Of a stretch of 64,000 nt of DNA, positions 1 to 64,000 are shown piece by piece (the stretch's first letter is position 1; each line of letters opens with the position of its first letter). The stretch covers positions 390,945 through 454,944 of the forward strand of contig JACKDQ010000002.1 in the NCBI GenBank assembly GCA_020633415.1, given 5' to 3'. A program made the position numbers and the translations under genes. The notes below the pieces were generated by a model that had not been told where the DNA came from, ran no database searches, and was given only the letters and a program-made list of their open reading frames with translations. The stretch is from Deltaproteobacteria bacterium (lineage in GTDB: Bacteria > Myxococcota_A > Polyangia > GCA-2747355).

Positions 1-398
1 ACGATGGCGAGCTGTTGATGCTGTTTCACTGGAATGGGCAAACCGATACGGTGGCCGATATCGACTACGTCCGTTGGACCGGCAGCAGTGCAGTAGCAGC
101 CCACAAGACCACAACCACTTGCCTCGACGGGCCGGATAGCAACAACGCCACCAGCTGTTACGTCAACGACACCGCTGAAGCGAGCCAGTCGACCTTGATC
201 CCGCCGCAACCCGGCGGATCGATCCACCGCTGCAACTACCTGGAGCGCGGCGAAGTCAAAGCTGGCGGCAACGGCGAGACCGGACACGACGAGACCAGCG
301 AGCCGTTTTCCGGCGCCAATGCGACATGGGGACGCAATCCAAGCACCCCGAGCAACCGCACACCTGGCGCAGCAGCTCCTCGCAGCATCTGCCCGTAG
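1..398 (+). CDS. 3' end of a gene running in from upstream; hypothetical, probably secreted protein (C-terminal fragment)
   Basis: The reading frame is open from base 3 (DGELLMLFHWNGQTD...) with no stop before 396-398, so the listed start at 15 is internal. No recognisable catalytic motif. Confidence 0.4.
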   Translation, partial: DGELLMLFHWNGQTDTVADIDYVRWTGSSAVAAHKTTTTCLDGPDSNNATSCYVNDTAEASQSTLIPPQPGGSIHRCNYLERGEVKAGGNGETGHDETSEPFSGANATWGRNPSTPSNRTPGAAAPRSICP

Positions 399-427
399 CT
401 ACAGACACACACGACAAGAAGGGTGCG

Positions 428-2896
428 ATGACACCAAAAGGCAAAACGCTTCCGTCGTTGGTCGTTCACGGACACTTCTACCAACCACCGCGAGAAAACC
501 CCTGGATCGAGGAGATCGAGCTCGAGGCCAGCGCGAGCCCCTACCACGATTGGAACGAGCGCATCAGCGACGAGTGTTATTCTCGCAATGCCCGCGCACG
601 AATCTACAACGACCACGGCGAAGTCATGCGGGTGGTCAACAATTACCGATACCTCTCGTTTAACATCGGTCCCACCCTGCTGGTCTGGCTGGAGAAACAT
701 CGCCCCCACATCTACGGGCGAATCCTCGAAGCCGACAAAAACAGCGCGCTAGAGCGTGGCGGTCACGGCAACGCGATCGCACAAGCCTACGGCCACGCCA
801 TCCTGCCGCTGTGCAATGATCGCGACCGCTTGACCCAAATCCGCTGGGCGGTGGCCGACTTTTCTTATCGCTTTGGCCGGCGGCCGGAGGCGATGTGGCT
901 GCCTGAAACCGCGGTGAATGCTGCGACGGTCGAAGACCTGATCGCGGAAGGCATGCGCTTTGTGATCCTTGCGCCTGGGCAGGCCAGACGGATCCGCCCG
1001 CTAGGATCCTACGACTGGCAGGATGTCTCAGGGGCACGAATCGATCCGCGCCATCCCTATCGACTGATATCGGCAAAGAACCGCGAGCGATACATCGACG
1101 CCTTTTTCTACGACGGACCGGTCTCTCACGCCGTTAGCTTCGAGAAGCTCCTGCACGCGAGCGCAGCATTTGTCGACCGCCTGCGCGGTGCCGTAGATCA
1201 AGCCTTGAAGGCACCTCAGCTGATCCACCTTGCTGTCGACGGCGAGACCTTCGGACACCACCTGCGCCATGCAGATCGGGCCTTGGCCCACGCTTTGGTC
1301 AGCAGCGCGCCGGCAGCCAACTTTCAGCTGACCAACTACGGCCAATACCTCGAACAGCATCCGCCAACCCACGAGGTCGAACTCGAGCCCGGTCCAGACG
1401 GCGAAGGCACGGCATGGAGCTGTGCCCACGGCGTCGGTCGCTGGTGTCGTGACTGCGGCTGTCACGCGGGTGCTCCCCAAGGCTGGAACCAAGCTTGGCG
1501 CGCACCGTTGCGTCAGGCAGTGAACTATCTGCGCGACAAGGCAACAGAAGTCTTCGAGGATTTGGGCAGCGAACTGTTACACGATCCGTGGATCGCTCGG
1601 GACGACTACATCCAGGTGTTGCTGGACCCCAGCGCAAAGCGACGCGATCGCTTCTTGCGCGAGCACCGCAAGCGTGCCGCCGCGCCCGCCGACGACGTTC
1701 GCATCCTCCAGCTGCTCGAAGCACAGCGTCACGCCCTGCTCTCGCAGACCAGCTGCGGCTGGTTCTTCAACGACATTTCGGGGCTAGAGGCGGTGCAAGT
1801 GTTGCGCTATGCGGCGCGTGCCGTGCAGCTCTTCGAAGAGTTGAGCGACCAACCGATCGAAGACGGCGTCCTCGAGATCCTCGGGCAGGCGCGCTCTAAT
1901 CTTCCTGAGATGGGCAGCGGAGCCGATGTTTACCGATCGCGCGCAATCTCGGCCACCGTGTCTCCCAGGAGAGCCCTCGCCCACTACGCGATCGGCGACA
2001 TCTACGGCAGTAGCCCGACCAAGCAGCGTCGACTTGGTTTCCAAATCACCGCGCTACAAACACACCGCTACTCGCGAGGCAACGTTGTCGCCCACATCGG
2101 CTGCGCGGACGTCGAGCGGCTGAGGACAGGCGAGCTTAAGCAGCTCGTCTACGCGATGATCCACTTCGGCAGCCACGATTTCCACTGCGCGGTTCGCCCG
2201 TATGCGGGAACAAAGTCGTTCCGTGAATTCTGCCAGCAGGTCGAGGGGGTATTCGAGCGTCCTTCGGTCGCGGAGCTGTTGCGGGTAATCGACAGAAACT
2301 TCACCGACGAGTCCTTCACCCTCGCCGATATGCTCGACGAAGAGCGCCAAGCGCTGCTCGAGATGTTGTTCGGCCGACTACACCGCAGTTTTGGCGACCT
2401 CTACCGCCATCTTTACGAAACCCACCGCGCTTCGATCAGCGCGTTGCTCGACAGCGGGCTACCGATGCCACGCGAGTTCCGCATCGCCGCGGAATACACG
2501 CTCTCACGGCGGCTGGAAGAAGAGCTCGCATCCAACGCCGAATACTTCGGGATCGAGAGCTTTCGCGCGGCGGCTGACATCGTCGCCGAAGCCAAGCGGC
2601 ACGGCCTGATGCTCGATCGTCACTCTGCCGAGGCCTTCCTCGGCAACCAACTCAATGCGGCCGTCGGCCGACTGGTCGATCATCCATCGGAACTAAAGAT
2701 CACTCAGTCCTGCCAAATCCTTGAGCTCGCCGATCACCTCGGCCTCAAACTCGACATCGAGCACATCCAAGACCTGCTGTTCGACTTCATCGCGTCAAAC
2801 CGCCAAAAACGTCCGCTGACGGAAGCCAACTGGCCCGAGTTGTTGCGTCGCACGCGGATCAGCGCCCAACTCTTGGGTGATGAAGCCGCCAGCTAG
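428..2896 (+). CDS. Glycoside hydrolase family 57 alpha-glucan enzyme (amylase/branching/glucanotransferase type) with a long C-terminal helical domain
   Basis: N-terminus LVVHGHFYQPPRENPW... is the GH57 signature. AVDGETFGHH is typical of the catalytic region. The ATG at 428 puts the conserved block about 10 aa from the start. The 326-427 extension is Ser/His-rich junk. Confidence 0.85.
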   Translation: MTPKGKTLPSLVVHGHFYQPPRENPWIEEIELEASASPYHDWNERISDECYSRNARARIYNDHGEVMRVVNNYRYLSFNIGPTLLVWLEKHRPHIYGRILEADKNSALERGGHGNAIAQAYGHAILPLCNDRDRLTQIRWAVADFSYRFGRRPEAMWLPETAVNAATVEDLIAEGMRFVILAPGQARRIRPLGSYDWQDVSGARIDPRHPYRLISAKNRERYIDAFFYDGPVSHAVSFEKLLHASAAFVDRLRGAVDQALKAPQLIHLAVDGETFGHHLRHADRALAHALVSSAPAANFQLTNYGQYLEQHPPTHEVELEPGPDGEGTAWSCAHGVGRWCRDCGCHAGAPQGWNQAWRAPLRQAVNYLRDKATEVFEDLGSELLHDPWIARDDYIQVLLDPSAKRRDRFLREHRKRAAAPADDVRILQLLEAQRHALLSQTSCGWFFNDISGLEAVQVLRYAARAVQLFEELSDQPIEDGVLEILGQARSNLPEMGSGADVYRSRAISATVSPRRALAHYAIGDIYGSSPTKQRRLGFQITALQTHRYSRGNVVAHIGCADVERLRTGELKQLVYAMIHFGSHDFHCAVRPYAGTKSFREFCQQVEGVFERPSVAELLRVIDRNFTDESFTLADMLDEERQALLEMLFGRLHRSFGDLYRHLYETHRASISALLDSGLPMPREFRIAAEYTLSRRLEEELASNAEYFGIESFRAAADIVAEAKRHGLMLDRHSAEAFLGNQLNAAVGRLVDHPSELKITQSCQILELADHLGLKLDIEHIQDLLFDFIASNRQKRPLTEANWPELLRRTRISAQLLGDEAAS

Positions 2897-3091
2897 CGTA
2901 GTCAGCTCGCCGCTCTGGCCCACTGCCCAGCCTCCACAGCACGCATCACCGCACAGACAACGCGGCGGCCATCTGGGACTCGGCCTGGCCCTCCCGCAGC
3001 GCGGATGATTTGGATGATTCGGCGGCCCCTGCAACAAACCACTGTGCCGAAGCACTAGCCATGATACGATCGACGGGAAACCGCACCATCG

Positions 3092-3892
3092 ATGCCGAGG
3101 CAGGCCGAAAAACAAGCCGAAGAGCAAAGTCTCTTCGAGCAATTGTTCGATCTATACCGCGAGCACGGGGAGGCAATCGACCGGGCTGCGTTCGCCGAGC
3201 GACTTTTTCCCGGCGTCGTCGCGCAAGTACCGCTCGATCTCGACCTGCCGCGCCGTATCGTCGGCGCGCTCAGTTCAACCAACGACGATGCCCCCAACAG
3301 CGTCGAAGCCGTCCGCGACCTGTTTACCCGGCTCTGCGAATTAACGATTCACGAGCCGATGACAGGCTTGTTCAACCGACGCTATTTCGAGCACCGCCTC
3401 ACACAAGAACTCGATCGTGCGCTGCGACAAGCCACCGACTGCTCGCTGATGCTTGCCGACATCGACAACTTCAAGCGTATCAATGACCAATACGGTCACA
3501 GCGTGGGAGACGCGGTGATCCGTGAAGTCGGGCGCACACTACTTTCCAACACACGGCCTTCGGATGACCCTGCGCGCTACGGTGGCGAAGAATTCGCTTT
3601 GCTGCTGCCCGATACCTCGACAGCGGATGCGCTGCGCGCCGGCGAGCGGCTACGAGCAGCGGTCGCCGCTTTGCCCTTTCCTCAGCCGGGAGTGGAACAC
3701 CAAGTTACCGTCAGTATTGGGGTCGCTACCGCGCGCGCTCAGACGATACTCGACGCGGCGTCGTTGGTCGAACGAGCCGACCTCGCACTCTACCGCGCTA
3801 AAGATGGCGGCAAGAACCGAGTTGTGGCGTACGATGCACCGCCGGAGGCTGGAGCAGTCAGCCCCGCAGAGCGAGAGGCGCTACTGGGATGA
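3092..3892 (+). CDS. GGDEF-domain diguanylate cyclase
   Basis: Motifs GLFNRRYF, LMLADIDNFKRINDQYGHSVGD, RYGGEEFALLLPDT (GGEEF active site) and ADLALYRAKDGGKNRV. Confidence 0.9.
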   Translation: MPRQAEKQAEEQSLFEQLFDLYREHGEAIDRAAFAERLFPGVVAQVPLDLDLPRRIVGALSSTNDDAPNSVEAVRDLFTRLCELTIHEPMTGLFNRRYFEHRLTQELDRALRQATDCSLMLADIDNFKRINDQYGHSVGDAVIREVGRTLLSNTRPSDDPARYGGEEFALLLPDTSTADALRAGERLRAAVAALPFPQPGVEHQVTVSIGVATARAQTILDAASLVERADLALYRAKDGGKNRVVAYDAPPEAGAVSPAEREALLG

Positions 3893-4698
3893 AGACGGTC
3901 GCGATCAGCAGCGGAAAAGGTGGCGTGGGCAAGACCACAGTTGCGGTCAACCTCGGCATCGCGCTCTCGAAAGCCGGCAAGCGCGTCTTGTTGTTCGACG
4001 CCGATCTAGGATTGGCCAACGTCGACATTCTGCTCGGCATGTCGGCCGAGCATACGCTCGCCGACGTCCTCGACGAGAGTGTGTCGATGGAAAGCGTGCT
4101 GCTCAAGGCACCGGGCGGGTTGACCGTCTTGCCGGCCGGCTCCGGCATCCTTCGCTTGGAACGACTCTCGCCGACGCAGCGCGTTCGTTTGACAAAGAAG
4201 CTCCACGACATCTCGCGCGACTACGATCTACTGCTCCTCGATACCGGCGCCGGTTTGACAGAGAACGTGCTGTTCTTCGCAAGCACCGCTGATGAAGTGT
4301 TGATGGTTACGACGCCCGAACCAACCGCGCTGACCGACGCCTACGCACTGATCAAGATCCTGACGACCAACTACGCTGTCGAGTCGATCCAGTTGCTGGT
4401 CAACGAAGCGACGCGCGGTGCACAGGGTCGTGAAATCCACGCCAAGCTCAACGGCGTCGCCCAGCGCTTCCTCAATCGTCAGCTGGGCTACCTGGGACAC
4501 ATCCCGAGCGATCCAGAGGTCGAGAACGCGATCAAAGCCCGCACACCGCTGGTTGTCGCCAAGCCGTCATGCCCTGCGGCGCAAGCGATCCACTCCGTAG
4601 CGCGTCACTTCGACAGCGTGTTTGTGCTGGAGCCACGCCGGCGAGTAACCGACATGTGGAAAGCACTGATGGAGCCCCGCAGCCAAACGATCAAGTAG
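3889..4698 (+). CDS. MinD/ParA-superfamily ATPase of the FlhG/YlxH (MinD-like) type
   Basis: Deviant Walker A SSGKGGVGKTT, then LLFDADLGLANVDILLG and LLLDTGAG. The start ATG overlaps the stop of the GGDEF gene (ATGA at 3889-3892). Confidence 0.85.
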   Translation: MKTVAISSGKGGVGKTTVAVNLGIALSKAGKRVLLFDADLGLANVDILLGMSAEHTLADVLDESVSMESVLLKAPGGLTVLPAGSGILRLERLSPTQRVRLTKKLHDISRDYDLLLLDTGAGLTENVLFFASTADEVLMVTTPEPTALTDAYALIKILTTNYAVESIQLLVNEATRGAQGREIHAKLNGVAQRFLNRQLGYLGHIPSDPEVENAIKARTPLVVAKPSCPAAQAIHSVARHFDSVFVLEPRRRVTDMWKALMEPRSQTIK

Positions 4699-4722
4699 CC
4701 GCCCCAACGCCTCAGACGAAAA

Positions 4723-6873
4723 CTACCCCTCGGTCTCCGGCAAACCGATCGCATCCCCGACGAGCTCGGCCGCGCGCAATGTTGTACCGCGCACAACCGC
4801 CTGCTCGGCCTGTCGCCAAACCGGCGGTCGCCCAAAAGCCTCTTCGACACGCTCGCGCAGCGAGGTGATGTTTGTCCCAGCACCGATCATCGCCACCGAT
4901 TCCAGTTCGGCGGGTTTGATCCGGGCATTAGCGAGCACGCTGGAAGCGACCTGCAAGATCCGCTCAGCCACAGGCGCGACGACCGCGTCAAGATCGCTGC
5001 GCGAGAGCTCCACGATGCAGCTGTCTTTCGGCTGGCCGAGCAGCGCACCTAGCCCAAGACGAAGACCGCCCCGCGCCTCAAGTTCGCACTTGGCGCGGCG
5101 GCAGAGTTGATTGAGCGAGCGCCAAATCGGGGTCTGGCGACGCAGATCACCTTTGACCCGGTCACCGAGCAGCTCCGTAACACGACCCGCAAGACCTGCA
5201 TCGATCTCGCCGCCGCCGAGCATCGGATCACCGCCGGCGGCAATTACACTAAACGACGACGCGCCGATCTCGACCAAGGAGAACTCGAACGCCGCACCGA
5301 ACGACAGCACGCCGACCATACTGCCAATCCGACCACGCAACCCATAAGCGAGCAGCGCTGCACTAGGCTCGGTGAGAATTGAGACCGACTCGAATCCGGC
5401 GTGGCGCGCCGCCTCTACCATCCCCTCGCGCTGCGCCGCGCCAAACCGCATTGGTGCTGCGAGCACAGCGTGCCTGACTTCAGTCTGCATCGCCTCACGC
5501 GCCTGGTTGCGGACCTCGGCGAGCAACAGCGCAACCAGATCGACCGCCGAATAGCTTTCGCCGTGTATTTCCGCCCGCCACAAACCATCGCTACCTTCGT
5601 GAAGGCGAAAAGCCCGTCGCTCGCGAAAGCGCGAGACCACCAAAGCATCTCCTGCGCTCAACCCGAGCAGTTCGCGCACACCACTGAGCGCGCTCTGCGG
5701 CGAGCGATGAGACTCGCTGACCGCCTCATGGCCGACGAGAATCTCACCAGGGCGAGGGAAAGCCAACAGCGCCGGAGTGCGCGTATTGCCCTGGCTGTCC
5801 TGAAGCAGCTTGAGACCGGCAGCCGCAACACCCACCGAGATCCCGCTGGTCCCGAGGTCAATGCCGACGTGAAGCCCGGCGGTCGTTGGCTGCGGCGCCA
5901 CCGGTCGCAACGCCTTGCGCGATCGTTGACCTGCGTGTGTGATCGGGCGGTTGGCAGCTGCACCACCCCGGGCAACTTGCCCGGCGGGCGTGGCTCCAGC
6001 GAAAGTCGTCCGGGCGTAGGCCACCGGACCTTGCTCACCGTCGGTCGCTATCGCCTGTTCTTCGGATTGATCATCAACGGGCGCCAGGCGAGGAACAGCG
6101 TCAGTCGATGAGTCGGTCGACTCCCACTCATCGTGCTCGTCCGCCTCATCGAGCGGCACCGGTACACCCAGCTGCTCGGCCATCATGCTGCCGCGGATCG
6201 CCGCGCGCTGACGCATCGCCACCTCATCGAGGGTCGCCGGTTCTCCTAGCGGGTTCGACTGCAACTTGCCACTCGGACCACTCAACCCATCAAGCGATGG
6301 CAGCTGGTCGGGCGCTGCATCGGCAACTGCCTCAGCGCCGGTCGTCCGAGCGACCGCTTGCCCAGCCGGCGCAGCGGCTGACGGCAAATCCACCGCTGAC
6401 GCGTCGGCACTCGCAGACGAATCGATCTGCCCCGACATCGGCGCCTGTCGAACATCGGTTGAGGGCGGACGTGACGGCGGCAAATCGGTCAGCGCCTTCA
6501 GACCCGCTAACAGCTCGGTTGGGTAATCTCGGTCCTGAGAAAGCGCGATCACCACGTGCCGGTCATCACCCGAGGGCTGTCGAACCCCGATCAAGCGAAC
6601 GCGCGAGCCATCGGGCAAAACGATCTCAAGCCGCGCCGGCGCGCCGATCGGCGAGTCCGACGCTGCAGCAGCGGTGACATCTGGCGACGACTCTAGCGGA
6701 GCAACCCAATCGACGACGCGCTGCCAGAGACGCCAAGGCTCCCCATCGGAGCGCCTGGCGTTGCCGCCACGCCGTCCGTAGCGTTGAACGACTGCCGCCG
6801 AAAGCTCCGTGCTAGGCGGCCTTCGTTCACCATCGGCCTCCGGCCCGTCGGACCGCTTGTCCTCCACGCGCAC
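4723..6873 (-). CDS. Atypical Hsp70/DnaK-family (actin-like ATPase fold) protein with a roughly 330-aa low-complexity N-terminal region
   Basis: GIDLGTSGISVG (phosphate-1-like). AVLAAPMRFGAAQREGMVEAARHAGFESVSILTEPSAALLAYG matches the DnaK VITVPAYF...INEPTAAALAYG block. MIGAGTNITSLRERVEEAFG matches the adenosine motif. The DLGGGTFD motif is degenerate (LSFGAAFEFS). Confidence 0.7.
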   Translation of the reverse strand: MRVEDKRSDGPEADGERRPPSTELSAAVVQRYGRRGGNARRSDGEPWRLWQRVVDWVAPLESSPDVTAAAASDSPIGAPARLEIVLPDGSRVRLIGVRQPSGDDRHVVIALSQDRDYPTELLAGLKALTDLPPSRPPSTDVRQAPMSGQIDSSASADASAVDLPSAAAPAGQAVARTTGAEAVADAAPDQLPSLDGLSGPSGKLQSNPLGEPATLDEVAMRQRAAIRGSMMAEQLGVPVPLDEADEHDEWESTDSSTDAVPRLAPVDDQSEEQAIATDGEQGPVAYARTTFAGATPAGQVARGGAAANRPITHAGQRSRKALRPVAPQPTTAGLHVGIDLGTSGISVGVAAAGLKLLQDSQGNTRTPALLAFPRPGEILVGHEAVSESHRSPQSALSGVRELLGLSAGDALVVSRFRERRAFRLHEGSDGLWRAEIHGESYSAVDLVALLLAEVRNQAREAMQTEVRHAVLAAPMRFGAAQREGMVEAARHAGFESVSILTEPSAALLAYGLRGRIGSMVGVLSFGAAFEFSLVEIGASSFSVIAAGGDPMLGGGEIDAGLAGRVTELLGDRVKGDLRRQTPIWRSLNQLCRRAKCELEARGGLRLGLGALLGQPKDSCIVELSRSDLDAVVAPVAERILQVASSVLANARIKPAELESVAMIGAGTNITSLRERVEEAFGRPPVWRQAEQAVVRGTTLRAAELVGDAIGLPETEG

Positions 6874-7010
6874 CCCTTATCGATGTGTCGGAGCTAACAG
6901 AATGCCAAACCGTGACTAATCACGCAATCGGCGTGATCAGCCACGTCGACCCGGGCTGGAAGAGATGCAGTTTCGGGCACGTCCAGAAGCGAGCCGCAAA
7001 CGGCCGCCGC

Positions 7011-7244
7011 TCAGATCACTTTGTACAACACCAAACCAACCGAAAGAATCATCGCGGTGAGGATCATCGCCACACCCCAATTGCCCTTCTTAATCTCTTC
7101 CCACTCATCGATATCGCGCGAAAGCAGGTCGAAAACCTTGATCGCCAAACCCATCGCAAAGGCAAAGGAGATCGCCGCGACGATCGCCCAGCCAAATGAG
7201 CGCAAAAACTGCCACAACATCAATACCAGTTCGTCTTTGTTCAT
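7011..7244 (-). CDS. DUF350 (YjfL-like) small integral membrane protein
   Basis: 77 aa with two hydrophobic helices flanking ...DIDEWEEIKKGNWGVA..., the DUF350 pattern. Paralogue of 59351..59575. Confidence 0.75.
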   Translation of the reverse strand: MNKDELVLMLWQFLRSFGWAIVAAISFAFAMGLAIKVFDLLSRDIDEWEEIKKGNWGVAMILTAMILSVGLVLYKVI

Positions 7245-7314
7245 CGGTTCTCCCTCGCGACAACAGCGAACGCCGGGGTTGCTGCGATCGGCGATATTTC
7301 AACGGTCGAAGTTG

Positions 7315-8607
7315 TCAACGGTCGATGTAGACCGGATAGCGCAGCGTTTGGGTCGCTCCACCGTGACGCGGAAATGGCAGTTGACCGAGCGCGCGCTGCA
7401 GACAAACCCGCAAGCGCAGCGAACCGCTCCCCTTCTCGAAAGCGAGCCGCTCAACGCCACCTCGCCCCGTGACCTCGAATTTGAGCGTTAGACCCTTGAA
7501 GCTCGACCGGCGCTGCGCCTCAGCGCGCAGGCACGGCGCCAGTTGATTGAAGTTTGACGACACCACCTGCAACAGCGCACTCGGATCGACTTGCGCGGCA
7601 TCCGGTGGATCACCGTCAGCATCAGACGTAAAGACCATCTGCTTAGCACCGCGACGCTGCTCGGCCACATAGTCCGACCACAGCGAGGTGGCGTCGAGCT
7701 GTCCTTGGGCAGCGCGACGAAGCGCCGCCAATGGACATGAGAACCGGCGCTTGCTGCGCCCATCGAGCAGCACAAGCTCGATCTTGCCAGCCGTTGGCGC
7801 ATGGGGATCGAGCGCGACTGACTTGCCGACCGCCAAGAGCGCGGCAAGCACTTGACTGCGGAAACGAACGCGATCGCCGTAAATCGTCAACTTGACGCTC
7901 AGCCCGGCGCCATCGCGCGCGACTTCTGCGGCGGAAGCGCTTCGCACGCGCCACGAGCGGAGCTGAGCGGCGAGCTTCTGTTGCGCGCGCTTTTCGAAGC
8001 CCGCTCGTGCATTGGCGACCCGCCGCACCAGCGCTAGACCTGACCGCTGCTTGGCGGCCGCGATCACATCTGCCGCCGGATAGCGATAAAGCGCGATCTC
8101 AGCGGGGGTCTGGTCACCGACCGCCCGCACACTCACCGTGCCAAAGCGAATCCGATAGCGCTCAAATTGTAGCTTGTTCGAGCCGAGCGCCCGACCGATC
8201 AGCTCGAGATGCATCGCCACCGCTCCGGTGCAAACCGTGCGGCGGCAGGGCTCGATCAACAGATCGATGTCGACCGCGATCTCGCGCATCTCCTTGAGCG
8301 CGACACGCGTCACGCGACCCGGATAAAAAAAGAGCAGCAGCCGAGCATTGGCTGGCGGCCGCATCGTCTGGATTAGACGACGCAGCGCACCACTGACCTT
8401 GCCAAGATCCGCCGTGCTGAAACTGCGCCCCATCGCTTCGGCCAGTAGACTGTCGAGCGCAGCGTCCGCGCGCTTGGCCGACTGTTTGTCGATACTCCGC
8501 TGACTACCCGTCGCCAGATCGACCTCGAGCAGGCGCGTTTGATCGGCACGAACCGCCGCAGAAACGGTCAAGACAACGCAAAATCCTAGCAGCGTGCTCG
8601 GGCGCAT
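7315..8607 (-). CDS. Secreted hypothetical protein with a TonB-C/AgmX-like C-terminal module
   Basis: Signal peptide MRPSTLLGFCVVLTVSAAVRA. The last ~90 aa (VVSSNFNQLAPCLRAEAQRR..GLTLKFEVTGRGGVERLAF...) resemble the TonB-C-like tails common in myxobacterial envelope proteins. This is pattern recall only. Confidence 0.55.
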   Translation of the reverse strand: MRPSTLLGFCVVLTVSAAVRADQTRLLEVDLATGSQRSIDKQSAKRADAALDSLLAEAMGRSFSTADLGKVSGALRRLIQTMRPPANARLLLFFYPGRVTRVALKEMREIAVDIDLLIEPCRRTVCTGAVAMHLELIGRALGSNKLQFERYRIRFGTVSVRAVGDQTPAEIALYRYPAADVIAAAKQRSGLALVRRVANARAGFEKRAQQKLAAQLRSWRVRSASAAEVARDGAGLSVKLTIYGDRVRFRSQVLAALLAVGKSVALDPHAPTAGKIELVLLDGRSKRRFSCPLAALRRAAQGQLDATSLWSDYVAEQRRGAKQMVFTSDADGDPPDAAQVDPSALLQVVSSNFNQLAPCLRAEAQRRSSFKGLTLKFEVTGRGGVERLAFEKGSGSLRLRVCLQRALGQLPFPRHGGATQTLRYPVYIDR

Positions 8608-8641
8608 CGGTCGGCGGACTATACCTCAGCGCCGGCGCAGC

Positions 8642-9856
8642 TCATAGCGACACTGCGCGCAAGATCACGCCAGGCTGGCCGACGGCCCAAACCATCTGCT
8701 TTGCGGCAAAAACAGCGTAGAGCTGCTCGATCGGGCTCGCTGAAAAATAGCTTACCAAGCGCCAGCCACCATGAATGAAGCGCGCGATCTGGCCACTTCT
8801 GCCAACCGCCCAAACGCCGTCATCAGCAGCGCTGGCATAGTCCGCAATTCCAGCCCGCAGCGGCGGAGGCGAGGCGAACTGGGTCCACCGTTCTTGCTCT
8901 CGGCGATAGAGGCGATTGTCAGCATCTGCGACCAGCAAGCGCTGTTGAGCGTCCTGCCAAATCGCGCGCAACGGCAGACCACTTGGCAGCTCAACATCGC
9001 GCCACCCGCCTTGAGCAAACGCATGCAGCGCGCCCTGTTGATCGAGCAGCCAAACGGTGGAGCGATCAACGACCAGATCAACCCACTGGTGTGCTTCAGG
9101 TGCCTGCAGATCGGTCCATCGATCGGTAAGCGCGAGGACCGCACCGTCTGCACCGATGATTACGACGCGATCAGCATCACCCGCGACACCGCGCCAGGCA
9201 ACCCTGCGCGGGAGATCAGCGCGCGCGCGCCACCGCGTACCGTCGTACTGAAATACCGCGCCATCTTCGCCGACGATCCATCCGTCGCCGCCAACGCGTC
9301 CCCAAACGGCGATCAGATTGGCCTTGGTCTGCAAATCGTAGGCGCTCCAATTCCCGTCACGGTAGCCAAGCAACTGACCGTGGCTGCCAACCACCCAGGT
9401 CTGCCCCGAAGCGCTATCCTGCCAAACCGCCGCGAGGATCGCACCGGCCAACCCCGCAGCCTCTAGTTCGAACGGGACGTGGAGCGTCCCGAGGATCAGC
9501 GCGCGGTGCTCTTCGGCACAGCGCGAACCGGGCACGCACTCGTGAAGGTAGACTTCGTTGGCGAGACACTGCCCTTCGCCGCGCGTCGCCACCCCACCGC
9601 CACTGCAAGCGACACAGCAACGTGCCGGCTGATCGGCAACGAAATAGGCCAGCGCACAGGGGGAGCGACTTTCGCAGCTGGTCACCGGGCGCTCATCGGC
9701 CAGGCAATCACAACGCATCGCTACCTGATTGCGCTGACAATCGCGGCAGCAGCCTACGTGCTTAATACACGTCTCGATGCTGCAGCCAGCGCTAGTCAGC
9801 GCAATTAGCATAACCAAGGAAAAATGTGCCGCGCGATCAGCGATCCGGCTCAACAT
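8642..9856 (-). CDS. Lipoprotein with a Cys-rich N-terminal module and repeated W/G beta-propeller-like blades
   Basis: Lipobox LIALTSAGC and about 14 Cys in the first 110 aa. Repeats of the type WVVGSHGQLLGYRDGNW, WIVGEDGAVFQYDGTRW and VWAVGRSGQIARFIHGGW. Paralogous in repeat style to 32031..33962. Confidence 0.6.
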   Translation of the reverse strand: MLSRIADRAAHFSLVMLIALTSAGCSIETCIKHVGCCRDCQRNQVAMRCDCLADERPVTSCESRSPCALAYFVADQPARCCVACSGGGVATRGEGQCLANEVYLHECVPGSRCAEEHRALILGTLHVPFELEAAGLAGAILAAVWQDSASGQTWVVGSHGQLLGYRDGNWSAYDLQTKANLIAVWGRVGGDGWIVGEDGAVFQYDGTRWRARADLPRRVAWRGVAGDADRVVIIGADGAVLALTDRWTDLQAPEAHQWVDLVVDRSTVWLLDQQGALHAFAQGGWRDVELPSGLPLRAIWQDAQQRLLVADADNRLYRREQERWTQFASPPPLRAGIADYASAADDGVWAVGRSGQIARFIHGGWRLVSYFSASPIEQLYAVFAAKQMVWAVGQPGVILRAVSL

Positions 9857-9940
9857 GAACGCAGCATAGGGCGCTTTGCCAAAGCCGGCAACGACAGCGC
9901 GCGCCTCCGCGCCCAGGTCAACTCGAGCTATACTCGAACC

Positions 9941-10735
9941 ATGAATCGGCTACGCGCGCTCTCCGAGATCAGCGACTCGCTCTGCCGGGCGATCGACACT
10001 GTGCTTTTCGACATCGACGATACGTTCACCACCGCCGGCCGCATCGGCGAATCCGCCTATCGCGCGCTGTGGCAGGGGCATCAGCACGGGCTGCGACTGA
10101 TTCCGGTCACCGGTCGACCGGCGGGCTGGTGCGATCACATTGCGCGAATGTGGCCGGTTGACGCCGTCGTTGGGGAAAACGGCGCACTGGCCTTCGCGAT
10201 GATCGAGGGAACGATCCGCCGATTGTTCGCCGAGCGCCCAAGCGACGCTAGCGAGCGCCTGGAACGGATCAAGCAACAGGTACTCACCGAAGTCCCGGGA
10301 TGCAAGGTCGCCGCAGACCAGCCCTACCGCCTCTACGACCTTGCAATCGATTTCGCCGAAGAGGTCGGACCGCTCTCTCGGCAAGCGGTCGTCCGGATCG
10401 CCGAAATCTTTGCTGAGCACGGCGCCACGGCCAAAATCAGCTCGATCCACGTCAACGGTTGGTATGGCGATTACGACAAACTTTCGATGTGCCGACGACT
10501 CTTCGATCAGCTGATCGGCGAGCCACTCGACATCCAAGCCGCGACGTTCATCGGTGACTCGCCAAACGATGAACCGATGTTCGCCTATTTTCCTCATGCC
10601 GTCGGCGTCGCCAACCTGCGAGATACCGCCGATCTGCTCGAAGCTCTGCCGACCTACATCACCGATGGCGCCGGTGGCGATGGCTTTGCCGAGCTGATCG
10701 AGAAACTCTGCAGCGCCAGAGATTCGTCGAGCTAG
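9941..10735 (+). CDS. HAD-superfamily (IIB-like) sugar-phosphate phosphatase
   Basis: Motif I VLFDIDDTFT, motif II IPVTGRP, motif IV FIGDSPNDEPMF. The ATG at 9941 avoids overlap with the divergent gene ending at 9856. Confidence 0.75.
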   Translation: MNRLRALSEISDSLCRAIDTVLFDIDDTFTTAGRIGESAYRALWQGHQHGLRLIPVTGRPAGWCDHIARMWPVDAVVGENGALAFAMIEGTIRRLFAERPSDASERLERIKQQVLTEVPGCKVAADQPYRLYDLAIDFAEEVGPLSRQAVVRIAEIFAEHGATAKISSIHVNGWYGDYDKLSMCRRLFDQLIGEPLDIQAATFIGDSPNDEPMFAYFPHAVGVANLRDTADLLEALPTYITDGAGGDGFAELIEKLCSARDSSS

Positions 10736-10756
10736 AGAGCTCGAGCGAGCTAGCCC

Positions 10757-12124
10757 TCATCCCAGCCGAGTGCCGTTGGCAATATGCAATGGCGCATGCT
10801 GATCGCCGCCACGCAGCGACACGTCACCCGACAGCACAACGTTCTTGCCAAAACGGACGTCGCCCTCGATCGTCAGCGAGCGACAGCCGGCCATGCCGAG
10901 GGAATGAGGAACACGCATTTCGAGATCGGCAAGGCCCCTGTAGTAGCGGGCGTCGAGACGGACGACAGGCAACGGCGCGGCAGGATCGCTGGGCCGCAAT
11001 CCAACCGCCTCATCGAGCTGGTAGGCATCGGAACGCACGACCAGCAAATCCTCGGTACCCTTGACCGGAGCAAAACGGCTCCGCGGCACGCGCAAACCAG
11101 CGGCGCGCGGAAAACTGCCGATCGCTGCGCCCATCGCCGTCTCCAGCTGGACAACTTCGCAGCCGGCGACACGCTTCGGGTTGACGATCAGCGGCAAGTC
11201 AAGCGCTCCACGTTCGAGGCGCTCGAGCAACGCATCTAGGCGCCACCACAGACTGTTGGTGTTAAAGACACGCAGTTTGCTGATGTCTTGAAAATCAGCG
11301 ATGTGCTGTGGCGCCACCTGAGCGCGCTCAAGCAAGTTCAACCGGCCGCGGTAGCGCACGAGTGTGCCCCCTTTGATATCGGCCGCGGTCTTGTCGGTGA
11401 CCTCCATCGCAAACTCAACTTGTCGCTGCGCCAACAGTCCGAGCAGCGCCGGGTCGACGGTCGCCGCCAGGTTGTCGACGTTGCTGACGAATGCCCAACG
11501 GTAGCCGTGATCGACCAAACGCCGCAGCAGACCACCAGCGAACAACGCCAGGTAGATGTCACCGTGGCCGGGAGGAGCCCACCACTCGCTCGGATCACCT
11601 GTCGACAGCGGCCCAGCGGTCGCTGTATCGATACGCGGCACCTTGTGCTGCAAAAAGTCGTGCGGCAAGCCACCTGGCTGAATCAGCGTTTGGACAACCG
11701 GCAGGCAATCATCGCGGGTCCGATAGCTGTTCATCAACAGCAATGGCAGGTCGCAGGCGTAGCGCTGGCGGACTGCACCGATCTGTTCAACGACCAGCTG
11801 CAAGAAGCTCCGACCGTCGCGCACCGGTACCAGCGACTTGGCGTGCGAAAGATCCATCGTCGTGCCCAGGCCGCCATTGAGTTTGATCACCACCAGCTTG
11901 GCAAGCTCGGCGCGCCCTTGCTCCTCACACGCCAGGCGGTCGATCAGCGAGACGTCGATCAGGTCATCACTCTCAGGTGGCCCAATCTCCGACCAGTCCC
12001 ACAGTCCATCGTCACCCCCGCGATAGCGGCGGTACTGTCGCAAAAACGTCTGCTTGAGCAGCTCCGAGGCGTCGCTCAATCGCTCGAGCAGAGCCCTTTC
12101 CTGGATGTCGTTGGCGTCGCTCAC
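10757..12124 (-). CDS. UTP--glucose-1-phosphate uridylyltransferase, UDPGP (eukaryote-type) family
   Basis: VIKLNGGLGTTMD, LLLMNSYRTRDD, PPGHGDIY and FVSNVDNL are hallmark blocks of the UDPGP family rather than GalU. Confidence 0.8.
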   Translation of the reverse strand: MSDANDIQERALLERLSDASELLKQTFLRQYRRYRGGDDGLWDWSEIGPPESDDLIDVSLIDRLACEEQGRAELAKLVVIKLNGGLGTTMDLSHAKSLVPVRDGRSFLQLVVEQIGAVRQRYACDLPLLLMNSYRTRDDCLPVVQTLIQPGGLPHDFLQHKVPRIDTATAGPLSTGDPSEWWAPPGHGDIYLALFAGGLLRRLVDHGYRWAFVSNVDNLAATVDPALLGLLAQRQVEFAMEVTDKTAADIKGGTLVRYRGRLNLLERAQVAPQHIADFQDISKLRVFNTNSLWWRLDALLERLERGALDLPLIVNPKRVAGCEVVQLETAMGAAIGSFPRAAGLRVPRSRFAPVKGTEDLLVVRSDAYQLDEAVGLRPSDPAAPLPVVRLDARYYRGLADLEMRVPHSLGMAGCRSLTIEGDVRFGKNVVLSGDVSLRGGDQHAPLHIANGTRLG

Positions 12125-12205
12125 AGCCGCAGCCTAGCACGAGCTAGGGGCGGTTTGCGCAATCCTCGGCAAAGCGGTACATATTCGGACGCAAGAGAGA
12201 GAGCG

Positions 12206-12862
12206 ATGCGACAAAGCCACCAAAACCTGATCGTCGAGACGCTAACCGTTGGGCCATTTGCCGAGAACTGCTACTTGTTGATCGATGACGCATCCCGCAA
12301 GGCGCTGCTGATCGACCCGGGTGACGAGGCCCCGCGGATCATCGCCGCAGTGCGTGAGCGCGACGCCGAGGTGATTGAAATCGTCAACACCCACGCGCAC
12401 CTCGACCACGTCGGCGCGGTGGCCGAACTCAAGCGCGTGCTCGGCGTTAACTTTCGACTTCATCAGTCCGAAGTGCCAGTGCTAGACGGCCTCGAGATTT
12501 CGGCGCAGATGTTCGGCTTGCGACCACCCGAAAAGCCCGCCGTCGACGGACACGTCAGCCATGGAGAGATCATCGCGCTCGGTGAACTGAGCGTCGAATG
12601 TCGACTGACCGCCGGTCACTCGCCGGGCGGCTGCTGCTATGTGCTCAGCGAGCAGCGCGTGGTGATCGCTGGCGATACGCTATTCGCTGGTTCGATCGGC
12701 CGCACCGATCTGCCCGGAGGCAGCCACCAACGACTGCTGCAATCGATCGCCGATCAGCTGCTATCCCTCGAGGACGACTTTGTCGTCTATTGCGGTCACG
12801 GCCCATCGACAACGATCGGCGCCGAGCGGCGGAGCAACCCATTCCTGAGCGGGCTCAGCTAG
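12206..12862 (+). CDS. MBL-fold hydrolase (hydroxyacylglutathione-hydrolase-like)
   Basis: HxHxDH motif (NTHAHLDHVG), then TAGHSPGG and GDTLFAGSIGRTD. The listed ORF start at 11288 is an artefactual extension antisense to the UGPase gene. ATG 12206 gives a typical 218-aa protein. Confidence 0.85.
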   Translation: MRQSHQNLIVETLTVGPFAENCYLLIDDASRKALLIDPGDEAPRIIAAVRERDAEVIEIVNTHAHLDHVGAVAELKRVLGVNFRLHQSEVPVLDGLEISAQMFGLRPPEKPAVDGHVSHGEIIALGELSVECRLTAGHSPGGCCYVLSEQRVVIAGDTLFAGSIGRTDLPGGSHQRLLQSIADQLLSLEDDFVVYCGHGPSTTIGAERRSNPFLSGLS

Positions 12863-12896
12863 CCTCGAGCAGGCAAACCAGCTCGACAAACCAAAG

Positions 12897-13727
12897 CTAG
12901 CGCTCGCTGCGCGCCTGTTGCTCTAGCCGCGGCGGGCGAATCCCGCTCAACCAGGCGACGGGCAAACCGATCAGCAGATACAGGGCAGCAACGACGAATA
13001 GATAGTCGGGATAGATCCTGAGGATCCCGAACAGGTAGACCAGCACCACGTTAACCAGCTGGAGGATGTTGAGGATCAGCGAGCGTCGCTTAGCGATCTT
13101 CGCCAGCGGCAAACGACTGACCATCAGCAGCGCGAGCATGATCATCAGCAGCGGCAGCGCCAGGTATAACCGATCGCTCGAACCGAACAACGGCACGCCC
13201 CACTTTTCCGTCGAGAGGAAGTACGTGCAGACCAGCGCACCACAGATCGTTGTCGGAACGCCGAAGAAATAGCCATCGACGTAACCTTCTTGGACAACGT
13301 TGAACTTAGCCAAGCGCAGCGCCGCGCAGATCGAAAACAAGAACGCACCCAAATAGACAATGCCGCGATAGTAGGGAATCGCCCCAGCGCTAGCGATCGG
13401 CGTCGGGCCCAAGAACGCGCAAAGCACCAGCGTGCTCGGCGCAATGCCGAAGGTGATCAAGTCACTGAGACTGTCGAGCTGTAGCCCAAACGAACTGCTC
13501 GCTCCCAGTAGCCGCGCCGCGGTACCATCCGCTTTGTCGAGCAACACGCACAGCAGCACCGACCAGGCGGCGCCATGGAAATCGCCAGCCGCCGACTGCG
13601 AGATCGAAAGCAGCCCCAGGCTGATGCTCACGCAGGTCAGCAGGTTGGGGATCACATAGCGCCAGGTGGCGGTTGGTCCGGGCTGTCCAGCAGCCGCCGA
13701 GGTCGATTCGCGTGCTCCATCACTCAT
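12897..13727 (-). CDS. pssA: CDP-diacylglycerol--serine O-phosphatidyltransferase (CDP-alcohol phosphatidyltransferase family)
   Basis: DKADGTAARLLGASSSFGLQLDSLSDL fits D-G-x2-A-R-x8-G-x3-D-x3-D. The protein is multi-TM. Start taken at ATG 13727; the 13757 TTG is the alternative. Confidence 0.8.
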   Translation of the reverse strand: MSDGARESTSAAAGQPGPTATWRYVIPNLLTCVSISLGLLSISQSAAGDFHGAAWSVLLCVLLDKADGTAARLLGASSSFGLQLDSLSDLITFGIAPSTLVLCAFLGPTPIASAGAIPYYRGIVYLGAFLFSICAALRLAKFNVVQEGYVDGYFFGVPTTICGALVCTYFLSTEKWGVPLFGSSDRLYLALPLLMIMLALLMVSRLPLAKIAKRRSLILNILQLVNVVLVYLFGILRIYPDYLFVVAALYLLIGLPVAWLSGIRPPRLEQQARSER

Positions 13728-13792
13728 CGGCCGGCAGACTAAGCAAACCAACGGCAAATAACAACCATTTGCACGCTGGCCAGCGGCTAGGC

Positions 13793-14764
13793 CTAACCGT
13801 CAACCATCCGTAATCGCTCTGCTATTTTCGCAGCACACCGATCAACGGCAGCTCGGTCCTCGCTGGCAAATACCACCGCAGCAGCCGCGGCATGGCCCCC
13901 ACCGCCGAACTCGGCCGCTAGGGTCGCCAGGTCAAGCGGCTGTCCGCGCTCTGCCCAGGGATTGCGGCTAAGACCAACTTTGCTGCGCCCGGTAGGCGCT
14001 GAGAGGACCACCGCGTAGTGGAGCTCGTCGCTGAGGTAGTAGGGGATATAGCGGTTGATACCAACTTGCGCCATGTCGCGCAGGTCAACGATCGCCACCC
14101 CATGCTCAACCTTCATCCGCTCCGCGACCTGACTAATCGTGTAGGTGTGCTGGGCAACTGCATTGGAGACCGCTTGGCGAACATCCGCGGCAGCTTCGAC
14201 CGCCTCGATATTCCGCTCCATCAACAGGGTAATGATCCGCTGCTCCAGCTCCCAAGACGGCGCCGACTCCAGCAACTGCATCAGCCGCAGCGCTGGCGAC
14301 TCCAACTCCACTGGTTCTTTCGGAGAAGAAAACTGCGCGCCATCGATACGGTCAGCCCAGCTCAAGTCAACGGCGTCTGCGCCGTCAAAACCGTGGTTGT
14401 CGCGCAAGAAACGATCGAGCAACGCAGCGCAAGATGGCGCAGCGGGATCAAAGCAGTGCTGAGGATTGTCGCCGCGCTCGAAGGCCAGGCGATCCTCTTC
14501 TGAGAGGAACGCCGTGTGATGGTGGTCGCACCACCAGTTCAGTGACGACGCAGGCGAATAACGGAAATCGACGACGGCGTTGATCGAACCATCAAAGAAC
14601 GCCGCGTGATTCGCACCGTAGGGATCGCGGTTGCGGTGGGTCATGCCGCGAAATGCGATTCGGCAGCGCTCGCCATATCGTTGTCGGAAAAAGCGCGCGA
14701 TCACCGCGGCCGACAACACACCGTCAAAGCAATGCCCGTGGTAATAAACGTGTGCGCTATCCAT
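13793..14764 (-). CDS. DHH/DHHA1-family phosphoesterase-like protein
   Basis: The N-terminus MDSAHVYYHGHCFDGVLSAAV resembles the family N-terminus, and GGGGHAAAAAV is a DHHA1 GGGH motif near the C-terminus. The upstream in-frame extension to 14995 (Cys-rich) cannot be excluded. Confidence 0.5.
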   Translation of the reverse strand: MDSAHVYYHGHCFDGVLSAAVIARFFRQRYGERCRIAFRGMTHRNRDPYGANHAAFFDGSINAVVDFRYSPASSLNWWCDHHHTAFLSEEDRLAFERGDNPQHCFDPAAPSCAALLDRFLRDNHGFDGADAVDLSWADRIDGAQFSSPKEPVELESPALRLMQLLESAPSWELEQRIITLLMERNIEAVEAAADVRQAVSNAVAQHTYTISQVAERMKVEHGVAIVDLRDMAQVGINRYIPYYLSDELHYAVVLSAPTGRSKVGLSRNPWAERGQPLDLATLAAEFGGGGHAAAAAVVFASEDRAAVDRCAAKIAERLRMVDG

Positions 14765-14803
14765 TTTTTTGCCCCACCGACCGGCAATGCTCATAATCTC
14801 ACC

Positions 14804-15238
14804 ATGACAGCCATCGCCGCAAACTTGACGACGCCCGATAGTGAAGTCGTAGGACAAGCCCTCAGCTATGTGGTCGGTTACTGGTCCGCAGGTGAAACAC
14901 TGCTGGTCCTCGACGGCGAGTCCACATTTGCAAACCTTTGGTTTTGCTTCGAAAACAGCGGTTGTGCAACGATGCGGGTCCGTTGGCACGACCATCGTGC
15001 CCCGCTGATGTCCAACGGACGCTGGTGGCTAGAAGACGATGTGCTGGTCGCCGCTTTCGGTGAGCACGTCATCCGCTCGGAAGTTCAGCAGCGCGGAGAG
15101 ACTTTGTTCTGGGCGGGGCGCGCATTGGTTCCCGTCCCCTTCGCCGCAGATAGCGAAATCGCCACAGCCGGCAGTTCGCGAAGCGCTCCCACCGCACTTC
15201 CCGCCCTCGCCGGCCCACTGCCCGAAGCAGCGCCCTAA
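14804..15238 (+). CDS. Hypothetical small protein (start uncertain; alternative ATG at 14972)
   Basis: Protein-like sequence (VVGYWSAGETLLVLDGESTF...RWWLEDDVLVAAFGEHVIRSEVQQRGETLFWAG) filling an otherwise ~580-bp gap. It conflicts with the possible N-terminal extension of the DHH-like gene. Confidence 0.35.
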   Translation: MTAIAANLTTPDSEVVGQALSYVVGYWSAGETLLVLDGESTFANLWFCFENSGCATMRVRWHDHRAPLMSNGRWWLEDDVLVAAFGEHVIRSEVQQRGETLFWAGRALVPVPFAADSEIATAGSSRSAPTALPALAGPLPEAAP

Positions 15239-15375
15239 CGCTCCGCTGAGCGCATCGCGACCGTAGCCGCTGCAAAAAAATCGGGCGACCCGCTATCGAC
15301 TCAACAACGCAAAGAAAATAGCTGGGGCGTTTTTTTGAGCCTGCGCTTGCATCACCCTAAACTGGGTTCTCGACG

Positions 15376-15717
15376 ATGGAGGGGCCTATGCTCGGTGTTG
15401 CCAGTGAACGTCGCAGACACGTGGTCTACATCACCCGCAATTCGGAGTATCACTGCCGCGGCGGTCAATGCGTCGCTGTTCGCAGTCGGATCACCGGCAG
15501 TTGGCATCGGTGGCACCTGGCCTTGCGACGCGAGATCAGCGGTGCAGTGCGCGGACATCGCCTGCTGCGCGATCCGCAACCCGGCCTGAGACTGTTTTTC
15601 GGCGGTCGTGATCCGCTGCTTACTTCGCAAATCGAACAAGTTGCACGCCCGAATAAGCGCTCGCTAGCCGCATACATCAGCCAAACCTGGACCGGTCAAA
15701 TCGAGGCGGCGACCTAA
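15376..15717 (+). CDS. Hypothetical small protein
   Basis: 113-aa ORF with genome-typical codon endings (RRRHVVYITRNSEYHCRGGQCVAV...). No recognisable family. Confidence 0.35.
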   Translation: MEGPMLGVASERRRHVVYITRNSEYHCRGGQCVAVRSRITGSWHRWHLALRREISGAVRGHRLLRDPQPGLRLFFGGRDPLLTSQIEQVARPNKRSLAAYISQTWTGQIEAAT

Positions 15718-15743
15718 CCCGAGCCCCTGCTCCGCGATTTTCC

Positions 15744-17612
15744 TTGACCTCGCCGACGCCAGCGCATGATCTAGCGCACGGCATGGCATGCATCGTCCAC
15801 CGCAGCATCTTCCAAAGTTATTCGGCGATGCCGGCACAGCGCTTGGCACACCACCTCGCGCTGCACGACCGCGCACTCGCCAGCCCCGAGCTGTTTTCCG
15901 CCGCTGAACTGTTGAGCGAACATCTCGCTAGACGGGGAGCACGAACGCAAGTCGACTTGCTGCCGCTTGGCGCCGAGCGCGATCTGTGGGGTTGGAGCTG
16001 CCCTCAGCTATTGCACGCCAGCCGCGCCGAACTCGCGTTGGTCGCTGGTGCCCAGGACCAGATGCTCTGTCAGGCGCCAGACCAAGCAGCGAGCCTGATC
16101 TGCGGAGCGGCCGGCTTCGCGTACCCAGGGAAAACACTCAGCGTCGTCGATGCCGGTAGCGGTCAGCTGCCGCTGCGCTCCCGTCTGGGCAGCGCGGTGT
16201 TGTTAATCAGCGATCGCACCGCACCGGCGGTCCTCGCCCAAGCGACCGAAGACCCGGCCTTCGCCGGACTGATCATCATCTCGGACGATCCGCGCTGGGC
16301 CGATCGGCTCGGACAAAGTCAGCAACAGTTTGTCTTTCGCCTCGACGCCGGGCCGGCAGAGCCGTTGCTGACCCGCCTACGCGACAGCGGCTCGGCGACC
16401 GTGCGCGTGGCGATCGACACGCAGCTTGGCAACGACCGATTGCCGCTGTTCGCAGCGCGCCTGCCGGGCAGCGATCTCGCCGCAGAGCGCGTGACGCTCG
16501 TCGCCGACCTGACCGCCGATTCGCGAGACATCGCGACAGCCGCCCACGTTACGCAGTTGATCCAACAAGCGGTCACCGACGGCCGACTCACTCCACCGCG
16601 GCGAACGCTCGAGTTTGTTGCAGTGCCCCGACAGATCGGTGCAGTCGGGTGGCTCGCCGCGCAGCGACAGACGCTGCCCGCGGCAATCATCACGATCGAG
16701 TCAGCAACACGAGCTGAGTCGGCGATTCGCCTGCCTTGGCCGCAGCGCGCCAGCTTCGTCTCGGATCTGCTTTGGACCCACGCCCAGACCACGCAAACGC
16801 CGGTCACCGCCGAAGGACTGCTGGCGGTGCTGGCGGCCAACGGCGGCGTCGCTGCAGCAGCTGGGCTGTCGATCGACCGACGACGAATCGGTCGTTCTGC
16901 CGCAGCACTAGCGGCTACCGTTGCCGAGCTCGCCGACCTCGACGAGACCAGCCTGCCGGCGATGTTGTTCCGCAGCCGCGCCGCCGCAATGCGTCGGATC
17001 GGAAAGCACACCGAGATCTGGCAAAGCGAACAGCTGGCCCAGGCGATCGACGGATCCAAACGCGATGCCCAAGACACGATCTGGCGGGCTTGCCAGCGGA
17101 TCGACCAGGTCTGCGACGGTGAGCGCCGCAGGTTTCTCTCGGCCTGTCGCTTTATCGGCCGGTCGCGCGACCTGCAAACAGCAGAAGCGATCGCCGACAT
17201 TGAGCGCGCCGCCTCTCAGCTAAAACAAAACCTGATCGATGCGGTCAGCGCAGCCCGCGGCCAGCGCGTTAGCGCCAAGCGAAAGCCCCTAGCGCTAGAG
17301 CAGCGGATCGAAAGCAGCCAAGTCAGCCTTTCGCTACCCGGACCACCGCCGCCGCTTTGGGGGGAAATCCATCGCGAGAGCGCACAACGCCTACGCCCCT
17401 ACGCACCTGCGTTAGTCGAGCGAGTCGCAGCGTTGATCCTCAACGGCCTAGTCGACGGACCACGGCCACTGCTCGACTTACTGCTCACCGTACAACACGT
17501 GCTCGGTGAAAAATACGACACCGAGCTGTTTAGCGCGACCTACGAAACCCTCGCGCAACTGACTTGGGTTAGCGCAACCGACGCCGACCAGACCAGCCAA
17601 GCCGCTACTTAG
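15744..17612 (+). CDS. Hypothetical protein; weak resemblance to aminopeptidase-like (M28/DUF4910-type) fold with non-canonical active-site positions
   Basis: Long ORF with uniform codon usage. The block RRTLEFVAVPRQIGAVGWLAAQ recalls the ...FLFIPETIGSITWL... block of that family, but the metal-ligand motifs are not recognisable. Start uncertain (TTG 15744, ATG 15783 or ATG 15828). Confidence 0.45.
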   Translation: MTSPTPAHDLAHGMACIVHRSIFQSYSAMPAQRLAHHLALHDRALASPELFSAAELLSEHLARRGARTQVDLLPLGAERDLWGWSCPQLLHASRAELALVAGAQDQMLCQAPDQAASLICGAAGFAYPGKTLSVVDAGSGQLPLRSRLGSAVLLISDRTAPAVLAQATEDPAFAGLIIISDDPRWADRLGQSQQQFVFRLDAGPAEPLLTRLRDSGSATVRVAIDTQLGNDRLPLFAARLPGSDLAAERVTLVADLTADSRDIATAAHVTQLIQQAVTDGRLTPPRRTLEFVAVPRQIGAVGWLAAQRQTLPAAIITIESATRAESAIRLPWPQRASFVSDLLWTHAQTTQTPVTAEGLLAVLAANGGVAAAAGLSIDRRRIGRSAAALAATVAELADLDETSLPAMLFRSRAAAMRRIGKHTEIWQSEQLAQAIDGSKRDAQDTIWRACQRIDQVCDGERRRFLSACRFIGRSRDLQTAEAIADIERAASQLKQNLIDAVSAARGQRVSAKRKPLALEQRIESSQVSLSLPGPPPPLWGEIHRESAQRLRPYAPALVERVAALILNGLVDGPRPLLDLLLTVQHVLGEKYDTELFSATYETLAQLTWVSATDADQTSQAAT

Positions 17613-18405
17613 CATCACCGCCAAGGATCAACGGCAGCCCGCTCTTTCCCGCGCCAACGATGACCACTTTGGTGTTGTTGCTCTCGGCCAGCGATAAGGT
17701 CGCTTCGATCCCCTTCCAGCGTAGTAGCGCGTCGTTAAGCTCAGCTTTGAGAATCGCCTGCGCCTTGGCCGTCGCCTCGGCCTCGACCAGCTTGCGCTGG
17801 GCGACGATCTTGGCCTTTTCCAGAGAAAACTTCTCGCGCTCGGCTTCCTGCTTCATCGCCAGCTTACGCTCGATGGCAGCAACAACAACCTTAGGGAACT
17901 CCATTCGCCGCAACATCACCCGATCGACGCTAAAATAATGGTACTGCGCCAACGTCTCGTTGATCCGCTTGTTGATCGCCTCCTCGATCTTGCTCCGGCT
18001 GCGATAGGCATCAATACTCTCGTAGCGGCTGACCACGTCGCGCGTCGCATTGCGCAACACCGGCTGAATCAGCATCTGATAGAATTCCGGTCCAACTTTG
18101 GCGTGGAGTTCCGCAACACGACTTGAGGCCAAGGCGTAGCGAATTGAGACGTCACAGCGAATCTGTAGCTGATCTTTGCTGAGCATCACCAGCCGCTCGA
18201 CGCGATCCTTCGTGCGCACATCGTACGGCATGATTTTGTTCCAAGGCGCGAGCCAGTGAAACCCTTCGCCCAGCACGTTCTTGATATCGGTACCCTTGCG
18301 CCAATTGTAGTAGACGCCGCGGTGACCGGAGTCGATCGTCTTTCCGCAGCCACTGGCGCTAGTCGCCACAACAAGTAGAATAAATAGCCGTGCGGCACTT
18401 CCCAT
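17605..18405 (-). CDS. SPFH/Band-7 (prohibitin-like) lipoprotein
   Basis: Lipobox VVATSASGC, GHRGVYYNW...GFHWLAPW...PYDVRTKD, and a coiled-coil AEREKFSLEKAKIVAQRKLVEAEATAKAQ. Strong SD (AAGGAGG) lies 7 nt upstream of ATG 18405. Confidence 0.85.
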   Translation of the reverse strand: MGSAARLFILLVVATSASGCGKTIDSGHRGVYYNWRKGTDIKNVLGEGFHWLAPWNKIMPYDVRTKDRVERLVMLSKDQLQIRCDVSIRYALASSRVAELHAKVGPEFYQMLIQPVLRNATRDVVSRYESIDAYRSRSKIEEAINKRINETLAQYHYFSVDRVMLRRMEFPKVVVAAIERKLAMKQEAEREKFSLEKAKIVAQRKLVEAEATAKAQAILKAELNDALLRWKGIEATLSLAESNNTKVVIVGAGKSGLPLILGGDAK

Positions 18406-18527
18406 CACTAGCCTCCTTTGCCCGAGCTGCAAACAGCCTCGGAGAATCTTTCCTTCACGTTCTCGAGGCGGCTTATAGCGCAGTGCCCGGACATCTGCAA
18501 AGTCGGAGCCCACCTCGCTCGAAGCTG

Positions 18528-19565
18528 GTGATCCTTATCGCGCTTTTCGTGATCTGCTCGGGGAGCAGTGGGTGCACCTCGATCCGCTACATCGCTCGCC
18601 AGGCGAGCGGCCAGCTGCGCGTTTTGACCGCTCGCCAGCCGATCGAGAAACTGCTGCGACAGAAACACGGCCTAAGCGCCGCACAACGAGCGAAACTCGA
18701 ATTCGTGCAAAGGACTCGTCGCTTCGCCATCGATCAGATCGGTCTTCGTCGCACCGCGGCCTATACCTATTTCTACGACACCGGCAACAAGCCGGTGGCG
18801 TACAACGTCTCGGCCGCTCCCAAGACCGCGCTGCGTCCGGTCTTCTGGTCCTTTCCGATCGTCGGTCGAGTGCCCTACCTCGGCTTTTTCCGCGAGAGCG
18901 ACGCGGTCAAACGACGCGACGCGCTGGTGCAGCAGGGACTCGACACGCTGCTAAGACCGGTCCCCGCCTACAGCAGCCTTGGCTGGTTTGCTGATCCAGT
19001 CTACTCGACAATGCTAGACAACGATCGCTGGCGGATCGCCGAAATCGTGATCCATGAGATGACGCACACGACGCTGTTCTTGCGCGGGCGCGTAGCGTTC
19101 AACGAAAGTCTCGCGATGCTCGTCGGCCAACAGGGCGCGATCGAACTGGCCCGCGCTGAGCAAGGGGACGGTGCAGGGATCGTCGAGCAACTCCAGGCAT
19201 CCCTCGATCGCCGTCGACAATTTTCGGCGCTGCTCGAGCAACTCTTTTCGCGACTCAAGACCCTCTACGGCAGCAAGCTCAGCAGAGATGAGAAGATTAG
19301 GCGCCGAAGCGTTCACTTCGCATGGGCTCAACAGCGTTATCGGAAACTGTTCGGCAAGCACGCTGGCGGCTTCGCCACAGCGAAACTCAACAACGCCGTC
19401 CTGCTGAGCTATGGCCGCTACAATCGCGGCCTGCGCTTCCACCGTGAAATCTACCGCCGCCTCGGCAATGACCTGCAGCGCCTGATCGAAGTCTACAAAT
19501 ACGCTGCGCGCTTTCCGAACCCACCGCGCTACCTCGCCTGGCGCTTTGGTCTTACACCACCCTAG
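18528..19565 (+). CDS. Putative zinc aminopeptidase lipoprotein (DUF2265/'putative aminopeptidase' family)
   Basis: HExxH (VIHEMTHTT) and lipobox-like ICSGSSGC. The listed ATG 18390 overlaps the divergent SPFH start, so a GTG/CTG start near 18525-18528 is more likely. Exact start unproven. Confidence 0.65.
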   Translation: MILIALFVICSGSSGCTSIRYIARQASGQLRVLTARQPIEKLLRQKHGLSAAQRAKLEFVQRTRRFAIDQIGLRRTAAYTYFYDTGNKPVAYNVSAAPKTALRPVFWSFPIVGRVPYLGFFRESDAVKRRDALVQQGLDTLLRPVPAYSSLGWFADPVYSTMLDNDRWRIAEIVIHEMTHTTLFLRGRVAFNESLAMLVGQQGAIELARAEQGDGAGIVEQLQASLDRRRQFSALLEQLFSRLKTLYGSKLSRDEKIRRRSVHFAWAQQRYRKLFGKHAGGFATAKLNNAVLLSYGRYNRGLRFHREIYRRLGNDLQRLIEVYKYAARFPNPPRYLAWRFGLTPP

Positions 19566-21161
19566 ATGTCGCCGAGCCAGACCGCAACGATTCTCGCTTT
19601 GGCGCGTTTTCGTCGATCTGGCGAACGTGCTACAATTGTCGACAATTCGAACTTAGGGGAAGACTTGCCACCTCAGGGCCAAAAGGTGCACTGCCCCGCG
19701 TGTGCCTTCGTCTTTGACGCTGCGACCCCTGCATGTCCGCACTGCGGCCAGCAGAACGAAGCGGCGCCACGCGATCGCAAGCGAACGATCGCCGGTGTTG
19801 GCGCCCCGGATGCCGCCTCTCATCTCGCGCGAATCCAGTTGCGACGCGTTAAGGCACAGCGCGGTGGAGCGCTGCCACCTCCTTTGCCGCGCGAGGCAAC
19901 TGCCGGCGATGCCGATGAGCCGACCCGCGTCGACCAACTGCGAACACCGGCACCGCGCAGTCCAGCGCCCGACCTGCTAGCTGCGCGACTGAACAAGCTC
20001 ACGGCCAAGACTGGAGGGCGCGGTAACGTGGGGCAGGACAGCGCGCCCGCGTTACTGGGAGAGACAGCGATCGACGCGCTATCAGGCGACGAAGAACTGC
20101 CGACGGCCAGCGCGCGACCGCAGCGCCTGCCGGCCGCGCCACCCGGACCACCGCCCAACGCTACACCAGACGTCGTGCCGTTGCCGCTGCCGAGCACAGC
20201 TGTTTCGCTGCTACAGCCAAGCGACTCGCACGCCGACAACGACGACATGGACCTCACCGAAGGGACAATGGCTGGTGATCTGCTGGTCGACGACGAGGAT
20301 GACGACGAGGATGACGACGACGCGAGGGCCGGAGCGGGGCTCGACGATCTAGCGGCGCTCGCTCAAGCGGCTCCCGACACGCAACTCTCCACGCCCGCGT
20401 TCATCGCGCCGCCCTTGGCTTCTGGCGAAGTCGCCGCAGTACGGCAGACCACGCCGCAAGAGGACGAACTCGACATCGAAGACGAGCTCGACCTCGACAT
20501 CTTTCCCCAAACGACAAGCTCGCCACCAACGCCGACCAGCCTGTTACCGCGCATGCCGGTGGCACCGCCTTCGGTCACCGCTGATGCCTACCGCATCGCG
20601 CCGCTGCCAAAGGCGACTGACGACGATCGTCTCGAGCTCGCTGGCCCGCTCGACCACCTCAGTCAGGCGGCAGACCCTCCGGCCGATGAGCCGGTCGAGC
20701 CGACCCAACGCCCCCGCACGACGGCGAAGTTCGGCGGGACGCCACCATCCGGTCTATTTCCCAGCGCAACGCCCGCCGCGCCTTCTCCGTCGTCGAGACC
20801 GCGGCAAGCACAAATTCCAGCGGCTTCACCTTCAGCGCCGCCCACCAACGCTAGTGCGCCACGCACCAACCGCCCCGCGCCGCTGAATCTCAACGACGGA
20901 GGGATCGCCGTCGTTGTCCCCGCAACGCCAATCGTCGAGCGCCGCTCAAGTCGCGAGCAATCGGTCGTAGCGATGCTCAAGCCGCTGCGAGACGACGACA
21001 GCGTGCCGCTGCTCGAGCGCCCCCGCCGGCATACCGCACGACGCACTCCCGTCGCCGCGCAGTCGCCACACCGCCAGCGCCCGGGCTGGCTTGTCGCGGT
21101 CGTCGTCGGTGGTGCGTTGTTGCTAGTTGGAGCCGCGGTCGCCGTGATCCTGCTGCGCTAG
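19566..21161 (+). CDS. Zinc-ribbon, Pro/Ala/Asp-rich low-complexity protein with a C-terminal TM anchor
   Basis: CPACAFVFDAATPACPHCG zinc ribbon, acidic run DDEDDDEDDDD, C-terminal WLVAVVVGGALLLVGAAVAVILL. The ATG directly abuts the stop of the preceding gene. Confidence 0.55.
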   Translation: MSPSQTATILALARFRRSGERATIVDNSNLGEDLPPQGQKVHCPACAFVFDAATPACPHCGQQNEAAPRDRKRTIAGVGAPDAASHLARIQLRRVKAQRGGALPPPLPREATAGDADEPTRVDQLRTPAPRSPAPDLLAARLNKLTAKTGGRGNVGQDSAPALLGETAIDALSGDEELPTASARPQRLPAAPPGPPPNATPDVVPLPLPSTAVSLLQPSDSHADNDDMDLTEGTMAGDLLVDDEDDDEDDDDARAGAGLDDLAALAQAAPDTQLSTPAFIAPPLASGEVAAVRQTTPQEDELDIEDELDLDIFPQTTSSPPTPTSLLPRMPVAPPSVTADAYRIAPLPKATDDDRLELAGPLDHLSQAADPPADEPVEPTQRPRTTAKFGGTPPSGLFPSATPAAPSPSSRPRQAQIPAASPSAPPTNASAPRTNRPAPLNLNDGGIAVVVPATPIVERRSSREQSVVAMLKPLRDDDSVPLLERPRRHTARRTPVAAQSPHRQRPGWLVAVVVGGALLLVGAAVAVILLR

Positions 21162-21248
21162 TCGTCTCTGCCACAGCAAGAAACGCACGCCGGTGGGGAA
21201 GGCAGCGAGCAGCGCCCCGTATACCGACAGCGCTCGGTACAAACTTCG

Positions 21249-21737
21249 ATGCAGAACGAATTCTGGAGTATACACGCGGTGCTACCCGCTGGGCCGGCGG
21301 AGCGCTTCTACCACAGTCTGCTCAGCCTCGCGCTCGATGAGACGCCCGACGCGGTAGTGCTCAGCGGAAAGCAGTTCGCCGAGCTGGAAGACTGCTCGCA
21401 TCGTTTCGAAATCATCCGGAGCGTCGGTCAGCCCGCCCTCGCCGCATTGGAGCAACAAGCCGCCCTGCCCCACGGCGTGCCGCTGCTCAGCGGACGACCC
21501 TTTGCATGGATCCCCGCCGAGTCCACCGCATGGCTCGAATCGCGCTGGCGACGGCTACTGGTGAGCGCCGGAGGGATTCGCGGGCTGGTCCAACTGGTCG
21601 CACCCTACTTCGGTCAAGGCGACCCCTGCGCGGTAGATGTTGCCTACGAGGAAGTCGTCGCGGTCGAGCGCACATTGGCCGCACTACGCGGTGAACGGTT
21701 TCACGCCCTGCTGATCTGCGTGGGTGACGTTTCCTAG
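21249..21737 (+). CDS. Hypothetical protein
   Basis: 162-aa ORF in an otherwise empty interval. No recognisable motif. Confidence 0.4.
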   Translation: MQNEFWSIHAVLPAGPAERFYHSLLSLALDETPDAVVLSGKQFAELEDCSHRFEIIRSVGQPALAALEQQAALPHGVPLLSGRPFAWIPAESTAWLESRWRRLLVSAGGIRGLVQLVAPYFGQGDPCAVDVAYEEVVAVERTLAALRGERFHALLICVGDVS

Positions 21738-21794
21738 CCCAGACGCTAAAGAGCTCCCTCGCGCGTCAATAACCGTGTTGACCCGCCCGCGCGA

Positions 21795-23693
21795 CTATTT
21801 CACCGGGCGCGTGATGGGGGAACGATCAAGCTTCAGCTCGTTGAGTGCTTCGAGCACGTCAAAGGCGTAGCCGATCCGACCAAATGGCGCAGAAACTTGG
21901 GCGCCAGCCACCACGTCGTGCACGCGAATCAGCGCCTCACGGGCGATCGCCACGCCTTCAGCGCGCGCCGCGTCTTTGCCCCGCTGCTGGGCCGCTGCCA
22001 TCCGCTCCATCGACGACGCCGGCACCGTCGCACCAGGCACTTCGGCGTTCATAAACTCTGCGTTGCGTAGCGAGGTCAGCGGCCAGATCCCGGCCATCAC
22101 CGGGATACGGAACTCCTCGATGCGTTCCAGGAAACGGAACAGCAGATCGGTGTCGAAAACTGGCTGGGTGATCGCAAACTCAGCGCCAGCTTCGACCTTC
22201 CAACGGAACCGCGCTATCTCGTTCTCGATGTCGAGCGCCCCCGGATTACAGCCGACGCCGATCAGAAACCGCGTCGGTGGGGAAACAGGGTTGCCACCCA
22301 GGTCAAGGCCACGATTGAACAGCTTGACCAAGTTGGTCAAACCGATCGAATCGATGTCGAACACGGCCGTGGCGTCCGGGTAATCGCCCATTTTGGGCGG
22401 ATCGCCAGTCACCAGCAGAATGTTGTGCAGGCCCATCGCTGCCAAGCCGAGGATGTCAGACATCATCCCCAGCAGGTTGCGATCCCGGCAGCAATAGTGT
22501 GGCAAGACCTCGATGCCGACCTGCTGGTGGATCAACAGCGACAACGCCTGATTCGACATTCGACAACTTGCCCGCGGCCCATCGGGAAGATTGACGCAGT
22601 CGACGCCGGCCTGGTGAAGTTTTTGAGCGGCAGAGAGCAGCTTCTGCGGCTGCCAACCTCGTGGAGGCGTTAGTTCGACAGTCACCGGAAACTTTCCATT
22701 GACCAACCGCTCAGCCAACGGGCTCTTTTCCGCGGTGGGCACCTCGGCGGCTGGCTCGGTCAACTCCCCGGTTTCGATCCGAGCGAGCTTGGCGTGTTGC
22801 GCAGCGGGCACCTGCATCCGAATCGCGCTGCGCATCGCCCGCACGTGACCGGGCGTCGTACCGCAGCAACCTCCGACCAAACGCGCACCGGTTTGGATAA
22901 ATCGCTTGGCGTACTCCGCCATGTATTCAGCGCTAGCCAGATAGATTTGGCGCCCCTCGTGCAACCGCGGCATGCCGGCGTTGGGCTGCACGCAGATCGG
23001 CTTTTGCGTTACCGCGACCATCCGCTCCAAAGCGCTCAGCATCGGCCCCGGCCCAACCGAGCAATTGAGCCCGATCACATCAACCCCCCAGCGATCGAGC
23101 TGACGCGTAAACGTCTCTGGACTGGTGCCGTAAAGCGAGCTGCCGTCGTTGTCGACGGTCATGCTGGCGATCACTGGCAGTGTTGGCGCGACTCGACGAG
23201 CGGCGAGAATCGCCTGATGGATCTCGGCGAGGTCGGCAAAGGTCTCGAGCAGAAACGCATCGACGCCGCCTTCGGCCAAGGGCTCCATCTGTGCCGCAAA
23301 CATCTCGCGAGCCTCATCGACGCTCGTCGGTCCAAACGGCTCGATCCGCAAGCCGAGCGGCCCAACGCTGCCGGCGACGAGCAGCTGATCGCCCGCCACT
23401 GCGCGAGCAACCGCTGCCCCAGCGAGGTTGATATCGCGCATCTCCGCAGCATCGATGCCATGCACCTTGAGCTTATGGAGCGAACCGCCGAAGGTGTTGG
23501 TCGTCAAGATCCGCGCACCCGCCTGGGCGTAGTCCTGGTGGATCTCACGGACCACGCCAGGTGCGGTCAGGTTGAGCGCGTCGTAGCACTGATTGAGAAA
23601 GAACCCGCGCGCGTATAGCTGCGTACCCATCGCGCCATCGAAGAGCAGCACTTGCTCCGCTTCTAGGCACTCGAGAAAGGACGGCCGACTCAT
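21795..23693 (-). CDS. Bifunctional homocysteine S-methyltransferase / 5,10-methylenetetrahydrofolate reductase (YitJ-type fusion)
   Basis: The N-terminal half has the Hcy-binding (Pfam S-methyl_trans) pattern (LLFDGAMGTQL, TNTFG, GGCCGTTP). The C-terminal half is MetF-like (VELTPPRG, NLPDGPRA, LVTGDPP). Confidence 0.85.
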   Translation of the reverse strand: MSRPSFLECLEAEQVLLFDGAMGTQLYARGFFLNQCYDALNLTAPGVVREIHQDYAQAGARILTTNTFGGSLHKLKVHGIDAAEMRDINLAGAAVARAVAGDQLLVAGSVGPLGLRIEPFGPTSVDEAREMFAAQMEPLAEGGVDAFLLETFADLAEIHQAILAARRVAPTLPVIASMTVDNDGSSLYGTSPETFTRQLDRWGVDVIGLNCSVGPGPMLSALERMVAVTQKPICVQPNAGMPRLHEGRQIYLASAEYMAEYAKRFIQTGARLVGGCCGTTPGHVRAMRSAIRMQVPAAQHAKLARIETGELTEPAAEVPTAEKSPLAERLVNGKFPVTVELTPPRGWQPQKLLSAAQKLHQAGVDCVNLPDGPRASCRMSNQALSLLIHQQVGIEVLPHYCCRDRNLLGMMSDILGLAAMGLHNILLVTGDPPKMGDYPDATAVFDIDSIGLTNLVKLFNRGLDLGGNPVSPPTRFLIGVGCNPGALDIENEIARFRWKVEAGAEFAITQPVFDTDLLFRFLERIEEFRIPVMAGIWPLTSLRNAEFMNAEVPGATVPASSMERMAAAQQRGKDAARAEGVAIAREALIRVHDVVAGAQVSAPFGRIGYAFDVLEALNELKLDRSPITRPVK

Positions 23694-23754
23694 CGTGCTC
23701 CCTATCGAACGATCAGCGCTATTCTTCCTCGCAACCCGGGTTCACGCAACCTTT

Positions 23755-23793
23755 GCCACAAAAAGAAAACGCCGCGGTAACCGCGGCGTTTTC
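23755..23793 (-). terminator. Rho-independent terminator downstream of hppA
   Basis: Perfect stem CGCCGCGG / CCGCGGCG (23770-23777 / 23781-23788) with loop TAA, extended by A4/T4. On the minus strand it is followed by TTTTCTTTTTGTGG. Confidence 0.75.
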
Positions 23794-23848
23794 GAGCCAT
23801 TGCGAAACCTAATGGCCGCCCAACGAGGGCAAGCTGATGCCGACGCCG

Positions 23849-26023
<2,175 letters not shown>

Positions 26024-26273
26024 GGGTCTCTCCCACCACGCCTCGAACGACCGACGGTCCGCCGCTCCGAGGGCTACCTAGAAAGGCATTTAATGTCGGG
26101 TCTTTACAGCCACTACGCCCCACGCGGCGCTTCTTATAGCCATATTTGTATCAGCCCGTCAAGCCTGGCTAGCGCCGAACAGGCAATGGTTTTGCGTCGA
26201 TGAGAGCCTGGTCGCCGAAATGAAGCGGGAAAATCGGCCCCAAAGCCATGCGCCTGCCGTAGACTGGCCAACG

Positions 26274-27437
26274 ATGACGTCAGGCATTCTACCGATCCAA
26301 GATATCCAGCAGCTGATCAAGACCGAGGCGCTGCGCGCCGACCGACCGATCGAACCCAGTCAGCTCCAACCCAATAGCGTCGACCTGCGCGTCGGCACAA
26401 CAGCGTATCGCGCACGCTACAGCTTCCTGCCGGTAAACCAACCCGTCGCGGCGTTGCTGAGCGATCTTACCCTCGACACCATCGACCTCAGTCGTGATGA
26501 GGGCGCAATCCTCGAAACCGGCAAAGTCTACGTCGTGCCGCTGCGTGAACAGCTGGCACTACCCGCAGGATTGATGGCCAGTGCCAACCCGAAGAGCTCG
26601 ACGGGTCGTCTTGATGTGATGGTCCGCATGCTAACCGATCGCGGCTCGATGTTCGACGCCGTGCCAGCCGGCTACCAAGGGCCACTTTATCTCGAGATCG
26701 TGCCACGTTCGTTTCCGATCCGCTTGCGCGCTGACGACACACTCGCGCAACTGCGCATCTGCCAGGGTGGACTCGGACAACTCAGCGATGATGAACTACG
26801 CCACGAGATCGCCGAGCACCAATTGATACTCGCCGAAGACGGCCATCCGATTCCCGTCGAAGAGCTCGCGCTCGATGATGGCGTTTTTCTCACGGTCTAC
26901 GTGGCCAGCTCGCGCTACGACGAAACGATCGGCTTTAGTGCCAAGAAGACCACGCCGGTGGTCGATCTCCGCCGACGCGATCACACCCGGCGAAGGTTCT
27001 GGAACTACATCCCCTCGCCGCACCGCAGACGCGACCATCTGATCTTGCATCCGAACGAGTTTTACATCTTCTCCTCGCGCGAGCGCGTGGTGATCCCGCC
27101 CCACCTTTGCGCCGAGATGGTCCCTTACGACGCCAAGAGCGGCGAGCTGCGAACCCACTACGCCGGTTTCTTCGACAGCGGCTTTGGCATGGGGACCGGC
27201 GGCGCGCGCGTCGTCCTCGAGGTACGCAACCTCGACGTCCCCTTCCTGCTCCAAGACGGTCAGCGGCTCTTTCGCCTGCGCTATCACCGCAACACCAGCA
27301 TTCCCCAAACGCTCTACGGCACCGACATCGCCTCCAATTACCAGGGGCAGAGCCTGCGCCTCTCCAAGCACTTCGGGCTCGACAAGGGCGAAGAGGATCC
27401 GCAGCTGAACATCTTTCGCGACGGCGCCAAGGAATAG
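26274..27437 (+). CDS. Two-domain 2'-deoxycytidine 5'-triphosphate deaminase (DCD family)
   Basis: Tandem dUTPase-like halves: NPKSSTGRLDV..LEIVP in half 1 and YAGFFDSGFG..VLEVRN in half 2. ATG 26274 preferred over 26220. Confidence 0.75.
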   Translation: MTSGILPIQDIQQLIKTEALRADRPIEPSQLQPNSVDLRVGTTAYRARYSFLPVNQPVAALLSDLTLDTIDLSRDEGAILETGKVYVVPLREQLALPAGLMASANPKSSTGRLDVMVRMLTDRGSMFDAVPAGYQGPLYLEIVPRSFPIRLRADDTLAQLRICQGGLGQLSDDELRHEIAEHQLILAEDGHPIPVEELALDDGVFLTVYVASSRYDETIGFSAKKTTPVVDLRRRDHTRRRFWNYIPSPHRRRDHLILHPNEFYIFSSRERVVIPPHLCAEMVPYDAKSGELRTHYAGFFDSGFGMGTGGARVVLEVRNLDVPFLLQDGQRLFRLRYHRNTSIPQTLYGTDIASNYQGQSLRLSKHFGLDKGEEDPQLNIFRDGAKE

Positions 27438-27470
27438 CGCTAACGCCGCGATCTGCGGGCTCGGCACGTT

Positions 27471-28187
27471 TTAGTAGCGGTCCTTCCCAAAGGTCTTCAA
27501 TAGGCCATCAACCCTGCAAATGCCGCCGTCGATCGGGCTTTGCAGCGTCACCGCATTGAAGACAACCTCGGTCTGACCCGTCTGGTAGTCCCACTTTTTG
27601 ATCGAGATCGATCCTGTGATCGGATCGGGGATTTTCCCCTGGATCAGCGCCGCATAGTCTTTGGCGAGGTTGGTCCATACCATCGGGTCGGCGACGTTGA
27701 TGATGAAGTCCCAACAGGGCGGTGACGAACAACTCTCGGTGCGCGCCTTGCTGTTGACCGCAACGTTGCCGCTCAGACCGACCAAGCGCAGCGCGATCTG
27801 GTGAACTGGGAAGCTGGTCGCAGTCACCGTGATCTGCGCGTCGTGAGTCGCGCCTGGATTTGGACCGATCACCCACAGGTCGCGATTTTTCAGCTGGATG
27901 TGCGAGCACGACCCGGAAAAACGCAACTGACTGACATCGGCCTTGTTGCTCTTACCCGCGGCGTCAGCGCCGCTCGCATCGGGCGCGTTCACCGTGGCGT
28001 CGACCGAAACACCGCCATCGTTGCCGATCGCGACGTCAGCCGCAACGCTGCCATCGGCAAGACTTGCGTCGCCCTGAGCGATCGCGCCGTCGGCAGCAGC
28101 GCCGTCTGTGGTCGATTTGTTGCTATCCGAGCCACAGGCTGCCAAACAGAGCAGCCCGATCAAGGACCATGATCTCGCGTTCTTCAT
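27471..28187 (-). CDS. Hypothetical lipoprotein
   Basis: Lipobox LLCLAACGS followed by an Ala/Asp/Gly-rich linker and a globular C-terminal half. Confidence 0.6.
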   Translation of the reverse strand: MKNARSWSLIGLLCLAACGSDSNKSTTDGAAADGAIAQGDASLADGSVAADVAIGNDGGVSVDATVNAPDASGADAAGKSNKADVSQLRFSGSCSHIQLKNRDLWVIGPNPGATHDAQITVTATSFPVHQIALRLVGLSGNVAVNSKARTESCSSPPCWDFIINVADPMVWTNLAKDYAALIQGKIPDPITGSISIKKWDYQTGQTEVVFNAVTLQSPIDGGICRVDGLLKTFGKDRY

Positions 28188-28368
28188 CTAAGCTCTCCCC
28201 AAGGTTAGCGTCGCGGTGTTACGCAAACCGCCGCGGATCCTTCCGCAACCAGCGTCTGCCAGGCAAACTGGCCGACGTCAAAGGCGAGGTTGGCGGCGGC
28301 ACTTAACCCGCCGTTAAGACTGTTGTCTGTAGCAGCGGAAAGGCGAGGTGGCGCGGCGTACTGGCGCG

Positions 28369-29679
28369 CTATTCGCAGATCGCCGCGACCTGCAGCGAAC
28401 GATGGTCGGTGCTGGAAAAGAGAATCAGCGCTCGGCCGTCTTTGTCGACGGCGAGGTCTTCAAAGCGTCCGATGACGCCGGGGACGGTGCGTGGCGTCAG
28501 TTCCGGACCGCTGGCATAGCGGACTTGGTTGTCTGCGCCACGATAAGCGATATGCAGACGGCCCTGAGCATCGACCACCGCCTTGACGTCGCTACCAACC
28601 GCTGGGGCTTGTTCGATCGTCGTCGTCGATTCAACGGTCGGTGCACCGCTAACCCTCACGACACCCTTGGAGCCAACACCGTAACCCCCTTTGCATTCAA
28701 CAGTGGTCTGCTCGGGGACATCTTGGGAGGCGACCTCCGCGCATTGCTTTTCCCAATCCAGTCCGTTGTTGCCCAAAGGAACCATCGTCTCGACGTTGTA
28801 AAAGGCGTCGACGCGCGATCCGCTAATCGCCAGCGCAGCAGCGCCAACGTCACCACTGCGATCGAGAGCCACCGGCGACGCCCAACTGCGCTGGTTGCCA
28901 CTGGTGTATTCGAGCGCGGTTTCGGCCTTCTTGTCGTCGGGCCACGCCAATCGGCGGGTGTACGCCAAATGGACAGTCCCCTCGGCGACAGCGAGCACCG
29001 GATCGCTGAGCTTGCCCTGGACGACGCTATGAAACTGAAACGCTTCACCCGGCGCTTTCCAGCCATAGCGCAGCATCTCGTCGGCAAAGCCGAAATAGGC
29101 GAGGTGCACGCCACCTTTGGCGTCGAGCGCCAACGGGGTGCGCATCCGAACCATATTCGCGTCATCGATCACTTGAGCTTTGACGGCTTGCTCGCGACCA
29201 CTGGCATAGAACAGCGCATCGCTAAAGAAGTCGGTATAGAGCAAATGCACATTCTGGTCGCCGTCGACGGCGATCGCCGGGTTCGACGCATCCTTGTCGT
29301 GCAGAGCGATCTTGGCGAACTGCTCGCGGCCCCAGACGTACTCAACCGCGGCACCGCCGTGCTCTTTGTCCGCCGAGATGGCGAGCACATGCAACATGCC
29401 CCAATCGTCGACGGCCAATGCGCCCGACTGTCCACCAAAGAACAGCGCCTCAGCGCGGCCGGCGTCGATCGTCAACACCGTTTTCGGGCTGGGGTCGCAC
29501 TGAGCCGCGGCCTCACAACGCACGTCGCCTTTGGGAATACACTGGCCTTGCAGGCAGCATCCGCAACTGGCGTCGCAGGGCTCCTGGTAAGGGGTCCCCC
29601 GTGGGACGCCCCCCGGACAAGCGCAAAGCAGCAGCAACGTGCCGACCCAGCTAAGTTTGAGTAAAGGCAAAAGGCGCAT
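28369..29679 (-). CDS. Secreted/lipoprotein repeat protein (beta-propeller-like, recurring VHLAY/LHIAY blades)
   Basis: MRLLPLLKLSWVGTLLLLCACPGG. SD GGAGGAG lies upstream of ATG 29679. Repeats ...NVHLLYTD..., ...GVHLAYFG..., ...TVHLAYTR..., ...RLHIAYRG... Confidence 0.6.
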   Translation of the reverse strand: MRLLPLLKLSWVGTLLLLCACPGGVPRGTPYQEPCDASCGCCLQGQCIPKGDVRCEAAAQCDPSPKTVLTIDAGRAEALFFGGQSGALAVDDWGMLHVLAISADKEHGGAAVEYVWGREQFAKIALHDKDASNPAIAVDGDQNVHLLYTDFFSDALFYASGREQAVKAQVIDDANMVRMRTPLALDAKGGVHLAYFGFADEMLRYGWKAPGEAFQFHSVVQGKLSDPVLAVAEGTVHLAYTRRLAWPDDKKAETALEYTSGNQRSWASPVALDRSGDVGAAALAISGSRVDAFYNVETMVPLGNNGLDWEKQCAEVASQDVPEQTTVECKGGYGVGSKGVVRVSGAPTVESTTTIEQAPAVGSDVKAVVDAQGRLHIAYRGADNQVRYASGPELTPRTVPGVIGRFEDLAVDKDGRALILFSSTDHRSLQVAAICE

Positions 29680-29989
29680 CTGATCTACTCCTCCGCCTAG
29701 CAGAAGCAAATTGCGCACCAGCATGCGAGGCTTTGTTTTCAAATAGTTAGGAGACACTGCGGGCGACAATCGACCCCTTTGCCAGCGGCAGGTCCCGTCA
29801 CTTGCCCGCACTCAGCTGCCGCGCCAACACCCGCTCCGCGCGGGGAGCTACCGTCCAAATCTTGAAACAGACTTTGAGAATCGGCCGATCGTTTCCCACG
29901 TCGCGGGGGCGCCGGCGCAATAAATAGGCATAATTACAAGCATATAAGCAGAGAGACGACTGGCACGTGACTCGCATCGGGGACGATCG

Positions 29990-30448
29990 ATGACACTGCT
30001 GCGATCGATTGTTGTCCTTGGGCTGGCGAGTTGCTCGGCCGCGCCGGCGATCGCCGAAGGCATTGCCGAGTTTCGCGTCAACTCGGCAACCTTGCTGAGC
30101 AAGAGCCAAGCCCGGGTCGACTTCACCTGGAAATACGCCAACCGCAACCGTTTGGCACTCGGCAAGGGTGTACGCTTTTTCGTCTTCAAGGGCAGCGCGC
30201 CGGGTTACAACAACGCCCAGACCGCGATCAACGGCGGAACGGTTACCGAGATCGGTCGCCTCGACATGACCCAGGGCGGCGGCAAACACGCGTTCAGCTT
30301 CGATCTGGCGAAAAGCGGGGTGGCCCCTGGCGAAACCTGTAGCCTGGTCGGCTATTGGAGCAACACGCACCGCTGGGGCTGCGACCCCTCGCGCCCGGGT
30401 GGCGTATTCGTCATTCCCAACGCAGTCGGCCAAACGACAATGCCGTAA
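29990..30448 (+). CDS. Small secreted hypothetical protein
   Basis: Signal peptide MTLLRSIVVLGLASCSAAPAIA; 152 aa. Confidence 0.5.
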   Translation: MTLLRSIVVLGLASCSAAPAIAEGIAEFRVNSATLLSKSQARVDFTWKYANRNRLALGKGVRFFVFKGSAPGYNNAQTAINGGTVTEIGRLDMTQGGGKHAFSFDLAKSGVAPGETCSLVGYWSNTHRWGCDPSRPGGVFVIPNAVGQTTMP

Positions 30449-30497
30449 CGGCAGGATCGCCCCGGCGATGGACGATCCGTTGTCCATCGGCTAAAGA

Positions 30498-31382
30498 TTG
30501 CCCATGAAGCTCGCCGAACTGATCGGCAATACGCCGCTCGTTGACCTCAGCGCGCTGATCCCGCGCTCCGGGGTGCGGCTGCTCGGCAAGTGCGAGTTCC
30601 AAAACCCCGGCGGCAGCGTCAAAGACCGCGCCGCGCTCTCGATGATCGGCAACGCCTTGGAACGCGGTGAACTCAAGCCCGGCATGCGCTTGATCGAGCC
30701 GACCAGCGGCAACACCGGGATCGCCTTGGCGATGATCGCCGCCAGCCTCGGCGTAAAGATCGACTTGGTGATGCCCGAGAGTGCGACCAAAGAGCGCGTG
30801 ACAACGATGCGCGCCTACGGCGCAAAAGTGATCCTCACGCCGGCCGAGCAAGGCATGGAGGGCGCGATCGACCACGCGCGCGCACTGCACGCCGCCGGTG
30901 GTTATCTGATGCTCGACCAGTTCAAAAACCCCGACAACCCGTTGGCTCACTTTGAAGGCACGGGTCCAGAAATCTGGCGCGACACCGACGGTGCGCTGAC
31001 CCACTTCATCTCGGCGATGGGCACCACCGGAACGATCATTGGCACGTCGCGCTATCTCAAGCAGCAAAACCCGGCGGTGCAGATCATCGGCGTGCAGCCG
31101 AGCGATGGCGCGAAAATTCCCGGCATCCGTCGCTGGCCACCCGCATACCTGCCGGCCTTTTTCGAAGCCGAACGCGTCGACCGCACGATCGAGATCAGCC
31201 AAGCACAAGCCGAGCAAACGGCTCAGCGGCTAGCTCGCGAAGTCGGCATATTCGTCGGCATCAGCAGCGGCGGAGCGACGGCGGCCGCCCTCACGCTCTG
31301 CCAAGAGCTAGCGCGCGGACTGCTGGTGGTGATCCTCTGCGATCGAGGCGACCGGTACCTCTCAGCGGGCGTCTTCGACTAG
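30498..31382 (+). CDS. cysM: Cysteine synthase B (O-acetylserine sulfhydrylase, PLP-dependent)
   Basis: Near-colinear with E. coli CysM as I recall it: IGNTPLV, NPGGSVKDRAALSMI, TSGNTGIALAMIAA, GTTGTI, IPGIRRWP, GISSGGA, CDRGDRYLS. Confidence 0.9.
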   Translation: MPMKLAELIGNTPLVDLSALIPRSGVRLLGKCEFQNPGGSVKDRAALSMIGNALERGELKPGMRLIEPTSGNTGIALAMIAASLGVKIDLVMPESATKERVTTMRAYGAKVILTPAEQGMEGAIDHARALHAAGGYLMLDQFKNPDNPLAHFEGTGPEIWRDTDGALTHFISAMGTTGTIIGTSRYLKQQNPAVQIIGVQPSDGAKIPGIRRWPPAYLPAFFEAERVDRTIEISQAQAEQTAQRLAREVGIFVGISSGGATAAALTLCQELARGLLVVILCDRGDRYLSAGVFD

Positions 31383-31396
31383 CGAACAAGCCGGCA

Positions 31397-31993
31397 CTAG
31401 GCCGGATTGGGTTCGGTTCTTTTCCGGCTATTTGCCTGAGGTTCAGCAAAGTCGGCCGCATCAACGCTGCTCGGTAGGTCGGTCGGTGCATCGGGCTTGG
31501 CACCGAAGAGGATCTTTAGGTAGAGCCAGAGGATCACCGCCATCCCCCACGCCAGGCCGACCACCACGCCGCCATCGACGATCCCGCGCCAGGGCTGACT
31601 CAACCGGTGAACCGCGAGAACCAAACCGATCACGCCCAGCGTCACCGACCAGGCGACGATCTTGGCGCGACGTGACGCAAAGAAATAGGACATGCAAAAC
31701 GCTGGCGCGAGGGCCACGTGTAGCGGCCGCGGATTCGCCGCCAAGTAAGCCGCCCGCGCGACAACCTTGGGTGAAAAGCGCTTTTGGAAACCGCGGTAAC
31801 CCTCAGCGTACGCGTTAAACAACACCCACAGCGCATAGATCAGCGCCTGAACCGTGCTCAGACTGCCACTGCGCAGTGGCTCGAGCGCCAACGGCGTCAA
31901 ACGCCAAAGCGCCTGAAAGAGCAGCAAACAGACGCCAAAGACGCCCCAGGTTAGGATCAAGATATTCAATGGCCGTTTCATCGGCGACGACAC
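31397..31993 (-). CDS. Hypothetical integral membrane protein (4-5 TM)
   Basis: Hydrophobic helices throughout. No recognisable family. Confidence 0.5.
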   Translation of the reverse strand: MSSPMKRPLNILILTWGVFGVCLLLFQALWRLTPLALEPLRSGSLSTVQALIYALWVLFNAYAEGYRGFQKRFSPKVVARAAYLAANPRPLHVALAPAFCMSYFFASRRAKIVAWSVTLGVIGLVLAVHRLSQPWRGIVDGGVVVGLAWGMAVILWLYLKILFGAKPDAPTDLPSSVDAADFAEPQANSRKRTEPNPA

Positions 31994-32030
31994 TCCCTAC
32001 AATCGGTGTTCGGGTCAAGAGACAAACGGG

Positions 32031-33962
32031 CTAGAACGAGCGGACGATCTGCTTGCTAGCGCCGACCATCCACAGCGTGTCAGCGCTGGCGTCGAGGTCG
32101 TAAAAACGCCCGGCAGCAATCGTGCTGTACAGTTCTTTCCAGTTGGCGCCATCGAAACTGTGCAGCGCGCCTCCGCCGCTGCTATCACTGATCGCGTAAA
32201 GCAGATTGCCCTGGCGAAAAAGACTCCAAATCGTACCCGTAATCGGCGTGGTGACGACCTGCCAGGTGCTGCCGTTGAAATGAGCGACGGAGCCTTGTTC
32301 GCCAGCCACCCAAACATCCGTTTCGCTACCGCCGTGGACCGCATGTAGCCGTGAGAGCTGCGGCACTCCGAGGGCCCGCGACCAAAGCTTGCCGTCGTAA
32401 AACAACACGCCGCCAACCCCCGCAGTGCTGCTCTCGCCAACGGCCCAGATATGGCTCGCGTCGGCCCCCCAGATCGCACGCAACTGCCGCACCGGCGGGA
32501 TCGCCGCCTCTTGGACCCATGTGCTGCCGTTGAGCGTGTACATCACGCCAGCGCTGCTCGCGGTGCCCACCGACCAGTATTGGCTCGCCGACGCGCCCCA
32601 AACGCCAAACAGCGTCGTTCCTGCCGGAGCGTCAGCTTGCCAGATCCATTGCGTACCGTCGAAGAGCGCAAAGTGCGTGCCCACGGCCCAGCTGACGTCC
32701 TTGTTTAGCCGATGGATCGCCCAAAGTGCCTTCGAGGGCCGAACATAAGCGCTCTGACAACCAAAAGACTCACAGCGAACAATGCCATCGCTGTGCGCAA
32801 CCCACGCAGCGTTGGAGCCATCAGCGGCCACCGCGGTGTAGGTCGCGCCCTTGGCAACCTGATTGACCAGCGACCAGCTGCTGCCAGTGCGACGATGCAT
32901 CGTCACTTCGGTCGCGCTGCTGGTCGTGCGAACACCATCAAAGACCCAGTGCTCGTCACCAAACTGACCACCGACGACACTACCGGTGGCGAGGGTTAGC
33001 TCCGACTGCCAGTTGTTGCCATCGAAGCGGTAAACCGAACGGGCGGCGACAAACAGCTGATCGGCGCGCCCCCAGATCTCGGTGAAATTGTCGGAACTGG
33101 TGCCGACACGAGCCGTCGACCATTTGGTACCGTCGAAGGTGTGGATGTTGCCGCCGCTACCAGCACCGATCAACTTCGCTGGCGGCTGCCCCCAAAGGGC
33201 GTTGATCGTCCCCGGCGCGCTGATCGCCGCGGTCCAACCAAAGCCATCGTAATGGATCATCTCCCCCGCGCCGTAAGTGACCCAAACGTCGTTGGGCGCG
33301 ATCGCGAACAACGCCAGACTGTTTGTCCACCCGCTGCCGCTGATCGTCCAGCTCGTTCCATCGAAGTGCAATACGGAGTCGCTACTACCGCTGCTGATCA
33401 CCCAGACATCGTTCGCGCCGGTGCCGTGGACGCCCTTTAGCAGCGAACTGCTGCCGAGCGCCGCGGGCAGCGTGATCTGCGTCCAAGCCGAGCCGTCGTA
33501 GTGCAGGATCGTCGAGCTTGCGCCAACTGCATAAATGTCGCTTGGACCACTGCCCCAGATGCCCCAGAGGTCTCGCGTCGTCGGCGATTGCTGGGGGGCC
33601 CAGCTGCGCCCATCGTAGAAAAACAGCCGACCGCCGCGGCCGACAGCCCAGGCCGCCTTGTTGGAAGACCCCCAAGCTGCCGTGATCATACGGTAATCGA
33701 TATGAGCTAGCGTTTGATAGCCGGTCGGGTTGGCCACGCTACCATCTGTAGTGGGACCGCCATCTCGACCGAATGGCTCGATATAATTACCCAAATCACC
33801 AAAGCCCCCGTCACGCTGCCGACAGGTGCCGTCGACGCAAGCCACACCACGCTGGCAGGTGCTGTTGGGAAAACAACTGCCACCGGGCTCGCCTTGTTTC
33901 GGACTAGAGCTGCAGGCTGTCAGGGCGACTACCCCATACATCAGTAGCCAACAACGCATCAT
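32031..33962 (-). CDS. Lipoprotein with Cys-containing N-terminal module and a large multi-blade beta-propeller-like repeat region
   Basis: Lipobox VALTACSS. At least 12 repeats of the form (V)WAVG..G.i..yDG..W (e.g. AWAVGRGGRLFFYDGRSW, IYAVGASSTILHYDGSAW, VWVAGEQGSVAHFNGSTW). Confidence 0.65.
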   Translation of the reverse strand: MMRCWLLMYGVVALTACSSSPKQGEPGGSCFPNSTCQRGVACVDGTCRQRDGGFGDLGNYIEPFGRDGGPTTDGSVANPTGYQTLAHIDYRMITAAWGSSNKAAWAVGRGGRLFFYDGRSWAPQQSPTTRDLWGIWGSGPSDIYAVGASSTILHYDGSAWTQITLPAALGSSSLLKGVHGTGANDVWVISSGSSDSVLHFDGTSWTISGSGWTNSLALFAIAPNDVWVTYGAGEMIHYDGFGWTAAISAPGTINALWGQPPAKLIGAGSGGNIHTFDGTKWSTARVGTSSDNFTEIWGRADQLFVAARSVYRFDGNNWQSELTLATGSVVGGQFGDEHWVFDGVRTTSSATEVTMHRRTGSSWSLVNQVAKGATYTAVAADGSNAAWVAHSDGIVRCESFGCQSAYVRPSKALWAIHRLNKDVSWAVGTHFALFDGTQWIWQADAPAGTTLFGVWGASASQYWSVGTASSAGVMYTLNGSTWVQEAAIPPVRQLRAIWGADASHIWAVGESSTAGVGGVLFYDGKLWSRALGVPQLSRLHAVHGGSETDVWVAGEQGSVAHFNGSTWQVVTTPITGTIWSLFRQGNLLYAISDSSGGGALHSFDGANWKELYSTIAAGRFYDLDASADTLWMVGASKQIVRSF

Positions 33963-33982
33963 GCCTCCCTCGGTTGTCGCCA

Positions 33983-34023
33983 GATACTACAGCGCGAGAT
34001 ACGATGTCGCTGGATACGATGTC
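33983..34023. repeat. Phased direct repeats: GATAC at 33983, 33998 and 34013 (15-bp spacing); the last two are full 11-mers GATACGATGTC
   Basis: Read directly: ..caGATACtacagcgcgaGATACGATGTCgctgGATACGATGTCc.. The repeats lie 21-61 nt upstream of the 33962 start codon of the minus-strand gene. Confidence 0.6.
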
Positions 34024-34136
34024 CAAGCTGCCATATTTCTCAGTTTTTTGGCATTATTGGACGCATCTAGGGCCACATTGGGTCTCGCTGACGCTGTTCG
34101 TAGCAGCCAGTTCTACCCGCGTGCAACGATTGTTTT

Positions 34137-34475
34137 TTGTCCGATCGGCGATTTTTAGTGATGCAGAGGGCAAAAGAATGTGCTCAAAACGCCGATCGTC
34201 AGGGGCGTAAGCTGCACTACGAGGGCACCGTGCTAGACAAAGAGACAGTTTTACAGGAATCCCGCTCTATGCAGGGCCCTTTGGGAGCGATCGCTTTTGC
34301 GGTACTCAAGGGACTACAGACGGCTGGTGCGTCGCAAGCCACCGTTGAGGATGTTTTCAGCAACTTGAAGCGTCATCTCTGCGCGCTGTCCGACGACGAC
34401 AGCCGCGTGCTCTGCCAGGTCGTTGAGACCCGCCTCGCCGAGGCACACCGCGATCACATCCGCAACATCGCCTAG
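34137..34475 (+). CDS. Possible small hypothetical protein (start uncertain)
   Basis: ORF in a lower-GC interval. Its stop abuts the stop of the convergent ATPase gene. No motif support. Confidence 0.3.
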   Translation: MSDRRFLVMQRAKECAQNADRQGRKLHYEGTVLDKETVLQESRSMQGPLGAIAFAVLKGLQTAGASQATVEDVFSNLKRHLCALSDDDSRVLCQVVETRLAEAHRDHIRNIA

Positions 34476-35630
34476 CTACTCGAGAGCATCGAGATCAACG
34501 CCAACCTGGGTGTCGCTGTCGGACAAACCGAAGCCACCATCGTCACAGCCGAAAAACGCTGGGGTCATCTCGGAAAAGCCATCGGCGCGAAGTTTATCGA
34601 GAAAGGTCGGCGCGTTGCCCGCGAGGCGCAACTCGCCGACGACGCTGCCGTCGCGCTGCAAACCCCGCTGCGCAAAGACGAACAGATCAGCGACGCGATA
34701 GTCCCCGCGACCGTCGAGCGGCAAGACCTCACTGATCGCGGTCAGTCGACGTGAACCGTCGCGTAGCCGGTTCTGGCAAACGACAACATCGATCGCCGCG
34801 CTGACTTGCGCACGGATCGCGGTCAGCGGCAGGCCCGTCGCCGCCAACAACGCCAATGACTCCAGACGGCTAAGCGTCTCCCGCGGACTGTTGGCGTGAC
34901 AGGTCGAGAGCGTGCCGCCGTGGCCGGTATTCATCGCCTGCAACAAGTCGAAGCATTCGCCACCGCGAACCTCGCCGATGACGATCCGATCGGGCCGCAG
35001 CCGCAGCGCCGAATGGAGCAGGTCGCGGATCGAGACCGCCCCCTTGCCGCGATGATCGGCAGGGCGGGTCTCGAGCGGAACGAGATGCTGTTGGCGCAAC
35101 TGCAGCTCGGCCGCATCCTCGATCGTCACGATCCGCTCGTCGTCGCCGATAAACTGCGATAGCGCGTTGAGCAGCGTGGTTTTGCCGCTACCGGTGCCTC
35201 CCGCAACAATGATGTTCTTTTTGCACTCGACGAGCACGCGCAAAAAATGCGCGGCTTCATCGGTCAGCGATCCAAAGCCGACCAGGTCTTCGACGGAAAA
35301 GCCGCCGGGGTGAAACTTGCGGATGGTGATCACCGTACCGCAGCGCGCCATCGGCGCCAGTATCACGTGGATCCGCGAACCATCGGGCAAGCGCGCATCG
35401 AGCCGCGGTTGGTCATCGGAAAGCGGTCGACCGACGTACTGCGCCATGTTGCGCGCCGCAGCGAGCAAGGTGTCAGCGGTGAAGGTCGACTCGACTCGGC
35501 TCAGGCGACCGCCGCTTTCGATCCAGACGTCGTCAGGACCATTGATCATGATCTCGCTGATACGTTGGTCGTCGAGCAAATGCAAAATCGGGCGCAAGAA
35601 TGCCCGCAGCGAATCGGAGAACATCGTCAT
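34476..35630 (-). CDS. CpaF/TadA-type (type II/IV secretion family) hexameric ATPase with a ~60-aa C-terminal extension
   Basis: [12 protein letters not shown], Walker [11 protein letters not shown], Asp box [11 protein letters not shown], Walker [14 protein letters not shown], His box [14 protein letters not shown]. Confidence 0.85.
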
Positions 35631-35836
35631 TGCCCGATCCTAACAGCAGCGATGATGGGTCGTCGACGGCAAGCGCAACAAGTTTCGCGGCGTGGCCGCG
35701 GCCGAGATTGCGTCGAGCAAAGACGGCCTGCTGGCGTGAACGAGGTGAGCTGGGTCGTTGGGGGTGCGGTGCCGGCCCAACACGCGCTCCGCGGCGCTGC
35801 TGGGCCGACGGGGCAGGTCGCCCCTCGCTGTGATGA

Positions 35837-37024
35837 CTATTTCACGGGGTTGTTCGGGTCTTCAACCTGTTGTCTCGGTTCTTCAACCAGCGGGGGTTCC
35901 TGGCCGATCAGACCGGGGCTGGTGGGGCCATCGCTCAGTTTCGTCAAGCGGTCCACTTGAGCCATCTTCACAATATTGGTGGCGTCTTTGCACGCGACCT
36001 CGGTGTTGCAGAATTTCGGCATGTTGCAGAGATCCTTGATCGCCGGCTGAGGGTAGTCAAATTGATCGAGGTAAACCGCTGCAACCGTGTTGTTTTCTGC
36101 CTGGCCGGGGGCGATCAAGTACAGCGGCGTGGCCTCACAGTGGTGCTTGCCCAGATTGCCGGCGGCAAACAGCGCGTGCTCGCAACTCCCATCGGCGAGC
36201 CGCCAACGGTTGGCCGCCAGACCACTGATGTAAGGCTCGAGGATGCCCAAATTGATGTTGCCAACGGATTCATCATTGCTGATGAAGGTCGGGCCTTCCA
36301 CACCGTTGGAAAAGTCAACGATGCCGCCATAATAAAGGTCACCCGCAGGGGTATAAAGGTTCGTCGTGTCGCCGAGGCCGAGCCCTTCGAGCGTCCAGAC
36401 CGAGGACCAGGTCGACTGATTGTATTGGTTGTATTCGGTCGGACTGAAAGCGATCAAGTCGCCGCCGGTCGTCGCGTCGTTGGGCCGCTGAACCGTGGTC
36501 AGCGTGCCGTCGCAGCGCGAACCTAGGCCAACCCAGGTCTGCGGGTGGTTGATGGTGATCCAGCTCCAGGCGCCGCCCGGATTGGACGGATTTTGGTTGA
36601 GAAAATCAAGGTCTAGCGTATACAAATAGTCCGTCTGCCCGGTGTTGGGGGCCTCGACCAGTACGTAGAGCTTGTTTTCTGTCGGATGGGCGGCAAGGCC
36701 ACCGAAGTTAAACTGGTTGAGGCTCGGGATCTGCGCGACGAACTTCGCGGCCCAGACCACCTTGCCACTGTAGCCAAACAGTTCGGGGTTACCGAGCGCG
36801 TAAATCTTGACCACGTTGTTTTGGTCAACGACCGCGTTGCCATTTGCCGCGTTGTGGCATTGGCGATCGATCGCGTAGCCGACCGCGACCCAGTCCATGT
36901 ACCAGGTCACCGACTTGGTCGATTTGGTGACTTTGGACGTGGCCGCATCGCAAGCGGCAAAAGCGACAATCGCCGCCACACCTAACAACCAAGCCCTTCT
37001 AAAAACCTTGTTTTTGCTCATCAT
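35837..37024 (-). CDS. Hypothetical lipoprotein, Asn/Gln/Thr/Tyr-rich, compositionally atypical for this window
   Basis: Lipobox IVAFAACD. The gene is visibly lower in GC with many A/T-ending codons. No recognisable family. Confidence 0.6.
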   Translation of the reverse strand: MMSKNKVFRRAWLLGVAAIVAFAACDAATSKVTKSTKSVTWYMDWVAVGYAIDRQCHNAANGNAVVDQNNVVKIYALGNPELFGYSGKVVWAAKFVAQIPSLNQFNFGGLAAHPTENKLYVLVEAPNTGQTDYLYTLDLDFLNQNPSNPGGAWSWITINHPQTWVGLGSRCDGTLTTVQRPNDATTGGDLIAFSPTEYNQYNQSTWSSVWTLEGLGLGDTTNLYTPAGDLYYGGIVDFSNGVEGPTFISNDESVGNINLGILEPYISGLAANRWRLADGSCEHALFAAGNLGKHHCEATPLYLIAPGQAENNTVAAVYLDQFDYPQPAIKDLCNMPKFCNTEVACKDATNIVKMAQVDRLTKLSDGPTSPGLIGQEPPLVEEPRQQVEDPNNPVK

Positions 37025-37119
37025 TTCCTCGCTGTTCTTTCCGTTTGTTGCTGCCCAAAAACGCACGACAACGCCGCCAACCCATCCAAGTGGGAGGCCA
37101 AGACGCGCCGAACACTCTG

Positions 37120-37192
37120 TACTTGCTAATCAGCCTATCTTGGAAACAAAAACATGCAATACGGAATACAAAAAATAATGAAAAAAATAACC
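37120..37192 (-). promoter_or_regulatory. Most AT-rich stretch of the window; probable promoter/UP region for the 35837..37024 lipoprotein gene
   Basis: ..cttgctaatcagcctatcttggaaacaaaaacatgcaatacggaatacaaaaaataatgaaaaaaataaccc.. lies 100-170 nt upstream of the start codon. Confidence 0.4.
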
Positions 37193-37296
37193 CGGATCGT
37201 TGCTTGATCGGTTCGCGCAGGGGTGGGCGTAAAATTGCTCGGCGCGTCGAGCTGTCGCTGGGGAAGGTCGCCGAGGAACGGGGTCAGCGAAACCGG

Positions 37297-37731
37297 CTAG
37301 TCTACAGACGCGGAAAAAAGTCCCGTGGCGGTGCAACTGCCTGGGCCGTCTGCGGAGAAGGTCCCGCTCAGCTGTTCAAGATAGTCGGCTCGGCCGGCAA
37401 ACCGATAGGAGACCTTTCCGGCCTGCGGATCCTCTTCCTGGGTCGAAAACTCAACGCTGGACGCCGAGAGCGCGCTGCCGGCGAAGCCGAAGCCGTCGAT
37501 CGCCTCAACCAGCGCAAGCTGACCATTAGACCGGTCGTGGTGAATACGCAGCGGTTGTGACGGACCGAGCACAAACGTCCCCTGGTAGACCCGCTCAGCG
37601 CAATCACTGCGCGTTCCACTGCCGTTGATCTGCCAAATGCCGCTGAGATCAAAAACCGGCGACGTGGCGGCGATTTGGGCGCAGGCCGAGCACGTCAGCA
37701 GGGCGAACAACGATGCACGCGAGACGCTCAA
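37297..37731 (-). CDS. Small lipoprotein-like secreted protein
   Basis: (M)SVSRASLFALLTCSAC signal/lipobox. The TTG start overlaps the stop of the upstream caspase-like gene (TTGA, 37728-37731). Confidence 0.5.
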   Translation of the reverse strand: MSVSRASLFALLTCSACAQIAATSPVFDLSGIWQINGSGTRSDCAERVYQGTFVLGPSQPLRIHHDRSNGQLALVEAIDGFGFAGSALSASSVEFSTQEEDPQAGKVSYRFAGRADYLEQLSGTFSADGPGSCTATGLFSASVD

Positions 37732-39971
37732 AAGCCGACCCCCAAAGAAGCGCTTAGCCCCTGGTGAAAACGCCGTCCATTGAGACTAGCGTACATCGCA
37801 TCGTAGTCGATCACGACGAGCAGGTGCGCTGTCCAGGTGCGAAAGAACATCACGCCCAGACGACCGTAGCCGCCAAACCCGACAGCAAAATCGTCGAGCA
37901 CGCTGCTGCTGTAAGATGGCAAGACACTACCGACGACGGTGCGGTTTTCGCGCTGCTCCCAGGCCAGACGTAGACCCACACCCGCGCCAACAAACGGCGA
38001 GACCGGCCCGCGCGAGAGAAACCAGCTTGCTCCGACGTCGATCGGCACCGATCGATACTTGTCCGCGCCGGAAACGGCATCCGAGCGAAAGCCAACACGC
38101 GACTCGATAGCAAAGCGCTGCGCCTCGTAGCCTAGTGCGAGATCAACGCCCGCGCCAACGCCCGCCGGTCCGGCATAGCCGCTGCCCAGCGGGACGAAAA
38201 CGCCGAAGCGCAATAGCGCGCCCAGGCTGCCCTGACGGCGGCGCGGCTTGCGTGTCTCGTAGGCGGTAATCGTGCCGAGTTCTGCGGTCGATTCGAGTGG
38301 CTTGTTCGTGCGCAGCGCAACAACGATCCGCTGGGCGATCTCCTCGAGATCGTCGACGGTATCGACCGTCGCGCGCAGTTGTCGCGGCGGTCCGCTGGAC
38401 AAACGCGCAACGACGGCGACGATTAGCTTCTTGCCCAGACGATCGATCCGGCCAAACAACAGGCGCTCGGCCGGCCGGCGATCGGCGACGGCGCACCGCT
38501 CCGTGGCGCAAGGCGCACCCTGGATTTGGGTGACCTTGTGCTTGAACTGCGTGGAGATTTCACTGCCGAGCAGGCGACGAAACACCTGACCCACGGACGG
38601 TTCGAGCCCACTGACCACAAAGGGGAAGATCGCCCAGTCGGCCGCACCGTCGGTGGACGGCGCCACCGGCTGCCGCGCGGCGGTGGGGCGTGACGCGGGG
38701 GGCTTCGCCTCTGGCGGAAACGCAACGCTTGCCCCGCCGACGCTATCGACGTGCCCTTGGTAGTAGGCTGGCCCGAAGGGAGCGGCGAACAGTGCACCGT
38801 GAAGCGCGTAGTCGATCGCGCCACGCGAATCACTGGAACGCGCGCGCCCAACCAGCGCATCGAAATCGATCAGCGCAGCAGCGCTGGCGATCACATACTC
38901 GCGCTTCGGCGTCCGCAAGAACAGCGTACCCGTCGCTGGCAAGACCAGTGTCGACTGATATGGACCATTGAGGTGGGCCTCGATCAGGCGCTGACCATTG
39001 TCGCGCTCGATGAAAAATCGACCGAGAGTTGCCAACTTGCCGCGGAGGCGGCGCGCTTGGCGGAGGGTATCGAGGCGAATGACGGGGGCGCGTTGGTCGA
39101 TAGCGGGTGGGTGCGCGACGACGCGACTCTTCGCCCGCGGATCGGCGACTTGACGGTTGGCAGCAGCGATGAACGCCTGGACTTCACTGTACTCGATCAC
39201 CCCATCTGCGTTGACATCGGCGGCGCCGCGCAAGCCTGAGAGCAACTCGTGGGTGAACACGCCAGATTCGATTTGCGACCACTCGTGCGCTTCCTGGGTG
39301 CCCGTCGTAGCGACGATCGCCCCGACGTGCGGAAGACGAGCCAAAGAAGCCGCATCGAGCAATGCCCGCCGCTCGACACCACTGAGCGCAACGGTCCTCG
39401 CCGACGTCTCCCGGTCGAAGAGCTTGCGCGCACCGACGATCGATGCGGCGTAACAGGCATCAACGAAAACGTGAGCGACATCGGCAGGAATCAGCGCCAA
39501 CACCCGGCGATAGAGTTGCTCGCGGGTCAGCCGGCCGTCGTGCAATGCGAGGAAAGCACGTCCTTGGCGATCGCGTGCGCCGTGTCCACTATAAGCAAAA
39601 TAAAAAACGACGCGCTGGCCGGCAGCTCGCAGGCGCTTGGCTTCGCTGGCAAACTGGCGCAATGTTCGCCGCAAGGCTGCGCGAGTCGGCGGCTGACTTT
39701 GGCGCGCACGTTGCGGATAGCGAGCTTGCGTCTGGCGATCAAGCACAGCGAGCAGCACGGTCTTGACGGTAAACTGCTCAAAAAACTCTGCATAGCGTAC
39801 GGCGTCGTCATCGGCGTAGCGCAGTGCAGCGAGCGTCTTGCCCGCGTCTCCTAGAGGGGCGGCGTTGTTGCCAATGACCAAAGCCAATGCACTCACCGGT
39901 TGCTCGCTGGGTGCTGCGGCCGCCTGAGTGGCAACGAGCAACGCCGCACAGATTGCCGCCACGCGACTCAT
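37728..39971 (-). CDS. Secreted peptidase-C14 (caspase-fold) domain protein with EF-hand/dockerin-like loop and a C-terminal beta-barrel-like region ending in Phe
   Basis: Signal peptide ICAALLVATQAAAA. ALVIGNN...ALRYADDDA, FYFAYSGHGA (catalytic His context) and HVFVDACYAAS (catalytic Cys context). DVNADGVIEYSEVQAFI. The last ~200 aa are Gly/aromatic alternating strands terminating ...LGVGF. Confidence 0.7.
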   Translation of the reverse strand: MSRVAAICAALLVATQAAAAPSEQPVSALALVIGNNAAPLGDAGKTLAALRYADDDAVRYAEFFEQFTVKTVLLAVLDRQTQARYPQRARQSQPPTRAALRRTLRQFASEAKRLRAAGQRVVFYFAYSGHGARDRQGRAFLALHDGRLTREQLYRRVLALIPADVAHVFVDACYAASIVGARKLFDRETSARTVALSGVERRALLDAASLARLPHVGAIVATTGTQEAHEWSQIESGVFTHELLSGLRGAADVNADGVIEYSEVQAFIAAANRQVADPRAKSRVVAHPPAIDQRAPVIRLDTLRQARRLRGKLATLGRFFIERDNGQRLIEAHLNGPYQSTLVLPATGTLFLRTPKREYVIASAAALIDFDALVGRARSSDSRGAIDYALHGALFAAPFGPAYYQGHVDSVGGASVAFPPEAKPPASRPTAARQPVAPSTDGAADWAIFPFVVSGLEPSVGQVFRRLLGSEISTQFKHKVTQIQGAPCATERCAVADRRPAERLLFGRIDRLGKKLIVAVVARLSSGPPRQLRATVDTVDDLEEIAQRIVVALRTNKPLESTAELGTITAYETRKPRRRQGSLGALLRFGVFVPLGSGYAGPAGVGAGVDLALGYEAQRFAIESRVGFRSDAVSGADKYRSVPIDVGASWFLSRGPVSPFVGAGVGLRLAWEQRENRTVVGSVLPSYSSSVLDDFAVGFGGYGRLGVMFFRTWTAHLLVVIDYDAMYASLNGRRFHQGLSASLGVGF

Positions 39972-40624
39972 CTAACGACCTCAAGCTTTCGCGAAATGAT
40001 CGTGAAGGCGGAGCGGCTTGCGCCCTGGGTGTCACCGAGCGCGGAGCGCACGTCGTCTTGCGAGAGCGGGCGCGATGAAAGCACCCCGTAGACGGTGTAC
40101 CGTCCAGGGGGGTGATCCTTACCGATCACCACAGCGCGCGGGACGATCAACTCGCCGGCGCCGGAAAGCTGAAGACTACGTTGCGTCGCGTCAGCGGGGA
40201 AATACCAGAACGTTGTGCCCCGTGGCCCTTCGGCAACGGCGGCAAAATGGCTCCGCTGAGCGACCCCATCGAGGCGAAAGACCAAACGCGCTCCATGGCG
40301 GCAGCGCGGCACACCGCTGGCAGCAGCGGAAGCGACGCCGCAGCCTAGCCACATCGCGGGAGAGCTCGCTGTTGTCGCGCCGCGGGCTGAAAACGGTGAT
40401 GGTGAGAGCGGCTGCCGCGACAAAAGGAACAGCGGAATGGTGAGCGCCACCAGCGCCGCCGTCGCCGACCAAGCGAACCAGCGCAACAGATTGGTCTGCG
40501 AGCGCGCCGGCGCCTGGCGGGCGATCACCCGCTCGAAAACGCGCTCTTTGCGTGACACCGGCAAGCGATCGGAGCGTTGAGAGAGTAGCTGCTCAGCTCG
40601 GTCGTGATCAGCAGATGAGTCCAC
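39968..40624 (-). CDS. Putative anti-sigma factor (single-pass membrane protein)
   Basis: Positioned immediately downstream of the ECF sigma gene. One TM helix (WFAWSATAALVALTIPLFLL). Its stop overlaps the start of the caspase-like gene (ATGA, 39968-39971). Assignment is by position and topology only. Confidence 0.5.
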   Translation of the reverse strand: MDSSADHDRAEQLLSQRSDRLPVSRKERVFERVIARQAPARSQTNLLRWFAWSATAALVALTIPLFLLSRQPLSPSPFSARGATTASSPAMWLGCGVASAAASGVPRCRHGARLVFRLDGVAQRSHFAAVAEGPRGTTFWYFPADATQRSLQLSGAGELIVPRAVVIGKDHPPGRYTVYGVLSSRPLSQDDVRSALGDTQGASRSAFTIISRKLEVVR

Positions 40625-40679
40625 GCTCTATCCTACGCAGCGCCCATCGTCTTGGGTCGCAAATAATAGTGCAAGCATT

Positions 40680-41339
40680 TCAACGTGCTTTAGCTGTCGC
40701 CTGGCGGTCGGCATACGCCAGGAAGCGCAAGAACTCCTGCTTGAGACGACGATCGAGCGTACGCACGCGTCGCCGAGTGACGTCCATCGCGGCGGCGATC
40801 TGACGCTGCGGAAGCTCATCGACGAAGCGGAGGCGTACGTAGCGTGCCATCTGAGCATCTACGGTTTTGAGAAACTCATGAACGCGCCCTATGTCACGCT
40901 GCCAGGCCACTTGCTCTTCGCTTGTCAGTGGTGCGTCGGCGATCGGCGCGTCGGCGTCGATCAGCTGATCGATGTCGAGCGGCTGGTCGGTACCAAAAGT
41001 CGAAGCGGGCAATTCACGGTGTGCACCCCGCCGAAAACGATCGATCAAATAGTTCTTGGCGATACGGCGAAGGTATGGCCGAAAGGGATTGATGCCATCG
41101 TAGGCGTGTCGGGCGCGCGGCGCGAAGGCGCGAACGAAGACCTCCTGCAGCACATCGTCGAGCTCACTGGAATCGCGAATTGGTGGCAGGTAGGCATCTG
41201 AGCTCCCGCCTACGACGAAACCGCGGCGCAGCAAACGATAGATATCGTCGACGTAGTAGCGGTAGACGCGCTCAAGGGCCTCGCGTCGGCCTTCGCGAAA
41301 TGCCTTAAGCAACTGCCTATTTTCCACCAACAGGGGCAT
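40680..41339 (-). CDS. ECF-type RNA polymerase sigma-70 family factor
   Basis: Region 2 (DVLQEVFVRAF..., FRPYLRRIAKNYLIDRFRR) and region 4 HTH (VRLRFVDELPQRQIAAAMDVTRRRVRTLDRRL). Confidence 0.85.
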   Translation of the reverse strand: MPLLVENRQLLKAFREGRREALERVYRYYVDDIYRLLRRGFVVGGSSDAYLPPIRDSSELDDVLQEVFVRAFAPRARHAYDGINPFRPYLRRIAKNYLIDRFRRGAHRELPASTFGTDQPLDIDQLIDADAPIADAPLTSEEQVAWQRDIGRVHEFLKTVDAQMARYVRLRFVDELPQRQIAAAMDVTRRRVRTLDRRLKQEFLRFLAYADRQATAKAR

Positions 41340-41410
41340 GTTGTGCGAGCCGAACGCCTCAGGGCGCCACCCTAGACAGGGCGGCGATCGTTGTCAAAGG
41401 TAGCGAGAGG

Positions 41411-42385
41411 CTAGACATGGTTCCGGAGCATCAACTCCTCGGGGTGCGGGCGAAGATAGCTTTGTTGTTCGAGGTAGGGGATCGGGTGCCGACGAAGAAA
41501 GTGGTTCAACAAAGTGAGCGGTACGACGAGGGGGACGTAGCCGAGGCGGTAGCGCTCGATAACTTCGACAAGCTCGGCGCGATCAGCGGAGTCGAGCACC
41601 CGCTTGAAGTACCCAGCCATGTGCTGTAGCACGTTGGTGTGCTTTCTGGTCGTTGCCTGACGTTTCATGCCGAGAAGGAAGAGGTGCTGGTAGTCACGTG
41701 AGAGCTCAGCGCGCGGCGTGGCCTTGGCGTTGGCAACTAGCCGTCCCAACTCACGATAGGTGGGCGGATCGTGGGCGAGCAGCAGAAGTTTCTCCTGCGC
41801 GTGGAAGGCGACGAGATCGCCGGTGCGCCAGCGCCCGGAAAACAATGCGCGTAGGCGACGAAAAGCGAAGATGCGTTCGATAAAGTTCTCGCGCAGGCGG
41901 ATGTCGTTGAGACGGCCGTCTTCCTCCATCGGCAGGTCTGGAAGCAGCTCGCTGAGCGTTTGGGCAAACAGTCCGCGCCCGTTGCGCCGCGGTGGTCCGC
42001 CGCTTGACGGATAGATGCGCACGCGCTCCATCCCGCAGCTTGGCGAGCCCTTCTGCAAGACATAGCCGCAGAGGCCAAGCTCCTCGAGCTCGGCGACCCG
42101 GCGGCGCGCAAAACTACTCATCGAAGCGGTGTGATCCGTCCCGCTCTTCGGCGCAATCATCCGCACCGTCGTGCCATCGTCTTCAAGTCGCACCGTCTCG
42201 CGCGGCACGCCCAGGCCCAGCTCTACTTCGGGGCAAACCGGCACGAACTCGACATACTGCCCCAACGTATCGCGCACAAACCGATCCAACTTGTGTTGGC
42301 CATCGAAGCGCACCAATTCACCCAAGATACACGCCGACACGCCAATCCGCAGAGGTCCTAGCGCCGTTGTTTCCCCTGGCTTCAT
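41411..42385 (-). CDS. YbgA-type fusion protein (DUF523 + DUF1722)
   Basis: N-terminal IGVSACILGELVRFDGQHK and VPVCPEVELG (DUF523). The C-terminal half has the helical DUF1722 pattern (HKLLLLAHDPPTYRELGRLVA). Confidence 0.75.
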   Translation of the reverse strand: MKPGETTALGPLRIGVSACILGELVRFDGQHKLDRFVRDTLGQYVEFVPVCPEVELGLGVPRETVRLEDDGTTVRMIAPKSGTDHTASMSSFARRRVAELEELGLCGYVLQKGSPSCGMERVRIYPSSGGPPRRNGRGLFAQTLSELLPDLPMEEDGRLNDIRLRENFIERIFAFRRLRALFSGRWRTGDLVAFHAQEKLLLLAHDPPTYRELGRLVANAKATPRAELSRDYQHLFLLGMKRQATTRKHTNVLQHMAGYFKRVLDSADRAELVEVIERYRLGYVPLVVPLTLLNHFLRRHPIPYLEQQSYLRPHPEELMLRNHV

Positions 42386-42396
42386 CTCTCTGGCCT

Positions 42397-42442
42397 CCCG
42401 CTGTCACACAGCCGCTCTGTCACATAGAGCCGCTCTGATAGA
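42397..42442. repeat. Three imperfect tandem 14-18-bp units (cccgctgtcaca / gccgctctgtcaca / gccgctctgataga)
   Basis: Read directly. CTGTCACA occurs at 42401 and 42417, and GCCGCTCTG at 42411 and 42429. The units lie 12-57 nt upstream of the ybgA-like start and about 135 nt upstream of the HUH gene. Confidence 0.5.
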
Positions 42443-42576
42443 TCGTTTCAGAAAACGAAAAGCGCCGATGCGTCCGCCATCCGTACCAGACGGTCCGCGT
42501 TTCGCCCGCTTCAACAACCCGACAACCCGATGTCGCAGAGTTGCGAATGGTCCAGCATTTGCTCGCGCCACCAATC

Positions 42577-43470
42577 ATGACTCGAGCCTACCCCGTAATG
42601 CCCGGTACCACCTATATGTTGACACGCCAGTGCGTGGACAGAATGTTCTTGCTTCGTCCTGACAAACACTCAAACCAGATATTCCTTTACAGTTTGGCGC
42701 GAGCAGCACGTATCAATGGAATCATTCTACATGCTGTGACGGTAATGAGCGGTCACCCACACGTGGTCTATACCGACCCACTCGGACGAGACCCAGAGTT
42801 TCGCCGCGACCTCTTCGCTCTCGTGGCTCGAGCGATCAACGCGCTACGAAAACGCAGCGGACACTGCTTTGCGATCGCCAATCACAATACAATGGTCTTG
42901 GTTGACGAGGGTGCGCAACTTGAGGCGATGGCATACGTCGCGGCTCAACCCGTCGCCGCTGGGGCCGTTCGCTACGGATACCAGTGGCCTGGAGTTCGCA
43001 GTAAGGTCGAAGAGTTCGACAAACTCCGCAGGGTCAGACGCCCCAATACATCGTTTTTCCGCAACGACACGCTGCCCGAACATGAGTCGTTGATGCTCGT
43101 TCCGCCACCGGGAATCAGGGGCGAAAAGTGGTACGTGACAGCAACGATCCGCGCCGCCATCGTAAGCGCCGAACAGAACGCGCGCGCGGCTCACGCACGA
43201 TCTGGTAGGCCATTTGAGGGGAGACGGGCCGTTCGCCGGACGAGTTGCTTTCGCCAACCCAATTCGCTGCAGCCAAGCAGGCGACTCAATCCGCGCATCA
43301 AGTGTCACGACCTAGAGCTGCGCAAAGCCGCAAAGGCAGCATTGTCGGCTTTTTGGTGCGCTTACTACGGCGCTCTCTTCGAGCTGCGTCGCGGGAATCG
43401 CACCGTTCGCTTTCCACACGGGACCTGGCGCCTTCGCGTCTACAGCGGCGTCGAGTGCGATTCAGGGTAG
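42577..43470 (+). CDS. IS200/RayT-like HUH (Y1) transposase-family protein
   Basis: GIILHAVTVMSGHPHVVYTD matches the ...ayvvMsNHvHll... HUH block. AMAYVAAQPVAAGAVRYGYQWPG matches the catalytic-Tyr block (..YI..NPV.AGLV....WP.S). The gene is lower in GC than its neighbours. Confidence 0.6.
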   Translation: MTRAYPVMPGTTYMLTRQCVDRMFLLRPDKHSNQIFLYSLARAARINGIILHAVTVMSGHPHVVYTDPLGRDPEFRRDLFALVARAINALRKRSGHCFAIANHNTMVLVDEGAQLEAMAYVAAQPVAAGAVRYGYQWPGVRSKVEEFDKLRRVRRPNTSFFRNDTLPEHESLMLVPPPGIRGEKWYVTATIRAAIVSAEQNARAAHARSGRPFEGRRAVRRTSCFRQPNSLQPSRRLNPRIKCHDLELRKAAKAALSAFWCAYYGALFELRRGNRTVRFPHGTWRLRVYSGVECDSG

Positions 43471-43729
43471 CCACCGGAATCCGTTCACCCGTCGGTACTA
43501 CCTGGCATCCGCCACTGGCGGCGTTGCGGCGTGGCCGCTAGCCCCGACTAGAGCCAAGTCTGAACCCTGACGCCTTGCCCTCGCGCCTTGGCAGCGCATC
43601 CCAGAGCGATACTTCGCCCCGGCGACGCCGAAATGCCACCAGCTGCGCGTGCGCTGCAGAAACCTCTCTGAGAGAGTCTCTGTCTTAGGACGGGGTTGTG
43701 TGTGGAACGATCTGCTATATGCTGCGGGA

Positions 43730-43939
43730 ATGAGATGGGGTGCGACGCTTCTGGGGGCGTATTGTCTTGTGGCTTTGGCAGCGTTGACCTGGCCGGTATT
43801 TCCGACGATCGCAGGAGAACCGCTGCCGCTACTGTGGGGAGTCCCGCGCAACTTATTCTATAGCGCAGCCTGGATCGTCGTGACATTTGCCGTCGGCGTG
43901 CTCTACGAAATCACCCAGCATCGGCGGCGAAAGCGATGA
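43730..43939 (+). CDS. Small membrane protein (DUF3311-like) coupled to the solute symporter
   Basis: Two TM helices in 69 aa. Its stop overlaps the symporter start (ATGA at 43936-43939). Small subunit genes of this kind typically precede SSS transporters. Confidence 0.55.
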   Translation: MRWGATLLGAYCLVALAALTWPVFPTIAGEPLPLLWGVPRNLFYSAAWIVVTFAVGVLYEITQHRRRKR

Positions 43940-45420
43940 CCTCCTCGACGGTCGTCGTGGCCATCACGCTGGCCTACCTGGTAGCAAGCTTGGTCATCGG
44001 ACTGCTCCCAGCCGGCAAGGCGAGCAGCTCAGCAACGGGATATGTGGCGGGCGACAGGTCTATGGGACTGTTGGTGATGTACTTCATCACCGGCGCGACG
44101 ATCTTCTCGGCCTTCGCCTTCCTTGGGGGCCCAGGCTGGAGCTATTCGCGCGGCGCCGCATCGTATTACATCCTCGGCTACGGAACGCTCGGCTTCCTGC
44201 CGTTCTATTTCCTCGGTCCGCGCGCCGCTCGCTTGGGTAGGCGATTTCAGTTCGTAACCCAAGCGGAGATGGTCGCCGCCCGCTACGAAATGCCCAGCCT
44301 GGCGATCACCATGGCCGCGATCAGCACCGCGGCATTCATCCCTTACCTCGCCCTACAAATCAAAGGTGCCGGGTACGTATTGAACACCGTCACCCGCGGC
44401 GGAATCAGTCAAGAGCTCGGCTCGGCGGTCGTCTACGGTGTCGTGCTGCTTTACGTCCTCAAGAGCGGCGTACTCGGCGTCGGCTGGACAAACACTTTTC
44501 AGGGCCTGCTGATGATGGCCCTGGCCTGGACACTTGGCCTCTATCTGCCCCGTCGCCTTTACGGCGGCATCGGCCCGATGTTTGCGCAAATCGCACGAGC
44601 TCGCCCCGAGCTGCTGCGTTCGCCAGGCCTCGCCTCCACTGGCCAATCTTGGGGCTGGGGCCCCTACTCTTCCGCCGTCATCGTCTCGACCGTCGGCTTC
44701 TCGGTTTGGCCACACACCTTCATGAAAGCGTTCTCGGCGCGCAGCGAGCGCACGATTCGCCGCACGGTGGTGCTCTATCCAACCTTCCAGCTCTTTCTGA
44801 TTCCGCTGTTTCTAATCGGCTATTGTGGTGTGCTCTTTGCCACCCAACCACCGCGCGCCGACCAAGTACTGCCCTTCATCCTGATGTCGCTCGACATGCC
44901 TTCGCTCGTCGTCGGCATCTTTTGCTCCGGAGCCCTCGCCGCTTCGATGTCCTCCGGAGACGCGATCGCCCACGCCGCAGCCTCGATCGTCGTACGTGAC
45001 GGATACCTCTCGCTCAGCAAGCGCACGCTCTCGCCGATTGCCGAACGGCGACTGATCCGCTACGTGGTCATCGCCGTGATGGCCACGTCCTACGCCGTCG
45101 CCGTGCTTTATCGCGGCTCACTGGTCACCCTACTGCTCTCAACTTACGGCGCAGTCGTCCAGTTCGCCCCGGCCTTGGTCGCCACCCTCTACCTCCGACG
45201 GGTCAGCGGGCGAGCACTGCTCAGCGGTCTGCTGCTCGGCGGCGCGCTCACTGGAGCCTTCGTGATCAGCCCCGATTTGCGCCCCTGGGATCTTCATCCC
45301 GGGCTGTACGGACTCACCGCGAACACCTTAACCCTCGTCATCGGCTCACTCGGCCACCGTCCGTCGCAACACGCACAGAACTACCTCGCGACCGCGGCCA
45401 CGCCCCCCGCAGAGGATTAG
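43936..45420 (+). CDS. Sodium:solute symporter (SSS) family transporter
   Basis: About 13 TM helices. N-terminal ...GYVAGDRSMG.......TGATIFSAFAFLGGPGW... is typical of the SSS family. Confidence 0.8.
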   Translation: MTSSTVVVAITLAYLVASLVIGLLPAGKASSSATGYVAGDRSMGLLVMYFITGATIFSAFAFLGGPGWSYSRGAASYYILGYGTLGFLPFYFLGPRAARLGRRFQFVTQAEMVAARYEMPSLAITMAAISTAAFIPYLALQIKGAGYVLNTVTRGGISQELGSAVVYGVVLLYVLKSGVLGVGWTNTFQGLLMMALAWTLGLYLPRRLYGGIGPMFAQIARARPELLRSPGLASTGQSWGWGPYSSAVIVSTVGFSVWPHTFMKAFSARSERTIRRTVVLYPTFQLFLIPLFLIGYCGVLFATQPPRADQVLPFILMSLDMPSLVVGIFCSGALAASMSSGDAIAHAAASIVVRDGYLSLSKRTLSPIAERRLIRYVVIAVMATSYAVAVLYRGSLVTLLLSTYGAVVQFAPALVATLYLRRVSGRALLSGLLLGGALTGAFVISPDLRPWDLHPGLYGLTANTLTLVIGSLGHRPSQHAQNYLATAATPPAED

Positions 45421-45454
45421 CCACAAATTGCCACTGGCAACGAGCGCGAGAGAG

Positions 45455-45485
45455 AATGCCTAGCGCGAGGCGTCGACCGACGATG
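45455..45485 (+). repeat. Left copy of a 31-nt direct repeat flanking the low-GC cassette
   Basis: aatgccTagCgcgaggcgtcgaccgacgaTg; 28/31 identical to 46421-46451 in the same orientation. Confidence 0.85.
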
Positions 45486-45557
45486 AGGTTGCGGTGCGTG
45501 TGCGGTTTGCGGTCGGATACTGCTACGCTCGCTTGAGGTTGGATCCGGTTGTCGTGG

Positions 45558-46331
45558 CTATCCGGCTTTCCAGTGGACCATGTCATACGGATAGTATTGC
45601 TGGTCTTGAAGGGACGAGTCGTCCAGAGCGAGGATTTTCGCCAAGGCGCCGCTTTCAAAGCTCCAGTAGCCGGAATGAACATTCGGCCTGCTCTTGTGCG
45701 AGCCGTGCCAACCTGCGTCCGAATGTCCTCTGTACCATTCCTGGGTGAGGTACTTTGCCAGGCGCCGCACGGCGCCTTCCTTGTCCGTTTGCGCCGCCGC
45801 GATGACCTCACCCGTCGCTCTATAGGGGTTTTCATGCGCGAATTCTGGGCTGTGTTTGCTGTAGCTGGAAAGTCTGTGCCGCAGCAGAAAGTCGACCAGA
45901 AAGTCGTTCAAATGACTGCCGGCAACTAATTTGCTCAATCTTTCAAAACACCGATCGTCCATCTCGAGCATGATGCCGATCGATAAGATCCAGACCATCT
46001 GAACGTATCCAGACTCCGCCTCCCAGCATTGCTCCATCATGGCAATGCTGGATTCGACGTCCTGGACCAACGACACCGGGTCGAGGCCGGATGAATATTT
46101 TGCCTTTAGCAGGCTGATTTGATCTGTCAGCAGGTCGAAATATTGGTCCCGAAGCCGCGTCGGACTCCAGTCCTCTCTTATCTCTTCCAGGTCTTCCCGG
46201 ATGTAGGCTTCGCGCTTTTCAATGATCTCCCGATAGCCTTCATAGGTATTTAGTTCATCTCTTATTTTCACTGTCACGCCATCCCCAAAGCGATTCAGGG
46301 CGAATCTGAAATCATCACCCATTTCTGCCAC
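45558..46331 (-). CDS. PoNi-like (DUF1910/DUF1911) immunity-protein candidate
   Basis: 257 aa, acidic, helical. The C-terminal block ...QEWYRGHSDAGWHGSHK....HSGYWSFESGALAKILALDDSSLQDQQYYPYDMV matches my recollection of the DUF1911 C-terminal signature (GYW.FE...DDS....YYPYDL). Not verified by search. Confidence 0.55.
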   Translation of the reverse strand: MAEMGDDFRFALNRFGDGVTVKIRDELNTYEGYREIIEKREAYIREDLEEIREDWSPTRLRDQYFDLLTDQISLLKAKYSSGLDPVSLVQDVESSIAMMEQCWEAESGYVQMVWILSIGIMLEMDDRCFERLSKLVAGSHLNDFLVDFLLRHRLSSYSKHSPEFAHENPYRATGEVIAAAQTDKEGAVRRLAKYLTQEWYRGHSDAGWHGSHKSRPNVHSGYWSFESGALAKILALDDSSLQDQQYYPYDMVHWKAG

Positions 46332-46420
46332 ATCATTAGTTTTCTGAACACCCTCCCACTTGCAGCCACGCCGCCGCAGCGGATTTACCGCAAACTGCCC
46401 CTGTCACAGAGCGCATATGA

Positions 46421-46451
46421 AATGCCCAGAGCGAGGCGTCGACCGACGACG
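46421..46451 (+). repeat. Right copy of the 31-nt direct repeat
   Basis: aatgccCagAgcgaggcgtcgaccgacgaCg; see 45455-45485. Confidence 0.85.
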
Positions 46452-46470
46452 CGCTGCCAGCCGAGACAGG

Positions 46471-48192
46471 TCACAGCGCAGGCGAGTCGTCGCCCAACAG
46501 CACCCGGCGGGTCACCGAAATCGGCGCCGACCCGCAACAGCCGAGGAACTGATCGTGGAAGCGACGCTCCGAGTATGCTGCACCCAACTTCTTGCGATAG
46601 TCGTCGCGCAACTTGACGATCATCAACTTGCCCAGGGTGTAGCTCAAGTACATCGGATCGAAAGTTCCGCGTCGCGCCTGCTGCATCGCGCTCGCCTCGT
46701 CGGTGAACGCCTTCGTGCGAAACAGTTCAGCGGCTTGCTCGACCGTCATTCCTTCGGTATGCAAACCGATCGCCGCAACAAACCGCACGTTTCGCAACAG
46801 CGCGTTGAGCAGCTGACCAATTCGCACCTTCGGGTCACCATCCAGCCCGTGTTGGAGCATCAACTCCTCGGCATAATGCGCCCACCCCTCACCGCGCGCG
46901 TAGCCGCCAAAGCTCTTGAGGATCGCGGAATGCTGCTGTTTCCCATGAAGATGATCGAGGAAATGCCCCGGCCACAGCTCGTGTGCTGTCACGAACAACA
47001 AATCGACCGTCGCCGGCAGATACTGCTTTTGTTGCGCGATCGGCCAACTCGGGTCGGGCGGACTGATGTAGTAAAATGATGGCAACGCCTTCGTTTCGAA
47101 CGGGCCGGCGCTATCGAGGAACGCCGAATTCCAGCGCATGAACGCCGGCGTCGCTCGCACCTCAACCACGTCATCACTCGGGATCGACACCACATTGCGC
47201 GCAACGAGTAGTTTGCGCAGCCGCGCCCCTTGCGCAGTCGCGATAGCATAGGCCTGCTCCGCACTGCTCGGCCGTTCGGCGCTCACCACGGCGATCAGCT
47301 CAGCCACCGACTTTTTCGGGTCGATCTGCCGACAAGCTACGGTCAGCGCTTCGAGGTTGCGCGCCAAGTCACGCTTCGCGACATCCTTCAGTCGCTCCAA
47401 CGAAACCTTGACGCCTTGCGTTTCGGCCAACATCCGCAGAAACACTGCCTTACCGATGGCAAAGTCATCGGTCGCCAACTGCTGCCGCCGTTCGAGAAAT
47501 GCAGCATGTTCTTTCAGCTGTTCGCGCCAGCCCGCCAACGCTTGGCGCAGTTGATCGGCTAGCGCACTGGGCAAGTCGCCCAACGCCCTCGGCACATCAC
47601 TGGCGAAGGCCTGCAAGCCCTTGGTTTGGATCAACGCCACGCTCAGCCACGATCGCGGCATCCGCTCTGCCAGATTCGCACGCGCCTGAGCCAGATAAGC
47701 CGGCGTCGCCCTGGTCAAGGCGATGATCGCCCGCGCCCGCTCGGCTGCCGACGCGTAAGGACGCGCCACGTACGACACCAAGCTCAGCGGCGACGTGTAG
47801 TACATCGGATTCTTCCACGGCGCCTTCAACTCGCTCAGCACGAATAGTTCCCGATTGATCGTCGACAGCATCACCGCCCGCTCAATCAGCTGCGTTTGGG
47901 TCAACGCCGTCTCAGCAAGCGCGCCGAGTTCTGCGCGACGACGCTGCAAGCGAGCGATCTCGGTTTGCAGGGCGCGTGGACTGACGTCGGGCAACCGCCC
48001 ATCAAACCTGTGCAGTCCCAGCTCGACGGCCTCATGAGGGTTCGCGGCCAGCTGTTCGCGATAGGCGCTTTCGAGCAGCTGCGCCGCATCGGTTTGCTTT
48101 AGCACCGCCAAACGCTCTGCCCTAGGTCGACAACCAACCGACTGCAGAGCGCTGAGGGCCGTTAGAATTAGCACCAAGAGAATGCGCATCAT
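46471..48192 (-). CDS. DUF885-family lipoprotein (putative metallopeptidase)
   Basis: Lipobox ALQSVGC. HELWPGH (HExxH-like) and the overall DUF885 pattern (...YYISPP..., ...GEGWAHYAEELM...). Confidence 0.75.
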   Translation of the reverse strand: MMRILLVLILTALSALQSVGCRPRAERLAVLKQTDAAQLLESAYREQLAANPHEAVELGLHRFDGRLPDVSPRALQTEIARLQRRRAELGALAETALTQTQLIERAVMLSTINRELFVLSELKAPWKNPMYYTSPLSLVSYVARPYASAAERARAIIALTRATPAYLAQARANLAERMPRSWLSVALIQTKGLQAFASDVPRALGDLPSALADQLRQALAGWREQLKEHAAFLERRQQLATDDFAIGKAVFLRMLAETQGVKVSLERLKDVAKRDLARNLEALTVACRQIDPKKSVAELIAVVSAERPSSAEQAYAIATAQGARLRKLLVARNVVSIPSDDVVEVRATPAFMRWNSAFLDSAGPFETKALPSFYYISPPDPSWPIAQQKQYLPATVDLLFVTAHELWPGHFLDHLHGKQQHSAILKSFGGYARGEGWAHYAEELMLQHGLDGDPKVRIGQLLNALLRNVRFVAAIGLHTEGMTVEQAAELFRTKAFTDEASAMQQARRGTFDPMYLSYTLGKLMIVKLRDDYRKKLGAAYSERRFHDQFLGCCGSAPISVTRRVLLGDDSPAL

Positions 48193-48247
48193 GGACTGCG
48201 ATTAGCCCGCAGCCCGGCGACTTGTCAACCGCACTCGCGCCGCAGCC

Positions 48248-50329
48248 TCAATCGCTCGCCCGATAGAGGTAAATAGCTGGCGTCCCGAGGACGCGTACCA
48301 CGTGCGCCTGGCGATACGCAGCATCGCTCAACGAATCACGTCGAATCCGCCAGCGCGCGCCGGCAGATCGCAGCGCCAGATCCTTGGGTAACTGCACCAG
48401 GTGATCGACCGACTGCAGCTCGATCGCCACACTATCGCCGGGCTCGGCGTAGCGCTTCAGATAGTCAAACGCGCGCTTGACCCCTTCACCTTGGGCGAGA
48501 TCAGCAGCGCGCAGATCCCGACCGGCGAAGCTGGCCAGCGTGTTGCGAAATAGATGGTAGTACGGGTGGACCAATGCCCCAGCGAAGACGATCCCCACCA
48601 CGATCGCACAGCTCAGCAGGGTGCGGATCGGCCGACGCGATGCCGAGCGCCGCAGAACACTCGCCAAAAATCCAGCAACGTCATCGATGCCCACTGCTGC
48701 AAGCAGCAACACCGCGGGTAGCGCCAACGCGCCACAGGTCGCGCTTGCCGCGGGCTCCCAGACCGACAAGCCCATGACGACCGCGAGCCAGCAGATCAGC
48801 ACATTTCGGCCAAATGCAGCACCATCGGACCGCGTCGGGAGAGCCTCAGCCCGTGGCCGCTGCAACATCCGAACGAGCCCTACCCCAAAACCCAACAGCG
48901 CAAAGGCGAGCACGGGAAGCGCCGTGTGGAAGCTCAGCTGCTCCCACGCAGGTCGGCCCTGCGCCAAGCCGATATCGTTTGCCAAGCCGCCGAGCGACAA
49001 CACCGTACAGCCAGCAACAAAGGGCAACGCGATCAGTGTCGCCGGCAACCGCAGAAAACGTTGCTCCACGAGCTGACGTGCAACCGTCGCGACAAACAGC
49101 GTGCAAGCCAAAGCAGCCAGCGTCGCGCCACTGCGCCAAAGCACCAGGCAAGCACCGATCACCACCCCGGCCAGAAGATGACGCGCACTATTTTCCGACC
49201 AGCGCCGCAACGCATTGGCAACGCATAGCACACCGATCCACATGGCAAGCACGGTGAGCGGAAATCCGCTGACGACTTGACCGAGCGCGATCTGCTCCGG
49301 CGCAACCGCAGCGATCGCGGCCGCAATCAGCGCTATCGGTCGATCGAGCTGCGTCCAACCAAACACGAAAATTACCGCAACCAGTGCCGACGAGGTCAGC
49401 GCAGAAGCCCAGCGCGCCGAGAGAACCGACGCGTCAGCCGCCAGCGCGTCGAGGAAATACGGCACAAGCGACGCCGCCTGCAAGTGATCGCTCAGCGCCA
49501 GCCAGTCCCCGCTGACCCAAGACAGCAAGCTGCTGCGCGCTTCAGCAAGTGCGCGCCCTTCGAAGGCAAGCACTTCCAAGTCGGATGCCGTCCAAAGTCG
49601 CAGAACCAACGCTGTACCGACCAGCAATATGCCACCGACAACCATCGGTGTCGTCGGTGAGCGACGGCCAAACCCGCGGAGCGCTTGCTGCAGCGCCTGG
49701 CGCCCCACAACCAGCAGTACCAGCAGTACCAGCAGTAATCCGCCGAGAACCAGCTGATACAGCATCGTCGCCTGGCGTTTCCCTCCCTGGGCAGCCGCCC
49801 GCTGCGAGAGATACACGTCGGCCATCGTCAGCGGCATCGGTGGCATACCGCTACCGACCCGTGTCCAAAACAACCGCGCTGCCCCCCCAGTTACCGGCTG
49901 ACGCCAAATCAGCGCGTGAGCCCCCTGACGCAACGAGAACCGATAGCGTCCAGGGCTGGCGAGTTGCCCCGCTGCGCCATCGATCGTCAGCACGCCTGGG
50001 GCAGCAAAGTCGTACACTCCGCTTCGCGGCGCGAAGATCGCCGTTCGCCAGAGCAACGTCGCCGCCCCAGTCAAACGACCGCGAATCAAACGTCGGTCCG
50101 GGGCGGGGCGCGGTCCAAGCTGCTGCGCCTCGCCCTGCGCATCCACCAGCAGCAGCTCGGCACCGTTGTACGCCAGCGATGTACGCAGGCGATAGACCAG
50201 CGTCACCAACACCACGAAGGCGAACAGCAGGACGGCCAGATCGACCAGCCAAGCTCGCCCGCGATGCAGATGTTCCCGCCCGCCCTGCAGATCTTCCCGC
50301 CCGCCCTGTAGATGTTCCCGATCGTTCAC
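48248..50329 (-). CDS. Large polytopic membrane protein, possibly a GT-C (ArnT/PMT-like) glycosyltransferase
   Basis: An N-terminal TM, then a ~130-aa extracytoplasmic segment, at least 10 TM helices and a soluble C-terminal domain. The family call rests on topology only. Confidence 0.45.
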   Translation of the reverse strand: MNDREHLQGGREDLQGGREHLHRGRAWLVDLAVLLFAFVVLVTLVYRLRTSLAYNGAELLLVDAQGEAQQLGPRPAPDRRLIRGRLTGAATLLWRTAIFAPRSGVYDFAAPGVLTIDGAAGQLASPGRYRFSLRQGAHALIWRQPVTGGAARLFWTRVGSGMPPMPLTMADVYLSQRAAAQGGKRQATMLYQLVLGGLLLVLLVLLVVGRQALQQALRGFGRRSPTTPMVVGGILLVGTALVLRLWTASDLEVLAFEGRALAEARSSLLSWVSGDWLALSDHLQAASLVPYFLDALAADASVLSARWASALTSSALVAVIFVFGWTQLDRPIALIAAAIAAVAPEQIALGQVVSGFPLTVLAMWIGVLCVANALRRWSENSARHLLAGVVIGACLVLWRSGATLAALACTLFVATVARQLVEQRFLRLPATLIALPFVAGCTVLSLGGLANDIGLAQGRPAWEQLSFHTALPVLAFALLGFGVGLVRMLQRPRAEALPTRSDGAAFGRNVLICWLAVVMGLSVWEPAASATCGALALPAVLLLAAVGIDDVAGFLASVLRRSASRRPIRTLLSCAIVVGIVFAGALVHPYYHLFRNTLASFAGRDLRAADLAQGEGVKRAFDYLKRYAEPGDSVAIELQSVDHLVQLPKDLALRSAGARWRIRRDSLSDAAYRQAHVVRVLGTPAIYLYRASD
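50257..50319. repeat. Three tandem 21-bp units at the 5' end of the membrane-protein gene
   Basis: gcccgcgatgcagatgttccc / gcccgccctgcagatcttccc / gcccgccctgtagatgttccc, encoding REHLQGG-REDLQGG-REHLHRG on the minus strand. Confidence 0.85.
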
Positions 50330-50358
50330 CGATTCAGCCGAAATCCTGACGCACGCGG

Positions 50359-50658
50359 CTAGCCGAGGCGAAAGAGCTTTTGGACCGCCCGATCAACGAC
50401 CCAGCTGCACTTCAGTCCAGCCGGAAAGACAACCAGGTCACCTGCGCCAAAGCGCGTCTCCTCGCCGTCCGCTGCGCGAACGGTCACATCGCCCGCCTGT
50501 ATATACGCCGTCTCTCGCTCGTCATATTGCCAATCGAAGGTGCTGGCCTCACAGGACCAGCTCCCCCAGCTGTCGACGCTCAGTTGCGCAAGCTCCTCAG
50601 CAGTCGGCCGAGAAACGGTGATCCCCGAAGCCTTGATTCCCACAGCATGCCTCTTCAC
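50359..50658 (-). CDS. Small cupin (DUF861/cupin_3-like) protein
   Basis: 99 aa. W..W.C..S.F.W.Y...E..YI..G.V.V pattern followed by GDLVVFPAGL.C.W.V. Confidence 0.65.
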   Translation of the reverse strand: MKRHAVGIKASGITVSRPTAEELAQLSVDSWGSWSCEASTFDWQYDERETAYIQAGDVTVRAADGEETRFGAGDLVVFPAGLKCSWVVDRAVQKLFRLG

Positions 50659-50802
50659 GGTCGGTCACTCGCCAACCACTTGCATTTTCGGGCCAGTATA
50701 CCTGGCGTGCACAGCACCAGGCGCAAAAATGCAATTGGTTTCGAGGCTGATGGCTAGACCTGGCCAACCGGTTGTGGGACTCTGTGTGCTATAGACGCGG
50801 AC

Positions 50803-51534
50803 ATGATGACCCTGCTTTGGACCACAGCGATCATCGCGCTTATTCACACGCTGGTGGGCGTTGACCACTACTTGCCTTTCGTTGTCTTGGCGCGCGCCGA
50901 GAACTGGAGCCTCAAGCGAACGCTACTCTGGACGGCGATCTGCGGGCTCGGACATATCGCCAGCTCGGTAGCAATCGCCGCGCTCGCCGGCGGCCTCGGA
51001 TGGACGGCGCTAAGGCTTAGCGGAATAGACGCCGTTCGCAGCGATTTTGCCGCATACCTTTTGATCGGCTTCGGCCTCTTGTTGGTGATCGTCAGCATCG
51101 GACGCCGGCGCCAGCATCACCACAGCCATCTACACCGTCATGCCGACGGAACAGTGCATAGCCACCCGCATCATCACCGCCATCCTCTTGTGCCCAAAGA
51201 CGCCGGCGCACAGCTTCAACAGGCCCATGACGATGTCCCGCACAAGGTCGGCCATCGCAAGCTCCTGTGGGGGCTGTTTGTCGTCTTTGTCCTCGGACCT
51301 TGTGAGCCACTGATTCCGCTGCTGCTCGCCCCAAGCATCCAGCACAACGCGCTGGGTGCGCTTGCCGTCCTGACTGTATTTTCAGCAGTGACGTTGGCTG
51401 CAATGCTAGTCGCCGTAACGCTCGGCGTGCTTGGACTGAGCCGCTTGCGACTTCGCGTACTACAGGGTCGTGAGCACGTGCTGGCTGGAGTCGCCGTAAT
51501 GCTTAGCGGCGTGCTGATTCTGTTTGGCTTGTAG
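50803..51534 (+). CDS. HupE/UreJ-like or NicO-like metal (Ni/Co?) transporter with a His-rich cytoplasmic loop
   Basis: TM1 motif IHTLVGVDHYLPF (H-x3-G-x-DH, HupE/UreJ-like). Loop RRRQHHHSHLHRHADGTVHSHPHHHRH. Six TM helices. Metal specificity not established. Confidence 0.5.
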   Translation: MMTLLWTTAIIALIHTLVGVDHYLPFVVLARAENWSLKRTLLWTAICGLGHIASSVAIAALAGGLGWTALRLSGIDAVRSDFAAYLLIGFGLLLVIVSIGRRRQHHHSHLHRHADGTVHSHPHHHRHPLVPKDAGAQLQQAHDDVPHKVGHRKLLWGLFVVFVLGPCEPLIPLLLAPSIQHNALGALAVLTVFSAVTLAAMLVAVTLGVLGLSRLRLRVLQGREHVLAGVAVMLSGVLILFGL

Positions 51535-51573
51535 CTCGCGCCGATTGCGAGCGAATGGGTGGAGGCGGATCAG

Positions 51574-53568
51574 ATGGGCTCGCAAAAAGTGTCAGGGGTC
51601 AAAAACGGCGTCGAACACCGCCACTTGATGAAGCGGCTGCTCAACGACGTTCGCGCGCTGGAACGCATGCTCGATCAAGATCTTTTCGAGTCTGGCGTCC
51701 GCCGCATCGGCGCCGAGCAGGAAATGTTCATCGTCGACGCGGCCTATCGTCCCGCACCGATCGCAACCACGCTGCTCAAGGCGCTCGACGACCCGCACTT
51801 CGCTCCCGAGCTAGCGCTGTTCAACCTCGAATTCAACACCGACCCACTGCCGTTTGGCGATCGCTGCCTATCCCAGCTTGAGCAACAGCTGGTAACAACC
51901 GTTCGACGCGTCCGCAAAGTGGCCCGCGAACACGGCGCCGACATCGCGTTGGTCGGCATTCTTCCGACGCTTACGCGGAGCGATCTGATCCGCGAAAACA
52001 TGTCCGAATTCGAACGATACCACCAGCTCAACGACGCGCTGACCCGCCTGCGCGGCCGCGCCTACGAATTTTCGATCAAAGGAACCGATGAGCTGACGCT
52101 CAGCCACGATTCGCTGATGCCCGAGGCCTGCAATACCAGCTTTCAGGTGCACTTCCAGGTCGCCCCTGCCGAGTTCGTTAAGCTCTACAACATCGCTCAA
52201 GCAACGTTGGGGCCGGTGCTTTCTGTGGCCTGCAACTCACCACTGCTGCTCGGCAAACGCTTGTGGCACGAGACGCGTATCGCCGTCTTCGAGCAAGCGA
52301 TGGACACCCGCTCGACCAGCCATGACGAACGGTCGGCCCGCGTGAGCTTCGGCCGAAGTTGGGTCGATCAATCCGTGCTCGAGATCTTTAAGGAAGACGT
52401 CTCGCGCTTCCGGATGCTGCTCGGCAGCCAGGCCCAAGAAGACCCCTTCGAGCAGCTAGATCGCGGCATCCCGCCGCGCCTCGACGCACTTTGCACGCAT
52501 AATAGCACCGTCTATCGCTGGAACCGCGTCTGCTACGGCGTGTTCCAGGGGAAACCTCACCTACGCATCGAAAACCGCGTGTTACCCTCGGGGCCGACGG
52601 TCCTCGATCAGATGGCAAATGCCGCGTTTTGGTTTGGCCTAATGCGCGGACTGAGTGACCAATACCAAGACATCACCAAGCAGATGCCGTTTGACGACGC
52701 CAAGTCCAACTTCATCAGCGCAGCACGCTACGGCCTCGACGCGCACATGGTCTGGGTCGGCGGCCGAAAAGTAACAGCAGGCGAGCTGATCACCGAAGAG
52801 CTGCTGCCCCTGGCCCACGCTGGCCTCAAAGCGCGACAGATCGTCGAATCCGATATCGATCGCTACTTGGGAGTGATCGAAGACCGCGTTCGCGCCAATC
52901 GCACCGGCACACAGTGGATGCTCGACTCGCTGGCAGCGATGCGCGATCGCGGAACGCGCGTCGAGCGAATCACCGCGCTCACCGAAGCGATCATTCGTCG
53001 TCAGTCGCAAGGCGAGCCCGTTCACACCTGGCCGCTGGCCCGACTCAATGCTGACGGCAACTCGACCCAGCTCTATCAGCGCGTCGAGCAGATTATGCGC
53101 ACCGACATCCTCACCGTCCGCGAAGACGACTTAATCGACTTGGTCGCCGCGATGATGGACTGGCAACACGTCCGCTATGTGCTCGTCGAGAACGACGACC
53201 ACAAACTCGTCGGACTGGTGTCGCTACGCTCGTTGCTTGCCGTCACCGGACAAGACCTCGCCCAACACCGGGGCCAGCCATTGCCAGTTGGCGATGTGAT
53301 GGTCACCGAACTGATCACGGTATCGCCAGAGACGCCAACCACCGAGGCGATCGCGCTGATGCGCGATCATCGCATCGGCTGCCTGCCCGTCGTCGACATC
53401 AACCGGCACCTAGTCGGCCTGGTAACCGATCGAACGTTCGTCGCGATCGTGCAGCAAGTGCTGGAAAAGACCGCTACCGGCGAGCACCCGGCCACCGCGC
53501 GCACCGAGGAGCCACTTACGCCACCGATCCAACGCAGACCCCCACAAAGAAGAACAGGGGCCGCCTAG
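51574..53568 (+). CDS. Glutamate--cysteine-ligase family 2 (carboxylate-amine ligase)-like domain fused to a C-terminal CBS pair
   Basis: RIGAEQEMFIVD... and ...SFQVHFQV... blocks of the GCS2/YbdK type. Two CBS modules lie at the C-terminus (ILTVREDDLI....LVGLVSLRSLL; LITVSPETP....LVGLVTDRTFV). SD GGAGG lies 8 nt upstream of ATG 51574. Confidence 0.7.
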   Translation: MGSQKVSGVKNGVEHRHLMKRLLNDVRALERMLDQDLFESGVRRIGAEQEMFIVDAAYRPAPIATTLLKALDDPHFAPELALFNLEFNTDPLPFGDRCLSQLEQQLVTTVRRVRKVAREHGADIALVGILPTLTRSDLIRENMSEFERYHQLNDALTRLRGRAYEFSIKGTDELTLSHDSLMPEACNTSFQVHFQVAPAEFVKLYNIAQATLGPVLSVACNSPLLLGKRLWHETRIAVFEQAMDTRSTSHDERSARVSFGRSWVDQSVLEIFKEDVSRFRMLLGSQAQEDPFEQLDRGIPPRLDALCTHNSTVYRWNRVCYGVFQGKPHLRIENRVLPSGPTVLDQMANAAFWFGLMRGLSDQYQDITKQMPFDDAKSNFISAARYGLDAHMVWVGGRKVTAGELITEELLPLAHAGLKARQIVESDIDRYLGVIEDRVRANRTGTQWMLDSLAAMRDRGTRVERITALTEAIIRRQSQGEPVHTWPLARLNADGNSTQLYQRVEQIMRTDILTVREDDLIDLVAAMMDWQHVRYVLVENDDHKLVGLVSLRSLLAVTGQDLAQHRGQPLPVGDVMVTELITVSPETPTTEAIALMRDHRIGCLPVVDINRHLVGLVTDRTFVAIVQQVLEKTATGEHPATARTEEPLTPPIQRRPPQRRTGAA

Positions 53569-53611
53569 GCGACCCCTGCTCGAACAACGCTATACGCTAT
53601 CGCTGAGCGCG

Positions 53612-54313
53612 CTATTTGGGAACGTTGTAGACCGTGGTAAACAGCACCGAGTCGCTCTTCTTGTGATAGTACTGGCAGTAAAGCTTGCCGCTTGGCGCAA
53701 CCTCATCGGCGTTCACGCGCTCGCGAAAACCGCTAACCAGCGCTTGGTTCTTACGAGCGTAGTCGCTGGCATCTTGCGGCACATAAAAGTCGATCGCGAA
53801 ACGTTTTGTCTTGGCCGCCAGCTTCTTGTAATGGTCAATGCGCTCGCTGTTGCTAAAGCCCTTTGAGCAGACTTTCTTTTCGGCCTTATTGAGGCCCTTG
53901 GCCTCGCAGGGCGGCGTCCAGCTCTTCTTGTCGGCTGCACTCGGTTTCGGCGCGACATCGTAACCGAGGAACTTGCCGTTCGGCTTCTCGGCGTCAACAC
54001 ATTGCATTTCAAAGTCGAGCGAGCGACCGAGGGTCGGCTCGTGTTTGGCGTCGAAGACCAACATCACCGTCTCGCCCGGCTTGGCTTCGACCATGCAGCC
54101 GTTGCTGACCTTGGTCTTCGAACGGCCGACGTTTCCACTGCGCTTTTTGCTCGCCAGCCCCGACGGGATCTCGTAGTCGCCGTTCTTGGCCTGCCACGCT
54201 TCTTTGATCTTCACGCCCTTCATGCACTTGAACTTGGGCAGCGCGTGCGCCGTAGTAGCCAGGCAAATGCCGGCGACGATCGCCAATAGTCCACCTAATC
54301 GATTGCTCTTCAT
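53612..54313 (-). CDS. Lys-rich, Cys-containing secreted hypothetical protein (lower GC)
   Basis: Signal peptide LLAIVAGICLATTAHA and SD GGAGAA before ATG 54313. Many Lys and several Cys. No recognisable family. Confidence 0.55.
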   Translation of the reverse strand: MKSNRLGGLLAIVAGICLATTAHALPKFKCMKGVKIKEAWQAKNGDYEIPSGLASKKRSGNVGRSKTKVSNGCMVEAKPGETVMLVFDAKHEPTLGRSLDFEMQCVDAEKPNGKFLGYDVAPKPSAADKKSWTPPCEAKGLNKAEKKVCSKGFSNSERIDHYKKLAAKTKRFAIDFYVPQDASDYARKNQALVSGFRERVNADEVAPSGKLYCQYYHKKSDSVLFTTVYNVPK

Positions 54314-54432
54314 CCCACGCTTCTCCATTGCTAATAGGGGTTCCATCGTCAAATGACACCATCGCCAGGGGCTTTGCGGCGCTTCGGCTGATGGCGTCGA
54401 GAAGGCTTACGGTCGGCAGCATCGTTCCTTGC

Positions 54433-54446
54433 CGAAATTAATTTCG
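54433..54446. promoter_or_regulatory. Perfect 14-bp AT-rich palindrome CGAAATTAATTTCG upstream of feoAB (candidate Fur-type operator)
   Basis: Read directly. It lies about 120-170 nt upstream of the possible feoAB starts, in an otherwise GC-rich intergenic region. Confidence 0.35.
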
Positions 54447-54567
54447 CCGACCTGACGATAAACACCGCTCGACGCCCGACCAGCCGCTGGCGATCACCGC
54501 GCTAAATCTGCTGAACACATCAAGGATCGCCCTATCGCCGGCGTCCGACCCGGCGTTCAATGCAGGC

Positions 54568-57060
54568 TTGCCCGGCGAGGGAAACTGCGTTAGCCAACCA
54601 ACCGTGGAAACGCTTGACCGGCTGCAGATCGGCCAAAACGCCAGTGTGACGGAGGTCGTCGGCGACGACGCCTTCCGACGCCGCCTGCTCGAGATGGGCT
54701 TGGCCCCTGGCGTGAGCGTACAAGTGATCCGTCGCGCCCCACTGGGCGATCCGCTTGAGATCGCGGTGCGCGGCTACCGGCTCTCACTGCGCCAGAGCGA
54801 CGCGACTCGCATCTTGCTCGATACAGCGCACATTGCCGTGCCCGCGCCCCGGAGCAGTGTCGACCGGCCGGACGTATCGCCCTATCGCCGTCCAGGCGCC
54901 AAGGACAAGCCGTACACCATCACGATTGCCGGCAACCCGAACACCGGCAAGAGCACGCTGTTTAGCCGACTGACCGGCCTCGACGCACGCATCGCCAACT
55001 ATCCGGGAACGACGATCGACCTGGCCCACGGCAGGCTGTCGCTCACACCCGAACTCGACGCTGAGTTGGTCGACATACCCGGAACCTACAGCCTAACCGC
55101 GCGCTCAAGCGAGGAGCAGATCGCGATCGACGAGCTGCTCGGGCGCCGCACCGGACAACTGCCTGATGCTGCAGTCGTGCTACTCAATGCCACCGCGCTC
55201 GAGCGCAGCCTTTACCTGCTTTTGCAGGTGATCGAGTTGCACATTCCAACGATCGCCGTGGTCAACATGCTCGACGAGGCCCAAGAGCGCGGCATCGAGG
55301 TCGACGTCGACGGCATCAGCGCCCACTTCGGCGTGCCCTGCATCGGAGCGATCGCCCGCCGTGGCATCGGCATCCCCGAGCTGAAGCAAGCGCTGATCGA
55401 CGTCGTCGAAGGACGGCGCGACGCCACGCCGGGCTGGCATTGGTCTCCGCCGTCACCGCTCGACGTTGAACTCAATGGTCTCGGCGAGCACCTTGAGGAG
55501 CAAGACGCGCCGCAGGAGCGCAAACACGCTTTCGCGCTCTGGGCCTTGATGAGCGTCAGCGACGATGACGATTTGCGCGGCGTCACGCCCGAACTGCGGG
55601 CAGCTGTCCGTGAAAGCCGGCAACGCCTTCAGCAGGGCGGCTTCGACACGGACCTCGAGGTCACCCAGAGCCGCTACAGGCACATCGACGAAGACGCCCA
55701 GCGATTTATTCGGCGCCCGGCGAGCGAACGCCCCTCGTGGAACAACCGACTGGACAACCTGTTGACCCACCCCGTGGGCGGGTTGTTGATTTTCGTGGCG
55801 CTGATGGGACTGGTCTTCACGGCGATCTTCGATTGGGCCGCACCGCTGATGGACCTGATCGATGGCGGCTTTAACGCGGCCTCCCAGCGCGTCGGAGCGA
55901 TGCTCGGTGATGGTTTCTTCTCCCGACTACTGGCCGAGGGCATCCTCAAGGGCGTCGGTGCGGTGCTGGTATTCTTGCCGCAGATCGCGATCTTGCTGAC
56001 AGCGACCACGTTGATGGAAGCCACCGGCTACATGGCGCGTGCCGCATTCATGATCGACCGTTTGATGAGACGTCTCGGGCTCAACGGCAAGGCTTTCGTG
56101 CCGATGCTCTCCGGATTCGCCTGTGCGGTACCAGCGATCCTCGCCACGCGAACCATCGAAAACCGCCGAGACCGGGTGATCACGATGATGGCGATCCCGC
56201 TGATCTCCTGCTCGGCGCGTCTTCCGGTCTACACCCTGCTGATCGCCACTTTGTTGCCGGCAGAAAAGCAGACCTGGGGGCCACTCAGCCTCGGTACGCT
56301 GGTGATGATCGGCATCTATCTGCTCTCGACCGCGTTCGCGCTAGCCGCGGCCGGCGTACTGAGCAAGACGCTGTTCAGGGGACGCAGTCCAGAGCTGCTG
56401 ATCGAGCTGCCGCCCTACCGCGCGCCGATCTGGCGGTTGGTGTTCATTCTCGTCGGTCGCAAGGTCAAAGCATTCCTCAAGACCGCAGGAACGGTGATCG
56501 TCACCGCCAGCGTGATCCTCTGGGCGCTGCTCAGCTACCCCAAACCGGACAGCCTCAGCCGAAACTACCGGGCGGAGATAGCCGCCACAAAGGATAGCGA
56601 TCAGGCTCGGGCACTCAGAAACGCCGAGCAGGCAGAATTGCTCGAGCAGAGCTACGGCGGCCGGCTCGGCAAGACGCTTGAGCCGCTGATCAAGCCGCTG
56701 GGCTTCGATTGGCGGATCGGCATCGGCCTCGTCGGTTCATTCGCCGCCCGCGAAGTGTTCGTGGCGACAATGGGCATCGTCTACGGCGTAGGTGAAGCAG
56801 ACGAGCAATCGACGACATTGCGCCAGGCGATTCGCCAAGCCCGGCGCCCCGACGGCACCCCGCTCTACACCCCACTGACAGCACTTTCGCTGATCGTCTT
56901 TTTCATGATCGCTATGCAATGCGTTTCCACCCTGGCGATCGCCCGCCACGAGGCCCGAAACTGGCGCGTCCCGCTGTTCATGTTGGTCTATTTGACGGTT
57001 TTCGCCTATCTGGCCTCGCTTGCCACCTTTCAGATCGGCCGCCTACTCGGCTTTGACTGA
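54568..57060 (+). CDS. feoB: Fused FeoA-FeoB ferrous iron transporter
   Basis: N-terminal FeoA SH3-like module (LDRLQIGQNASVTEV...GLAPGVSVQVIRRAPLGDPLEIAVRGYRLSLR). Then G-domain IAGNPNTGKSTLFSRLTG, DIPGTYSL, NMLD and the polytopic FeoB core. Start uncertain (TTG 54568 or GTG 54604). Confidence 0.9.
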   Translation: MPGEGNCVSQPTVETLDRLQIGQNASVTEVVGDDAFRRRLLEMGLAPGVSVQVIRRAPLGDPLEIAVRGYRLSLRQSDATRILLDTAHIAVPAPRSSVDRPDVSPYRRPGAKDKPYTITIAGNPNTGKSTLFSRLTGLDARIANYPGTTIDLAHGRLSLTPELDAELVDIPGTYSLTARSSEEQIAIDELLGRRTGQLPDAAVVLLNATALERSLYLLLQVIELHIPTIAVVNMLDEAQERGIEVDVDGISAHFGVPCIGAIARRGIGIPELKQALIDVVEGRRDATPGWHWSPPSPLDVELNGLGEHLEEQDAPQERKHAFALWALMSVSDDDDLRGVTPELRAAVRESRQRLQQGGFDTDLEVTQSRYRHIDEDAQRFIRRPASERPSWNNRLDNLLTHPVGGLLIFVALMGLVFTAIFDWAAPLMDLIDGGFNAASQRVGAMLGDGFFSRLLAEGILKGVGAVLVFLPQIAILLTATTLMEATGYMARAAFMIDRLMRRLGLNGKAFVPMLSGFACAVPAILATRTIENRRDRVITMMAIPLISCSARLPVYTLLIATLLPAEKQTWGPLSLGTLVMIGIYLLSTAFALAAAGVLSKTLFRGRSPELLIELPPYRAPIWRLVFILVGRKVKAFLKTAGTVIVTASVILWALLSYPKPDSLSRNYRAEIAATKDSDQARALRNAEQAELLEQSYGGRLGKTLEPLIKPLGFDWRIGIGLVGSFAAREVFVATMGIVYGVGEADEQSTTLRQAIRQARRPDGTPLYTPLTALSLIVFFMIAMQCVSTLAIARHEARNWRVPLFMLVYLTVFAYLASLATFQIGRLLGFD

Positions 57061-57089
57061 CAGCGCCGACCTGGGCTACGCTGCGACGC

Positions 57090-59108
57090 ATGAGTCGGTT
57101 GCTGCGCTGCCCCAACTGCGGCGGTGAACATCAGCTCGCTAACCCGGGCATCACGATGATCGTCTGTCATTACTGCCAGACGACCGTGTACTGGGGCGAG
57201 GACGCCGTGCTGAAAACCGGCGGTCAGTCGATTCTGCCGGAGAGCGACGCACGTCTTTATCTGCACGCCACCGGCAAACTGTCAGGAACCGGTTACCAAG
57301 TCATCGGACACCTGCACTATGCCCATGACCGCGGTTCCTGGGACGAGTGGTATCTGCAACTCGACGACGGTCGCGTCGCCTGGGTCAGCGAGGACGAGCG
57401 CAAGCTGACCTTGGAAATGGCCCAGCAGGTCCAACAGGCGCCCGCTGTCTCGCAATTGGTAGTCGGCGCCGGCGCGCTGATCGCCGACACTCAGTTCACC
57501 GTGCGCGAGCTGGGCGTCGCCGAGTGCCGCGGCGGCGAGGGACAGCTGCCGTTCGCCATCCTACCCGGAGAGCGCTACACCTACGCCGACATCGCCTCGC
57601 TCGATGGCCAGCACTTCGCCACGCTGGAATATGACGAGAATCGCTCAGTGCCAACCTGCTATGTCGGGCGCACCCTCAGCCACAGCGAGCTCACGATCGA
57701 CGACGAAAAGCCGCCCTCAACGGCCGCTGGACATCAAGGGCAGCATATCGAGTGCAGCAATTGCAAAGGGCCACTCGAGATTCCACATGATCGTGAGGTT
57801 CAGACCCAGGTCTGCGAGTACTGCGGCGCCCAGCTCGATTTGACCAGCGCCGAGCGCAAGGTGCTCGGCGTCAATCCCAGCGATTTCGAGGCCGGCTTCA
57901 ACTTTGAGATCGGCGAGGCAGCCAACTTCTACGGCGCCCGCTACGAAGTCTGCGGCAGAATGGTCTATACCGATGGTGAAGGCTATCGTTCGCGCGAATA
58001 CCTGCTTTTTGAAAAGAACAGTGGCTATCTCTGGTTGGCCGAGGAGAACGGTCACTACGTACTCAACCGACCCACTCAGCAGGCCCCTTCGGTCTCGCCG
58101 TTTCGTCTGGCACCGAAAACCTCGGTATCCGCAGCGGGCAAGCGTTTTCGCGTCTACGAAAGCGGGACAAGTGAACTGATCTACGTCGACGGAGCGCTAC
58201 CCTGGTTGGCGCGCGTCGGCGATAGCTTCTACTACGCCGACCTGATCGCTCCGCCGCAGATGTTCTGCGCAGAAAGCGACGGCGACGAGATCGAATACTT
58301 CCACGGCCGCTACATGCCGGCGCCCGAGGTCTGGACGGCCTTCGGAAAATCCGACCTAGCCCCCCGCCCCTGGGGCGTCCACGGTGCGCAACCGTTTCAG
58401 CGGAGTGGCATCGCCAAACTGTTGATGGCGGTCGGCGCGCTGTTTGCCGTGATCAACTTGGGCTTTGTCTTCTGGTCTGCCGGCAAGAGTGGCCACGTCG
58501 TCTACCAACAAACGTTCCCCCCAAGCCGCTACCTCAACGAGACCGTCAGTGCGCCGTTCGAGGTCAAGGGCGGCAACGTGATGGCGATGCGCATTTCCGC
58601 GCCGCTATCCAATTCGTGGATCGCTCTCGATGCTGCCGTCGTCGACGACAAAGATCGCGTGATCATGGAAGTCGATGGCGGTGAGATCTCCTACTACTCC
58701 GGCTATAGCGGCGGAGAACATTGGAGCGAGGGCCGCACACGCAGCACCAACTATTTCAAAGCACCGCAGCCGGGCAACTATCGACTGATCATCAAGGCCA
58801 GCGCCGGGCATGGCGACTTCAATGGTGGACCGCGCGGCGAGCCGCTGTCGATCCGCATCACCCAGGGCGCCGTGCTATCGCGCTACTTCGTCACCGCCTT
58901 CGTGATCTGTGCGCTGTTTCCGGTCTTCGAGTGGCTTCGTCGCCGATTGTTCGAAAAGCGCCGCTGGGCGGCCGTGCTCGATGACGATGACGACGATGAT
59001 GACGACGATCAACCCTCCTATACCGCAATATCGCGCCCGAGCTCGCCCTCGGTGCCCGGCTCCTGGGGCTCGAGTGGCGGCGGCTCCGATTGGACAAAGG
59101 GTAGCTGA
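57090..59108 (+). CDS. Zinc-ribbon + tandem DUF4178 domain membrane protein with a poly-Asp tail
   Basis: CPNCGGEH...CHYCQ ribbon. Two DUF4178-like modules (YQVIGHLHYAHDRGSWDEWYLQLDDGRVAWVSED; RYEVCGRMVYTDGEGYRSREYLLFEKNSGYLWLAEE) and an internal CSNC...CEYCG ribbon. Two TM helices and a D9 run. Confidence 0.7.
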   Translation: MSRLLRCPNCGGEHQLANPGITMIVCHYCQTTVYWGEDAVLKTGGQSILPESDARLYLHATGKLSGTGYQVIGHLHYAHDRGSWDEWYLQLDDGRVAWVSEDERKLTLEMAQQVQQAPAVSQLVVGAGALIADTQFTVRELGVAECRGGEGQLPFAILPGERYTYADIASLDGQHFATLEYDENRSVPTCYVGRTLSHSELTIDDEKPPSTAAGHQGQHIECSNCKGPLEIPHDREVQTQVCEYCGAQLDLTSAERKVLGVNPSDFEAGFNFEIGEAANFYGARYEVCGRMVYTDGEGYRSREYLLFEKNSGYLWLAEENGHYVLNRPTQQAPSVSPFRLAPKTSVSAAGKRFRVYESGTSELIYVDGALPWLARVGDSFYYADLIAPPQMFCAESDGDEIEYFHGRYMPAPEVWTAFGKSDLAPRPWGVHGAQPFQRSGIAKLLMAVGALFAVINLGFVFWSAGKSGHVVYQQTFPPSRYLNETVSAPFEVKGGNVMAMRISAPLSNSWIALDAAVVDDKDRVIMEVDGGEISYYSGYSGGEHWSEGRTRSTNYFKAPQPGNYRLIIKASAGHGDFNGGPRGEPLSIRITQGAVLSRYFVTAFVICALFPVFEWLRRRLFEKRRWAAVLDDDDDDDDDDQPSYTAISRPSSPSVPGSWGSSGGGSDWTKGS

Positions 59109-59329
59109 TGAGGTGGATCGGTTTCTTGCTCGCGCTGCTTCTCTTCACCGGCTCGACGGCGGGAGCGCTAGTCGCTTCTACGCTGGGCTGGGGGTTGCCC
59201 GGCCTGCTGTCGAAGCCGGTTAGCATTCGTCAATCGAGCGTCCGCAGTGGCTCGGGTCGCGGTCCAGTATTTCTCTATTTCGGCAGCCGCCGGCGACACT
59301 TCGGTGGCGGATTCCACGGCGGCAAGTAG
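59108..59329 (+). CDS. Small membrane/secreted protein, Gly/Arg-rich C-terminus
   Basis: The ATG shares one base with the upstream stop (TGATG at 59106-59110). N-terminal helix WIGFLLALLLFTGSTAGALVA. Confidence 0.45.
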   Translation: MRWIGFLLALLLFTGSTAGALVASTLGWGLPGLLSKPVSIRQSSVRSGSGRGPVFLYFGSRRRHFGGGFHGGK

Positions 59330-59350
59330 CCGCACTAGAAGGAGAGCGAG

Positions 59351-59575
59351 ATGCAACAGTTCCTCGCCGAGCTCAAACCAGCGCTAATGGTCTCAACCAT
59401 CGTCTATGCGTTGATCGGCATGATCATCTTCGGCCTGGCGTTTGCGATCTTCAACAAACTGATGCCCTTTTCCGTGCGCAAAGAGATCGAAGAGGACCAG
59501 AACACTTCGCTCGGTATCATCATCGGCGCCTTTCTGATCGGCCTGGCGATGATCATTTCCGCCGCGATGCATTAG
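59351..59575 (+). CDS. DUF350 (YjfL-like) small integral membrane protein
   Basis: SD AAGGAGAG lies 7 nt upstream. Two TM helices flank ...FSVRKEIEEDQNTSLG... Paralogue of 7011..7244. Confidence 0.75.
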   Translation: MQQFLAELKPALMVSTIVYALIGMIIFGLAFAIFNKLMPFSVRKEIEEDQNTSLGIIIGAFLIGLAMIISAAMH

Positions 59576-59674
59576 CAGCGTGCGAAGAGCCCGCAGGGCG
59601 CACAGCCTGTACCCAGGGCGCGCAGCGCGCCACCCTTTGCCCGTAAGCAACGAGCTGTCGTCGTTCCTTTGCCG

Positions 59675-61243
59675 ATGAGCGCCAGACCTCAAGATTCCAT
59701 CGAACGCGTACGCGGTTCAGCCACGCTGCTGCTGATCTCTGTTTTCGTCATCGCCACCTGTGGACTCGTCTACGAACTGGTCACCGGCGCTCTAGCCTCT
59801 TACCTGCTCGGCAGCGCGGTCACGCAGTTCTCTTTGGTGATCGGATTGTTTCTCAGCGCGATGGGCCTGGGAAGCTTCCTCTCACGCTACGTCACGCGTC
59901 GTCTGCTTTCGACGTTCTTGTTCGTCGAGCTGCTCGTCGGCATCGTCGGGGGCTCCGCCGCTCTGCTGCTCTTTCTTTGTTTCGCCACCATCGGACTCTT
60001 CATGCCCGTGCTGGTCTTGGTCTCACTGACCGTCGGCACACTCGTCGGCTTGGAAATCCCACTGCTCGTCCGTATCATGCGCACACGCCTCGACCTCTCG
60101 GCCGCGCTATCGAGCGTGCTCGGCGTCGATTATCTCGGTGCGCTCGCCGCCGCTTTGCTCTTTCCGCTCTTGATGTTGCCGCACTTGGGGCTGGTGCGTA
60201 CCGGCTTTTTCTTCGGCCTACTCAACGTCGTTGTCGCGGTGATCGGACTCTATGTATTCCGCGAACTGCTTAGCCGACGCATCGCCTTGCTGCTGCGCTG
60301 GACTGCTCTGGCCGTCGCAGCGCTGCTACTGACCGGACTGTTCACTGCAGGCAAAACCACCGCCCTGCTCGAGGACTCGCTCTACGACGACGACGTCGTC
60401 TACGCCAAAACGACAAAGTTCCAACGCCTGGTGATCACGCGCTGGCGCAACGACTTGCGGCTGTTTATCGATGGCAACATCCAGTTCTCGAGCATCGACG
60501 AGTTTCGCTACCACGAAGCGCTGGTCCACCCTCCGCTGAGCGCGCTGAATGCGCCTCGTGACATATTGCTGCTCGGTGGCGGAGACGGCCTCGCAGCGCG
60601 CGAAGTACTCAAGTACGCCAGCGTCCGCCACATCGACCTGGTCGACCTCGACCCGGAGATGACCCGATTGTTTTCGACCCTCGAGCCACTCGTAGCGCTC
60701 AACAAAGGTTCATTGCGCGATCGCCGAGTTCAGGTGACCAACGCCGACGCCCAAGCATTCCTCGAGCGAACCGACCGCAGTTACGACGCGATCTTGATCG
60801 ACCTACCCGACCCAAATAACGAAAGCCTAGCTCGGCTTTACACGCGTAGCTTTTATCGCTTGGTCAGCCGCCGCCTCCGCCAGCACGGCGTCTTGGTCAC
60901 TCAGGCGACGAGTCCATTTTACGCCACAGACGCGTTTTGGTGCATCGCCAACACCCTCGGCGCTACGCGACCAGCTCGACCAGCCACAAAGCTTCACGTG
61001 GCGCCCTACCACGCCGACGTGCCTTCGTTTGGCGATTGGGGCTTCGTGATCGCCAGCTTCCGACCGATCGACACCGACTCCCTCAAAGTCCGCGTCCCCA
61101 CCCGCTACCTCAACGATCGCTTGCTCCGCGCGCTGTTTGCATTTCCCAAGGATATTGGACCGCGTGACACCGCGGTCAACCGCCTCGACGAGCCCGCCCT
61201 GCTGCGGCTATACGCACGCGGCTATCAGCGCTACAACAAGTAG
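59675..61243 (+). CDS. Membrane-anchored polyamine aminopropyltransferase (spermidine-synthase-like) with a 7-TM N-terminal domain
   Basis: The N-terminal ~220 aa are polytopic. The C-terminal domain has YHE.LVHP, LLLGGGDGLAAREVLKY, IDLVDLDPEM, ILIDLPDPNN and LVTQATSP. Confidence 0.85.
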   Translation: MSARPQDSIERVRGSATLLLISVFVIATCGLVYELVTGALASYLLGSAVTQFSLVIGLFLSAMGLGSFLSRYVTRRLLSTFLFVELLVGIVGGSAALLLFLCFATIGLFMPVLVLVSLTVGTLVGLEIPLLVRIMRTRLDLSAALSSVLGVDYLGALAAALLFPLLMLPHLGLVRTGFFFGLLNVVVAVIGLYVFRELLSRRIALLLRWTALAVAALLLTGLFTAGKTTALLEDSLYDDDVVYAKTTKFQRLVITRWRNDLRLFIDGNIQFSSIDEFRYHEALVHPPLSALNAPRDILLLGGGDGLAAREVLKYASVRHIDLVDLDPEMTRLFSTLEPLVALNKGSLRDRRVQVTNADAQAFLERTDRSYDAILIDLPDPNNESLARLYTRSFYRLVSRRLRQHGVLVTQATSPFYATDAFWCIANTLGATRPARPATKLHVAPYHADVPSFGDWGFVIASFRPIDTDSLKVRVPTRYLNDRLLRALFAFPKDIGPRDTAVNRLDEPALLRLYARGYQRYNK

Positions 61244-61265
61244 CGCTGACGCGATCAACACCCGA

Positions 61266-63671
61266 CTAGTGCGAGGTCCGCGTGCCGTGGGTCAGCCGCC
61301 AATCGAGCGCCGTGGACGGCTCGGACAGAAAGGCTGAGGGCTTGCGCAAGCGCAGCGCTTGGCGCAAGACATCATCCATGTGCGACACTGGAACGATCTC
61401 GACGGCGCGTCGCACAGAGAGCGGGATCTCTTTGATGTCCTTTTCGTTGTCCTGAGGAACCAGCATCAGCTGAACTTCGGAGCGAAAGGCAGCCAACGCC
61501 TTGTCTTTCAGTCCGCCGATTTCGAGCACGCGGCCACGCAGCGTGATCTCGCCGGTCATCGCGACTTCACGTCGTACCGGAATCTGCAGCAACGCCGAAG
61601 CCATCGCCGTGGCGATCGCAATTCCCGCAGACGGTCCATCTTTGGGAATCGCTCCCTCCGGGCAATGCACGTGGATCTCAACACCTTGATAAAAGTCCGG
61701 ATCGAGACCGAGGCTAGACGCTCGACTGCGCAGGTAGCTCAGTGCCGCTTGCGCCGACTCCTGCATCACATCGCCCAGCTTGCCCGTCAGTAGCAGTTTG
61801 CCCTTGCCGGGCATCACCGTGACTTCGGTGCTCAACAGCTCGCCCCCATGTGAGGTCACCGCCAGGCCGTTGACCATGCCGATAAAATCGGTCTCCTCGC
61901 GTTTGTCGACGCGATACTTCGGCACGCCGAGGTATTTGCTGACCGCACTGCGCGTCACGCGCAGCGAGCGATTCTTCGGGTCAGCGATGTGAGCGCGCGC
62001 AAGCTTTCGGCAGATCGCCGCGATCTGTCGCTCAAGATCGCGCACGCCAGCTTCTTTGCTGTAGTGATTAACGATCGTTAGCAGCGCCCCATCGGATAGC
62101 GTCACATCAAGCCCCGCTAACCCGTTGGCCTTGAGCTGCTTGGGCACCAGGTAACGACGGGCGATCGAAAGCTTCTCCTCATCGGTATAGCCTGGAAGCT
62201 CGATGATCTCCATGCGGTCGCGCAACGGCAGCGGTATGTCAGCCAAACTGTTGGCCGTGGTGATAAACATCACGTCGGAGAGATCGTAATCGAGATCGAG
62301 GTAGTGATCGTTGAAGGCATCGTTCTGCTCGGGGTCAAGCACCTCGAGTAATGCCGACGACGGATCGCCACGGAAATCCGTCGACATCTTGTCGACCTCG
62401 TCGAGCAAAAAGACGGGGTTCGATGTCCCCGCACGCCTCAGGTGCTGGATAATTTTGCCGGGCAGCGCACCAATGTACGTGCGCCGATGCCCGCGAATCT
62501 CAGCTTCGTCGCGTACGCCCCCGAGAGACAGTCGGACGAAATTTCGCCCGGTCGCACGAGCGATGCTCCGACCGAGCGACGTTTTGCCAACTCCGGGTGG
62601 ACCGACGAAACAAAGGATCGGCCCCTTGAGCTTACCGACGAGTGAGAGTACAGCGAGATGTTCTATGATGCGCTGCTTGATCTTATCCAGGCCGTAATGG
62701 TCTTCCTCGAGGATCTGCGCGGCGCGCTCGATGTTGAGTTCTTCCTCTGAGCGCTCGGACCAGGGCAACGCGATCACCCAGTCGATATAATTGCGAACCA
62801 CCGTCGCTTCGGCGGAAAGTGGCGCCATCATCTTCAGCTTGCGCAATTCGCGCTCTAGCCGTTCGTTGGCTTCGGCCGACATTTCCTTAGCGGCGATCTG
62901 CTGCTGAACTTCGAGGATTTCGCTTTGGAACTCGTCCTGTTCGCCAAGTTCCTTCTGGATCGCCTGCATCTGCTCGTTGAGGTAGTACTCGCGTTGGCCA
63001 CGCTCCATCTGTCGCTTGACCCGCGTGCGGATGCGCTTTTCCGTCTGCAGGATTTCGATCTCCTCCTGCAGCACTTTGAGCAGCATTTCCATCCGCGTCT
63101 CGACGCCGATCACCTCAAGCAGCTCTTGCTTCTGCTCAACCTTGAGCGACAAGTGGGCAGCGATCGTGTCGACCAAGAAATCCGCCTCGTCGATCGCCTG
63201 CACGGCGACCAGGATCTCGGCGTCGATCTGCTTGTTGAGCTTGACGTAGGTTTCGAAAGCCGAAATCAGCGCACGACTGAGGGCCTCGGTCTCGACATCA
63301 AGCCGCGTCTGCTCGGCAATATCCTCGACCTCGACGGAAAGCGAGGAGGCGTCGTCGATGAAGTTGAGAATCTTCACGCGACGCAAGCCGCCGACGAACA
63401 CTTTCACCGTGCCATCGGGCAACCGCAAAAGGCGCTTTATCTCCGCGCAGGTACCAACAGAGAACACCTCTGCCGCGTTGGGATCGTTTTCTCGCGCATC
63501 GCGCTGAGCAGCGAGAACGATCTCTTTGGTTTGCTCCATTGCGGCCTCGACCGCCGCGATCGAGCGCTTGCGACCAACGAATAGCGGCATCACCGTGTGC
63601 GGAAAGATCACGATGTCGCGAAGTGGCAAGAGCGGGAGCAGATAGGTTTTGGGTGAATCAGATTGGCTCAT
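61266..63671 (-). CDS. lon: ATP-dependent Lon protease
   Basis: [15 protein letters not shown]-terminal domain, Walker [19 protein letters not shown], proteolytic [11 protein letters not shown] 63671 chosen over 63710. Confidence 0.95.
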
Positions 63672-63822
63672 ACCTGGCCAATATAGCACCGCGTTCCGGC
63701 AGCGCGCCAATTACCGCTGAATGACGGGCCAACGGCAACTCACCGAAAGTGCGAATGATTTTAATGGCAATCCACAGCGCGCATGAAATCGGCGCGGCGA
63801 TGTTGCTGTGCTGATTCGGCGC

Positions 63823-64000
63823 TCAGCGACCGCCGCGGGCCGCCTCTTTGGCGTAGACGACGATCGGCGTGCCGCCGTTGTCGATCACGTCCTCGTTGAT
63901 CAGGACCTCTTTGATGTTTTCCTGCGAGGGAATGTCAAACATGATGTCGAGCATCGCGTTTTCAAGGATCGCTCGCAGGCCGCGCGCTCCGCTTTTCAAG
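63823..64000 (-). CDS. clpX: 3' end of clpX (ATP-dependent Clp protease ATP-binding subunit), truncated by the window edge
   Basis: Minus-strand translation ...[58 protein letters not shown] matches the ClpX C-terminus. The classic clpX-lon order is present. Confidence 0.85.

What the first reader, a model, noticed from the sequence alone, without database searches (positions are those of the whole stretch)
37297..41339. ECF sigma, anti-sigma, secreted caspase-fold protein with barrel-like C-terminus, and lipoprotein: a translationally coupled four-gene envelope module
SEEN: four consecutive minus-strand genes run 41339 to 37297. The anti-sigma candidate and the 747-aa gene overlap by ATGA (39968-39971). 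The 747-aa gene and the small lipoprotein gene overlap by TTGA (37728-37731). The 747-aa protein has a cleavable signal peptide and an N-terminal block with caspase-type contexts FYFAYSGHGA (His) and HVFVDACYAAS (Cys). It also has an EF-hand/dockerin-like loop DVNADGVIEYSEV and a ~200-aa Gly/aromatic-rich alternating C-terminus ending ...GVGF. KNOWN: peptidase C14 enzymes use a His/Cys dyad in exactly these SGHG / D-A-C contexts. Outer-membrane beta-barrels typically end in an aromatic residue. ECF sigma/anti-sigma pairs usually control the envelope genes encoded next to them. INFERENCE: this is a dedicated, sigma-controlled envelope module whose effector is a caspase-like protease tethered to or embedded in the outer membrane, with a lipoprotein partner. 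I am not aware of this architecture being characterised. It could act in envelope-stress signalling, regulated proteolysis or cell death, or kin/predation functions.
Basis: partly seen in the sequence, partly recalled or inferred. Interest (0 to 1): 0.75.

Follow-up and report, generated by a model that had tools for sequence, protein, structure and literature searches.

The report
Sigma/anti-sigma operon with barrel-anchored metacaspase
A myxobacterial operon encodes a stress-type sigma factor, its membrane anti-sigma partner and a secreted caspase-like protease; this trio recurs across Myxococcota and was noted in 2012 but never studied, and here the protease is unusually fused to an outer-membrane barrel anchor.

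Summary
All four minus-strand ORFs, both 4-nt overlaps, the quoted His/Cys contexts, the EF-hand-like loop and the C-terminal F are present. Sigma and anti-sigma are separated by 55 nt, not overlapping.

The 747-aa protein is a true Peptidase C14 member (45.4 bits against a cutoff of 21.4). H130 and C173 are invariant in 78 relatives, and the model resembles orthocaspase and metacaspase structures. Residues 582-747 model as an eight-stranded outer-membrane barrel (pLDDT 92).

Two corrections. First, the conserved unit is sigma, anti-sigma and caspase (60 of 65 loci). The 144-aa gene is an orphan with a non-canonical lipobox. Second, residues 437-747 match a stand-alone family (TolB_N-like domain plus barrel), so this protein is a rare fusion. 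Most relatives instead end in two predicted TM helices.

Sigma/metacaspase operons in Myxococcus, Haliangium and Anaeromyxobacter were tabulated in 2012. I found no functional study.

Best mechanism (inferred): a membrane-tethered periplasmic protease, probably Arg/Lys-specific, cleaves the anti-sigma at a conserved juxtamembrane [R/K]-G (R81-G82; 68 of 71 relatives), releasing sigma. DdvA is the closest analogue.

Verdict: new variant of a known, uncharacterised kind; moderate interest.

The parts
41340..41410 (-). 71-nt intergenic region upstream of the sigma gene; contains TTGACA-N17-TAGGGT (weak sigma-70-like match)
   Evidence: Read by eye. The consensus scan did not call it. No conserved ECF-type dyad was found upstream of 44 related sigma genes. 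The promoter is therefore unresolved.
40680..41339 (-). ECF (group 4) sigma factor, 219 aa
   Evidence: Pfam Sigma70_r2 (7.9e-10) and r4 (9.9e-07). TIGR02937 sigma70-ECF 75.9 bits against cutoff 42.9. Relatives lie directly upstream of the caspase gene in 61 of 65 loci.
39968..40624 (-). Single-pass transmembrane anti-sigma candidate, 218 aa (about 48-aa cytoplasmic N-terminus, TM helix, about 145-aa periplasmic domain)
   Evidence: No Pfam or NCBIfam hit. One hydrophobic helix at residues 49-70. Relatives are present in 64 of 65 loci between sigma and caspase. Distant relatives carry H-x3-C-x2-C / Pfam zf-HC2. Conserved periplasmic motifs: C95, C108, FAAFA, WYFP.
40415..40480 (-). Predicted TM helix of the anti-sigma (residues 49-70)
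   Evidence: Kyte-Doolittle window maximum 1.98 at residues 49-51.
40379..40384 (-). R81-G82: conserved juxtamembrane [R/K]-G, the candidate protease cleavage site
   Evidence: An [R/K]-G lies within 40 aa after the TM helix in 68 of 71 anti-sigma relatives, median 12 aa from the helix, consensus [FL]-x-[APV]-[RK]-G. The background dipeptide frequency is 0.0081. Its role as a cleavage site is inferred.
37728..39971 (-). 747-aa secreted multidomain C14 protease (fusion protein)
   Evidence: The identical protein is annotated 'caspase family protein' in an NCBI Deltaproteobacteria MAG.
39912..39971 (-). N-terminal signal peptide (about residues 1-20)
   Evidence: Hydrophobic segment at residue 4 onward; an Ala-rich A-x-A region is read from the sequence. 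No dedicated predictor was run.
39102..39887 (-). Peptidase C14 caspase-fold domain (residues 29-290) with His130 (39582-39584), Cys173 (39453-39455), acidic D56 and D171, and R182 at the mouth of a disordered loop (187-205)
   Evidence: PF00656 45.4 bits. H130, C173 and D171 are kept in 78 of 78 sequences, D56 in 74 of 74, and R182 is R in 76 and K in 2. AF2 pLDDT 87, pTM 0.86. Foldseek top hits are GSU0716 (3bij), metacaspase-9, then caspases. SGHG and DAC align to the GSU0716 motifs.
39183..39218 (-). EF-hand-like 12-residue loop D252-x-N-x-D-G-x-I-x-Y-x-E263 inside the C14 domain
   Evidence: D252, D256, Y261 and E263 are invariant and N254 nearly so. Relatives give sub-threshold Pfam EF-hand hits. 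The profile aligns to the EhCBP1 EF-hand at E=0.006.
38712..39101 (-). Family-specific all-beta 'middle' domain (about residues 291-420), function unknown
   Evidence: Conserved across the family. Modelled as beta-strands 296-377 with pLDDT above 90. No Pfam match.
38304..38645 (-). TolB_N/CsgG-like alpha/beta domain (about residues 443-556), preceded by a Pro/Ala-rich linker (residues 421-442)
   Evidence: Homologous end to end with stand-alone 320-345-aa proteins. Members give weak TolB_N, FlgO and CsgG hits. AF2 shows an alpha/beta fold with pLDDT above 90.
37731..38228 (-). Eight-stranded outer-membrane beta-barrel (residues 582-747), ending in F
   Evidence: AF2 on a 65-sequence alignment gives mean pLDDT 92.4 and 8 long strands. 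Foldseek hits NspA (E 4.8e-08, TM 0.77), OmpA, OprF, Ail, OmpX and OmpW. OMP_b-brl hits in 8 of 65 relatives.
37297..37731 (-). Orphan 144-aa ORF with an N-terminal signal-like sequence; overlaps the protease stop by TTGA
   Evidence: Coding-like codon statistics. No relative in the 80 loci or in the 5.8-billion-cluster search. Not a member of the downstream lipoprotein family seen elsewhere. The lipobox is non-canonical.

Best explanation
This is a dedicated envelope signalling module: an ECF sigma factor, its single-pass membrane anti-sigma, and a secreted, membrane-tethered protease of the metacaspase/orthocaspase kind (Peptidase C14). The protease and anti-sigma genes overlap and almost never occur apart, so the two proteins most likely act on each other in the periplasm.

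The proposed sequence of events is as follows. A signal activates the protease; Ca2+ binding at the embedded EF-hand-like loop is one candidate. The protease has the acidic S1-pocket aspartates of Arg/Lys-specific C14 enzymes. It cleaves the anti-sigma at the conserved [R/K]-G about 12 residues outside the membrane (R81-G82 here). The short stub is then removed by intramembrane proteolysis, and sigma is released to transcribe its regulon, which is unknown.

In most relatives the protease is predicted to be held by two C-terminal helices. In this genome those are replaced by a fused TolB_N-like domain plus an 8-stranded barrel, so the protease would hang from the outer membrane and reach the inner-membrane anti-sigma across the periplasm.

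Shown: gene order and its conservation, the C14 fold and dyad, the barrel, and the conserved RG motif. Inferred: the substrate, the cleavage site, Ca2+ control and the consequences for sigma.
For: The trio is conserved in 60 of 65 Myxococcota loci, and the anti-sigma stop commonly overlaps the caspase start. H130, C173, D171 and D56 are retained in all 78 proteases, so there are no pseudo-enzymes. The literature assigns the two equivalent aspartates of TbMCA2 (Asp95, Asp211) to binding of basic P1 residues (PMC6426788 and PMC4357240). The closest structures are GSU0716 and metacaspase-9. A juxtamembrane [R/K]-G occurs in 68 of 71 anti-sigmas, inside an otherwise variable Pro/Ser-rich linker. 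A similar G-[V/A]-R-G sits at the mouth of the protease's own disordered post-Cys loop: R in 116 of 117 and G in 111 of 117. The anchor is interchangeable (predicted TM helical hairpin, other beta-rich tails, or the TolB_N-barrel) while the protease module stays constant. There is a precedent: the M. xanthus anti-sigma DdvA carries a periplasmic caspase-fold CHAT domain proposed to autoproteolyse before RseP cleavage (PMC11506125).
Against: There is no experimental data for any member. The RG motif could be structural rather than a cleavage site. The mapping of D56 and D171 onto the metacaspase S1 pocket rests on motif position, not on a superposition. The window protease itself has R-K rather than R-G in its own loop. 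No ECF autoregulatory promoter motif was detected. An outer-membrane-anchored protease reaching a site 12 residues from the inner membrane needs the 22-residue linker and the multidomain body to span the periplasm, which was not modelled. Co-transcription with a sigma factor is equally what one expects of a regulon output.
Confidence: 0.42

Rival explanations
1. The protease is an output (effector) of the sigma factor rather than part of its switch. When an unrelated signal inactivates the anti-sigma, the autoregulated operon overproduces an envelope-anchored C14 protease that remodels or degrades periplasmic or outer-membrane proteins, for stress repair, development, predation or cell death.
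For: The protease is co-oriented with and downstream of sigma and anti-sigma, with no predicted terminator in between. ECF operons are commonly autoregulated (established knowledge). It is secreted and membrane-anchored with an intact dyad. A variable fourth gene often encodes a large lipoprotein that could be a substrate or partner.
Against: An output gene would not be expected to be tied so strictly, and with start/stop overlap, to the anti-sigma in 64 of 65 loci across deep Myxococcota divergence. M. xanthus has four parallel sigma/anti-sigma/metacaspase sets, which looks like paralogous signalling cassettes rather than four copies of one effector. The conserved basic site in the anti-sigma linker is left unexplained.
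Confidence: 0.3
2. The anti-sigma-like protein's periplasmic domain is an inhibitor or receptor of the protease (a securin-like or RseB-like relationship). The protease-anti-sigma complex is the sensor, and signal-induced dissociation, rather than cleavage at RG, changes anti-sigma conformation or exposes it to other proteases.
For: There is tight genetic coupling and probable stoichiometric co-translation. The anti-sigma has a conserved folded periplasmic domain with two Cys and the WYFP and FAAFA motifs. Caspase-fold enzymes are commonly held inactive by bound partners (PMC11506125 discussion).
Against: Strict conservation of the catalytic dyad and pocket residues argues that catalysis matters. 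No interaction model could be computed because the structure jobs were exhausted.
Confidence: 0.15
3. The 747-aa ORF is an assembly or annotation artefact that joins a normal family-type caspase gene to a neighbouring TolB_N-barrel gene, so the 'outer-membrane caspase' does not exist as one protein.
For: The fusion is unique among 120 listed homologues and 80 loci. The source is a metagenome-assembled genome.
Against: The reading frame is continuous, with uniform codon statistics. The junction is a Pro/Ala-rich linker that exactly replaces the TM hairpin of relatives and the signal peptide of the stand-alone family; the HMM covers residues 437-747. The identical protein is recorded on two contigs from different sources, the longest 847 kb.
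Confidence: 0.05

Closest known systems
Sigma-factor/metacaspase operons of Myxococcus xanthus DK1622 (MXAN_4949-4953, MXAN_6681-6684, MXAN_7214-7216, MXAN_7454-7456), Haliangium ochraceum and Anaeromyxobacter, tabulated by Asplund-Samuelsson et al. 2012 (PMC3501461)
   Same: Same gene order: ECF sigma, a hypothetical protein with one TM helix, a C14 metacaspase, and in two operons a downstream lipoprotein. MXAN_7456 has the same two C-terminal TM helices (420-439, 470-492) as most relatives found here.
   Different: Those operons were only listed, with no mechanism proposed or tested. None was reported with an outer-membrane barrel. Homology of the window proteins to those specific M. xanthus proteins was not tested directly here; the Myxococcaceae loci are 33-35% identical.
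DdvS/DdvA of M. xanthus (ECF sigma plus transmembrane anti-sigma with periplasmic TPR-CHAT caspase-fold domain; PMC11506125)
   Same: A periplasmic clan-CD His/Cys protease fold physically coupled to an ECF anti-sigma in Myxococcota. Proposed protease-first, RseP-second release of sigma.
   Different: In DdvA the protease fold is CHAT, fused in cis to the anti-sigma, dimeric and with an incomplete active site. Here it is a C14 domain on a separate protein, with its own anchor, an EF-hand-like loop and an extra beta domain.
Craspase (gRAMP-TPR-CHAT cleaving Csx30 next to an ECF sigma) and CalpL-CalpT-CalpS
   Same: A protease gene encoded beside an ECF sigma/anti-sigma pair, where cleavage of the anti-sigma-like protein releases sigma. 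This is known for these CRISPR-associated systems and is cited in PMC11506125 and bioRxiv 10.1101/2023.06.23.546230.
   Different: Those systems are cytoplasmic, nucleic-acid or cOA-triggered immune systems. This module is Sec-exported, envelope-located, and not next to CRISPR or CBASS genes.
Orthocaspases and metacaspases (C14B; GSU0716 structure 3bij, AtMC9, TbMCA2)
   Same: The fold, the SGHG and D-x-C dyad contexts, and two conserved acidic pocket residues. Ca2+ dependence is typical of metacaspases.
   Different: Sequence similarity is low (12-18% identity in structural alignments). The canonical EF-hand loop embedded in the domain, the C-terminal beta domain and the membrane anchors are family-specific.
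Small 8-stranded outer-membrane barrels (NspA, OmpA N-domain, OmpX, Ail, OmpW)
   Same: Strand number, size and C-terminal aromatic residue.
   Different: Here the barrel is C-terminal to large periplasmic domains and belongs to an unnamed family with a TolB_N-like domain (469 relatives at E<=0.001). It is not an autotransporter: 8 strands rather than 12.

Membership tests
Peptidase C14 (Pfam PF00656, clan CD) | Significant match to the family HMM | tested here: met
   45.4 bits, E 1e-11, residues 29-276, against gathering cutoff 21.4.
Peptidase C14 (Pfam PF00656, clan CD) | Catalytic His and Cys in the conserved contexts, aligned to known members | tested here: met
   H130 (SGHG) and C173 (DAC) are kept in 78 of 78 relatives. 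They align to SYSGHGG and DSCHSG of GSU0716.
Peptidase C14 (Pfam PF00656, clan CD) | Caspase/hemoglobinase fold | tested here: met
   AF2 model pLDDT 87, pTM 0.86. Foldseek hits 3bij, metacaspase-9 and caspases-7, -6 and -8 at probability 1.00.
Peptidase C14 (Pfam PF00656, clan CD) | Proteolytic activity | not testable with these tools
   Requires an enzyme assay.
Metacaspase/orthocaspase type (basic P1 specificity) | Two acidic S1-pocket residues equivalent to TbMCA2 Asp95 and Asp211 | tested here: inconclusive
   D56 (start of helix 1) and D171 (two residues before Cys) are invariant and sit at the expected motif positions (PMC6426788, PMC4357240). No structural superposition or substrate assay was done.
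ECF (group 4) sigma factor | Sigma-2 and sigma-4 regions only; match to the ECF model | tested here: met
   Sigma70_r2 and r4 hits with no r3 hit. TIGR02937 75.9 bits against 42.9. ECF group number not assigned (no ECF Hub models available).
Anti-sigma factor (ZAS / class I type) | Encoded directly downstream of the sigma gene; single-pass membrane topology | tested here: met
   55 nt downstream on the same strand. One TM helix at residues 49-70. The arrangement holds in 60 of 65 loci.
Anti-sigma factor (ZAS / class I type) | H-x3-C-x2-C zinc motif / Pfam zf-HC2 in the cytoplasmic domain | tested here: not met
   Absent from the window protein. Present in distant homologues of the same family: regex in 22 of 71, and Pfam zf-HC2 in 2 of 28 at E 7e-4.
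Anti-sigma factor (ZAS / class I type) | Binds and inhibits the cognate sigma | not testable with these tools
   Needs two-hybrid or pull-down experiments, or a multimer model.
8-stranded outer-membrane beta-barrel (OmpA/OmpX/NspA-like) | Closed barrel of 8 antiparallel strands with a C-terminal aromatic residue | tested here: met
   Eight strands across residues 582-746, pLDDT about 97. NspA TM 0.77, E 4.8e-08. The protein ends in F747. The window sequence alone gives no Pfam OMP hit, but 8 of 65 relatives do.
Bacterial lipoprotein (144-aa ORF) | Lipobox [LVI][ASTVI][GAS]C after a short n- and h-region | tested here: not met
   The contexts are L-L-T-C14 and C-S-A-C17. An A-x-A SPase I site (ACA|Q) is an alternative. 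No dedicated predictor was available.
DdvA-type anti-sigma with periplasmic caspase-fold domain | Protease fold (CHAT) fused in cis to the anti-sigma | tested here: not met
   Two separate overlapping genes; the domain is C14, with no CHAT hit.
Type Va autotransporter | 12-stranded C-terminal translocator barrel with an exported passenger | tested here: not met
   The barrel has 8 strands. Autotransporter barrels rank low, with TM-scores of 0.30 or less.

The most novel reading that the evidence does not exclude
A trans-envelope proteolytic switch. A Ca2+-gated, Arg-specific metacaspase-like protease, here hung from the outer membrane by its own beta-barrel, acts as the dedicated site-1 protease of an inner-membrane anti-sigma, cutting at a conserved juxtamembrane R-G. 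That would make C14 caspase homologues a previously unrecognised class of ECF-signalling proteases, duplicated several times per myxobacterial genome.
Probability: 0.3. Interest if true: 0.75.

Novelty: new variant of a known kind. Interest (0 to 1): 0.5.

Why it matters
Bacterial caspase homologues are abundant, but very few have a known substrate or physiological role. For most ECF sigma factors the protease that starts anti-sigma degradation is also unknown. This module pairs the two in a near-obligate operon across Myxococcota, with four copies reported in the genetically tractable M. xanthus. It offers a concrete, testable substrate (the anti-sigma) and a concrete site (the juxtamembrane R-G). 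If confirmed, it would give a function to a large group of prokaryotic metacaspases. It would also extend the recently proposed DdvA 'caspase-fold anti-sigma' idea to a two-protein system. The window's barrel-fused variant additionally suggests that where the protease is anchored is an evolvable parameter of the switch.

Tried and rejected
(1) A full-length phmmer search against PDB sequences gave 0 hits. Only a profile search plus structure prediction gave informative matches.

(2) The word-indexed homology search with the anti-sigma returned only itself. Relatives were instead recovered from the fetched loci with phmmer and jackhmmer.

(3) A spaced-dyad and k-mer search for a conserved ECF promoter upstream of 44 sigma genes did not exceed shuffled controls. 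The sigma-70 consensus scan found nothing in the operon. Promoter architecture remains unknown.

(4) BLAST clustering of downstream ORFs, and a strict lipobox regex, both undercounted the downstream lipoprotein family. Jackhmmer was needed.

(5) A strict SGH[GS] regex suggested His loss in about 22 loci. HMM alignment showed that His is retained in all of them, in AGHG or VGHG contexts.

(6) An autotransporter reading of the C-terminus was rejected: 8 strands, and homology to a stand-alone periplasmic-domain+barrel family.

(7) The ECF group could not be assigned. The reclassification paper's main text does not mention caspase, and its supplements are not held.

(8) No paralogues of any module gene, and no CRISPR or CBASS genes, were found in the window.

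Full report
OBSERVATION. ORF listing confirms four consecutive minus-strand ORFs at exactly the stated coordinates:
- 40680-41339 (219 aa)
- 39968-40624 (218 aa, GTG start)
- 37728-39971 (747 aa)
- 37297-37731 (144 aa, TTG start)

The ATGA overlap (39968-39971) and the TTGA overlap (37728-37731) can be read directly from the sequence. Sigma and the anti-sigma candidate do not overlap; they are separated by 55 nt. All four ORFs score best in their own frame with a codon model trained on the window, and GC3 is 0.66-0.71. The quoted peptide strings are all present. No intrinsic terminator is predicted between the genes.

IDENTITY OF THE PARTS. The first gene is an ECF sigma factor: Sigma70_r2 and r4 hits and TIGR02937 at 75.9 bits against a cutoff of 42.9.

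The second protein has no family hit. It has one TM helix (residues 49-70), a 48-residue cytoplasmic N-terminus and a periplasmic domain of about 145 residues with conserved Cys95, Cys108, FAAFA and WYFP motifs. More distant homologues at the same operon position carry an N-terminal H-x3-C-x2-C motif (regex in 22 of 71) and a weak Pfam zf-HC2 hit (2 of 28). This supports the anti-sigma assignment. The window protein itself lacks the zinc motif.

The 747-aa protein matches Peptidase_C14 above threshold: 45.4 bits against 21.4, residues 29-276. H130 (SGHG) and C173 (DAC) are invariant in 117 database homologues and in all 78 sequences from genomic loci. A family profile aligns them to the SYSGHGG and DSCHSG motifs of the Geobacter protein GSU0716. 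An AlphaFold2 model of residues 1-445 has pLDDT 87.2 and pTM 0.86. It is closest to GSU0716 (3bij) and Arabidopsis metacaspase-9, followed by animal caspases.

The DxNxDGxIxYxE loop (residues 252-263) is a canonical 12-residue EF-hand pattern, and it is conserved. Relatives give sub-threshold EF-hand hits, and the profile aligns to the EF-hand of EhCBP1 at E=0.006.

THE C-TERMINUS IS A FUSED, INDEPENDENT MODULE. Database homologues of the 747-aa protein are typically about 525 aa long and match only its first 52-58%. Their C-termini contain two predicted TM helices, near residues 430 and 480, plus a short tail ending in W or F.

A sensitive search with residues 455-747 found 469 proteins at E<=0.001. 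The best are stand-alone proteins of 320-345 aa that align end to end. Their HMM covers residues 437-747 of the query and matches no other caspase-family member. Members give weak TolB_N, FlgO and CsgG hits in the first half and OMP_b-brl or PagL hits in the second half.

AlphaFold2 on a 65-sequence alignment gave mean pLDDT 92.4. The model has an alpha/beta domain followed by eight long strands. Foldseek places the barrel with NspA (E 4.8e-08, TM 0.77), OmpA, OprF, Ail, OmpX and OmpW.

However, it is a rare fusion (signal peptide, C14 domain, beta domain, linker, TolB_N-like domain, 8-stranded barrel) and not a family trait. A few other family members (580-621 aa) have different beta-rich tails without TM helices. 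The anchor is therefore the evolutionarily labile part.

SYNTENY. A scan of one genome per species returned 80 loci, all from Myxococcota MAGs. With iterative profiles, of the 65 loci that have at least 1.5 kb of upstream sequence, 61 have the ECF sigma, 64 have the anti-sigma-like gene and 60 have both. All are on the same strand directly upstream of the caspase gene. The anti-sigma stop commonly overlaps the caspase start.

The 144-aa gene has no relative in these loci and matches only itself among 5.8 billion protein clusters. Its putative lipobox is non-canonical (LLT-C or CSA-C).

Elsewhere the downstream position is usually occupied by a same-strand gene (67 of 73 loci). In at least 23 loci this is a homologous large lipoprotein with a Cys-rich N-terminal region; in the one example read in full (L004), repeats that look like a beta-propeller follow it. 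Neither the 144-aa protein nor the 409-aa neighbour belongs to that family. The upstream DUF1722 gene and the downstream CpaF-like ATPase are not conserved neighbours.

PRIOR KNOWLEDGE. The 2012 census of prokaryotic caspase homologues states that four of the five M. xanthus DK1622 metacaspases lie in operons with sigma factors. It reports the same structure in Anaeromyxobacter, Haliangium, Sorangium, Ralstonia and Fibrobacter (PMC3501461). Its supplement lists ECF sigma, a one-TM hypothetical protein, a metacaspase and, in two cases, a 'lipoprotein' (MXAN_4949-4953, 6681-6684, 7214-7216, 7454-7456). MXAN_7456 has TM helices at 420-439 and 470-492.

I found no functional work on these loci. 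The ECF reclassification paper's main text does not mention caspases.

The closest mechanistic precedent is DdvA, an M. xanthus transmembrane anti-sigma. Its periplasmic domain is a caspase-fold TPR-CHAT module, proposed to autoproteolyse before RseP cleavage (PMC11506125).

MECHANISM (INFERRED). Four observations point to the protease being part of the switch rather than merely its output.

(i) The protease is coupled almost obligately to the anti-sigma, with start/stop overlap.

(ii) Catalytic and pocket residues are strictly retained: H130, C173 and D171 in 78 of 78 sequences, and D56 in 74 of 74. D56 and D171 occupy the motif positions of TbMCA2 Asp95 and Asp211, which accommodate basic P1 residues (PMC6426788, PMC4357240).

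(iii) There is a conserved [F/L]-x-[A/P/V]-[R/K]-G motif, at a median of 12 residues beyond the TM helix, in 68 of 71 anti-sigmas. The background dipeptide frequency is 0.0081. The motif is embedded in an otherwise variable, Pro/Ser-rich linker. In the window it is R81-G82.

(iv) A similar G-[V/A]-R-G sits at the start of the protease's own disordered loop after the catalytic Cys (residues 187-205, pLDDT below 50). R is present in 116 of 117 sequences and the following G in 111 of 117. This loop occupies the position of the caspase intersubunit linker, which suggests autoprocessing with the same specificity. The window protein has R-K at this position.

Cleavage at R81 would leave a periplasmic stub of about 11 residues, the kind of substrate site-2 proteases accept (established knowledge of RseP-type regulated proteolysis). 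The EF-hand loop suggests Ca2+ control, as in metacaspases.

In this genome the outer-membrane anchor would make the switch span the envelope. All of these steps are inference; none has been tested.

RIVALS. Three alternatives remain:
- The protease is a sigma-controlled effector. This is plausible, but it does not explain the anti-sigma coupling, the RG motif or the four paralogous cassettes in M. xanthus.
- The anti-sigma periplasmic domain acts as an inhibitor or receptor of the protease rather than as its substrate.
- The fusion is an assembly artefact. This is unlikely: the frame is continuous, the codon statistics are uniform, the domain junction is clean, and the identical protein is recorded on two contigs.

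VERDICT. The conserved unit is a three-gene sigma/anti-sigma/C14 cassette that has been noted before but never characterised. The window holds a rare outer-membrane-barrel fusion variant plus an orphan fourth gene. Interest is moderate: the novelty lies in the variant and in a testable substrate hypothesis, not in the existence of the architecture.

Noticed in passing
window 37731-38660 (residues 437-747) and proteins P0122-P0271: There is a large, apparently unnamed family of stand-alone proteins of about 330 aa: signal peptide, TolB_N/CsgG-like domain, then an 8-stranded outer-membrane barrel. It has 469 representatives at E<=0.001, and no Pfam model covers the whole protein. Its function and genomic context are unknown.
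   Followed up: partly
L004:7594-8958 and the equivalent position in at least 23 loci (e.g. L002, L010, L019, L035): The usual gene immediately downstream of the caspase gene encodes a 400-800-aa lipoprotein with a conserved C-x-L-D-x3-4-K-x2-C-x4-D-C Cys-rich start. In L004 this is followed by repeats that look like a beta-propeller. It has no Pfam family in most members and may be the sensor or substrate of the module.
   Followed up: partly
L003:1848-3608 and L006:5998-7773 (P0041/P0055/P0059/P0082 type, 580-593 aa): A subfamily of the caspase proteins has a different beta-rich C-terminal tail with no TM helices, ending ...LSLGWAF. It keeps the anti-sigma-like gene, but no sigma gene was detected directly upstream.
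   Followed up: no
window 34476-35630 and 35837-37066 (minus strand): A lone CpaF/T2SSE-type secretion ATPase (PF00437, 2.2e-57) lies next to a 409-aa protein with no family match. Several further downstream minus-strand ORFs also have no family match (32031-33962, 31397-31993, 28369-29811, 27471-28187). No other Tad or pilus genes were recognised.
   Followed up: no
window 42541-43470 (plus strand): A 309-aa ORF with no Pfam hit has a clearly weaker codon score (0.014) and lower GC3 (0.63) than its neighbours. It is possibly foreign, degenerate or not a gene.
   Followed up: no
window 39418-39444 (residues 176-184 of the 747-aa protein): The window protease is the only one of 117 aligned family members with G-A-R-K instead of G-[V/A]-R-G at the conserved post-Cys loop motif. 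This coincides with its unique outer-membrane-barrel anchor.
   Followed up: no

Follow-up and report, generated by a model that had tools for sequence, protein, structure and literature searches.

An apparently orphan PoNi-family immunity gene beside a duplicated gene end in a Myxococcota-type genome

A metagenome-assembled genome of a Deltaproteobacteria bacterium (a Myxococcota-type host) carries a lone gene for a PoNi-family immunity protein, set between two convergent genes and bracketed by imperfect direct repeats. On balance, we read this locus as an old horizontal acquisition of a single orphan PoNi gene, flanked by a duplicated-target integration scar of ~100 nt. It is an ordinary find that reveals no new system. 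It does add a clear case of a PoNi orphan in Myxococcota, a high-GC lineage of predatory or social habit that is distant from the low-GC bacteria of guts and insects in which its relatives and their toxins are found; and the ~100-nt duplicated gene end is a readable footprint of the entry of a foreign single gene into a housekeeping region, from which, with closer relatives, it could be learned how such genes get captured. The window referred to throughout is the whole 64-kb stretch of DNA that was analysed, and all coordinates are positions within it.

The PoNi gene and its neighbourhood

The insertion spot lies between the convergent genes for an SSS-family transporter and a DUF885 protein. 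From left to right the order is SSS (rightward), a left repeat made of its tail, spacer and core, 74 nt, PoNi (leftward), 14 nt, a right repeat made of a pseudo-tail, spacer and core, 21 nt, and DUF885 (leftward):

43936..45420, plus strand: gene for an SSS-family sodium:solute symporter (Pfam SSF, E=2.5e-27), its last 9-15 codons inside the left repeat
45378..45483, plus strand: left repeat copy, ~106 nt and imperfect, holding the 31-mer and the core (Smith-Waterman, blastn)
45484..45557, plus strand: 74-nt spacer from the left repeat to the PoNi stop codon, G/T-rich on the plus strand and host-like in GC (0.61)
45558..46331, minus strand: orphan PoNi-family immunity gene (PoNi_N and PoNi_C domains)
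46332..46345, no strand: 14 nt of low-GC DNA (0.21, by composition) from the start of the longest PoNi ORF to the right repeat
46346..46449, plus strand: right repeat copy, holding the 31-mer at 46421-46451 and the core (Smith-Waterman, blastn)
46450..46470, no strand: 21 nt from the right repeat to the DUF885 stop codon, where similarity to the left side ends sharply
46471..48192, minus strand: DUF885 gene, directly upstream of PoNi on the same strand (Pfam DUF885, E=8e-84)
48227..48250, minus strand: 24-nt sequence from the stop codon of a 693-aa gene upstream of DUF885, an inverted match to 45484-45507

An independent Logan assembly (SRR12358676) covers the entire locus in 7.4 kb, at 99.99% identity. 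A contig from another sample (SRR17907852), which has 99.3% identity and an in-frame indel of 3 nt in the SSS tail, crosses the left repeat and reaches the junction on the insert side; fragments of the same species from other samples either show the occupied state or end short of the site. The nearest homologues of the flanking genes are 57% identical for DUF885 (the next 54%) and 69% for SSS (others 67% and 65%), and no downstream synteny is shared with the loci of these nearest homologues. As a side observation, positions 45484-45507, with which the insert begins, match 48250-48227 in inverted orientation at 21/24 positions (E=0.008, four queries); chance, a 3'-UTR motif common to both places or templated filler DNA could explain this.

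The sequence-only reading of this stretch had proposed that the enclosed gene is PoNi/DUF1911-like, and the Pfam check bears this out, with matches to both PoNi_N (PF08928, E=2.1e-18, 67 bits against a cut-off of 22.4) and PoNi_C (PF08929, E=3.8e-32, 111.7 bits against a cut-off of 25). The protein is full length, keeps 45/45 invariant columns in an alignment with 10 homologues, and has distant matches to solved structures of proteins described as 'DUF1911 domain-containing protein'. Characterised PoNi binds and specifically neutralises PoNe, a PD-(D/E)xK DNase domain that is delivered by T5SS, T6SS and T7SS (Jana et al. 2019, PMC6688995); by analogy, the protein described here is predicted to bind and block, presumably, a PoNe-type PD-(D/E)xK DNase toxin of competitors, one that its own cell would not produce.

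The GenBank record of the protein (MCB9555568.1) has 254 aa and an ATG start at 46322. The starts of homologues line up with in-frame GTG codons at 46277 and 46271, and no clean Shine-Dalgarno sequence was found for the annotated start; the N-terminal extension of ~20 residues in the annotated protein probably reflects a mis-called start codon. If the GTG at 46271 is the true start, then 46272-46331 together with the adjoining 14 nt form a low-GC (0.46) 5' flank. A search of the minus strand in the interval between DUF885 and PoNi found no sigma-70-like promoter, and PoNi is probably transcribed from or together with DUF885, possibly by read-through.

About 90% of PoNe genes have a PoNi gene immediately downstream, while some PoNi genes may be orphans, as their discoverers anticipated (PMC6688995). 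At the locus described here, the gene upstream of PoNi on the same strand is DUF885 and not a PoNe-domain toxin. The earlier claim that the window holds no cognate toxin is likewise upheld: Pfam and NCBIfam scans of all large ORFs in the 64-kb window detected no toxin, T6SS, Rhs, phage or integrase genes, and the ORFs are of a housekeeping kind (GH57, GGDEF, ParA, Hsp70-like, UDPGP, H+-PPase and dCTP deaminase among others, as well as a PilT-type ATPase, a caspase-domain protein, an ECF sigma factor, FeoAB and Lon). Profile HMMs of toxin tails (170 and 32 positions, from 15 and 10 neighbour tails) matched the locus in no frame. Because DUF885 lies upstream and the window contains neither a toxin nor a remnant of one, PoNi is an orphan, not a cognate, immunity gene within the 64-kb window. 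One candidate remnant, a toxin tail upstream of PoNi, was rejected; the extra N-terminal residues resembled the pattern ...YKLDKDGKI..WP* by eye, and the profile HMMs were negative.

The sequence-only reading had also described the gene as clearly lower than its neighbours in GC and in its codon endings, of which the first part holds and the second applies only modestly. The GC of the PoNi ORF (0.531) is the lowest of the 41 genes in the window (mean 0.617, z=-3.8), whereas its GC3 is third lowest of 41 (0.647 vs a mean of 0.722, z=-1.8). The deficit lies mainly at codon positions 1 and 2, with a GC2 (0.380) that is the lowest in the window, and thus reflects amino-acid composition.

The nearest homologue of the protein is 62% identical and is encoded on a metagenome contig of 43% GC, by a gene with a GC3 of 0.48; the next ones, at ~50% identity, come from Snodgrassella, Apibacter, Chryseobacterium and Prevotella. 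The gene for the nearest homologue sits 20 nt 3' of a gene with the C-terminal PD-(D/E)xK-like pattern GIDGIY...VIDEAKY...WP*, and such a pairing of toxin tail and PoNi was seen in 15 of the 40 related loci examined; Pfam models gave no match for the toxins neighbouring the PoNi relatives, a family with the pattern GNxGE...GIDGIYEN...VIDE[AV]KY...WP*. Homologues also occur on plasmids and in a few phages. When the DNA of the whole cassette was compared with plasmids, just the conserved C-terminal coding part of PoNi matched, at ~70% identity, to Bacteroides plasmids. PoNi has been found to move horizontally alone, even into gut fungi (bioRxiv 10.1101/2020.10.15.341461). The gene in the present host is foreign, acquired horizontally from a lower-GC lineage.

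Extent and anatomy of the repeat pair

Two 31-nt direct repeats, at 45455-45485 and 46421-46451, had been reported as 28/31 identical and as enclosing 935 bp with one gene; we obtained the same coordinates and the same count, and there is one real ORF within the 935 bp. The exact core common to both 31-mers has 19 nt, GCGAGGCGTCGACCGACGA, and occupies 45465-45483 on the left and 46431-46449 on the right. With up to 3 mismatches allowed, the 31-mer has just two copies in the 64-kb window, and dinucleotide-shuffled sequence gave zero matches to it.

The 31-mer is real, yet its description missed most of the repeat, which has an extent of ~100 nt and includes the end of the SSS gene. A flank-to-flank alignment extends the similarity ~60-75 nt leftward of the 31-mer. 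By Smith-Waterman, 45394-45483 aligns with 46362-46449 at 80% identity over 91 columns, with a score of 84 compared to 21 +/- 2.8 for shuffles; a more permissive blastn search pairs 45378-45483 with 46346-46449 over 106 nt at 75.5% identity (E=2.7e-16), and found no third copy of the ~106-nt repeat in the 64-kb window. The true repeat is about 90-106 nt long, the 31-mer being merely its best-preserved end, and with this length, rather than 31 nt, it overlaps the SSS 3' end and stop codon (45418-45420). The practical lesson is that a short 'att-like' repeat noticed by eye should first be extended by alignment and only then interpreted.

The left copy spans the last 9-15 SSS codons, the stop codon and 63 nt of downstream spacer. 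In the SSS frame it encodes QNYLATAATPPAED*, and it retains, as YLATAA, the C-terminal [FY]L.[TV]A motif of SSS homologues. The right copy reads LNTLPLAATPP, after which the frame is lost through a 1-nt deletion, and it has no stop codon; with this frameshift and its non-conservative changes relative to the SSS tail, it is a degenerate, non-functional relic of SSS tail and spacer. Mismatches between the right and left copies in the coding part are distributed over the three codon positions as 3/3/5. The third-position bias that would indicate an orthologous origin of the pseudo-tail is thus absent.

Similarity between the left and right sides ends sharply just 3' of the 19-nt core. A perfect 19-nt run precisely at the edge of the alignment has a probability of P=0.018, while the same run, taken as the longest perfect run with its position left free, is unremarkable (P=0.16); the difference in identity between the core-proximal and the distal part of the repeat is not significant (Fisher P=0.10). 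Overall, the copies have diverged by 20-25%. Because of this divergence, a GC3 near the host level and an intact ORF, the acquisition seems to be old, and the gene does not appear to be recently or currently mobile. Copy divergence and ameliorated GC3 are what would date the event, while the intact ORF suggests that PoNi has been kept by selection.

We also looked for signs of a recombination system at the repeats. Neither copy, on either strand, folds into a hairpin (z of -1.6 to +0.7 vs shuffled sequence), the self-complementarity of the 31-mer is 8/31 with no dyad symmetry, and the ends of the insert carry no terminal inverted repeats. Searches at the repeats for Rfam families, tRNA genes, sigma-70 promoters and intrinsic terminators gave no hits. 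Among 185,579 species genomes, the 19-nt core has 66 exact matches, one each in unrelated GC-rich genomes, which we ascribe to chance because they are single, have flanks at background identity and show no extension. Exact searches, in which diverged sites can be missed, returned 0 matches for a 29-mer in JGI metagenome contigs and 0 for the 19-mer core in IMG/VR. Of the readings that had been offered for the repeats, insertion with target duplication remains the best, and the repeats are taken as an integration scar, not as an active recombination site. An att-like or cassette-recombination site of an undescribed kind finds no support: there is a single pair, with neither structure nor a recombinase and with no occurrence beyond the locus, and the 20-25% divergence argues for an old, fixed event.

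How the gene may have arrived

We suggest that a PoNi gene from a lower-GC lineage entered the short spacer that separates the convergent SSS and DUF885 genes. The incoming DNA would have been circular and would have carried a look-alike of the SSS tail and spacer that served as target. A Campbell-type single crossover, with the exchange in or beside the 19-nt identical core, would then leave SSS with its functional end on the left, while the copy on the right decays as a pseudo-end; the agent may have been an integrase or RecA. The event would be old, and PoNi would now be a fixed chromosomal gene under selection. An empty site would read ...GGCGTCGACCGACGA joined directly to CGCGCTGCCAGCCGAG....

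Campbell-type integration seems to us the most likely mechanism because the copies are in direct orientation, the 19-nt core lies at the edge of the similarity (P=0.018), and similarity is present on one side of the core only. Our searches yielded no empty site, no donor element and no circular form of the cassette. Another point against the model is that a circle would have gained its look-alike of the SSS tail by having resided earlier at this site in a relative. Moreover, since the parts of the repeat near to and far from the core do not differ significantly in identity (P=0.10), a duplication that was once perfect and has decayed evenly fits equally well.

Such a duplication is the basis of the best-surviving alternative, in which a foreign fragment was captured at a staggered break: nicks ~100 nt apart were filled in, in an NHEJ-like manner, and the resulting perfect duplication decayed evenly. 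The insert contains little besides the ORF (14-68 nt upstream of PoNi, 74 nt downstream of it), as such a capture could produce; the mismatches are statistically compatible with uniform decay, the 24-nt junction resembles nearby inverted sequence in the manner of templated filler DNA, and no recombinase is present in the window. On the other hand, the filler match is weak at E=0.008 with four queries, and the perfect 19-nt block sits precisely at the junction edge (P=0.018). A target duplication of ~100 nt would also be far larger than bacterial insertions usually produce, which counts against this route. Considering the free-position value for the run (P=0.16) together with the absence of a significant gradient (P=0.10), fill-in at a staggered break remains a serious rival, if a rather improbable one.

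We consider it unlikely that the locus instead arose by homology-facilitated replacement, in which linear DNA of a related strain already carried PoNi 3' of SSS. Recombination would have taken place within or upstream of SSS, followed by an illegitimate join 15 codons before the stop codon of the recipient SSS, so that the right copy would be the displaced tail of the recipient. This course of events would account for a right copy that is contiguous with the native DUF885 flank and equals a decayed SSS tail, the 75-80% identity is as expected of the orthologous tails and spacers of related species, and one step suffices in the host genome. However, the original insertion is only pushed back into some other donor, searches turned up no relative in which PoNi lies next to SSS, and the coding differences lack the third-position bias (3/3/5).

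Doubtful, too, is an origin as a CIME-like remnant, in which an integrase placed an island at the SSS 3' end and everything except PoNi, attL and attR was later deleted. CIMEs are decayed integrative elements that retain attL and attR (PMC5704250). The locus resembles them in its imperfect direct repeats, which include the 3' end of the target gene, and in the absence of integration genes, and PoNi genes do travel on plasmids and phages. Repeats that overlap a target 3' end where integration genes are missing cannot, however, by themselves separate a CIME from other duplication scars. The locus differs from a CIME in comprising just ~0.86 kb and one gene; no intact relative or related integrase is known, and nothing indicates that it has been mobilised. 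Its formation would have needed deletions that cut back to the ORF from either side and yet spared both att sites; there is no integrase or other island gene left in the window, and viral contigs and reference genomes gave no attP-like match.

Far less probable is an active, undescribed system of single-gene cassettes whose 31-nt sites are recombined in trans. One gene bracketed by direct repeats is what such a system would look like, and orphan immunity genes do occupy integron-like arrays in Bacteroidales, known as rAID-1 (Ross et al., bioRxiv 10.1101/471110). The present repeat, by contrast, has two copies in 64 kb, no hairpin, dyad symmetry or recombinase, and a core that gave chance matches alone in 185,579 genomes and nothing in contigs of viruses or metagenomes. 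The copies differ by 20-25%, one of them is a pseudo gene end, and GC3 is nearly ameliorated. It would take a considerable stretch to see in the 19-31-nt core the target of a trans-acting, site-specific recombinase that is encoded elsewhere in the genome and shuttles promoterless single immunity genes into the 3' ends of Myxococcota housekeeping genes; if this were true, it would amount to a dispersed integron-like or rAID-like acquisition without a local integrase. An integron-like or rAID-like reading failed on each of the features that were checked.

That the arrangement is an assembly artefact or a chance repeat, as its source in a metagenome-assembled genome might suggest, is barely credible, because the same layout is repeated in the independent Logan assembly and the left junction recurs, with strain-level differences, in a different sample; the repeat has E=2.7e-16, and an exact identity of 19 nt is too short to mislead assemblers.

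Comparison with known systems

As a member of the PoNi family, the protein is typical: it is full length, carries the two Pfam domains and lacks none of the invariant residues, and its nearest relatives are encoded directly 3' of PD-(D/E)xK-type toxin genes. It differs in that no toxin is adjacent or present in the 64-kb window, and in its host, which is a high-GC Myxococcota-type MAG, whereas all close relatives belong to low-GC Bacteroidota, Snodgrassella or Bacillota.

With the AID and rAID-1 systems the locus shares a toxin-less immunity gene, a skewed GC, horizontal acquisition and a presumed role in protection from the toxins of neighbours. The criteria for rAID-1 are a 5' XerD-like recombinase, at least 2 co-directional low-GC genes and repetitive intergenic sequences (bioRxiv 10.1101/471110). 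The PoNi locus, in contrast, consists of a single gene with no array, no XerD-like recombinase and no family of repeated intergenic motifs, and it lies in a housekeeping neighbourhood, not on a mobile element.

Integron cassettes have an attC site, an imperfect palindrome, at their boundary and are handled by the IntI integrase. One promoterless-looking ORF between repeated sites is reminiscent of this arrangement; the difference is that there is no attC-like palindrome (fold z about 0), no IntI and no array, and that the 'site' copies the end of a neighbouring gene. Insertions of transposons and IS elements are characterised by terminal inverted repeats, a transposase and a short (2-15 bp) target duplication, and here the insert has neither the inverted repeats nor a transposase, and the duplication is ~100 nt. 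The dif/Xer sites used by IMEX elements have 28 nt with partially palindromic XerC and XerD arms; at a self-complementarity of just 8/31, the 31-mer is without the dyad symmetry of a dif site, and the cumulative GC skew across the region is monotonic.

Lastly, REP/RayT repeats are palindromic units with many genomic copies that often flank a RayT gene. The repeat differs from these in having no hairpin and two copies in the window, neither of which adjoins the RayT-like ORF at 42541-43470. This ORF, the only element-like gene in the window, is itself a weak match (29 bits, with a cut-off of 80) and is not associated with the repeat.

PoNi relatives and the start of PoNi

At 15 of 40 related loci (L072, at 2-655; L081, L082, L083, L085, L087, L099, L115, L130, L138, L140, L145 and L151-L153), the gene upstream of PoNi carries a conserved putative toxin C-terminal domain. 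The domain follows the pattern ...NKQKGNxGE...GIDGIYEN...VIDE[AV]KY...QMSDxW...WP*, has a PD-(D/E)xK-like signature and ends in WP in every case; no Pfam model matches it. We consider it likely that this is the PoNe DNase toxin domain, or a PoNe-like domain not covered by Pfam.

On the minus strand (region 46271-46331), PoNi is annotated from an ATG at 46322, and its longest ORF opens with a GTG at 46331. About 20 N-terminal residues from the annotated start are absent from every homologue; the homologues begin at the position of two in-frame GTGs, 46277 and 46271, which are preceded by a Shine-Dalgarno-like GGGGA. The true protein is probably 237-239 aa long, as in the nearest relatives.

The SSS tail and a probable small partner gene

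In the same-species strain of another sample, SRR17907852 (fragment L068), the proline-rich tail of the sodium:solute symporter (SSS) is 3 nt shorter through an in-frame deletion, GCCACGCCCCCC vs GCCGCCCCC (L068:820-830 vs window 45397-45408), which falls within the left repeat copy. On this evidence the SSS tail is prone to indels and under weak constraint. The SSS gene is preceded by:

43649-43939, plus strand: small membrane ORF, 4-nt overlap with the SSS start

This ORF probably encodes the partner subunit, DUF3311; its Pfam match has an E-value of only 0.17. An equivalent small gene lies ahead of SSS in all relatives examined (L073-L077), where the pair is the only synteny conserved around the locus.

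Inverted 24-nt pair

Two 24-nt stretches, 21/24 identical, form an inverted pair (blastn E=0.008):

45484-45507, plus strand: arm 1, adjoining the left repeat core and made up of the insert's first 24 nt
48227-48250, minus strand: arm 2, from the TGA stop of a 693-aa gene into the spacer before DUF885

PoNi, the right repeat copy and DUF885 are all enclosed by the two arms. The gene for the 693-aa membrane protein is separated from DUF885 by 55 nt; this spacer (48190-48255, minus strand) folds into a hairpin of -31.5 kcal/mol, better than shuffles (z=-2.3).

Other neighbouring genes

42541-43470, plus strand: RayT-like ORF, 309 aa, with an NCBIfam NF047646 match and an HPH motif
37728-41339, minus strand: caspase-domain (Peptidase_C14) protein, 747 aa, then a 218-aa protein of unknown family

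The match of the 309-aa ORF to NF047646 (REP-associated tyrosine transposase, RayT) is weak (E=8e-07; its score of 29 bits falls short of the required 80), and Pfam gives none. GC is low (0.53) in its 5' region, and a little upstream, at 42401-42437, lie 2.2 copies of an 18-nt tandem repeat unit (CTGTCACAACAGCCGCT). The Peptidase_C14 and 218-aa genes overlap by 4 nt and adjoin an ECF sigma factor; the pair may constitute a signalling or defence-type module, separate from the PoNi finding.
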